From Candidatus Bathyarchaeota archaeon (GTDB lineage: Archaea > Thermoproteota > Bathyarchaeia > TCS64), in NCBI GenBank assembly GCA_041304265.1, contig JBFYNQ010000113.1, positions 1 to 33,170 on the forward strand: DNA of 33,170 nt. Reading direction: 5' to 3'. A program made the position numbers and the translations under genes. A model generated the notes under the pieces. That model did not search any database and was not told where the DNA came from. It worked only from the letters and a program-made list of their open reading frames with translations. How positions within the stretch are numbered: the first letter of the stretch is position 1; every line of letters begins with the position of its first letter. This document shows, in pieces, positions 1 through 33,170 of the stretch.

Positions 1-72
1 TACTGGGCTCTCAGGGAGCAGCTCAAGAGAAAGAAGAAGGCGGCGGTGTCGACGCCTGCGGTTGAGCCTTAA
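1..72 (+). CDS. 3-prime end of an upstream CDS (partial, product unknown)
   Basis: Frame 1 is open from the window edge to TAA at 70-72 (...REQLKRKKKAAVSTPAVEP*). Frame 2 is also open here, so the frame choice is uncertain. Confidence 0.25.
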   Translation, partial: YWALREQLKRKKKAAVSTPAVEP

Positions 73-113
73 CCTTAAATCACCTCCAAGCCAGATTAGA
101 CGTGGCATAGGGC

Positions 114-533
114 TTGTACTACGACGTCGAGATCACCCCAGAGACCGAGAATGAGTACATCGAGAAGGTTGCTCAGAAGATACACGAGTATGAGATGGAG
201 ACCGCGGCGATACTCCTGCTCGAGAGCAGCAAGCCCCTTGTCTGGGTTGGCGGGGAGATGGGTCGATTCTTCATCACTCCTTTCGTCCCGATCGTTAGCG
301 ATAAGTGGGGTGTGACTAGTGAGAAGTTTTTCCTCGTCTTTGAGAAGAGGGAGAACATCGAGAGGCTTCTGAAGAGGCTTGAGGAGCTCGCTCAGCAGGA
401 CGAGGATAAGAAGAGAAAGGAGAAGGAGGAGAGGAAAGCGGCGGAGAAGGCTAAGAGAGACGCTGAGGCCGTAGCTGCCGGTGAGAAACCCGCCGAGGAG
501 AAGAAGGGTTGGCGAAAACGCCTCCCATTTTAA
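114..533 (+). CDS. hypothetical small protein with a hydrophobic core segment and a K/E-rich C-terminal tail
   Basis: 139-aa ORF with a TTG start directly after an in-frame TAG at 108-110. The translation looks like real protein (ETAAILLLESSKPLVWVGGEMGRFFITPFVPI, then a charged tail). The antisense ORF 96..539 is Leu-rich low complexity. No family recognised. Confidence 0.5.
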   Translation: MYYDVEITPETENEYIEKVAQKIHEYEMETAAILLLESSKPLVWVGGEMGRFFITPFVPIVSDKWGVTSEKFFLVFEKRENIERLLKRLEELAQQDEDKKRKEKEERKAAEKAKRDAEAVAAGEKPAEEKKGWRKRLPF

Positions 534-538
534 CCCCA

Positions 539-546
539 TTTATTAA
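539..546 (+). promoter_or_regulatory. TATA-like box upstream of the GlmL-like operon
   Basis: TTTATTAA centred about 34 nt upstream of ATG 577. Confidence 0.4.
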
Positions 547-576
547 GGGATCCTAATCCACTTTCAGAAACCTTTA

Positions 577-2448
577 ATGGGGGAGGTCTTTAAACAATTC
601 AGATTCGCGATGCCTGCCCTCAAGAAACCAATAGAGGATATGCAGTACATTCTCGCGACTGACGTAGGAAGCACAACAACGAAGGCGAGATTCTTCCACA
701 AGAAGGACGGCGTCTGGCGCTTCTACGTAGCCGGCGAGGCCCCCACGACGGTCGAGGCGCCCTATGAGGACGTCACACTCGGAGTACAGAACGCGGTCCG
801 CGAGATCGAGGAACTCACCGGACATAAGCTCCTGAGTCCCGACGGCAAGGGGCTGATACTACCTTACGACGGGAAGCAGGGTGTAGACTTATACTGTACA
901 ACTAGCAGCGCGGGCGGCGGCCTGCAGATGATGGTCGCCGGCCTCATTAAGAACATGACTGCTGAGTCCGCGAACAGGGCGGCTCTCGGCGCAGGAGCCA
1001 TCGTCATGGACGTCATCGCCCGAGATGATGGCAGGCAGCCATACGTAAAGATACAGCGCATAAGGAATCTGCGCCCCGACATGATCCTACTCGCGGGTGG
1101 GACCGACGGAGGCGCGGGCCAGCACGTCATGGAGATCGCGGAGCTCATCAAGGCAGCGGAGCCCAAGGCGCGCCTAGGCGCTAGCTACAATCTCCCAATC
1201 GTCTATGCCGGGAATAAGTCCATCCGTAAGGATATCGAGGCGCTGATGAAAGGCGCATTCGCCCTAGACATCGTCGACAACATCAGGCCGACGCTTGAGG
1301 TTGAGAACACAGAGCCAGCTCGTCGCGCGGTACACGAGCTCTTTATGGAGCACGTCATGAGCCACGCCCCCGGGTACAACAACCTCATGAAGTGGACTGA
1401 CATCCCAATCATGCCCACGCCAGCCGGTGAGGGCATGGCGATGCAACTAATCGCTGACACCTTCAAGATGAACGTTCTCGGCGTCGGTCTCGGCGGGGCT
1501 ACGACGAACGTCTACAGCGTAGTTGAGGGGCGCTTCGTACGTAGCGTCTCCGCCAACCTGGGTATGAGCTACAGCGTTACCAATGTCATGAAGGAGGCGG
1601 GAATCCCCAACATCATGAGGTGGATTCCCTTCAAGATCGAGGAAGAGGAGGTCGCCAGCCGCCTGATGAACAAGATGATCAGGCCCACCACCATCCCTCA
1701 GACCCTAGAGGATCTCATGGTCGAGCACGCCGTTGCGCGTGAGGCGCTTAGGCTAGGACTTCAGCACCACCGCACCATAGCCACGCGCCTCAAGGGCGTA
1801 CAGACACAGCGCACCATCAGTGACATGTTCGAGCAGGCTATCGAGGACAGCTATGTACAGATGATGAACATCGACGTCATCGCCGGCACAGGCGGGCTTC
1901 TCAGCCACGCCCCACGCCGCGTGCAGCCGATGTACATTCTCAGCGACGCCTGGCTCCCGGAGGGAGTCACGAGGATGTTCCAGGACAGCGTATTCATGAT
2001 GCCCCATCTCGGAGTCACGAGCACGGTGGCACGCGACGCGGCTTGGAGCGTCTTCGACAAGGACTGTTTACTAAGGATCGGTACAAGTATCGCCGCAGCA
2101 GGCACCGGGAAGCTGGGCGACCCCTGCATGACCGTCGAGATCACGATGCCCGACGGCTCCATGGTTAAAGAAGACATGAAGTTCGGCGAAATCAAACTCG
2201 TCCCGCTGGATGAGGGCAAGGAGGCGAAGGCCGTCATTACTCCCGCCAAGGCTTTCGACCTGGGCATGGGGCCAGGCAAGGCGAAGGAGGCGACCGTCAT
2301 CGGAGGCATCGCTGGCCTTCTGCTCGACGCACGCGGGCGCCCACTTTATCTGCCCGAGGAGGACGCCGCGAGGAGGGATCTCCTCTTCAAGTGGTTCTCC
2401 ACGCTCAAGCTGTACCCTGAGGACCCCCTCAAGGAGCTGGTGAAGTAA
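577..2448 (+). CDS. GlmL/MutL-like ASKHA (actin-fold) ATPase, long 623-aa form
   Basis: N-terminal phosphate-binding motif ILATDVGSTTTKA, plus LLAGGTDGG and IAGTGGLLSH motifs typical of the glutamate-mutase-L / hydantoinase branch of the actin-fold ATPases. TATA-like TTTATTAA lies at 539-546. Alternative ATG at 640. Confidence 0.7.
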   Translation: MGEVFKQFRFAMPALKKPIEDMQYILATDVGSTTTKARFFHKKDGVWRFYVAGEAPTTVEAPYEDVTLGVQNAVREIEELTGHKLLSPDGKGLILPYDGKQGVDLYCTTSSAGGGLQMMVAGLIKNMTAESANRAALGAGAIVMDVIARDDGRQPYVKIQRIRNLRPDMILLAGGTDGGAGQHVMEIAELIKAAEPKARLGASYNLPIVYAGNKSIRKDIEALMKGAFALDIVDNIRPTLEVENTEPARRAVHELFMEHVMSHAPGYNNLMKWTDIPIMPTPAGEGMAMQLIADTFKMNVLGVGLGGATTNVYSVVEGRFVRSVSANLGMSYSVTNVMKEAGIPNIMRWIPFKIEEEEVASRLMNKMIRPTTIPQTLEDLMVEHAVAREALRLGLQHHRTIATRLKGVQTQRTISDMFEQAIEDSYVQMMNIDVIAGTGGLLSHAPRRVQPMYILSDAWLPEGVTRMFQDSVFMMPHLGVTSTVARDAAWSVFDKDCLLRIGTSIAAAGTGKLGDPCMTVEITMPDGSMVKEDMKFGEIKLVPLDEGKEAKAVITPAKAFDLGMGPGKAKEATVIGGIAGLLLDARGRPLYLPEEDAARRDLLFKWFSTLKLYPEDPLKELVK

Positions 2449-2449
2449 A

Positions 2450-3631
2450 ATGACGACGAACAAGCACGAAGCCCCAAAGAACTCGAAGAAGAAGGACGAT
2501 AAGGAGAGTGGGGAGGCACACGCCTACACGCCTGGTCTCAAGGTCAAGCGCGCCATCACGGTCGAGAAGCTCCGCAGGCTGCCAATTCCAGGGGAGGTCT
2601 TGCACAAGGTCGGGGATAAGGTCAACTACGACGCCAAGGTCGCGAGAACCGAGATCAGCGGTGAGCCCGAGATCGTAAAAGTTGCAATGGTACTCGGCGT
2701 TGAGGCTGAGGACATGGCCAGATTCATGCTGAAGAAGGTCGGCGACAAGGTGAAGCAGGGTGAGAGCATCGCCTTCTACAGCGCCCTGTTCGGCCTCATC
2801 AAGAAGGATGTCCCGAGCCCAAGGGACGGCACAATCGAGTCAGCCTCAGAAGTCACTGGACAGGTGATCGTCAGGGGCTCCCCGATACCCATCGAGGTGG
2901 ACGCCTACCTTCCCGGCACGATCGTCACCGTAGTTCCTAGGGAGGGCGTAGTCGTGCAGACGCACGGCGCCTTCATACAGGGCATCTTCGGCATTGGCGG
3001 CGAGGTGCACGGCGAGATTAAGACCATCACCGCCAACAACGAGGAGATGGTGACGCCTGAGAAGATCATGCCAGACTGCAAGGGCAAAGTACTCATCGGC
3101 GGCTCGCTCATCACCCTTGAGGCGATGAGGAAGGCTGCCGAGGTCGGAGCATCTGCCCTTGTTGTCGGAGGCGTGCGCCACCAGGACCTGACTACCTTCA
3201 CGGGGCAAGAGATTGGAGTTGCCATCACGGGGCAGGAGGAGGTCGGCTTCACCCTCATCATCACCGAAGGATTCGGCAAGATGAACATGAGTGCAACCAC
3301 CTTCAAGCTCCTGAAGAGCTTCGAGGGCTATCTCGCCTGCGTAAACGGAGCCACCCAGATCAGGGCCGGCGTACTGAGGCCAGAGATCATCATCCCACAC
3401 GAGGAGAAGCTGGAGGAGAAGAGCGATGCGTTCGCGATGGGAATGGTCCCTGGGACGCCGGTCAGGATTATCCGTCAGCCCTACTTTGGCGCAATCGGGG
3501 TCGTGGACACGCTCCCAGTTGAGCTTCAGGCTATGGAATCGGAGAGCATGGTACGTGTACTCACCGTGAAGCTCGCCGACGGCAGGACCGCGACGGTGCC
3601 CAGGGCAAACGTCGAGATCATCGAGGAGTAA
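2450..3631 (+). CDS. conserved hypothetical protein with an N-terminal barrel-sandwich (lipoyl/biotinyl-like) segment, cotranscribed with the GlmL-like ATPase
   Basis: 393-aa ORF. Its ATG is 1 nt after the upstream TAA (taaAatg). The segments GDKVNYDAKVA and VGDKVKQGESIA resemble hybrid-barrel motifs. The rest was not recognised. Confidence 0.6.
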   Translation: MTTNKHEAPKNSKKKDDKESGEAHAYTPGLKVKRAITVEKLRRLPIPGEVLHKVGDKVNYDAKVARTEISGEPEIVKVAMVLGVEAEDMARFMLKKVGDKVKQGESIAFYSALFGLIKKDVPSPRDGTIESASEVTGQVIVRGSPIPIEVDAYLPGTIVTVVPREGVVVQTHGAFIQGIFGIGGEVHGEIKTITANNEEMVTPEKIMPDCKGKVLIGGSLITLEAMRKAAEVGASALVVGGVRHQDLTTFTGQEIGVAITGQEEVGFTLIITEGFGKMNMSATTFKLLKSFEGYLACVNGATQIRAGVLRPEIIIPHEEKLEEKSDAFAMGMVPGTPVRIIRQPYFGAIGVVDTLPVELQAMESESMVRVLTVKLADGRTATVPRANVEIIEE

Positions 3632-3731
3632 AAGTCTCCTCGATCCTTCTTTCTGATCAGGTTACTTAATCCGGTTGTTTCTAGCTCCTCCCTCTTTAAA
3701 TTCACCCGCGCACGAGGATCAAACGATCCAG

Positions 3732-4256
3732 ATGGAGTTCTACGAGGTTGTTAACACTAGGCGGAGCGTCCGCAGCTACAAGCCAGACGAGATACCGGGG
3801 GATGTCCTCGATAGAGTGCTCGACGCCGCGAGGGTCGCCCCCTCGGGCAGCAACAGGCAGCCGTGGAAGTATATACTCGTCAGGAACCCTGAAATTCGCA
3901 AGAAGGTAGCCACCATCAGCGGTGGACAGCCGTGGATCGCCGAGGCGCCTATAGTCGTCGTCGCCTGCGGGAGTGACATAAAGTACGACCGCGGAGGCTA
4001 TATGGGAGAGCTGAGCTTTCTCCTCGACTCCGCCATTGGGCTCACACACCTCATACTTGCCGCACGTGCGGAGGGGCTGGGCACATGCTGGATAGGGCTC
4101 TTCGACAACGACTCGATAAAGGAGTTGTTGGAGATCCCGCCGGGCTGGAACGTCGCGGCGGTGACTCCCCTCGGCTACCCTAAGGAGCCAAAGTGGACTC
4201 AGCCCGTGAAGCGCAAGACTCTAAAGGAGATCGTCGCAGTAGACGAGTGGTCCTGA
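3732..4256 (+). CDS. nitroreductase family protein
   Basis: MEFYEVVNTRRSVRSYKPDEIP...APSGSNRQPWKYILV is the classic nitroreductase N-terminus. I prefer the ATG at 3732 over the TTG at 3675. TATA-like CTTTAAATT at 3694-3702. Confidence 0.85.
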   Translation: MEFYEVVNTRRSVRSYKPDEIPGDVLDRVLDAARVAPSGSNRQPWKYILVRNPEIRKKVATISGGQPWIAEAPIVVVACGSDIKYDRGGYMGELSFLLDSAIGLTHLILAARAEGLGTCWIGLFDNDSIKELLEIPPGWNVAAVTPLGYPKEPKWTQPVKRKTLKEIVAVDEWS

Positions 4257-4924
4257 TGCAAAAGATACGCCTAGTGGTCTTCGACATGGCGGGCACGACC
4301 GTCGACGACGTGATAGATGGAATGCCCCTTGTTCTTCGCAGTTACGATGACGCCTTCCGGAGGCACGGCGTCATTGTCCCGATGGAGACGCTTAACGATA
4401 TGCGTGGGCGCGACAAGAGGGAGGTCATCAACATGCTCGGCGGCGAGAAGGCGCCCGTCATCTACAAGGACTTCGTTGAGATGCTCACAAAGAATGTCTC
4501 CAGGGTCAAGGAGATTCAGGGGACGTCGGATACTTTTCGCTGGCTCAAGGAACATGGCGTCGCCGTCGGCGTCGAGAGCGGCTTCCCCGCGACCGTTACC
4601 CATGACATCGTCAAGCACCTCAAGTGGGTGGAACAGGGGCTCATCGACTACTGGACCTGTAGCGAGATAGTCGACGAGGAGCGCCCCAGTCCCGCGATGA
4701 TCAGGCGCACGATGCGCCATTGCCACGTAAGGGACTCAGCGCAGGTGCTCAAGGTGGATGACACGGGGATAGGCATCGAGGAGGGGCACAACGCTAAGGC
4801 TCACACAGTAGCTGTGCTTACCGGGACGCAGAGGAGGGAGAAGATTGAGAAGGAGAAGCCCGACGCTATCCTACCGAGCATCAGGGAGCTGCCCGAGTAC
4901 CTCACAAAGAACATGCTCATCTAG
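4256..4924 (+). CDS. HAD-superfamily hydrolase (phosphonatase-like / PhnX-like subgroup)
   Basis: HAD motif I in VVFDMAGTTVDD. Its ATG overlaps the nitroreductase stop (TGATG), which implies an operon. Confidence 0.8.
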   Translation: MQKIRLVVFDMAGTTVDDVIDGMPLVLRSYDDAFRRHGVIVPMETLNDMRGRDKREVINMLGGEKAPVIYKDFVEMLTKNVSRVKEIQGTSDTFRWLKEHGVAVGVESGFPATVTHDIVKHLKWVEQGLIDYWTCSEIVDEERPSPAMIRRTMRHCHVRDSAQVLKVDDTGIGIEEGHNAKAHTVAVLTGTQRREKIEKEKPDAILPSIRELPEYLTKNMLI

Positions 4925-6177
4925 TCCTCACGCTTCTCCGGCTCATGCACGAAGAAGATTATCAAAAGTATTGAGGGCACCATGAATAAGGCCTCACCCC
5001 AGAAAGGAAGCTGATGGCCCACGTTGTCGTAAAGCCATCCACCAGCAATCTGCCCGGCGGACATCGCAAGCATACTCCAGAAACCAATAGCTCCGTTTGC
5101 CTTCCCCCTGTGCTGCTTCGGCACTAGGTCGGCGAAGAGAGTCAGCCCCGCCGAGTTGAAGAGAACTATCAGCAGCCCCGCCAGGGTCATCGCAAATATG
5201 AGCCTCCAGAAGTCACCGTAGACTAGCAGCGGAACCCAGGCTATGCTCGCGAACCCCGCAATGATGAGGGGCTTCTTCCTCCCTATCCTGTCGATGAGCT
5301 TCCCGCTAGGTATGGCAACTATAATCATGGTGACGAACATCGCCGTCATGATGTAGCTAAGAGCCACGGGATCGACGCCGAGATCGTTGACTATGTACAG
5401 AGTTATTACGGGTTGGAAGAGTCCTATGGCGAAGCTGCTGATTAAGTTGGCGATAAAGAAGACAAAGGCTGTGCCTGGGAGTAGCCCCCAAACGTTCCAA
5501 CTCTCCCTAATTGAGAGGGGTATAGTCGTAGCTGCTTCTTGGATACTGAATTTCGCGGGTGTGTCGACGGTCTCCCTGAGCCGCAAGCGGAGGAAGGCGG
5601 CGACAAGGAAGCCGCCGAGGGCTACCGCGTAGCCAAGCCTCATGCTCGGGATGAGCCCCATCCTTGCGTAGAGGACACCGGCTAGGAGGGGTGCAGGGGT
5701 CGTCGAGACGCTTGCTATGAGGTTGATGAGGCTGAAAGCCATCCCCCTTTTCTTCTTGGGCACCGAGTCGGCAACAATCGCCATTAAGGCGGGTCCATAG
5801 ATGTTGGTGACGCCGACTAGGAAGGCGCCAATAAGTATCCACTCCCACGTGGGGGCGAATATGTAGAATAGGCGAGCGAAGGCGGCGACGAAGGTCATTA
5901 TGGCGATGAGCCACTTGCGTCCGTACTTGTCGGCGAGGTAGCCGCCGGGTATCTGGACGATTCCCCTGGCGATAGCTTCAACGGCGCCGATGAGGCCGAT
6001 CGTGGCAGCTGTTCCGCCGAGTGCCTCGACGTAGAGGGGGTAGTAGGTGCCCGGGAGCTCACCGGCGAAGTCGAGGACGAGCCAGCTCGCCATCATTACG
6101 GCGAAGTTGCCCGCTACGAAGCCGAACTCGCTCCTGAGCTTGCCCAATATACTGCCAAGCCCCGCCAAACCTAACAC
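4921..6177 (-). CDS. MFS transporter
   Basis: 418 aa with about 12 hydrophobic segments. DKYGRKW and DRIGRKKP loop motifs occupy the two MFS half positions. GTG start, with a TATA-like box at 6205-6213. Confidence 0.85.
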   Translation of the reverse strand: MLGLAGLGSILGKLRSEFGFVAGNFAVMMASWLVLDFAGELPGTYYPLYVEALGGTAATIGLIGAVEAIARGIVQIPGGYLADKYGRKWLIAIMTFVAAFARLFYIFAPTWEWILIGAFLVGVTNIYGPALMAIVADSVPKKKRGMAFSLINLIASVSTTPAPLLAGVLYARMGLIPSMRLGYAVALGGFLVAAFLRLRLRETVDTPAKFSIQEAATTIPLSIRESWNVWGLLPGTAFVFFIANLISSFAIGLFQPVITLYIVNDLGVDPVALSYIMTAMFVTMIIVAIPSGKLIDRIGRKKPLIIAGFASIAWVPLLVYGDFWRLIFAMTLAGLLIVLFNSAGLTLFADLVPKQHRGKANGAIGFWSMLAMSAGQIAGGWLYDNVGHQLPFWGEALFMVPSILLIIFFVHEPEKRED

Positions 6178-6204
6178 GCTCTTTGACCCCTAGACGCGGC
6201 TTCC

Positions 6205-6213
6205 TTTTATAAA
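6205..6213 (-). promoter_or_regulatory. TATA-like box for the MFS gene
   Basis: TTTATAAAA on the minus strand, centred about 32 nt upstream of GTG 6177. Confidence 0.45.
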
Positions 6214-6279
6214 TGGGACTCATCGTCGGTGGTGGCTTTCTTGTACTCACAATTCGTTACTTGGTACGCCTCGAAACGC

Positions 6280-6288
6280 TTTTAATAT
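6280..6288 (+). promoter_or_regulatory. TATA-like box for tRNA-His
   Basis: TTTTAATAT centred about 30 nt upstream of the tRNA 5-prime end at 6314. Confidence 0.5.
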
Positions 6289-6313
6289 GACTCCCGTATC
6301 CCTTTTTCCGCGC

Positions 6314-6388
6314 GGCCTCTGTGGTGCAACGGTAGCATACGGGACTGTGGATCCCTTGACCTGGGTTCGACTCCCAGCAGAGGCCCCA
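6314..6388 (+). tRNA. tRNA-His (anticodon GTG) with encoded G-1 and 3-prime CCA
   Basis: Hand-folded cloverleaf. Acceptor GCCTCTG/CAGAGGC, D stem GTGC/GCAT, anticodon loop CTGTGGA, T arm CTGGG-TTCGACT-CCCAG. An extra G at -1 can pair with discriminator C73. CCA at 6386-6388. Confidence 0.9.
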
Positions 6389-6414
6389 CCCCGCGCTGGG
6401 CTTAGCTGGCAAAC

Positions 6415-6422
6415 CTATAAAT
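6415..6422 (+). promoter_or_regulatory. TATA-like box for tRNA-Leu
   Basis: CTATAAAT centred about 29 nt upstream of the tRNA 5-prime end at 6448. Confidence 0.5.
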
Positions 6423-6447
6423 GTGCGATGCCGGCTAACTGTGATGG

Positions 6448-6535
6448 GCGGAGGTCGCCCAGCTAGGCCAAAGGCGTAGGACTGAGGCTCCTATCCCGAA
6501 GGGGTTCGTGGGTTCGAATCCCACCCTCCGCACCA
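6448..6535 (+). tRNA. tRNA-Leu (anticodon GAG), class II with long variable arm, encoded CCA
   Basis: Acceptor GCGGAGG/CCTCCGC, anticodon stem TAGGA/TCCTA with loop CTGAGGC, variable arm CCC-GAA-GGG, T arm GTGGG-TTCGAAT-CCCAC, discriminator A, CCA at 6533-6535. Confidence 0.9.
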
Positions 6536-6730
6536 CTACTTAATTATTGTTCGATAAGCCGTCATTTTATCGAGTGGAAGGTGGGTTACGACCGGCACAT
6601 CGACCACCGCTGCGCGCATGATCGGAAGAGCGTGAACTTCTGTGTGAGCATTGAGGGCGTATTCGTCGAGATGGACTCCGAGCTTGAGCATTGGCGCACC
6701 TTGAGGAGCCGAACCATCGGCAGCCGATAA

Positions 6731-6809
6731 CCGCACTTTTCTACACAAATGTGCGGTTTCTGCGGAATAGTGCGCCGCACAAAACCGCACTAACCGCACT
6801 ATTGCGCAC
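6731..6809. repeat. left cluster of CCGCAC/GTGCGG motifs, including one copy of the 17-mer CTGCGGAATAGTGCGCC
   Basis: CCGCAC at 6731, 6775, 6785 and 6794. GCGCAC at 6804. GTGCG at 6751 and 6770. 17-mer at 6760-6776. CCGCAC(14 nt)GTGCGG inverted repeat at 6731-6756. Confidence 0.8.
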
Positions 6810-7231
6810 TCTTACACCCCGAAGCGTTTCAGGGCTGACCCCGAGTGCCAACTCCCTATGTCGAACCCTAAGGGGAAACATAACAAAGACGTGGTCGATA
6901 GCGTCGATCAGTATGGCGTCCTCCTGAACTTAACTAGAGGCGAGATCGACGCCGACCGCGTCAAAAAAACGTCCACGATAAACCCAACTAGCCGCCGCTG
7001 TGGTCAAACAACCGGCCAATAACCCATAAAAGTGCGAATATTTGCGGATAAATGGCATCCCCCGCAGCAGGATACCCTCCTGGCTGGTGAGGCTTAGCCC
7101 GAAGGATACGCCACGGTCTAAGCGGAGGCTCATAGGTGGGGCGTCCAGAAAAGTATCTCATTCGACGATGAGCTACCCGAAACTGTATCCCATGAGAAGG
7201 ATTAGTCCGGGGAAGGTCCGCAGTCCGTCCA

Positions 7232-7318
7232 TAGTGCGGAGAGTGCGCCTAGTGCGGAGAGTGCGGGTGCGGTGCGGAATATTGCGCCGAGTGCGGAGGT
7301 TGTGCGGAATAATGCGCT
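7232..7318. repeat. forward array of GTGCGG motifs: 18-bp tandem duplication plus two 17-mers GTGCGGAATAWTGCGCY
   Basis: TAGTGCGGAGAGTGCGCC (7232-7249) is followed directly by TAGTGCGGAGAGTGCGGG (7250-7267), 16/18 identical. GTGCGGAATATTGCGCC lies at 7272-7288 and GTGCGGAATAATGCGCT at 7302-7318. GTGCG starts at 7234, 7243, 7252, 7261, 7267, 7272, 7291 and 7302. Confidence 0.9.
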
Positions 7319-7383
7319 GTAAAACCACTAGCTGCGCCCACAGGTGCGCACTCGCCGCAGAACGCGCAGTCAGGCGCACGGGG

Positions 7384-7413
7384 CGCACTCGCACCCGCAC
7401 TCGCACCCGCAGA
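7384..7413. repeat. hexanucleotide tandem repeat (CGCACY)x4 plus a degenerate fifth unit
   Basis: CGCACT CGCACC CGCACT CGCACC CGCAGA read directly at 7384-7413. This equals a 12-mer repeated twice and is the reverse complement of the GTGCG motif. Confidence 0.9.
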
Positions 7414-7580
7414 CGAAGAGATGGACCCGGAAGCGCAGACGGGAAAAACGGGAAACACTCAAGAGAGATCTATATAGCACACTTGGCTGGAATTGTTGAG
7501 AGATATGCATGTACCTCCTCTTTCGAAAGGAGGGCATCCTCTAACCTGAAAGTCTAAAAAAGGCATACGCTGAATATTGT

Positions 7581-7895
7581 ATGGTGAATGAGTTGCCTAG
7601 CAATGATGTTAAAATTACCGTTCTGAAGAAGGTCAAGACTGGTGAGATTCTCAAGGAGTACGGTGCCTCGACGGTTGAGCAGGAATGCCCCGTCGTCAAG
7701 GAGGGCGTCGAGTACCTTAGCAAGGGAGGCAAGATACCCGAGGGCTTCTGCGGCTGGGCTTGGGCCGACATCCAGAGGGACGTGGCTGTCCTCGCATTCG
7801 GCGGCGACTTCCCATGGATCAAGAAGAAGGGTACGATGATCAGCTGCTGCACAGACGGCTTACGCCCGGTCATCTTCAAACTGGAGCGAGTCTAG
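7581..7895 (+). CDS. small Cys-containing protein resembling the TIGR04076 family (function unknown)
   Basis: The 104-aa pattern CPVVKEG...IPEGFCGWAWADI...GGDFPW...ISCCTDGLRPVIFKLERV matches my recollection of the TIGR04076 signature. Confidence 0.65.
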   Translation: MVNELPSNDVKITVLKKVKTGEILKEYGASTVEQECPVVKEGVEYLSKGGKIPEGFCGWAWADIQRDVAVLAFGGDFPWIKKKGTMISCCTDGLRPVIFKLERV

Positions 7896-7998
7896 TTCTT
7901 CAGGTAGCGCGTGCCCTTTTTCCCTGTCATGGAACTATACCTCAGTGACCTCCAGAAGGTCCCACCTGAGGAGATTCTGACAGAGATACAGGCTCCCA

Positions 7999-8400
7999 TC
8001 AAGAGCTGATCTTTTCGGCGAAGAGGCGCATAATGACCTTGTGGTCCTCCTCAAGGTCTAGGCGATCCACCTCGCCGCGCCCTATCCAGAATGTCTCCTC
8101 CGCCTCGGTGCAATGGGGCTCACCAACCCAATCCTCGCAGATGAACCACCTGTTCAACTGAGACTCTACGTCAGTGATGCAGAGCATCCTGTCGTAAAAG
8201 GTGAAGCGATTGCATTTGACCCCGAGTTCCTCCCACAGCTCCCTCCTGCACGCCTCCTCATAGGACTCACCGGACTCAATGTGGCCGCCGGGGATGACGA
8301 CGGCGCCGGGGAATGTCTCTCTGTCCTCCCTCCGCCTCTCAACTAGGACCTTCCCGCCCCTGACGAGGATGAAGCTGACAGTGTCGACCGTCTTCTTCAT
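7999..8400 (-). CDS. Nudix hydrolase (MutT-like)
   Basis: Nudix box GGHIESGESYEEACRRELWEELGV. I prefer the ATG at 8400 (MKKTVD) over the TTG at 8421, which would overlap the upstream gene. Confidence 0.85.
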   Translation of the reverse strand: MKKTVDTVSFILVRGGKVLVERRREDRETFPGAVVIPGGHIESGESYEEACRRELWEELGVKCNRFTFYDRMLCITDVESQLNRWFICEDWVGEPHCTEAEETFWIGRGEVDRLDLEEDHKVIMRLFAEKISS

Positions 8401-8408
8401 GTTGACCG

Positions 8409-9245
8409 CTACTTTTGGCAACCCGGGCAGTAGTAGACCTGGCCGCCGCCATGCGCCATCTGCTCCACCTTAGACCCGCAACGGGGACAACCCGCGTCCT
8501 TCATGCTAGGGCCCATCCTCGGCGCGTAGCCACCCGGCTTGCCGAAGAGGTCGACGAACTCGCCCTTGCCCCCGAGGCGCAGCCTCTCCTCGATGAGGTC
8601 GTTCACGGCGGGGTAGAGGGCGTCGGCCTGGCTTGGGGTAAGCTCTGAGGTCTTCGTGTGGGGGTGTATACCCGCTCGCCAGATTATGTCCTGGAAGGCG
8701 CTGTTGCTCAGCCCAGTTACAATGGCGTCCTTGCCTACGAGGATGGGCTTAAGCTGTGTTCCCTTCGATTTGATTAGTTTTCGGAACTGCTCCTCGGTCA
8801 AGTCGAGGGGGTTTGACGCGCCGAGGTAGTCGCGCTTGTACATATAGAGCCCGGGGAGTTGCTCATCGCGGGCTGCGTAGATCAGCCCCATGCTTGTAAG
8901 GCGCACGGTAAGAGAGTCGCCGCCTGCGAAGCCGACGTGTAGGTGGTGCCTCGCCTCCTCGCCGCGGGGGTGGTAGAGGATGACGCCGCCGTATTCCGGC
9001 GCGAGAATTAGGTTCATCCCCCCATCCAGCTTGACCCTGAGAGTGTTCCCGCTGCTCCCAGCTCCCTCGACGCGCCTGCCGATGAGCTGCTTGAAGTCAT
9101 CAAGGTTCTTGTTGATGAATCCGATTCGGATCAGTTTCTCGTAGTCCTTGAGGTCGTAGGATTCGATGATCTTGCCCTTTATGGTCTCATCGAGCTGCTT
9201 CGCGAGTATGCGTGCCTCGGGGTATTCGATGCTCACACCGTTCAC
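8409..9245 (-). CDS. Fpg/Nei-family (H2TH plus zinc-finger) DNA glycosylase-like protein lacking an N-terminal proline
   Basis: H2TH region LKPILVGKDAIVTGLSNSAFQDIIWRAGIHPHTKTSEL. C-terminal zinc finger CPRCGSKVEQMAHGGGQVYYCPGCQK. The N-terminus MNGVSIEYPEARIL aligns to the canonical MPELPEVE, but the Pro is internal. GTG start. Confidence 0.75.
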   Translation of the reverse strand: MNGVSIEYPEARILAKQLDETIKGKIIESYDLKDYEKLIRIGFINKNLDDFKQLIGRRVEGAGSSGNTLRVKLDGGMNLILAPEYGGVILYHPRGEEARHHLHVGFAGGDSLTVRLTSMGLIYAARDEQLPGLYMYKRDYLGASNPLDLTEEQFRKLIKSKGTQLKPILVGKDAIVTGLSNSAFQDIIWRAGIHPHTKTSELTPSQADALYPAVNDLIEERLRLGGKGEFVDLFGKPGGYAPRMGPSMKDAGCPRCGSKVEQMAHGGGQVYYCPGCQK

Positions 9246-9289
9246 CGATTGTGAGCCGGTTTCATCCCCCTTTAAGCGTTGGGTGGGGG

Positions 9290-10174
9290 CTAGAGGTTGA
9301 TAAGGAGGACGGCTGCGAGGGTCAGTGCGATGCCGAGGGCGTTGATTCTACTGATCTTCTCCTTGAAGATGAGCCATGCCAGTATGGTGACTAGGAGCAG
9401 ACCCCCAGAGTTTACGAGCGGGAAGACCACCGCCCCTGGGAGCAGCGTCAAGGCGAGCAGAGTGGATAAGTTGACACCTATGTTGCATATCCCCACAGCG
9501 CCCCCGTAGGCAAAGTCGCGCGGAGTAATCTCGCCTTTGTATTTCAGGGCGATGGGTATGGTCATCAGTGTCGCCGCTGTAAAGACGACTACGAAGAAGG
9601 CATCCCTCTCCGCCCCGAGGCCGGATGCGACGAGTACCTTCGAGGTGAACTGGGCAAAGCCTTGCACTACGAGCTGGACGACTATGAGTGCGAGCGTCTC
9701 CCGGTCGAGTGCGCCGTTGAGACCACTTTCCCTCGACGCGAGGAGGGGCAGCGAGACGAGTGCTACGCCAACTCCGATGAGCTGGGTAACGCCGAGACTA
9801 TCGCCGTAAAGCGCCACCGAGAGACTCACGGGAATGAGAACCGAGAGCTGACTCGCTGAGACTGCTATCGATGCGCCGCGCCTACCTATCGTGGTCATTC
9901 CGAGATACATCCCGCCTATGTAGAGGAGACCACTGATGACGCCGAGGCCTATAGTGAGCAGCGAGGCGGAGTGAAAGCCGTTGAGGGCGAACATGACGAA
10001 GCTGAGCGTGAGTGCTACGCAGTAGTTCGCGGCGATGACACCCCACCGAGTCTTTATCGACTTGACAGCGAGTCGATTAACCATGTTTATGCCGGTTATG
10101 GCGATTATACCCGAGATGACGAACGCCATCGGGGGCACACCTGAGAGGTCCAAGATTGTACCAAGCAGACCCAC
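9290..10174 (-). CDS. DMT-superfamily (EamA-like) membrane permease
   Basis: 294 aa with about 10 hydrophobic helices in two similar halves. GTG start at 10174, with an alternative ATG at 10129. Family call is by topology only. Confidence 0.6.
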   Translation of the reverse strand: MGLLGTILDLSGVPPMAFVISGIIAITGINMVNRLAVKSIKTRWGVIAANYCVALTLSFVMFALNGFHSASLLTIGLGVISGLLYIGGMYLGMTTIGRRGASIAVSASQLSVLIPVSLSVALYGDSLGVTQLIGVGVALVSLPLLASRESGLNGALDRETLALIVVQLVVQGFAQFTSKVLVASGLGAERDAFFVVVFTAATLMTIPIALKYKGEITPRDFAYGGAVGICNIGVNLSTLLALTLLPGAVVFPLVNSGGLLLVTILAWLIFKEKISRINALGIALTLAAVLLINL

Positions 10175-10199
10175 CTACGACTATATAATCCTTAGAAAA

Positions 10200-11006
10200 T
10201 TAGTAGCCAGCTTTCCGGAAGATGGCTTCAGCAGATCGACGTGCAGTTGAAACGCCCGACAGTTTCAACAACGACTCTCCGCATAGTACGGCCCTCGCGA
10301 GGTCATCATCAGCCGCCAGCTTGCCGAGGTATCTCTCCCCAGTCTTCGCCTCAACCTCGGCTTCCCAACCTTCAGGAAATCTGTAGTTACCGACGACGAA
10401 GAACCTTTTACATATCAGATTAAGATCGCCCAGCAGCCTGCGGCTCCTCCTTACGTGGTCGAATGCCTTCTGGGAGGGATCTATAATATCGAAGATGTCA
10501 TCAACTGCAGGGGTTACGCGGCGGTTAAGCTGCTCGAGCCCGGCGGGGCTGTCTATGATAACGTGGCGGTAGCTACGGATCATGCCCGTAAACGCCATCT
10601 TCATCGCCATGTTCGGCGTGCAGTAGCATCCCTCACCCCACTTCACGCCAAGCGTGATTAGGTCGAACCCTCCACCCTCGTAGAGCCCCTCGCCCCAGAT
10701 ACGTGCCTCCAGCTTCTCGATTGGAAATGGCTGAGGACGATCGGTACCGTCATTTTCCCTCTCCATGGTATCGAGTAGAAGCTCGGAGACTGTTGACTTA
10801 CCGGCAGCCAATAAGTCGACACCAATCATCTCGGCGAGGTTCATATCTGGGTCGAGGTCGACAAGTAGGATAGGAGTTTCGCCCTTCTCAAGGAAGTGTG
10901 CGGCGAGAAGGACTGTGAAGCTGGTCTTCCCGGTTCCGCCCCTACCCACGACGGCGATACGCTCCAAAAAAGTCACCAGTTTACGGTTATCGCCTTCTGG
11001 GGACAT
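10200..11006 (-). CDS. CooC-type P-loop NTPase (MinD/ParA superfamily metal-insertion accessory protein)
   Basis: Deviant Walker A VVGRGGTGKTS, then LVDLDPDMNLAEMIG, and the CooC-style metal-binding motif GEGCYCTPN (CxC). The start is ambiguous. ATG 11006 or GTG 11018 would overlap the upstream gene. GTG 10976 would form a GTGA start/stop overlap with the ferredoxin gene. Confidence 0.8.
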   Translation of the reverse strand: MSPEGDNRKLVTFLERIAVVGRGGTGKTSFTVLLAAHFLEKGETPILLVDLDPDMNLAEMIGVDLLAAGKSTVSELLLDTMERENDGTDRPQPFPIEKLEARIWGEGLYEGGGFDLITLGVKWGEGCYCTPNMAMKMAFTGMIRSYRHVIIDSPAGLEQLNRRVTPAVDDIFDIIDPSQKAFDHVRRSRRLLGDLNLICKRFFVVGNYRFPEGWEAEVEAKTGERYLGKLAADDDLARAVLCGESLLKLSGVSTARRSAEAIFRKAGY

Positions 11007-11230
11007 GCCTTGACACACTTACCGCAACGCGTGCAGAGGTCGGTCCAGACGGCGGTGACCTGCCAAAGATCAGGGTCGTACCGGTTCTTCTGCTTAGCCC
11101 CAATTGTCTCGTGGCGGATAAAGACGGTAGGGTCGCAAGTCTTGAGACACACCCCGCATTCGCGAGGATCGATGCCTCCCGTCGCGTTACCACACTTTTT
11201 CTGGTCGATGTTGATCCGCGTCCAGCTCAT
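10973..11230 (-). CDS. small 4Fe-4S ferredoxin-domain protein
   Basis: 85 aa with CTRCGKCVKACP (CxxCxxCxxxCP) and a second, looser motif C...CGVCLKTCDP. Its ATG is 2 nt after the upstream stop. Confidence 0.75.
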   Translation of the reverse strand: MSWTRINIDQKKCGNATGGIDPRECGVCLKTCDPTVFIRHETIGAKQKNRYDPDLWQVTAVWTDLCTRCGKCVKACPQKAITVNW

Positions 11231-11232
11231 GG

Positions 11233-12102
11233 CTAGTACTGCCCCCTGAGACCAGGGACCTCCTCGCGTGGGATGAGCCCCAATGCGTCAAATTTGCACG
11301 CGTCCCGGCATAAACCGCAGCCGAAGCACTTGTTCTGGTCGATAATCACCCTCTTGAGAGTGGCGTTATACCTTATAGCACCGAACTGGCAGCGAGCCAC
11401 ACACCTCATACAGCCCTGACACATGTCGGGGTTAACCTCAGCCACGTACTCCGCCTTGTAAACGGTATGTATACCGAAGTCGTTGCGTAGACGTAGTCCA
11501 CCGCACTGGGGTACCTCGCAGCTGCAAATCGCGTTGATGTAGGGCACAGGCTGGAACCAGACAGTGCTCACCCTGCCCTTACGGTTCTGCTCCTCGAGCG
11601 CTGCCACCGCCTCGTACCGCGTCAACCGCACCTTTGTACCTTCCGGAATAAACCGGGGCAGCTTCTCGATCACCCCACTCAAAGCACCGAAGTTGATGCA
11701 ACAGACATCCTTGCACCCCTTCTGCATCCAGCGACACATACAATAGTTCTGGATTATGGGCTCCGCAGCGAGCGTCAGCATGATAGTCTTCGCCTCCTCG
11801 ATGGGTATGACCTGCCCGAAGTGACCATCAGCGCGCACCGGATTCCTGTGAGCGCCTTCGCTGTGTATCATCCTCTCAGCCTGCCAGCGGATCGCCCTTC
11901 CGATTATGGGCATACGCAGCTTATACCCGAGCCCAATACTGCTCATCCCCATCATCTTCCTGATGTAGACCTGCTCGAAGTTCATCCACTGCTCCGTCAG
12001 GTACGCTTCCATCTGCATCTGCTCTGCGAGCTCGTTTGAGTAGTTGCGGGCGTTGAGGTACCACTTGCCACCGGCGCCGTGCTTCATACACCACTGGCAC
12101 AA
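11233..12102 (-). CDS. Cys-rich Fe-S protein with N-terminal CxxC and a C-terminal 2x[4Fe-4S] ferredoxin domain (function unknown)
   Basis: 289 aa. N-terminus M-CQWC-MKHGAGGKWYLNARNY. Further Cys clusters NYCMCRWMQKGCKDVCCINFG and ICSCEVPQCGG. Classical motifs CQGCMRCVARC and CFGCGLCRDAC. TTG start at 12102 keeps the CxxC. TATA-like box at 12131-12139. Confidence 0.75.
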   Translation of the reverse strand: MCQWCMKHGAGGKWYLNARNYSNELAEQMQMEAYLTEQWMNFEQVYIRKMMGMSSIGLGYKLRMPIIGRAIRWQAERMIHSEGAHRNPVRADGHFGQVIPIEEAKTIMLTLAAEPIIQNYCMCRWMQKGCKDVCCINFGALSGVIEKLPRFIPEGTKVRLTRYEAVAALEEQNRKGRVSTVWFQPVPYINAICSCEVPQCGGLRLRNDFGIHTVYKAEYVAEVNPDMCQGCMRCVARCQFGAIRYNATLKRVIIDQNKCFGCGLCRDACKFDALGLIPREEVPGLRGQY

Positions 12103-12130
12103 GGCTGGATCGAATCTATTCTCCTCGTAG

Positions 12131-12139
12131 AAAATTTAA
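12131..12139 (-). promoter_or_regulatory. TATA-like box for the Fe-S/ferredoxin/CooC operon
   Basis: TTAAATTTT on the minus strand, about 33 nt upstream of TTG 12102. Confidence 0.4.
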
Positions 12140-12160
12140 CACCATTGACGGTGTGCGGAA

Positions 12161-12168
12161 GTTAAATA
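12161..12168 (+). promoter_or_regulatory. TATA-like box for the PEP-utilising phosphotransferase gene
   Basis: GTTAAATA centred about 28 nt upstream of ATG 12193, directly preceded by GTGCGGAA. Confidence 0.4.
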
Positions 12169-12192
12169 CGCTAAACCGGCAAGCCTCATATC

Positions 12193-14877
12193 ATGTCTTC
12201 GCGGGTGCTGACGGTGGATCTCGCCGACGCCTCAAGAGCGGATATGGCGCGTGTTGGCGGAAAAGCGGCCAACCTAGGCGAACTCATCGACCAAGACTTC
12301 CCCATCCCAGGCGGATTCATCGTCACCACAGACGCCTACGCTCTCTTCGCCGAGGAGAACAATCTACAAACCACCGTAAACGCCGAGCTCGCCATGATCG
12401 ACTTCGAGAACCCCGACTCCGTCGATGAACACGCCGCCAAGATAAGAGCGGCGGTGGAATCTGCCCACATCCCAGAGGCGCTTGCCACAGAGATCGAGGA
12501 ACACTACACTAGGATGGGTAGAACGCCCGTCGCAGTCAGATCATCATCTACTGCCGAAGACCTTGCCTCAGCCAGCTTCGCCGGTCAGCTCGAGACTTAC
12601 CTGAACATTAAGGGTTGCAAGAGCATAACCGAGGCTGTGAAGAGGTGCTACGCCTCCCTCTGGTCCGGAAGGGTGCTCGCCTACGCAAAGCGCAGCGGCC
12701 TCGACGCTAAAGACGCCAAGATGGCTGTCCTCATCCAGCATATGGTTCCCTCAAGGAGCGCCGGCGTCATGTTCACTGTCAGTCCCCTTAGCACAGACGG
12801 CTCCGAGTTTCTCATAGAATCCACGCTAGGGCTCGGCGAGGCACTGGTGTCTGGGGCTGCGACTCCGGACAAGTATGTCCTCGGCAGGAACGGGGACGGG
12901 ACGTTCAGGATGCTAGCCAAGGAAATCAGTGCCAAGGGCAAGATGGCCCGCGCTTTCAAGGGAGGCGTCGAATACGTCGACCTCACTCCCGCCGAGGGAT
13001 CACAGCCGAGCCTAACCGATGAACAGGCGCTCAGCCTCGCCTCCCTTGGCGAGAAGATAGAGACACGCATGGGAACACCTCAGGACATAGAGTGGGCGAT
13101 AGGTGATGACGATCAGCTATACATCCTTCAGTCTCGCCCAATCACGACCATCCGAGCCGAGAATCCTGACGAGATTGTTTGGACGCGGGGGTACAGCGAC
13201 GACTACTGGAACGACCCAGTTACACCCCTCTACTTTGAGCTTCTCGGCGACCACATCACTCAGTATGTGAACGTCGAGCTCAACGAGATAATGGGATATA
13301 AGAGCCTCGATGCCCCGAAAACAAGGCAGCTCCTCAAGCTCCACAAGGCGCACGCGTACCTCAACCTCGAGGGCCACAAGCGGAAGGTAGAGAACGAGAT
13401 ACCTCCATTCCTTAGGAACGACGACGTGCTCAACTACTTCCCTGAGGGTTCCGGCCCCTACGGGAAGGATGTGATGAGAGGGTTACGCTTCAACATCACG
13501 GGGAGGTTGCTCGCGGAGATTCGGGTCGCGCTAAATGACCCAAATGGTGGTGGGGGGAGAACGGATAAAGCGTATGTCGCGTGGAGTGACTCCACGTTTG
13601 ATCCTTTCTTTGCCGGTTTCCCCGCCCGCATGGAGGTGCTGGATGGTAAGCCGCTCTCAGATTACGTCGCCCTCGCGGATGAGATTCATGACCTCATGAT
13701 CGGTCACTACCGCCTCGTACGCTATGGCATACCTGTCCACAACATCGGCATGAACCTGCTAACTCAGTATCTCCTCGCGCGCTTCCTTGGTGCCGAGGAG
13801 GGGCGTCGGGTTTACCCGATACTAGTCTCTGGCCTCAGGGATAAGACGAGGGAGACGAACGAGCGGATCGGGGAGCTAGCCACTGCCGTTAGGGCGTCCC
13901 CCGATCTCCAGAAACTGATTATCTCCAAGCCCTCGCCGAAGCTCTATGCACTCATCTCATCTTCCAAACTACCCGATGTATCGGACTTTAAACAACTGTT
14001 CGATGCATTCATCGCCGAGTATGGTGCTAGGGGATTCACACGTGAAGCCTACTACCCACGCTGGGGAGACGAGCCCGCCTACGTCTTCGACATCCTCAAG
14101 TCACTGGTCTCAGGCGAGGCGGTGGACACCACTGCTGCGGGGGAGAGAAGCGCTAAGGTGAGGCAGGAAACCGAAACGAACGTCAGAAAACAGATCGACG
14201 TCCAGTTCTTAGGTTTCGCTAAGTGGGCGCTATTCTCTAACATAATTGGGATGGCCCGCCGTTACATAGTCTTCAGGGAGAAGCAGCGTTTCAACCTCGA
14301 CAGATGGATAACAATGGTGCGAAGACTCCACCTAGTTATCGGGGCGCGGCTTGTGGAGGACAGGGTGCTTCGTTCCGCCTCGGATGTCTTCTTCCTCACG
14401 AAAGCGGAGCTTAGAGACATCGCAAACGGAGCAGTATTCACCGATGTGTTGACTACAGTCGCCTCCAGGAAAGCGGATTTCGAAAAGTACGAGAATGCTA
14501 CGCCCCCCAAGTTCCTACAGGGAGATAGAGAATTCAATGACCCTCCCCCCGAAGGAATCGACAACTTCAAGGGCATTCCCGCCAGCCAAGGCGTGATCAC
14601 CGCTACTGTCAGGGTCCTAGACGGTATAGAGAATATCTGGCAGGTACAGACCGGTGAGATACTCGTCGTCCCACGTACAGATCCGGGGTGGACACCAGTC
14701 TTCAGCAAAATCGGCGGCCTCATCACGGAGACCGGGGGAATACTCAGCCACGGAGCTGTCGTCAGCAGGGAGTATGGCATCCCTGCCGTCACGAACATTC
14801 CCGGTGCGTGTAGGAGATTCAAGACGGGACAAAGAGTGACAATAGACGGGGTCAAAGGAGAGGTAACCGTTGAATAA
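12193..14877 (+). CDS. PEP-utilising enzyme family phosphotransferase with rifampicin-phosphotransferase-like architecture
   Basis: N-terminal PPDK_N/ATP-grasp signature (ADMARVGGKAANLGEL, SSSTAEDL..ASFAGQ). C-terminal swivelling phosphohistidine domain TETGGILSHGAVVSREYGIPAVTN. The roughly 430-aa central region shows no PEP/pyruvate TIM-barrel motifs that I recognise. Confidence 0.8.
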   Translation: MSSRVLTVDLADASRADMARVGGKAANLGELIDQDFPIPGGFIVTTDAYALFAEENNLQTTVNAELAMIDFENPDSVDEHAAKIRAAVESAHIPEALATEIEEHYTRMGRTPVAVRSSSTAEDLASASFAGQLETYLNIKGCKSITEAVKRCYASLWSGRVLAYAKRSGLDAKDAKMAVLIQHMVPSRSAGVMFTVSPLSTDGSEFLIESTLGLGEALVSGAATPDKYVLGRNGDGTFRMLAKEISAKGKMARAFKGGVEYVDLTPAEGSQPSLTDEQALSLASLGEKIETRMGTPQDIEWAIGDDDQLYILQSRPITTIRAENPDEIVWTRGYSDDYWNDPVTPLYFELLGDHITQYVNVELNEIMGYKSLDAPKTRQLLKLHKAHAYLNLEGHKRKVENEIPPFLRNDDVLNYFPEGSGPYGKDVMRGLRFNITGRLLAEIRVALNDPNGGGGRTDKAYVAWSDSTFDPFFAGFPARMEVLDGKPLSDYVALADEIHDLMIGHYRLVRYGIPVHNIGMNLLTQYLLARFLGAEEGRRVYPILVSGLRDKTRETNERIGELATAVRASPDLQKLIISKPSPKLYALISSSKLPDVSDFKQLFDAFIAEYGARGFTREAYYPRWGDEPAYVFDILKSLVSGEAVDTTAAGERSAKVRQETETNVRKQIDVQFLGFAKWALFSNIIGMARRYIVFREKQRFNLDRWITMVRRLHLVIGARLVEDRVLRSASDVFFLTKAELRDIANGAVFTDVLTTVASRKADFEKYENATPPKFLQGDREFNDPPPEGIDNFKGIPASQGVITATVRVLDGIENIWQVQTGEILVVPRTDPGWTPVFSKIGGLITETGGILSHGAVVSREYGIPAVTNIPGACRRFKTGQRVTIDGVKGEVTVE

Positions 14878-14881
14878 CAAA

Positions 14882-15841
14882 ATGGAACCGTTGATACACA
14901 AACCCGGGGCGCACCGGGAGTGGAACGAAAGTTACTACCTCTGCTTCAGCGACAGGTTGAATAGTATAAGTGGAATGACTCGCCTCGGATTCAAACCAAA
15001 CAAGCAAGAGGCGACGACATTCTTTCTCCTATTCCTCCCGGATGGATCCGTCGCTGGTTTCCAAGCCACGGAGAAGATGAGTGGAACCAGAGATCACCTC
15101 AGAGTTGCGGGAATGACACATGAAAGGCACCCCGACGGCTCGTGGCACTACACATTCCAAGGCATGATGGCCGTCGTAAAGAATCCCGCGGACTTTCCAA
15201 AGATCAGGGAGAAACCAACCCTTATCACCGCGATGCTCCCCATCGCGATGCGCCTAGCGTTTCACCCAATCCAGCCCACATACGAATATAGCGAGAACAT
15301 GACCCCAGAGTCACTGGAGATCGGTAAGAAAAGTGGCGACGAACACTGGGAGCAGATGGCGAAGATAGACGGAGAGCTCAAGGTAGGGGACAGTGTGTAT
15401 GCCCTTCGCAACGTCCTCGGGGAGCGCGACCACACACACGGTGTCCGCGACTGGACGGGAATAGGCAACTGGATCTACTACGTGGTCTGGTTCAACGAGC
15501 ACCTCGCCATAAACCCGGCGGCCATCGTCCTCGACGATGGACGAATCAGCGTCGGCGGCTACATATGGAAAGAAGGCGAGAATACTCCACTTGTCGGGTT
15601 CAGGATATTAGACCAACAGTTCATTGACAGCGTAGTTCCAGTGAGCTCGGTTCTTGAACTGACAGATAAGAAGGGAGTTATACACGTCCTAAGGGGGAGG
15701 GCAGGCCCCGTCGTGCCTTTACCATTCGTTGATGAGAAGGGCGGGATCTCCGTCCTTGCGCAGAGCTTCGGCGAGTATGAACTCGACGGCGTCAAAGGGG
15801 GTTACGGTACATACGAGACACTAAGGGTCGCAAGGTCTTAG
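14882..15841 (+). CDS. uncharacterised protein (motifs WNESYY and GERDHTHGVRDW), coupled to the phosphotransferase
   Basis: ATG at 14882 is 4 nt after the upstream stop. The TTG at 14870 would overlap that stop. The sequence has no hydrophobic helices. The motifs recall an uncharacterised DUF family (RDHSWG-type), from memory only. Confidence 0.6.
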   Translation: MEPLIHKPGAHREWNESYYLCFSDRLNSISGMTRLGFKPNKQEATTFFLLFLPDGSVAGFQATEKMSGTRDHLRVAGMTHERHPDGSWHYTFQGMMAVVKNPADFPKIREKPTLITAMLPIAMRLAFHPIQPTYEYSENMTPESLEIGKKSGDEHWEQMAKIDGELKVGDSVYALRNVLGERDHTHGVRDWTGIGNWIYYVVWFNEHLAINPAAIVLDDGRISVGGYIWKEGENTPLVGFRILDQQFIDSVVPVSSVLELTDKKGVIHVLRGRAGPVVPLPFVDEKGGISVLAQSFGEYELDGVKGGYGTYETLRVARS

Positions 15842-17271
15842 GTTTGTGTGTAGTATCTCATGAGTAGACGCGTGACGTCTATTCCCGAGATGATTCCGGT
15901 GAGGTGCCCCTCTGCGTCGACGACGAAGCAATGGTCTTCCTTCTTCTCCACCATCTCGCCGATTACGCCCATAATAAGGGTCCCCTCACCATAGACTAGG
16001 GGATTCCGCAGCTCCGCCGTATTCAATGGCTTATCTAGGGCAGTCTTTGAGAGGAAGGCGAGGCTCTCAAGGGTCACATAGCCCACCATCCTCCCCTCGG
16101 AGTCCACGACTGGGAGGAGCCTAAAGCTCGTCTGCCCGAAGGCGTCCATCGCCTCTCTGACGGTTATATCAGCGTGAAGGTGAATGGGGTTCGGCGTCGC
16201 CACCGACTTCGCCGTGATCTTCTCAAGCTCCTTCGGCCGGCTCCTCATAACCTTGTAGTAGAAGCGCTCAAGGGCGAGTTCCTCCTCACCCACCCTGTTC
16301 GCAGGTTGGATAGGGTAGAAAGGCACGGCGCCGGAGACGAAGAAGCAGACGACCGTCGCGAGTATGATGGGGATGAGGTTCGGTGCACCGTAGACCTCGG
16401 CTATGAACACTATCGGAGTCAGCATCATCTTATGCACTCCAGCGCTAAAGGAAGCCATACCCATGAGGACGAAGAGGGGAGTCAGCGACGGCATCAGTAG
16501 GGAACCTATAAGCGCTCCCCAAGTCCCACCGAGGAGCAACGTGGGTAGGAAAAGCCCCCCGGTGCCACCAAAGTTCATCGTGACACTAGTCGACAATATT
16601 CGCAGCAAGAACACAGCGGCGAGGACAATACTGACGCCCCCGCCGAGCAGGGTGAACATCTGGTAACCAGGGCCCACCGCCTGCGGAGAGAGGTAACCAA
16701 TGCCCCCGAGTGCAAAGCCTCCGAGAAGCAGCATCAACGGGTAGCCGCCTCTGACGATTAGCTGCTTCGCTAGCCTCTCGCAAGCCGAATAAACACCGGT
16801 GAAGGCTATGACTACGGCACCCGTCCCCAATCCGAAGACCATCGAGACGGGAAGCCAGTATAGGGGTAGCGCCGCCACCTCAAGTTCGACCGCGGGGATG
16901 AGGCTTTGGGCGCCGAGGCCTGCGGAGACTAGGTACGCTGTCGAGCTGGCGATAGCTGCTTCGATGAAGGACTCCTTCTCGAGGTCCCTTCTGTAGGGGA
17001 GCTCGAGGGCGAAGAGGAGCCCAGTGAGGGGCGTTTTGAAGCTCGCTGAGAACCCGGCGGCGACGCCGATCATCAATGCCTTGCTCGCCTCCATTCTCAA
17101 CTTGAGCACCTTGTTCAGCCAGTTGGAGAAGCCACCCGAGATGACTGTGGACGGCCCCTCGGGACCCGCGGAGCCACCGAATATCGCTGTGGCGAGGCCT
17201 GACGCCGTCTTTACGAGCGCCTCACGAGGCATCATGCCACTCGGCGTCAAGTGGAAGACCTCGAGTATCAT
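15838..17271 (-). CDS. ClC-type chloride channel with C-terminal CBS pair (5-prime end probably extends to about 17509, see findings)
   Basis: ClC selectivity motifs GSAGPEGP and GGTGGLFLPT. Tandem CBS region at the C-terminus. The same frame stays open upstream to 17508 and encodes further transmembrane helices but has no canonical start codon. Confidence 0.8.
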   Translation of the reverse strand: MILEVFHLTPSGMMPREALVKTASGLATAIFGGSAGPEGPSTVISGGFSNWLNKVLKLRMEASKALMIGVAAGFSASFKTPLTGLLFALELPYRRDLEKESFIEAAIASSTAYLVSAGLGAQSLIPAVELEVAALPLYWLPVSMVFGLGTGAVVIAFTGVYSACERLAKQLIVRGGYPLMLLLGGFALGGIGYLSPQAVGPGYQMFTLLGGGVSIVLAAVFLLRILSTSVTMNFGGTGGLFLPTLLLGGTWGALIGSLLMPSLTPLFVLMGMASFSAGVHKMMLTPIVFIAEVYGAPNLIPIILATVVCFFVSGAVPFYPIQPANRVGEEELALERFYYKVMRSRPKELEKITAKSVATPNPIHLHADITVREAMDAFGQTSFRLLPVVDSEGRMVGYVTLESLAFLSKTALDKPLNTAELRNPLVYGEGTLIMGVIGEMVEKKEDHCFVVDAEGHLTGIISGIDVTRLLMRYYTQT

Positions 17272-17585
17272 GTGGAAACTGCTCTTAGGCGTCCTATACC
17301 AGGCGAGGAGATGGATTAGGAAGTAGCTCAGAACTAGCCCCGTGAAGGGGAAGACGAAGAAGAGGGTCGGGTTCTTTAAAGCGTCCCTGTAAAAGATCTC
17401 CCAGCTATAGTAGACTAGGTCGTTGATGGCAGAGGCTGCGATCCCCGCGACGACGCCAGTTGCGATGGGGAGGAGCCACCATGAAAAGTTCGCGCGACGC
17501 GTAGCCCATCAACCCTTATTAATCCTGTGAGATTAACGCAGGTATCTGAGTAGGGGCAAATTAAAACTTGGCGGAGAAGTTCTCA

Positions 17586-18848
17586 ATGCCGCGCTGGCTC
17601 TACGCCATCATTCCCTTCTACGCGATACAGAGCTGCATCGGCACATACGTCACGCTCCGCATCCTCGACCTAGGGGGCAGCGTGATAAGCATCGGCCTCG
17701 CCTCATCCGCTTACAACATCGTCTTAATCCCCTCCGCCTTCATTGGGGGTAGGCTCGCGGACTACCTCGGGAAGCGCAGGCCGCTCCTCGCTCTGAGCGC
17801 CATAGGGCAGCTTCTAACACTGAGCCTCATCGCCATGAGCACCGACGTCAACCTCATGATCGGCTTTTACGCGGTCTATAGCTTCTTCAGCAGCTTGAGC
17901 CCAACGGTCTTCAGCTTACTGCTGATGGATACGGTGGCGAAGGAGAACCTTGGGGAGGGGAGCGCCCTGAGCTTCAAGCACATGATCTACGGGAGCCTCG
18001 CTGGGAACGCCCTCGGGTTCATCGTGCTCACATCTCTGCCTCTGACCGCTGTGGCATTGCTCCCGATAGCCTTCAGCTCGATCCTGCTCGTACTATCACT
18101 GATCCTGGTGAAGGACGCTAAGGCAACGACGGAGAGGCAGGCGATCGCCTTCAACGCGGATGCCCTCATAGCGCGTCTCACCCACCTCCCAGTGCTGCTC
18201 CTCAAGACCCCGAAGGTGGAGGACGTCAAGGGACTCGTAAGCGATGCCCGCAGCGCGATGACGAGGGACATACCCCTCATCATGGTGACGAACGCCCTCT
18301 TTTTCCTCGGAGCCAACCTCTTCTTCACAAGCTACACCCCCTTCCTCAAGGCGAATAGCCTCACCTACCTCGAGATCACCGGTTTGAACATCTTCATCAC
18401 ATGTATAAACGGCCTCGCGAGCACGAAGAGGTTCAGTGGCTTCAGCAAGAAGGGAGACCCCGGGATGGTCGTTGAGTTCATGTCGCTGCGTGCCATCGCG
18501 TTCCTCTTCGCGGCGATAGAGAGCCTCTACTTCTTCGGTCACGACGTCCTCTACGTGACGCTCCTACTCTATCTCCTCATCGGGATGGCGTACACGAACA
18601 TCACAATCGGGATGAACGCGCTCCTCTACAGGTTCCTGCCGAAGGAGGGACAGGGCGGGACGCTCGGCATCTACAGTGCCATAGGGAGTGTCGCCATGTT
18701 TCTCGGCAGCTTCCTCAGCGGTAACATCAGCTTCTTCTTCGGTTACTCCGTGACGTTCCTCCTCAGCAGTATGGCACTATTCGGAGCCGCGAGCCTCTTC
18801 GAGTGGCACTTCAAGCCCCTTCGCACGGTGGATGAGGAGCCGATCTAG
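17586..18848 (+). CDS. MFS transporter
   Basis: About 12 hydrophobic segments. GGRLADYLGKRRP loop motif. ATG at 17586 lies about 26 nt downstream of an AAATTAAAA box. The ORF track begins at TTG 17568. Confidence 0.8.
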   Translation: MPRWLYAIIPFYAIQSCIGTYVTLRILDLGGSVISIGLASSAYNIVLIPSAFIGGRLADYLGKRRPLLALSAIGQLLTLSLIAMSTDVNLMIGFYAVYSFFSSLSPTVFSLLLMDTVAKENLGEGSALSFKHMIYGSLAGNALGFIVLTSLPLTAVALLPIAFSSILLVLSLILVKDAKATTERQAIAFNADALIARLTHLPVLLLKTPKVEDVKGLVSDARSAMTRDIPLIMVTNALFFLGANLFFTSYTPFLKANSLTYLEITGLNIFITCINGLASTKRFSGFSKKGDPGMVVEFMSLRAIAFLFAAIESLYFFGHDVLYVTLLLYLLIGMAYTNITIGMNALLYRFLPKEGQGGTLGIYSAIGSVAMFLGSFLSGNISFFFGYSVTFLLSSMALFGAASLFEWHFKPLRTVDEEPI

Positions 18849-18878
18849 TCTTCGAGAACCTCTTTCCCGCATCTTATT

Positions 18879-19586
18879 TTATAATGCGCTCAGCTTCAGG
18901 GTTAGTTCCGCCAAGACGCCGGATGGTCCGATTAGGCATATATAACCCGACGCTTCTACGGCCTTGACGAGTTCTCTGAATCGAAGCGCCTGTGGGACGT
19001 TCGACTTGTCGGAGTCGAACCAGAGGTCGATCTTCGACTCCCCGCCATCGGCCGCTGTAAGGCGGAAGATGAAGGGGTAGTTCCTGTGCTCGCTCGAGAG
19101 GAGGAGGCGGCCACCGTCTGCATCGATAAGGCGCATGAGTGCACCTTCGAACGAGGTAACACCGCACACGAGATCGACTGGGACGACCTTTCGGCTAGGC
19201 TTCAGCGCGGGGGCGTCGGTCTCCTCGTCCTCCAGTCCCTCGGCGGCGAACAGGTTGAGCCCGTCGCAGAAGATCGTGTGAGCGTCCAGTGTGAGACGGG
19301 AGCTCCACATGCCTCTGGGCCAGTTGGAGACTATGCAGGCGAGGCGCTTCACAGTTTCGAATCTGCCGCCCCCGGGCTCATCGTTAGTGAAGTTTCGGAG
19401 GAGTTGGATCATCCGGTCTGTGAGGTCATCGAGGACATGGCTCATGCTATCCAGGCTTTCTGCATAGTATCCCCTGACGCCTCCCGGGAGCGACGGAGGC
19501 ATCTCGACATCCCTGCTGATGACGCAGATGTGCATCCACGACTTGGGTTCGGTGGATGAGCCAGCCCAATGCATGGCGGAACCCAT
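18879..19586 (-). CDS. hypothetical protein
   Basis: 235-aa ORF with no recognised motifs. The same frame is stop-free for a further 88 codons upstream (to 19850) but without ATG/GTG/TTG. Confidence 0.45.
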   Translation of the reverse strand: MGSAMHWAGSSTEPKSWMHICVISRDVEMPPSLPGGVRGYYAESLDSMSHVLDDLTDRMIQLLRNFTNDEPGGGRFETVKRLACIVSNWPRGMWSSRLTLDAHTIFCDGLNLFAAEGLEDEETDAPALKPSRKVVPVDLVCGVTSFEGALMRLIDADGGRLLLSSEHRNYPFIFRLTAADGGESKIDLWFDSDKSNVPQALRFRELVKAVEASGYICLIGPSGVLAELTLKLSAL

Positions 19587-19782
19587 TAGCCCCGCGGAGT
19601 CCTCTACGACGGCGAAGGTAAAGACCGGCTTCTGACCGGGGTTCAGTATCCACGCCGCATCGGCTACGGCTCCATCCTCGGGGCTGATATAGCCTGCCTC
19701 GGAATGAAAACCGAGTCTGACGCCCTCATCGATGAGCCACGTGACAATTCTAGCCTTGTCGTTGGGGGCGTCCGTCGTCGAT

Positions 19783-20610
19783 TCACCTGTACCCTGCGGC
19801 GAGGTGCGTCCACTCGTCGGATGTGAGGCGCCAGCCGAAGGCGCCGAGGAACTCCATCAGGTGGACGGGGTTCGTCGACTTGGGTATAGTAAAGACGCTC
19901 TCCTGTGCAATGAGCCAGTTGAGGGCGACCTGGACACGAGTCTTGCCGTGCGCTTTCGCGATCTCATCCATCACCGGGTTGGGGGTCTGAAGGATCGCGC
20001 CTCGCTCCAAGGGGCGGTAAGCAACGAGGCTAACATCCATCTTCCTGCAGGCGGGTAGTAACTCCATACGTGGCTTCTGGTCGAGGAGGCTGTACTGCAC
20101 CTGGTTCGCGATCAGGCGTGTGCCTTCGAGGTAACCCTGCGCCTCCTTCATGAGTTGTGCGCTGAAGTTGCTCACGCCTATGAATCGGGTGTATCCCTCA
20201 CGGACACACTCCTCCATGGCTGCCATCGTCTCTTTGAGCGGTACATCGGGGTTAGGCCAGTGGACGAGGTAGAGGTCGACCTGGTCGACGCCGAGGCGCT
20301 TGAGGCTCGCCTTCATGGAGTTGAGGAGGTCGTCCCTGTGGAGGTGATTGTGCCAGACCTTGCTGGTGATGAAGAGCGTCTTCCTATCCATGCCCTCGAT
20401 TGCCTCTCCGATGAGCTCCTCGGCGTGACCCGCGCCGTAGTACTCGGCGGTGTCGAGGTGGGTGAGGCCGAGCTCGACCGCCATCCGTATCGCTGTGACG
20501 GTCTCCGAATCGCGTGCCTTGCTGGGTGTCTCCTTGCCCCCCATGCCCCAGGTGCCGAGGCCGAGCATAGGTATACTTACTCCCTTCGTTATCTCCCTAT
20601 ACTCAATCAA
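19783..20610 (-). CDS. aldo/keto reductase
   Basis: N-terminus IPMLGLGTWGMGG, then DTAEYYG, SKVWHNH, and LVHWPNP: the typical AKR catalytic-tetrad context. Confidence 0.9.
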   Translation of the reverse strand: MIEYREITKGVSIPMLGLGTWGMGGKETPSKARDSETVTAIRMAVELGLTHLDTAEYYGAGHAEELIGEAIEGMDRKTLFITSKVWHNHLHRDDLLNSMKASLKRLGVDQVDLYLVHWPNPDVPLKETMAAMEECVREGYTRFIGVSNFSAQLMKEAQGYLEGTRLIANQVQYSLLDQKPRMELLPACRKMDVSLVAYRPLERGAILQTPNPVMDEIAKAHGKTRVQVALNWLIAQESVFTIPKSTNPVHLMEFLGAFGWRLTSDEWTHLAAGYR

Positions 20611-20629
20611 GGTCGGCTCCCCCAGCTGC

Positions 20630-21931
20630 TTAGGAGACGAGCTTCTTCATGAAGCCCTCATAGTCGGCAGGGGGTATCGTGGGCTTGAAGCTCTTTATTA
20701 TCTCCTTGGCGAGCTTCGCCTTGTCGTAGAGGAGGTCAACGCAGGTGAGGGCCATAACCTTTGCGGGTAGAACGTAGGCGACCTGCTTGTCGACTATCTT
20801 GAAGTGGCGGCTGTGGCCGGCGCCGGTGCACCCGCCCATGCCGATGCTTGTTGTGGGCATTATGCAACTGTAGTCGCCGAGGTCGGTCGAGCCGGTGCTG
20901 TGGCCCTTGACCTTGACCTTCTTCTCGCCGACGAGGGCGTCCGCGTTCGCCTTGAGGACGGCGTCGAGTGCCGCGTCCTTGATGTAAGGCATGTAGCCGG
21001 GGTGGTCGTCTATCTCGACCTCTGCGCCTACCGCCATGGCACCGGCGCGCAGGGCGCGGTTTACCTTGACGTTTGCGTCCTTGATCGCCTCAACGGTCTT
21101 GCCCCTTACGTAGCTCTCCATCCTGACATCAGCTGGGACGTTGTTCACGATCTCGCCGCCCTTCGTGATTATTGGGTGAACGCGTATGCTGTCCTCGTCC
21201 TTGAAGGTCTCGCGCTGGGCGTGGATCGCCATGAGGCCGAGCATCGCCGCGTTAAGGGCGTTGATGCCCTTGTGAGGCGATCCGCCGGCGTGTGCCTCCT
21301 GCCCTATGTAGTGGACCATCTTGCCCACGAAGCCGTTGTTGCTGCCGCCGACGCTGAGGACCTCCTCCTTGATCTCGCTGTCGGTGTGGCTGCCGATGCT
21401 GATGTCGATGTCCTTCATGTAGCCGAGGCGGATGAACTCCTGCTTACCCCCGAAGAACTCTAGCTGCTTCTTCTCCCTGAGGTTGTTTCGGTAGTCGATC
21501 TCCAGGTATTCCTCAGCGGGGACTGTTAGGAGGGCGACGTTGCCCTCGAGCTCGCCCATTACATCGTTTAGGCCGAAGCCGGCGCCTAGCATAGCCGCCA
21601 TCTGTGCGTTATGTCCGCAGCTGTGGGCTGCGCCAGTGATGGGGTCGCAATCGGGGTGGTCGGGGACGCGGATTGCGTCTAGCTCACCGACGATGCCGAC
21701 GACGGGGCCCTTGCCCTTCTTCTTGAGGTACGCCTTGGAGCCGGTGATACCGATCTTGGACTCGTAAGCCCAGCTCATCTCCTTGTACTTCTTCTCGGTG
21801 AGTTCGGCGGTCTTCCACTCCTTGAAGCCGAGCTCGGGCTTCTTCCAGATCGCCTCACCTATGCTGATGATCTCGTCAGCACGGGCATCTATCGCCTCTA
21901 ATACCCTCTTCTTGATAGCGTCTTTAGACAT
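20630..21931 (-). CDS. M20-family amidohydrolase / metallopeptidase
   Basis: HSCGHNAQMAAMLGAG metal-binding motif. Length and layout fit M20D/AbgB-like enzymes. I chose the ATG at 21931. The GTG at 21979 is the longest-ORF alternative. Confidence 0.8.
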   Translation of the reverse strand: MSKDAIKKRVLEAIDARADEIISIGEAIWKKPELGFKEWKTAELTEKKYKEMSWAYESKIGITGSKAYLKKKGKGPVVGIVGELDAIRVPDHPDCDPITGAAHSCGHNAQMAAMLGAGFGLNDVMGELEGNVALLTVPAEEYLEIDYRNNLREKKQLEFFGGKQEFIRLGYMKDIDISIGSHTDSEIKEEVLSVGGSNNGFVGKMVHYIGQEAHAGGSPHKGINALNAAMLGLMAIHAQRETFKDEDSIRVHPIITKGGEIVNNVPADVRMESYVRGKTVEAIKDANVKVNRALRAGAMAVGAEVEIDDHPGYMPYIKDAALDAVLKANADALVGEKKVKVKGHSTGSTDLGDYSCIMPTTSIGMGGCTGAGHSRHFKIVDKQVAYVLPAKVMALTCVDLLYDKAKLAKEIIKSFKPTIPPADYEGFMKKLVS

Positions 21932-22034
21932 AGCTGATAGAGGGTGCTGATCGGGATTTAACGTTGATTCGCGGTTCACCCAGAATAATTATCTAGTCGC
22001 CGGGGAATAGTCTCCCCCAACCAAGGTGTAATCA

Positions 22035-23177
22035 TTGAAGCTCCTAGAGTACGAGGCCAAGGAGGTCTTCAGGCGCTACGGCGTCCCCCTCGGCGCGAGC
22101 GTGGTGGCGTCGACTGCCGAGGAGGCCAGAGAAGCCTTCGCGAAGATCAACAAGCCCATCGTCGTCAAGGCGCAGGTCGGCGTCGGAGGCAGGGGCAAGG
22201 CGGGAGGCATTCAACCCGCGGACACCCCCGAGCAGGCCTACGAGATCGCCAAGAAGATACTCGCCATGAGGATCAAGAACCTGCCCATACGCAAAGTCCT
22301 CGTCGAGGAGAGGTTACCCATACAGCACGAGGTCTACCTCGGCGTCATAGTCGACAGGGCGGCCCGCTGCTACACCATACTCGCCTCGAGCGAGGGCGGC
22401 GTCAATATAGAGGAGATCGCCGCCAAGACGCCGGAGAAGATAGTCAAGCAAGCCATCGACCCCCTCAGGGGCTTTAAGAGCTATCACGCCAACGCAATGG
22501 CGAAGCGCCTCGGCTATAGCGGGAAGAAGATGCAGCAACTCGGCGACATCCTTCAGAGACTCTACAAAGTGGCGTACGAGATGGACGCCGAGTTAACCGA
22601 GATCAACCCCCTCGTCGAGACCGCCGACGGCTTCATCGCCGCCGACGCGCGCCTCAACGTCGATAACAACGCCCTCTACAGGCACAAGGAGCTAGAGGCC
22701 AAGTATCTGGAGAGTTTTGAGGGTGAGTTGACGCCCCGCGAGATGGAGGCGCGAGCAATGGATCTGACTTACGTCGAGCTGAATGGGGACATAGGAATCA
22801 TAGGCAACGGTGCCGGCCTCACCATGGCTACCCTCGACACCGTTATGCTCTACGGTGGCCACGCTGGCAACTTTCTCGACCTCGGCGGAGGTGCTAGTCC
22901 TGAGCGCATCGGCAAGGCCGTCGAGTTCGTCCTCAAAGACAGCCGCGTCAAGGCGCTCTTCGTCAACGTCCTCGGAGGCATCACCCGCTGCGACGACACA
23001 GCGAAGGGCATCATAGACGCCCGCAGGAAGCTCAACGACAAGAAGCCCATAATCGTCAGGATGATGGGCACGAACGAGGAGGAGGGAAAGAGGCTCCTCC
23101 ACGGCGCGGGCATAGAGACGGATGACACGATGGAGGAGGCGGCGCAGAAGGCCGTCAACCTCGCAAAGGTGGCATAA
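22035..23177 (+). CDS. sucC: succinyl-CoA synthetase (ADP-forming) beta subunit
   Basis: MKLLEYEAKEVFRRYGVP...VVKAQVGVGGRGKAGGI closely matches the SucC N-terminus. TTG start preceded by AGGTG. Confidence 0.9.
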   Translation: MKLLEYEAKEVFRRYGVPLGASVVASTAEEAREAFAKINKPIVVKAQVGVGGRGKAGGIQPADTPEQAYEIAKKILAMRIKNLPIRKVLVEERLPIQHEVYLGVIVDRAARCYTILASSEGGVNIEEIAAKTPEKIVKQAIDPLRGFKSYHANAMAKRLGYSGKKMQQLGDILQRLYKVAYEMDAELTEINPLVETADGFIAADARLNVDNNALYRHKELEAKYLESFEGELTPREMEARAMDLTYVELNGDIGIIGNGAGLTMATLDTVMLYGGHAGNFLDLGGGASPERIGKAVEFVLKDSRVKALFVNVLGGITRCDDTAKGIIDARRKLNDKKPIIVRMMGTNEEEGKRLLHGAGIETDDTMEEAAQKAVNLAKVA

Positions 23178-23179
23178 AC

Positions 23180-24049
23180 ATGAAGCTCATCAACAAGGAC
23201 ACAAAAGTCGTTGTGCAGGGCATCACCGGTACGCAAGGCAAGTTCCACGCCGCCCGCATGAGGGAGTACGGTACAAAGGTAGTAGCCGGAGTCACCCCAG
23301 GCCGCGGCGGACAGGAGGTCGACGGTACACCCGTCTACGACACCGTCTCCGAAGCCAAGGATAGACATGGCTGCGACGCATCCATAATCTTCGTTCCTGC
23401 AGGGGGCGCACTAGACGCCGCTTTGGAGGCGATGGAAACGGGTATGGATCCCGTCGTCGTCATCACCGAGGGCATACCCGTCAGGGACACGATCGAGCTT
23501 GTCGCCCGCGCTAAGCAGACAGGCACCACCATAGTCGGCCCTAACACACCCGGACTCATCAAGGCAGGCGAGTCCAAGATGGGCATCATGCCCAACCAGG
23601 TTTTCAAGCGCGGCTCCGTCGGCATCATCAGCCGTAGCGGTACTCTCTTCTACGAGATTGCCGCCCACGTCACGAACCGTGGACTCGGCGAGTCCACATG
23701 TATCGGCCTTGGGGGAGACCCCGTGGTCGGCCTCGACTACATCGAGCTCCTCAAGTGGTTCCAGAGTGACCACGAGACGAAAGCCGTCGCCCTCATAGGC
23801 GAGATCGGTGGAGACGCCGAGGAGAAGGCGGCTGACTTCATCGCGTCGGGGGGCTTCACGAAGCCCGTCGCCGCCTATATCGCGGGGCGCGCCGCGATAC
23901 CGGGGAAGAGAATGGGCCACGCCGGCGCCATCATACAGGGCTCAGCCGGGACAGCCGACAGCAAGATGAACGCCCTCCGCGGTGCGGGCGCATTCATCGG
24001 CGAGCAGCCCATGGATGTCGCCAAAGCTTTGAAGAAGGCGCTAGGCTAG
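23180..24049 (+). CDS. sucD: succinyl-CoA synthetase alpha subunit
   Basis: VVQGITGTQGKFH, SRSGTLFYE, GIGGDP, and the catalytic-His motif MGHAGAII. Starts 2 nt after the sucC stop. Confidence 0.92.
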   Translation: MKLINKDTKVVVQGITGTQGKFHAARMREYGTKVVAGVTPGRGGQEVDGTPVYDTVSEAKDRHGCDASIIFVPAGGALDAALEAMETGMDPVVVITEGIPVRDTIELVARAKQTGTTIVGPNTPGLIKAGESKMGIMPNQVFKRGSVGIISRSGTLFYEIAAHVTNRGLGESTCIGLGGDPVVGLDYIELLKWFQSDHETKAVALIGEIGGDAEEKAADFIASGGFTKPVAAYIAGRAAIPGKRMGHAGAIIQGSAGTADSKMNALRGAGAFIGEQPMDVAKALKKALG

Positions 24050-24573
24050 GCCTCGTCCAGCATCTCGAGAAGTTTGTTCAGCATTTTATAGGTGAGGCCC
24101 CAGACGATGTCATCGCCGAGTTTGAAGACCTCGCCCTCCCATCCCTTCACCTTCGCGGTGCATCTGCTTGCGCGGAGTTCCTTGAGGTGCACCCAGCGAT
24201 ACGAGGTCAGTTCCGGGTTGAGCTTGATCTCGGGACGCCCCTCGTAGAGATAGACTATTGGCAGCACGTCCTTGCCGGGGCGGAGCGAGGAAAACATCAC
24301 CGGCAACCCACCGATGTAGGTGAGCAGGTAGAGGTCTATCCCCGTCTCCTCGCGTACCTCCCTCATCACCGTGTCCCTGAGGGTGTTGTCGCCCTGAGCC
24401 TTCTTGCCGCCCGGGAACGCCATGTCACCTGACCAGGGATCACCCGACACCTCAGCGCGGCGTACGAGAAGAGTCTCGTAGTCGTCCCCATCCTCACGTA
24501 GAAGTATGGCGACGGTTGCCCATGCGTCCAGCGCCTCGACGCCTCGCAGCCTACGCTTCAACCTCTCGATCAA
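24046..24573 (-). CDS. Nudix hydrolase, CoA-pyrophosphatase-like
   Basis: Nudix box GGKKAQGDNTLRDTVMREVREETGI, preceded by LLVRRAEVSGDPWSGDMAFPGG, which resembles the CoA-ase upstream motif. Confidence 0.75.
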   Translation of the reverse strand: MIERLKRRLRGVEALDAWATVAILLREDGDDYETLLVRRAEVSGDPWSGDMAFPGGKKAQGDNTLRDTVMREVREETGIDLYLLTYIGGLPVMFSSLRPGKDVLPIVYLYEGRPEIKLNPELTSYRWVHLKELRASRCTAKVKGWEGEVFKLGDDIVWGLTYKMLNKLLEMLDEA

Positions 24574-24676
24574 CGAGGACCACTCCGATTGAAACCGTCA
24601 ACGCGGTTAAAATACTAATTGCTCAATCGTCCAATTCCGGATAGGTTTATTACGCCTCGGAGCTTGTGGCTCTCCT

Positions 24677-25534
24677 GTGTCAGCGACGACGGATGAGGAA
24701 CGGAAGGGCGAGGACTTCGTCAAGCGTGTAGAGGAGCTAAACCAGCTTAGGGCGCGCATGAGCAGGGTCAAGCACAAGATCGCAGTGATGAGTGGCAAGG
24801 GTGGCGTAGGCAAGAGCCTCGTCACAGTCAACCTTGCCGCGGCTCTTGCAGCAGGAGGCATGAGGGTTGGCGTCCTCGACGCTGACATCCACGGCCCAAC
24901 GGTGCCGAAGATGTTCGGCATGAAGGGGGCGAGGCTCGAGGCGAGCACCGGAGGCGGTATCATAGCGCCTATTTCGCCGGCGGGTATCAAGGTTGTATCA
25001 ATGGACTTCCTCCTCCCGACACAGGACTCACCCGTCATCTGGCGCGGCCCACTCAAGATGTCGGCTATACGCCAGCTGCTTTCCGACGTCGAGTGGGGTG
25101 ACCTTGACTATCTCCTTGTCGACCTCCCACCAGGGACCGGCGACGAGGCACTTACAGTGCTCCAACTGCTTCAAGACATCGACGGCGTCGTCATCGTGAC
25201 TATGCCAAACGAGGTGAGCGGGCAAGTCGTCGAGAAGTCTGTAAGCTTCGCAAGGCAGCTCAAGGCGCCGGTTATCGGCCTCATCGAGAACATGAGTTAC
25301 CTCATATGCCCCCACTGTGGTGACAGGATAGCCCTCTTCGGCAAAGGCGTAGGAGAGTCGATAGCCGTGAAGATGGGCGTGCCTTTCCTCGGAGCGATCC
25401 CCCTAGAGCCCGGCGTCGCTAAGGGATCAGACACCGGTAAGCCATTCGTCATGGAGAACCCTGACAGCTCCGCCGCCAAGGCGTTCAAGGTGATAGTTGC
25501 GGGCATAGAGAAGTTCGTCGGCTCAAAGCCGTGA
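24677..25534 (+). CDS. Mrp/NBP35 (ApbC) family Fe-S cluster carrier ATPase
   Basis: IAVMSGKGGVGKSLVTVNLAAALA deviant Walker A. CPHCG motif. GTG start about 29 nt downstream of a TTTATTA box. Alternative ATG at 24761. Confidence 0.88.
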   Translation: MSATTDEERKGEDFVKRVEELNQLRARMSRVKHKIAVMSGKGGVGKSLVTVNLAAALAAGGMRVGVLDADIHGPTVPKMFGMKGARLEASTGGGIIAPISPAGIKVVSMDFLLPTQDSPVIWRGPLKMSAIRQLLSDVEWGDLDYLLVDLPPGTGDEALTVLQLLQDIDGVVIVTMPNEVSGQVVEKSVSFARQLKAPVIGLIENMSYLICPHCGDRIALFGKGVGESIAVKMGVPFLGAIPLEPGVAKGSDTGKPFVMENPDSSAAKAFKVIVAGIEKFVGSKP

Positions 25535-26446
25535 CTTCTCGGCTAGGATCTTCGCGGGCTCAAGAACGTTTCCCGAGTAGTTAAGGGTGAAGGACTCGGG
25601 AAATGCGTTGTATAGCTCCGCCATGGCGCGGAAGCCAGTGCAGTGGCAGGGCGAGAGTATTCGCAGGTCATGTTTTCTCAGCCCCTCAATCGTCGCACTC
25701 CTGTACTTGGGCTTCCGACCGGTCAGATGGGTGCCGCCGATTAGCGCCTTCACCTTCTCACCGGTCAGCGACTCTACATAGCTGAGGATGTTTAGCGGGC
25801 CTGAGTGGGCACAGCCCGTGACAACTATCAGACCAACGCTCTTCTCTGTTAGGAACAGGGACTGGTCGTCGGGGATCGTGTCGGGTGCCTCCGAGCCCTC
25901 CCTGACGAGCCTCTCCTTGACTAGCTCCATAACGGTCTCGAAGCTGGCGCGAGGCACCTCCCCAGTCGCCCAGACGCCGGCGGCCACCTCAACAGGCGCC
26001 TGTGAGAGCACCACGATTCCACCCGCGGCCTCGATATCGGCGATGCCCTGCCCGTCAGGGACTGATATCCTGCGCCTCTCCCCCTTCTTGTCCACCCTGA
26101 AGACGGGCTGGAACGCCGAGGGATGGGCGTAGACCCTAACGCCCCCAGAAGCCCTGACCACGTCGACGGTGGCGGAGGTGTGATCCCAGTGACCATGGCT
26201 GAGGACGACGGCGTCGATGCCCCCGAGGTCGACCTTGAGGGCCTTCAGGTTCCTAAGGAGGCACTCCCTGTCGCTGCCCGTGTCGAGGAGGACGCGCCTC
26301 CGTGTATCCCGTGCCTTGTATTCTAAAAGTGTCGAGAAGCCCCAGTGAGCAACCGGGCCAGCGCTCTGGACGATATTGTCAAGGATTGTAGTGATCTTGA
26401 GGTCACTTAACTCGGAAGGGCTGATCATAGAATAGAAATTGTGCAT
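25523..26446 (-). CDS. MBL-fold metallo-hydrolase
   Basis: LSHGHWDH (HxHxDH) motif. The N-terminal ITTILDN is typical of an archaeal MBL subgroup. Lies 13 nt downstream of the aldolase gene. Confidence 0.8.
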   Translation of the reverse strand: MHNFYSMISPSELSDLKITTILDNIVQSAGPVAHWGFSTLLEYKARDTRRRVLLDTGSDRECLLRNLKALKVDLGGIDAVVLSHGHWDHTSATVDVVRASGGVRVYAHPSAFQPVFRVDKKGERRRISVPDGQGIADIEAAGGIVVLSQAPVEVAAGVWATGEVPRASFETVMELVKERLVREGSEAPDTIPDDQSLFLTEKSVGLIVVTGCAHSGPLNILSYVESLTGEKVKALIGGTHLTGRKPKYRSATIEGLRKHDLRILSPCHCTGFRAMAELYNAFPESFTLNYSGNVLEPAKILAEKSRL

Positions 26447-26459
26447 CGGGGATATAGGC

Positions 26460-27257
26460 TTAAACGGCCGGGGCCTCTCCGCCCTCCCCCGGCGTCCAAC
26501 CCTTAACGTAGCCGATGGTGGTCTTCACGGATCGGCTAAGGTAGCCGAGGTCGGTGTCGAGGGCGCAGAACCTGAAGCCCCTCTTTATCGCGTCGTTTAT
26601 GTCCGTAGCATCCTGCGTGACGAAGCAGTGCATCCCCGGCGCCACGCCGTGCTCCCTCCCCGCGTCCACTATCTTATCCAGCACCTCGATGAACTTGGGG
26701 TTCGTGTACTGCTTATGTATCCCCATATCGAGGCTGAGGTCGCTCGGCCCCACGAAGCATGCGTCCACACCCTCGACGCTGAATATCGCGTCGAGATTCT
26801 CCACCCCCTTGACCGACTCGATCATCGGGATTACGAGAATCTCATCGTTCGCCGTCTTGAAGTAATCAGGGTCGCGGAACGCCGCGAGGCGCGGACCCGC
26901 GCCTCTCTCCCCCTTCGGCGGGTACTTCATGAGGCGTACCGCTTCCTTCGCCATCTCCGCCGACTCGACGCGGGGCAGCACCAGACCCATGGCGCCAGCG
27001 TCGAGCACCTTCTTGCACCAGATGAGGTCGATCCAGGGAATGCGCGCCAAGGGCATGCACTTGCCGCGTGCATAGAGCATGCTCTGCACGAGGCTGTGGT
27101 AGGTCTCCGGGCCGTAGGCGCTGTGCTCCATGTCGCAGACGAGCCAGTCAAAGCCCATGTTCGCGAGGTACATCGTCATATCGGGGTGGCCGATCGACAC
27201 CCATGTTCCAATCGCCGGCTTGCCGGCCTTCAACTTCTGCTTTACGAGGTTCCTCAT
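26460..27257 (-). CDS. HpcH/HpaI-family aldolase
   Basis: LKAGKPAIGTWVSIGHPDMTMYLANMGFDWLVCDMEHS is the typical HpaI/HpcH N-terminal region. 265 aa. Confidence 0.85.
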   Translation of the reverse strand: MRNLVKQKLKAGKPAIGTWVSIGHPDMTMYLANMGFDWLVCDMEHSAYGPETYHSLVQSMLYARGKCMPLARIPWIDLIWCKKVLDAGAMGLVLPRVESAEMAKEAVRLMKYPPKGERGAGPRLAAFRDPDYFKTANDEILVIPMIESVKGVENLDAIFSVEGVDACFVGPSDLSLDMGIHKQYTNPKFIEVLDKIVDAGREHGVAPGMHCFVTQDATDINDAIKRGFRFCALDTDLGYLSRSVKTTIGYVKGWTPGEGGEAPAV

Positions 27258-27347
27258 GGCATAGAAGTGACGGTCTGTTCTTAATACAGTTGCCCGTGGG
27301 CGTCAATCCTAAATGATGAACGCCCACCTTTACTTCGAGGGACAGGT

Positions 27348-28661
27348 TTGAGTTTCAGCGGGGAGAAAGCCTTCGAGTATATGAAAAAACTCGCAGTAGA
27401 TATCGGGCCACGGCCAAGCGGCACAGAAACGGAGAGGAAAGCCGCGGAGTGGATAATGTCAGAGTTCGAGAGGCTCGGCTACGACGCGAGAATAGAGGAG
27501 TTCGACGCCTTCACGGGGATAATTAAGGCTCAGAAGCTGGAGGTTTTAAAACCCTACAAAGCAGAGGTCGCCTGCGAAGTCATGCCCCTCTCGGGAGGCA
27601 CCGGCGCGAAAGGGGTGACCGGAGAACTGCTCTACCTCGACACATACGACGAGGAGTACATCACCCCCGAGGTGAAGGGCAAGATCATAATCACTGGCGG
27701 AGCCCCCGCCAACAGGGACCGCGCCTTCGCCCAGCTCAAGAAATACAAACCAGCGGGCATCATAATCATCGAGTCCACCCCCAAGGCGATGGCGAAGAAC
27801 CTATGGGGCAGCCCAACCTTCCGCAAGAAGTACGTCGATATACCTATGGTCAGGGTCGCCTTCGAAGATGGCATCAACCTCGTAAAGTCAGGCGCCAAGA
27901 CGATGCGCCTCGTCGCCATCACCGAGGAGAAGACGATCAAGACCCAGAACGTCGTCGCCGAATTAAAGGGCACGACTCGCCGAGAGGAGATCATAGTAGT
28001 CTGCGGACACTACGACACAGTCCTGGAGGTCCCCGGCGCCGGCGACAACGCGGGAGGCACCGCCATCACCCTCGAACTCGCACGCGTCTTCAAGAAGAAG
28101 GGCACGAAGAGAACGATGCGCTTCATCGCCTGGGGATGCGAGGAGCTCGGACTGCTCGGAAGTAGGGAGTACGCGAGGAGGCTCAGGACGGAGAGCGAGG
28201 CGGAGAAGAAGGCAGACAAGAACGCCGTCACCGAGCTCGACAACACCGTCCTCTGCCTCAACCTCGATGTCCACGGCGGCATGATAGGCACGAACGTCGC
28301 CAAGATACTCGGCCCACCCGAGCTAACTGCATCCGTGAAGCTGCTCAGCAAGGAGAAAGGCACGGTCTTCGCCGTTTCAGAGGGCGTTTACTCATCCGAC
28401 GGCACGCCTTTCTCCGCAGTCGGGGTACCCAGCCTATCACTCAGTAGGGAGACGCCCACAAACCTCCTCATGCACAGCAGAGAAGACGTGGAGAAGTGGC
28501 TCTGCCCCGAGGCACTGGAGGCACACGGCCTCTTCGCCGAGGAGTTCCTCATCCGTTATGCTGCCGAGGCCGCTGCGTGGCCCTTCGAAAAGACGATACC
28601 CGAGAAGCAGAAGAAAGAGATCGAGGACTATTTCAAGAAAGCGGGGAGAAAACTCCCCTAA
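27348..28661 (+). CDS. M28-family aminopeptidase with PA domain
   Basis: CGHYDTV...GAGDNAGGTAITLELARVF...RFIAWGCEELGLLGSREY are M28 zinc-ligand motifs. The TTG start keeps the conserved N-terminal AFEYMKKLA..IGPRPSGT. Confidence 0.85.
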   Translation: MSFSGEKAFEYMKKLAVDIGPRPSGTETERKAAEWIMSEFERLGYDARIEEFDAFTGIIKAQKLEVLKPYKAEVACEVMPLSGGTGAKGVTGELLYLDTYDEEYITPEVKGKIIITGGAPANRDRAFAQLKKYKPAGIIIIESTPKAMAKNLWGSPTFRKKYVDIPMVRVAFEDGINLVKSGAKTMRLVAITEEKTIKTQNVVAELKGTTRREEIIVVCGHYDTVLEVPGAGDNAGGTAITLELARVFKKKGTKRTMRFIAWGCEELGLLGSREYARRLRTESEAEKKADKNAVTELDNTVLCLNLDVHGGMIGTNVAKILGPPELTASVKLLSKEKGTVFAVSEGVYSSDGTPFSAVGVPSLSLSRETPTNLLMHSREDVEKWLCPEALEAHGLFAEEFLIRYAAEAAAWPFEKTIPEKQKKEIEDYFKKAGRKLP

Positions 28662-30463
28662 TCCTCTTCCTCGGGGTTCTCCTCAATCCAGCTGAACTTC
28701 TTCTGCAGCGTCGAGGGATAGTAACTGCGCCAGTCGTAGCCGACCCTGCGCCCCCAGTTGAGGTAGATGCGGGGGTCGACGTAGTTCTTCAGGCTTGTTC
28801 CGAGGTTATAGTCGCGTGTTATCTCCTGCGCTTCGACCTGCAGCCTCATTCGCTCGACTGTCTCTCTGTCGCGCTTCCGCTTCTCCTCTAGTTGCTTCTT
28901 CAGCTTGAGAGAGGCAGTCACGTAGTTATTTTTGAGTTTGCGGACGCGTTCGCGAGCCGCCTTCAAGGCTTTATGCGCTGTGTCAAGTCGCTTCTTCGGC
29001 GCTTTGAGTTCGGCTCCGGTCTTCTCGGCCTCGGCTAGTTTTGTCCTCTGAACCTCTTCTTTTTCCTCAACCATGACTAGTCTTTTCTCGGCTTCGACCA
29101 GTTTTGCGCGGTACTTTTTCTCCTCGTCAATGATCTTAGCGCGGAGTGCCTTCTCGTCGGCTGATACCTTGGCTTCGAGTTGCTTTAAGTGTGACTTCTT
29201 TTTTTCGAGGCTCTGCTGCCAGGTCTTGGGGATTGTGCGCTTGTGGTTGCAGATTATGGCGGCTTCAAGGTTGGCTCGGAGGGCGGCTTGGCGCTTAACG
29301 TAGTCGGGGTCCTCGGGTTTGACGATCTCTTTGGCGAGTCTGCCTCCGACGGCGTCTGTTGCGTATAAGGTCCTGAAGACCTTGGCGCTGAGCCCCTCCA
29401 TAATCTCTTTTAAGAAGTCGCCTACGTGGCCCGAGTTTATGCCCTCGAATAGGCTCTCCTTCCCCGCCCCGCTGGCGAAATCGCGGAGGTTGGTCACCAC
29501 CTTTGGGGGCAGGGGGGCTGTGATGTTCATCGGCACCGAGTCCTTGCCGAGGAAGTTGAAGGTGACCGAGCCATCCATGTTGAAGCAGACGTGCTCTGGG
29601 CGGAGGGTGCTTGCGCCCACCGTATCGGCCTCGTCCTCGTCGTCTTTCTCGTCTCCGACTCTGAACTTAAGGCGGTCGATAAGGTAGCAGACCGTCGCCG
29701 TCTTGCGCCGCTTGAGGTCGGCGGTGGTGAGGTTGCCCTCTATGTGCGCCTTGACCTCGTCGAGTTTCTCCTTGAGGGCGTGAGCCTTCTCATACTTCTC
29801 CATGTCCTTCCTCTGCTTGAGGAAGCTTGCGTCGCCGGGCCAGACGTACTTCTTCTTGCCGCTGAGCTTGTCTGTCCAGCGGGCGATCCACATAGTGCCC
29901 GGCTCCCAGACTATCGCCTTCCAGTTGCCCGGCGGGTGCAGGGCGTCTGGGCTGAGGTTGAGCTCTATGTCCTCATACTGGGGACCCCTCTTCCACCTGC
30001 CCCTCCAGGGGTGCTGGCCGCGGCCCATGAAGATGCTATTTGGCTCCACATTGTAGTTGCCGAGTTCCATCCGCTGCTCGTCGAGCGTGGCGTAACCGTA
30101 CTTCTCCTTGTTGGCGTCGCGCTGCGCCTTCCGCTCAGCTGCCTGCGCCTTCTTCACCTCGGGGGGGAGGTTTTGCTTCTCCTCGCGCTCGCGCTGCACG
30201 ACCCTGATTATGGCGGTAAAATCTACTTCGCCAGGTTTCAGTTCGAGGCCGAGCGCCTTGCCGAAATCCTCATGGAAGTTCTCGGCGAACTTGGGGTCGT
30301 CGACGTAGGGTGTGCCGACCTTCTTTGCCCAAGCGACTGCCATCTCCTCCTGCTCGTCGCTAAGGCTGACTGGCTGGCCCTTGATGTTGACTGTGAAGCC
30401 GCGCGACTTGTACTTGGGGGGGACGATGACGCCGTTGTGGTGGAGTGTGTTCACGCTATGCAC
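28658..30463 (-). CDS. eukaryote-type DNA topoisomerase IB
   Basis: All five catalytic-residue contexts are present: TLRPEHV, FLGKDSV, SAKVFRTLYAT, ICNHKRT, and LGTSLKNYVDPRI (active-site Tyr). A long coiled-coil linker lies between the core and the C-terminal domain. GTG at 30463 (or 30454) sits downstream of a TTTTTATA box at 30498-30505. The longer ORF to 30592 would overlap the neighbouring gene. Confidence 0.9.
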   Translation of the reverse strand: MHSVNTLHHNGVIVPPKYKSRGFTVNIKGQPVSLSDEQEEMAVAWAKKVGTPYVDDPKFAENFHEDFGKALGLELKPGEVDFTAIIRVVQREREEKQNLPPEVKKAQAAERKAQRDANKEKYGYATLDEQRMELGNYNVEPNSIFMGRGQHPWRGRWKRGPQYEDIELNLSPDALHPPGNWKAIVWEPGTMWIARWTDKLSGKKKYVWPGDASFLKQRKDMEKYEKAHALKEKLDEVKAHIEGNLTTADLKRRKTATVCYLIDRLKFRVGDEKDDEDEADTVGASTLRPEHVCFNMDGSVTFNFLGKDSVPMNITAPLPPKVVTNLRDFASGAGKESLFEGINSGHVGDFLKEIMEGLSAKVFRTLYATDAVGGRLAKEIVKPEDPDYVKRQAALRANLEAAIICNHKRTIPKTWQQSLEKKKSHLKQLEAKVSADEKALRAKIIDEEKKYRAKLVEAEKRLVMVEEKEEVQRTKLAEAEKTGAELKAPKKRLDTAHKALKAARERVRKLKNNYVTASLKLKKQLEEKRKRDRETVERMRLQVEAQEITRDYNLGTSLKNYVDPRIYLNWGRRVGYDWRSYYPSTLQKKFSWIEENPEEED

Positions 30464-30497
30464 CGGGGGGCTTTGATGAATACCGGGTGGCCCCTCT

Positions 30498-30505
30498 ATA
30501 AAAAT
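30498..30505 (-). promoter_or_regulatory. TATA-like box for the topoisomerase IB gene
   Basis: TTTTTATA on the minus strand, 39-48 nt upstream of the candidate GTG starts at 30463 and 30454. Confidence 0.4.
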
Positions 30506-30521
30506 TACCCAAAGACTGGGG

Positions 30522-31097
30522 TCATAAGGTGAGCGCCTTCTCCAGGTCGCCGACGCTAAGCATGGCGCTGAAGCGCTCCGCTGGCTTCCCACCCATGAAG
30601 ATGATCACAGTTGGGATGCCCATGACGTTGTACTCCTTCCACTTCTCCGTGTTTGTGACGTCTATCTCGTAGTAGTCGGCGCCTGTGTGCTTCTCGGCGA
30701 GCGCCTTGAACTGTGGCTTGATGACCCGGCAGGCTGGGCAGCCCTCGCTGCTAAATAGGAGGGCGACAGGCCTGCCCGCCCTGAGCACTTTTTCTTGGAA
30801 GTCGCCGTCGGTGATCGGGGTGATCGCCTTGGACTCTCCCCTACTGAAGAGGCCCCTGAGCTTCGAGAGTGGGCCCGGGTACTTTTTGTAGGCGACCTGG
30901 TAACCGACGTCCTCGATCGCCTTCTCGATGGCAGTGAGGGGCACGGTGTCCTCCATCGTGACCTTGATGGTCTTCTTGAGATAGTTACCCTGCGCTTTCG
31001 TGACGCCGGGGACCTTCATCACCGACTTCTCAAGCGTGACGACGCAGGTGGGGCAGTCCATGCGGGTGATACCGATCTCCTTTGTGACCTCGGGCAT
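30522..31097 (-). CDS. fusion protein: N-terminal heavy-metal-associated (HMA) domain plus C-terminal thioredoxin domain
   Basis: HMA motif MDCPTCVVTLEKSV. Thioredoxin-fold region VALLFSSEGCPACRVIKPQF...GIPTVIIF (CPAC active site and cis-Pro). Its ATG is 2 nt after the CopA stop. Confidence 0.8.
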   Translation of the reverse strand: MPEVTKEIGITRMDCPTCVVTLEKSVMKVPGVTKAQGNYLKKTIKVTMEDTVPLTAIEKAIEDVGYQVAYKKYPGPLSKLRGLFSRGESKAITPITDGDFQEKVLRAGRPVALLFSSEGCPACRVIKPQFKALAEKHTGADYYEIDVTNTEKWKEYNVMGIPTVIIFMGGKPAERFSAMLSVGDLEKALTL

Positions 31098-31099
31098 AG

Positions 31100-33169
31100 C
31101 TAGTCCCTCGGCCTCCACCTACGGAGCAGTAGGCTATTTGTGACCACTGTTATGCTGCTGAGGGCCATAGCGCCCGCGGCGAATATCGGGTTCATCTGTA
31201 TGCCCCAAGGAATAAGGACGCCCGCGGCGACGGGTATTAGCGCCGTGTTGTAGGCGAAGGCCCAGAACAGGTTCTGCACTATCTTACTGTATGTACGCTT
31301 GCTCAGCTCTATGGAGGTAGATACGTCCTCGAGGTTGTTCCTGATGAGGATTATGCCGGCGCTCTCGACTGCTACGTCGGTTCCACTGCCGAGGGCTATA
31401 CCCACGTCGGAGGCGGCGAGGGCGGGCGCGTCGTTGACGCCGTCGCCAACCATCGCGGTTACGAGTCCCTCCTTCTGAAGTTCCTTTATGACGCCGACCT
31501 TGTCCTCAGGGAGGACCTCAGCGCGGAACTCATTGATGCCTACCTGCTTCGCGATCGCTTCGGCTGTACGCTTGTTATCGCCCGTAATCATAACGACCTT
31601 GAGGCCCAAGTCCTTGAGCTTCTTCACCGCCTTAGGCGCGTTGTCCTTTACCTGGTCGGCGACGGCGATGATTCCCGTCACCTTCCCGTTCATCGACACG
31701 AATGCAAGCGTCTTGCCCTCGTCGTAGAGCCTCTCGGCCTTCGCCTTGATGTCCTCGGGGAACTCGGCCTTCGTCTCCTCCATGAGGCGACTCGTGCCGA
31801 CGACGTAGTGCCTCCTACCGATGTCGCCCTTGACGCCCCTGCCGGCGAGCGCCTCAAAGTTCTTGGGCTCATAGAACTTGAGCTTCTTCTCCTCAGCCAT
31901 CTTGACGACAGCCGCGGCGATCGGGTGCTCGCTCAGCTTCTCGAGGCTTGCGGCGTGGGAGAGGGCGTCGTCCTTGTCCTCCGCTACTATATCCGTGACA
32001 GCGATCTCGCCCTTGGTGAGGGTACCCGTCTTGTCGAAGGCGACGGCCTGAAGGCTACGCGCCTTCTCAAGGTATTCACCGTTTTTGATGAGTATACCGT
32101 TCTGTGCGCCGAGCCCCGCGCCGACGAGTATGGCTGTGGGCGTGGCTATCCCCATTGCGCATGGGCACGCGACTATGACGACAGCGACGAAGGCGGTGAA
32201 GGCGACACCAAAGCCAGCGCCTAAAACGTTGTTCCAGACGATGAACGTCGTCACTGCGATGATGAGTATGGCGGGGGTGAAGTATGCGGCGACGGTGTCG
32301 GCGAGGCGCTGTATCGGCGCCTTGCTGAGCTGCGCCTCCTCGACCATCTGGACGATCTGCTGGAGAGCCGTGTTCATCCCGATCTTGGTGACGTCCATCT
32401 TGAAGCTGCCCTCCCTGTTGATGGTGCCGCCGATAACCTCGTCACCCACCTTCTTGGAGACGGGGACGCTCTCGCCGGTGATCATGCTCTCGTCGATGCT
32501 GCTGGCGCCGTCAACGAGGATACCGTCGAGTGGGATGCGTTCTCCCGGCTTCACGCGGAGGATATCCATGGGCATGATCGTCTCGACGCCGACCTCCTCC
32601 TCCTTGCCGTCCTCCCTAACTATGCGCGCCATTGGGGGCTGCAGGTCGAGCAGCTTGCGAACAGCCTCGGATGCCCTGCCACGTGCAACCTCCTCGAGGT
32701 ACTTGCCGATGAGGATGAGACCGAGTATCATCGCGGCAGCGTCGAAGTACACATCCATGCTTGGCGCCCACTGGGGGTAGAGGACAACGAAGGCGCTGTA
32801 GCCGTAGGCGGTCGTTGTCCCGATGACGATGAGAGTGTCCATGTTTGCGGTCCTCGCCTTAAGCGCCCCCCAGGCGCCGCGGTAGTATCGCCACCCGGCG
32901 ATGAACTGGACGGGCGTACCCAGCAGGAGCCCCCAAATGTGGTGGCTGAAGAACGGCGGCTCCGGAAGGAACATCATGATCATCAGGACGAAGCCGAGGG
33001 TCAGGCTGAAGATGGCGAGGTTCCTTAGCTTCTTCAGCTCGACGTCGGGGTGCTGGAAGGTCAGCATGCAGCCCTCGCTGCAGAAATAGTAGGTCTTGCC
33101 GCCCTGCTCCACCTTGAAGGCGGCGTGCTCCTCATCAACGTGCATCCCGCAGACTGGGTCGCGTGCCAT
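31100..33169 (-). CDS. copA: copper-translocating P1B-type ATPase with N-terminal TRASH/YHS metal-binding domain
   Basis: CPC transmembrane motif (ACPCAMGIATP), DKTGTLT, SEHPIA and GDGVNDAPAL. N-terminal DPVCGMHVD...YYFCSEGC. The ATG lies at 33169, one base from the window edge. Confidence 0.92.
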   Translation of the reverse strand: MARDPVCGMHVDEEHAAFKVEQGGKTYYFCSEGCMLTFQHPDVELKKLRNLAIFSLTLGFVLMIMMFLPEPPFFSHHIWGLLLGTPVQFIAGWRYYRGAWGALKARTANMDTLIVIGTTTAYGYSAFVVLYPQWAPSMDVYFDAAAMILGLILIGKYLEEVARGRASEAVRKLLDLQPPMARIVREDGKEEEVGVETIMPMDILRVKPGERIPLDGILVDGASSIDESMITGESVPVSKKVGDEVIGGTINREGSFKMDVTKIGMNTALQQIVQMVEEAQLSKAPIQRLADTVAAYFTPAILIIAVTTFIVWNNVLGAGFGVAFTAFVAVVIVACPCAMGIATPTAILVGAGLGAQNGILIKNGEYLEKARSLQAVAFDKTGTLTKGEIAVTDIVAEDKDDALSHAASLEKLSEHPIAAAVVKMAEEKKLKFYEPKNFEALAGRGVKGDIGRRHYVVGTSRLMEETKAEFPEDIKAKAERLYDEGKTLAFVSMNGKVTGIIAVADQVKDNAPKAVKKLKDLGLKVVMITGDNKRTAEAIAKQVGINEFRAEVLPEDKVGVIKELQKEGLVTAMVGDGVNDAPALAASDVGIALGSGTDVAVESAGIILIRNNLEDVSTSIELSKRTYSKIVQNLFWAFAYNTALIPVAAGVLIPWGIQMNPIFAAGAMALSSITVVTNSLLLRRWRPRD

Positions 33170-33170
33170 T

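Follow-up and report, generated by a model that had tools for sequence, protein, structure and literature searches.

An archaeal Fe-S protein and ferredoxin pair followed, in one lineage of Bathyarchaeia, by a CooC-type ATPase paralog

To our knowledge, the only role known for ATPases of the CooC family is the maturation of CODH and ACS. Known Ni sites include the Cys-Gly-Cys motif of ACS and the hook of NiSOD, and in related SIMIBI ATPases Fe-S clusters are bound by Cys motifs at the dimer interface. CODH/ACS is common in Bathyarchaeia, Asgard archaea and Methanomethylicia. In CooC1, residues Cys112 and Cys114 bind Ni/Zn at the dimer interface, and not all CooC proteins bind Ni tightly (PMC6006190).

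Two further systems resemble the locus described here in part. IsrA is a bacterial, putative isoprene reductase from the isr operon of Acetobacterium wieringae; it is not biochemically characterised, and its proposed role is the reduction of unactivated C=C bonds (PMC10134865). The protein holds an unannotated N-terminal Cys6 site, located at the end of a substrate tunnel, in which two CxC motifs lie 74 residues apart, the second being 33 residues before a Fer4 motif (PMC10134865). Genes for Ni chaperones are frequent neighbours, as 73% of IsrA homologues adjoin HypA and 56% adjoin HypB (PMC10134865). The other system is that of 25-hydroxysteroid kinase (25-HSK) and 25-phosphosteroid lyase (25-PSL) in Sterolibacterium denitrificans, in which an alcohol is phosphorylated and the phosphate is then eliminated to give an alkene; in this organism the surroundings of the kinase gene contain no candidate for the lyase (PMC8449060, PMC11061730).

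The locus analysed here lies in a window of 33,170 nucleotides, the whole stretch of Bathyarchaeial DNA that was studied, and its source is an uncultured soil archaeon. As the original prediction had described, three minus-strand genes are tightly packed. Gene A (11233..12102, TTG start) encodes a 289-aa Fe-S protein, gene B (10973..11230) an 85-aa 2x[4Fe-4S] ferredoxin, and gene C (10200..10976, GTG start) a 258-aa CooC-type P-loop NTPase. Read from the sequence, the TAG stop of A is followed after 2 nt by the ATG of B, and the tetranucleotide GTGA joins the TGA stop of B to the overlapping GTG start of C. The longest open reading frame of C spans 10200-11018; the start was set at the GTG at position 10976 because homologue lengths of 255-259 aa support it. 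Database searches returned 355 relatives of A and 1607 of C, and such large sets indicate genuine genes rather than chance reading frames. The top 120 of the 355 relatives of A are 61-91% identical to it over the full length.

On the other side of A, a divergent intergenic region of 90 bp between A and gene D (12103..12192) contains two A+T-rich TATA-like boxes, at about 12130-12139 and 12162-12169, which are putative promoter elements. A gene of the EamA transporter family (Pfam EamA; 9290..10174, minus strand) begins 25 nt downstream of C, and the order A-B-C-EamA recurs in loci L007-L011, L013 and L092. This gene, on the same strand as C, is probably the last one of the A-B-C transcription unit in the clade of C described below, and we only infer that the transporter belongs to the functional system. 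The reported lack of CODH/ACS, hydrogenase and urease in the window was borne out by domain searches of every open reading frame of at least 120 aa. Likewise, no Prismane, CO_dh, CdhC or CdhD domain was found in the window or in any A-B-C locus.

The most constant part of this arrangement is the pair A-B. Among 80 species-level archaeal genome loci (Bathyarchaeia, Asgard archaea, Methanomethylicia, Korarchaeia and others), 78 have B immediately after A, both exceptions being contig ends. Moreover, the two proteins occur fused in P0142, which was read in sequence, and in P0188 and P0248, the last two with an extra Fer4 pair. Protein B matches Fer4_7 (36.1 bits) and Fer4 (34.4 bits) above cut-off; its first motif, read from the sequence, is an atypical Cx11CxxCxxxC, and the second is canonical. 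A and B are a conserved core, in which B is the obligate partner of A. Across phyla, A is 66-99% identical (60-90% in its N-terminal domain), which places it among the most conserved proteins common to Bathyarchaeia, Asgard archaea, Methanomethylicia and Korarchaeia. For most of these lineages we know of no cultured representatives. Outside this range, a distant bacterial member of the family (L097) is a stand-alone gene in an uninformative context, and a homologue search started from another distant member, P0161, yielded no more than a handful of unnamed proteins.

Protein A contains 18 cysteines, at positions 2, 5, 121, 123, 130, 134, 135, 193, 195, 200, 228, 231, 234, 238, 259, 262, 265 and 269, and every motif previously listed for it is present, namely CQWC, CMCRWMQKGCKDVCC, CSCEVPQC and two CxxCxxCxxxC motifs. 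The C-terminal domain is a 2x[4Fe-4S] ferredoxin built on C228/231/234/238 and C259/262/265/269, with residues 220-275 matching Fer4 (41.7 bits) and Fer4_7 (30.6 bits) above cut-off. The N-terminal domain of about 215 aa carries eight conserved cysteines (M1-C2-x-x-C5, C121-x-C123, C135, C193-x-C195 and C200), which are kept down to 25% identity, together with the invariant non-Cys residues G96, Q97, R124 and P187. Codon 2 is Cys in all 80 loci, which fixes the N-terminus. Cys130 and Cys134 had also been considered as a mark of a special system and were rejected, since neither is conserved.

Outside the Fer4 region, A gave no match in Pfam or NCBIfam, nor in PDB sequences when searched as a single sequence or as a profile. 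The AlphaFold2 model has a pLDDT of 85 over the full length and 92.9 over the N-domain, where it predicts a folded alpha/beta domain of 215 aa. A Foldseek search of the PDB with this domain found no fold match (best E = 1.2, TM at most 0.21), and the full-length model returned ferredoxin-domain matches only. Identification of A as a CODH, an ACS or a hybrid-cluster protein was rejected, as Pfam and NCBIfam gave no Prismane, CdhC or ACS match and Foldseek no such fold. The N-domain thus appears structurally unprecedented and outside known families and, since it has no family or solved relative and is yet highly conserved, it is a strong candidate for harbouring a metallocofactor site of a new type.

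A published parallel to this domain is the Cys6 domain of IsrA (cluster V), compared by spacing with the published values; in A, six cysteines are invariant. The distances between the two CxC motifs and from the second CxC to the Fer4 motif are 72 and 33 residues in A and 74 and 33 in IsrA, a likeness of motif spacing only. A ferredoxin gene belongs to the operon in both systems, and Ni-chaperone genes adjoin that of IsrA. IsrA is proposed to reduce C=C bonds, and an alkene is the predicted product of the D/E pair next to A. The chaperones there are HypA and HypB, whereas here it is a CooC paralog that stands by A-B (in 4 of the 80 loci, and in all contexts of its own clade). A also lacks the NfnB-like FAD/NAD(P)H module inserted in IsrA. 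A may be connected to bacterial isoprene reductase and would then offer its proposed active-site module in a small form that stands alone. A tblastn search of plasmids for an IsrA-type sequence gave no match, and YgfK of E. coli was discarded as a comparison, its N-terminal part being without a CxC pair. Close-spaced cysteines and CxC pairs also recall ferredoxin:thioredoxin reductase and the CxC/CCG sites of HdrB type, suggesting a non-standard cluster and possibly redox-active cysteines, as noted for IsrA too (PMC10134865); A nevertheless has no Pfam FTR or CCG match and no fold match among the solved PDB structures searched.

Genes D and E run divergently from A. Gene D (12193..14877, plus strand) encodes an 894-aa dikinase resembling PEP synthase and rifampin phosphotransferase (Rph), with a PPDK_N ATP-grasp domain (312 bits), an unassigned central domain and a PEP-utilizers swivel domain (82.5 bits) that contains GGILSHGAVV. 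It shares the ATP-grasp and the swivelling His domain with Rph, and its best PDB matches, 5fbs and 5hv1 (E = 4e-95), are Listeria Rph structures. It falls below every NCBIfam equivalog cut-off, those of PEP synthase, Rph and PigC included, and so is an equivalog of none of these three. D differs from Rph and Pps in its linked partners, a lyase-like protein and an enzyme of Fe-S type, a linkage that we know of for neither Rph nor Pps.

Gene E (14870..15841, plus strand) starts 8 nt before the end of D and encodes a 323-aa protein with DUF7065 (39.2 bits) and DUF7064 (37.7 bits), two families for which a literature search gave no papers. The profile of the E family matches the 25-PSL structures 9fzn, 9g2i and 9g4c (E = 1.2e-11); the match between a 25-PSL fragment and DUF7065 runs over the full length but, at E = 0.0014, falls below cut-off. 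E is, by these profile comparisons, a remote homologue of 25-phosphosteroid lyase, and its lyase function is putative. The logic shared with Sterolibacterium is that of an alcohol which is phosphorylated and then converted to an alkene by phosphate elimination. Here the kinase is translationally coupled to the lyase-like gene and is of PEP-synthase/Rph type, not of 25-HSK type, and the molybdenum hydroxylases of the Sterolibacterium system are absent. Sterols are an unlikely substrate in these archaea.

D and E are linked to A-B in 44 of the 80 loci, where the genes are arranged in at least four different ways, and E-type genes are present in 42, mostly adjoining A or B. The remaining 36 loci lack D/E, some of them being short contigs. 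Where A is 67-70% identical, D is 32-41% and E 21-33% identical, a conservation gap that is unusual for one pathway. The recurrent linkage nonetheless offers a concrete, testable hypothesis, in which an alcohol passes through a phosphoester and an alkene to a reduced product.

Protein C has both features attributed to it in advance, the deviant Walker A motif and the CxC motif of CooC type, and both align with those of CooC1 of Carboxydothermus hydrogenoformans (3kje). GRGGTGKT (residues 11-18) corresponds to GKGGVGKT, and GCYC, within GEGCYCTPN, to QCYC, which holds Cys112 and Cys114 of CooC1. The pattern G-R-G-G-x-G-K is invariant in 19 relatives of C, and a check of the CxC motif among its relatives found C117 and C119 invariant. 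The best PDB matches are CooC1 (E = 9e-12), ArsA (2.5e-7) and MinD (7e-6), and C stays below the cut-off of every NCBIfam equivalog; in fold class, MinD/SIMIBI, it agrees with CooC/AcsF proteins. The signature Lys of Walker A is Arg in C, but this residue was rejected as an operon-specific mark, as all members of the Bathyarchaeial CooC-like group have it, the cdh-linked ones included.

Phylogenetically, C belongs to a monophyletic clade of CooC paralogs marked by a PQ[PR]FP insertion (hereafter the signature clade), with 58-93% identity and an invariant P-loop and CxC. Every signature-clade context that could be read, about 17 in all (the window, L007-L013, L092, L093, L095 and L098-L103), lies directly behind A-B. 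A deep lineage of the clade keeps the A-B-C linkage at 58% identity in C, 54% in D and 81% in A, and in each of the two deep branches C either overlaps B or abuts on it. The sister clade, in contrast, sits at cdh operons or elsewhere: among its 74 metagenome loci, none is near A or B and 34 are at cdhA-E, whereas C has no CODH/ACS nearby. The nearest relatives of C outside its clade, at 50-56% identity, stand directly beside cdhA-E. It is also common for sister-clade genes to lie apart from cdh, with feoB and DtxR-like genes among the neighbours seen.

Seen from A, the linkage is rare. C stands behind A-B, within 10 kb, in 4 of the 80 species-level loci and is absent from 76, so the expectation that homologues of A would generally be accompanied by a CooC-like gene did not hold. 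In C-less loci, the only other P-loop chaperone candidates near A-B are three weak MinD-like matches 2.4-6 kb away, and no HypA or HypB was recognised among the recurrent neighbour clusters, judged by eye rather than by HMM. No residue of A co-varies meaningfully with the presence of C, position 288 being the sole exception, so that A bears no sign of a particular requirement for C; together with the 4 of 80 loci, this means that an adjacent CooC is not generally necessary for A. The exclusive position of the clade behind A-B is, on the other hand, the pattern expected of a dedicated accessory factor and speaks against an accidentally parked CooC of CODH. The original proposal that the CooC homologue matures a metal centre in its neighbour is thus partly supported: the few linked loci speak against it as a general rule, and the signature clade speaks for it. 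C resembles a dedicated helper confined to one lineage and not a maturase used throughout.

Taken together, these features suggest, with about evenly balanced confidence, that A-B is a two-subunit redox enzyme in a D/E alcohol-to-alkene pathway, with C as an accessory deliverer of metal or clusters. Obligate pairing and fusions point to a complex of A and B of ferredoxin type. Electrons would pass from the two [4Fe-4S] clusters of B to the two C-terminal clusters of A and on to a special metal-sulfur site, presumably held by the eight conserved cysteines of the N-domain. By homology, conserved neighbourhood and analogy with 25-HSK/25-PSL, D and E would be an ATP-dependent kinase and phosphate-lyase pair converting an alcohol into an alkene, and A-B would carry out a redox step on their substrate or product, most plausibly the reduction of a C=C bond. 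The C lineage would have split from the cdh-associated CooCs of Bathyarchaeia and become the translationally coupled third gene of the A-B operon in one part of this group. Most likely, C would use NTP to supply the N-domain of A with a cluster or with a metal ion, which might be Ni; this role would be accessory and not obligatory because most A-B-bearing archaea have no C next to A-B.

A far-reaching version of this reading, which we regard as improbable, is that the N-domain holds a new kind of Ni (or other heterometal) Fe-S active site loaded by a client-specific CooC paralog, and that A and B reduce an unactivated C=C bond made by D/E. The site would include a free N-terminal Cys2/Cys5/His8 hook and the two CxC pairs, and the whole would amount to a pathway of ATP-driven reductive dehydroxylation that occurs widely among Asgard and TACK archaea and has a bacterial relative in isoprene reductase. 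If true, C would be the first CooC-family maturase outside CODH/ACS. A CooC paralog lineage tied to any other client would already widen the scope of Ni and metal-cluster maturation.

Other explanations have to be weighed against the two-subunit enzyme with an accessory C. C may be a passenger, that is, an ordinary maturase of CODH/ACS or another Ni enzyme that was relocated behind A-B and has no functional tie to it. The cdh-side position of its closest non-clade relatives agrees with this, as do the Walker A (GRGGxGKT) and GCYC motifs, identical in the A-B-linked and cdh-linked groups, the frequent location of sister-clade genes away from cdh, and the roughly 95% of lineages that run A-B with no linked C. 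We nevertheless find it decidedly doubtful, as the A-B-linked genes form a clade of their own with a diagnostic insertion, their linkage spans a divergence as deep as that of D and holds in all of the roughly 17 contexts read, and start-stop overlap or abutment with B is kept; such consistent persistence would be unexpected after random relocation. Alternatively, A-B could be a polyferredoxin-like wire serving D/E or other enzymes, in which the extra cysteines bind ordinary clusters or Zn, C is a generic Fe-S carrier of Mrp/NBP35 type, and no new catalytic metal site exists. The sole recognisable domains of A and B are indeed 2x[4Fe-4S] ferredoxins, eight cysteines suffice for two more cubanes, and the interface clusters of related SIMIBI ATPases would fit a carrier. 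This wire is unlikely in our view, though somewhat less so than a passenger, since a conserved 215-aa alpha/beta domain with invariant non-Cys residues exceeds the needs of cluster loops, and neither CxC pairs nor an invariant N-terminal MCxxC is usual for a cubane site. Furthermore, the best match and motif of C are of CooC and not of Mrp type, a true Mrp/NBP35 gene lies elsewhere in the window (24677-25534), and in the IsrA analogue a substrate tunnel ends at a similar Cys6 site (PMC10134865).

At the opposite extreme, A might always need a CooC-type Ni insertase, with C-less lineages relying in trans on HypAB or on the cdh-associated CooC. CODH/ACS is common in many A-bearing groups, and a dedicated CooC paralog exists. 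IsrA homologues co-occur with HypA and HypB (PMC10134865), and the two CxC motifs and N-terminal Cys2 of A resemble the ACS and NiSOD sites mentioned above and Cys2 of CooT (PMC6006190). Such an obligate Ni enzyme is nonetheless about as hard to credit as the passenger, given that 95% of loci have no chaperone nearby, that tight Ni binding is not universal among CooC proteins (PMC6006190), and that domain searches of the window found no Ni transporter.

Some variation within the D/E part of the system was also seen. A protein of about 388 aa, c3, was considered as a split-off central domain of D and rejected (hhalign probability 0.8%); it has no Pfam, NCBIfam or PDB match. At the Asgard loci, separate genes encode the parts of the kinase, as in phenylphosphate synthase and HpeHI (PMC12167813).

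The operon consists of three tightly packed open reading frames on the minus strand within 10200-12102 of the window. The first gene, A (11233-12102, -), begins with a TTG codon and encodes a Cys-rich Fe-S protein of 289 aa, and B (10973-11230, -) encodes a small 2x[4Fe-4S] ferredoxin of 85 aa. The third gene, C, encodes a CooC-type NTPase; its longest open reading frame spans 10200-11018, but the GTG codon at 10976 is taken as the start (10200-10976, -), because the resulting 258 aa agree with the closest relatives (255-259 aa). The TAG stop codon of A is separated by a 2-nt gap from the ATG of B, and the TGA of B and the GTG of C share the sequence GTGA. This arrangement is as the original prediction had described it, and so are the 18 Cys of A, in exactly the motifs listed there, and the GRGGTGKT and GEGCYCTPN motifs of C. 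The absence of CODH, ACS, hydrogenase and urease genes near the operon also held, as no such domain was found in any open reading frame of the window with 120 aa or more. A near-identical contig from a Bathyarchaeota metagenome-assembled genome (MAG; locus L010) encodes an A protein that is 99% identical.

A and B form a conserved core. The protein collection contains 355 relatives of A, and the best 120 of them are full-length, 61-91% identical, and distributed among Bathyarchaeia, Korarchaeia, Thermoproteota and Asgard archaea under generic names only. A scan of species-representative genomes with A gave 182 loci, and the 80 most similar to the A of the window were fetched and inspected, with crude calling of open reading frames; these also span Brockarchaeota, Baldrarchaeota, Methanomethylicia, Theionarchaea and Thermococci-class MAGs. 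In tblastn searches with the window proteins, B lies immediately 3' of A in 78 of these loci, while the other two stop at a contig edge. Among distant family members the two proteins can be fused, as in the sequence of P0142, and the fusion-type members P0188 and P0248 have an additional Fer4 pair. Two contigs labelled in MAG records as Nanopelagicaceae bacterium (L086) and Nanoarchaeia (L037) carry typical archaeal A-B(-E) clusters, where E is a lyase-like gene, and are probably mis-binned.

The N-terminal domain of A belongs to no known family or fold. Pfam and NCBIfam matches, all of Fer4 types, are confined to the last 70 residues, and sequence searches of the PDB gave no match beyond the ferredoxin part. 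AlphaFold2 models are confident, with a pLDDT of 85 for the whole protein and 92.9 for the isolated N-domain; with Foldseek against the PDB, the full-length model was matched in the ferredoxin part only, and the N-domain model had no match (best E = 1.2, TM at most 0.21). In an alignment reaching down to about 25% identity, Q97, C121, C123, C135, P187, C193, C195 and C200 are invariant, M1, C2, C5, H8, G9, G11, W14, G96 and R124 are kept in at least 90% of the sequences, and C130 and C134 show no conservation. A HMMER search with the N-domain across 1.8 billion representatives yielded 250 clusters. Ten distant members were scanned in turn; apart from one odd Peptidase_C25 chimera, Fer4 was the only recognised family, and eight of the ten consist of the N-domain and Fer4 alone.

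In all 80 loci, codon 2 of A encodes Cys; 76 have a start codon at the M1 position, and 62 lack any in-frame start upstream. These data fix the N-terminus and imply that the 284-aa gene calls are mis-started. Many database calls (P0005, P0012, P0053 and other 284-aa entries, as well as L092:8881-9735) begin at the internal Met6 (MKHG...) and drop the conserved MCxWC N-terminus, the true start often being TTG or GTG. A protein of about 270 aa with a motif layout as in A (WCICR...C, ICNCCPCCC and two Fer4) is encoded just downstream of A-B in L032, L038, L039 and L043-L045 (e.g., L038:11168-11980, -). It matches the HMM of the N-domain weakly in only one of its six copies and is possibly a very distant paralog of A.

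Two genes divergent from A are linked to this core. D (12193-14877) encodes a kinase resembling PEP synthase and rifampin phosphotransferase, with PPDK_N and PEP-utilizers domains; among solved structures it best matches the rifampin phosphotransferase of Listeria (5fbs and 5hv1), and it scores under every cut-off of the NCBIfam equivalogs for PEP synthase, Rph, PigC and RedH. The last 8 nt of D overlap E (14870-15841), which contains DUF7065 and DUF7064. The profile of the E family matches 25-phosphosteroid lyase (25-PSL) in the PDB (9fzn, 9g2i, 9g4c) with an E-value of 1.2e-11, and the aligned 25-PSL fragment spans DUF7065 over its full length with an E-value of 0.0014, short of the family cut-off. 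Genes of D or E type accompany A-B in 44 of the 80 loci in several orders. The window clade, Brockarchaeota and Thermoproteota have E<D<|A>B, some Bathyarchaeia have D>E>A>B, and Methanomethylicia have A>B>|E<D<. Asgard archaea, in which the parts of the kinase are encoded separately, have PPDK_N< PEP-utilizers< c3> E> A> B>. The linkage thus outlasts rearrangement and spans phyla, which argues for a functional connection. Sequence change in the same loci is much slower in A than in D and E. The broader finding is thus an A-B module conserved among archaea, with an unprecedented Cys-rich domain and a tie to a kinase/lyase pair, and apparently none of its members has been characterised.

The c3 gene (about 388 aa; e.g., L080:12879-14045, +) occurs in 32 of the 80 loci and always adjoins an E-type gene. 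It has no match in Pfam, NCBIfam or the PDB, and a profile comparison revealed no similarity to the central domain of D. Many loci of Bathyarchaeia and Thermoproteota (L015, L016, L020-L029, L031 and L037) contain two different kinase/lyase-type modules around A-B, the first being D with E and the second a small PEP-utilizers protein with c3 and a second E paralog.

Among solved structures, C is closest to Carboxydothermus CooC1 (3kje, E = 9e-12), with the P-loop and the CxC motif aligned; the two Cys of this motif in CooC1 bind Zn or Ni where the monomers of the dimer meet (PMC6006190). Relatives of C fall into one group of 73-93% identity, always in the context E<D<|A>B>C> (L007-L009, L092, L093), and a large group of about 50-59%, in which P0375, P0341 and P0313 adjoin cdhABCDE and another member adjoins a ferredoxin and a NifH-like gene. 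Although P0308 shares just 58% identity with C, it too stands in the context D<|A>B>C (L095), where A, B and D are 81%, 66% and 54% identical to those of the window. All A-B-linked C proteins share a PQ[PR]FP insertion that is missing from the others, and they form a single clade in a neighbour-joining tree, that is, a dedicated clade of CooC paralogs. A metagenome scan added 80 loci, six of this signature clade and 74 without the insertion. B lies directly upstream in all six, together with A and D where the contig extends far enough, whereas none of the 74 is near A or B and 34 are at cdh. The split between the clades dates back as far as the divergence of the adjacent D gene. As anticipated, the CxC motif is conserved: neither GRGGxGKT nor GCYC varies in either clade.

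The remaining non-signature genes occur elsewhere, repeatedly near feoB, DtxR-type regulator and thioredoxin genes, which is a third genomic setting of this ATPase family. In L105, L108, L115, L126, L127, L149, L152 and others, the non-cdh genes also lie by NAD-kinase-like and radical-SAM activase genes. The role of general Fe-S carrier in this genome does not fall to C, since the window itself encodes a genuine Mrp/NBP35 (NUBPL-type) Fe-S carrier ATPase (24677-25534, +) 14 kb away from the operon.

The expected linkage of A homologues to CooC-like genes across genomes did not hold. C is present in only four of the 80 loci (L010-L013; L014 is cut off), and a profile search of all open reading frames in these loci found no other CooC-type protein, returning three weak MinD-like matches 2.4-6 kb away. 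Apart from position 288, no residue of A separates C-linked from C-less lineages. This scarcity, with no tracking residue in A, indicates that an adjacent CooC is generally not needed by A, and such a distribution could suit a C that merely travels with A-B and has no functional tie to it. In lineages that possess C, however, the contextual split between the two clades is argued to be the strongest evidence of a functional tie, and an unconnected C is considered quite improbable. The proposal that C matures a metal centre of A is thus upheld in part: C appears to be a lineage-specific, dedicated partner, placed behind A-B in all signature-clade contexts that were read, and not a universal maturase. 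It is also unlikely that A-B is a plain electron-transfer module, a reading that the Fer4 matches of A and the ferredoxin B would suit and that has to be set against the N-domain and its invariant Cys.

A further lead comes from IsrA, a putative isoprene reductase of Acetobacterium wieringae (PMC10134865). Its N-terminal region of about 270 aa has no predicted domain and holds six spatially close Cys, including the CxC pairs C180/C182 and C254/C256, and residues 289-300 then form a Fer4 motif; another protein encoded in the isr operon combines an IsrA-type N-terminal region with one Fer4 domain (PMC10134865). The authors proposed Ni binding and reduction of a C=C bond at the Cys6 site, and HypA and HypB lie within five genes of 73% and 56% of 988 IsrA homologues, respectively (PMC10134865). 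The CxC pairs are 74 residues apart in IsrA and 72 in A, the second pair precedes the first Fer4 Cys by 33 residues in both, and A has six invariant Cys in the corresponding region. This likeness in motif spacing hints at a possible homology. Among the recurrent neighbour clusters of A-B, judged by eye, there is no HypA or HypB.

In Sterolibacterium, a kinase of a type different from D acts with 25-PSL to convert a tertiary alcohol into an alkene by an ATP-consuming dehydration (PMC8449060, PMC11061730). By analogy, D and E may carry out an ATP-dependent dehydration, and A-B may work on the same pathway; electrons would pass from B through the Fer4 domain of A to its N-domain site, to which C would supply metal or a cluster. 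This overall picture, a redox enzyme A-B with C as a helper and a dehydration pathway of D and E, seems to us about evenly balanced between right and wrong. If A and IsrA were homologous, D and E would make an alkene, A-B would reduce it, and C would take the role of HypA/HypB; the specific reading of A-B as a Ni enzyme and alkene reductase is, however, doubtful.

Asgard loci (L073, L076, L078, L079, L082, L084 and L085; e.g., L076:8407-8892) repeatedly encode, some 6 kb downstream of A, an FKBP/SlyD-like protein whose tail is rich in Cys and His (…CEPDPPEAHECGCGCEHN). SlyD tails bind Ni in bacteria, and the recurrence may be mere synteny of related genomes. On the same strand as an EamA gene and following it, the window carries genes for an Fpg/Nei-like glycosylase (H2TH) and a NUDIX hydrolase (7999-9245, -), separated by short gaps or overlapping; this order is repeated in L092, and both genes probably have no connection with the Fe-S system. 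A 'MutL protein' family member of 623 aa (577-2448, +; PF13941, 391 bits) is followed after 1 nt by a 393-aa open reading frame without a Pfam match (2450-3631, +). A eukaryote-type DNA topoisomerase IB of 644 aa (28658-30592, -) contains Topoisom_I_N, Topoisom_I and Topo_C_assoc domains. Finally, an HMA domain-thioredoxin fusion (30522-31118, -) overlaps the start of a P-type ATPase gene (31100-33169, -) with an N-terminal YHS domain, and the two are a probable copper-handling pair.
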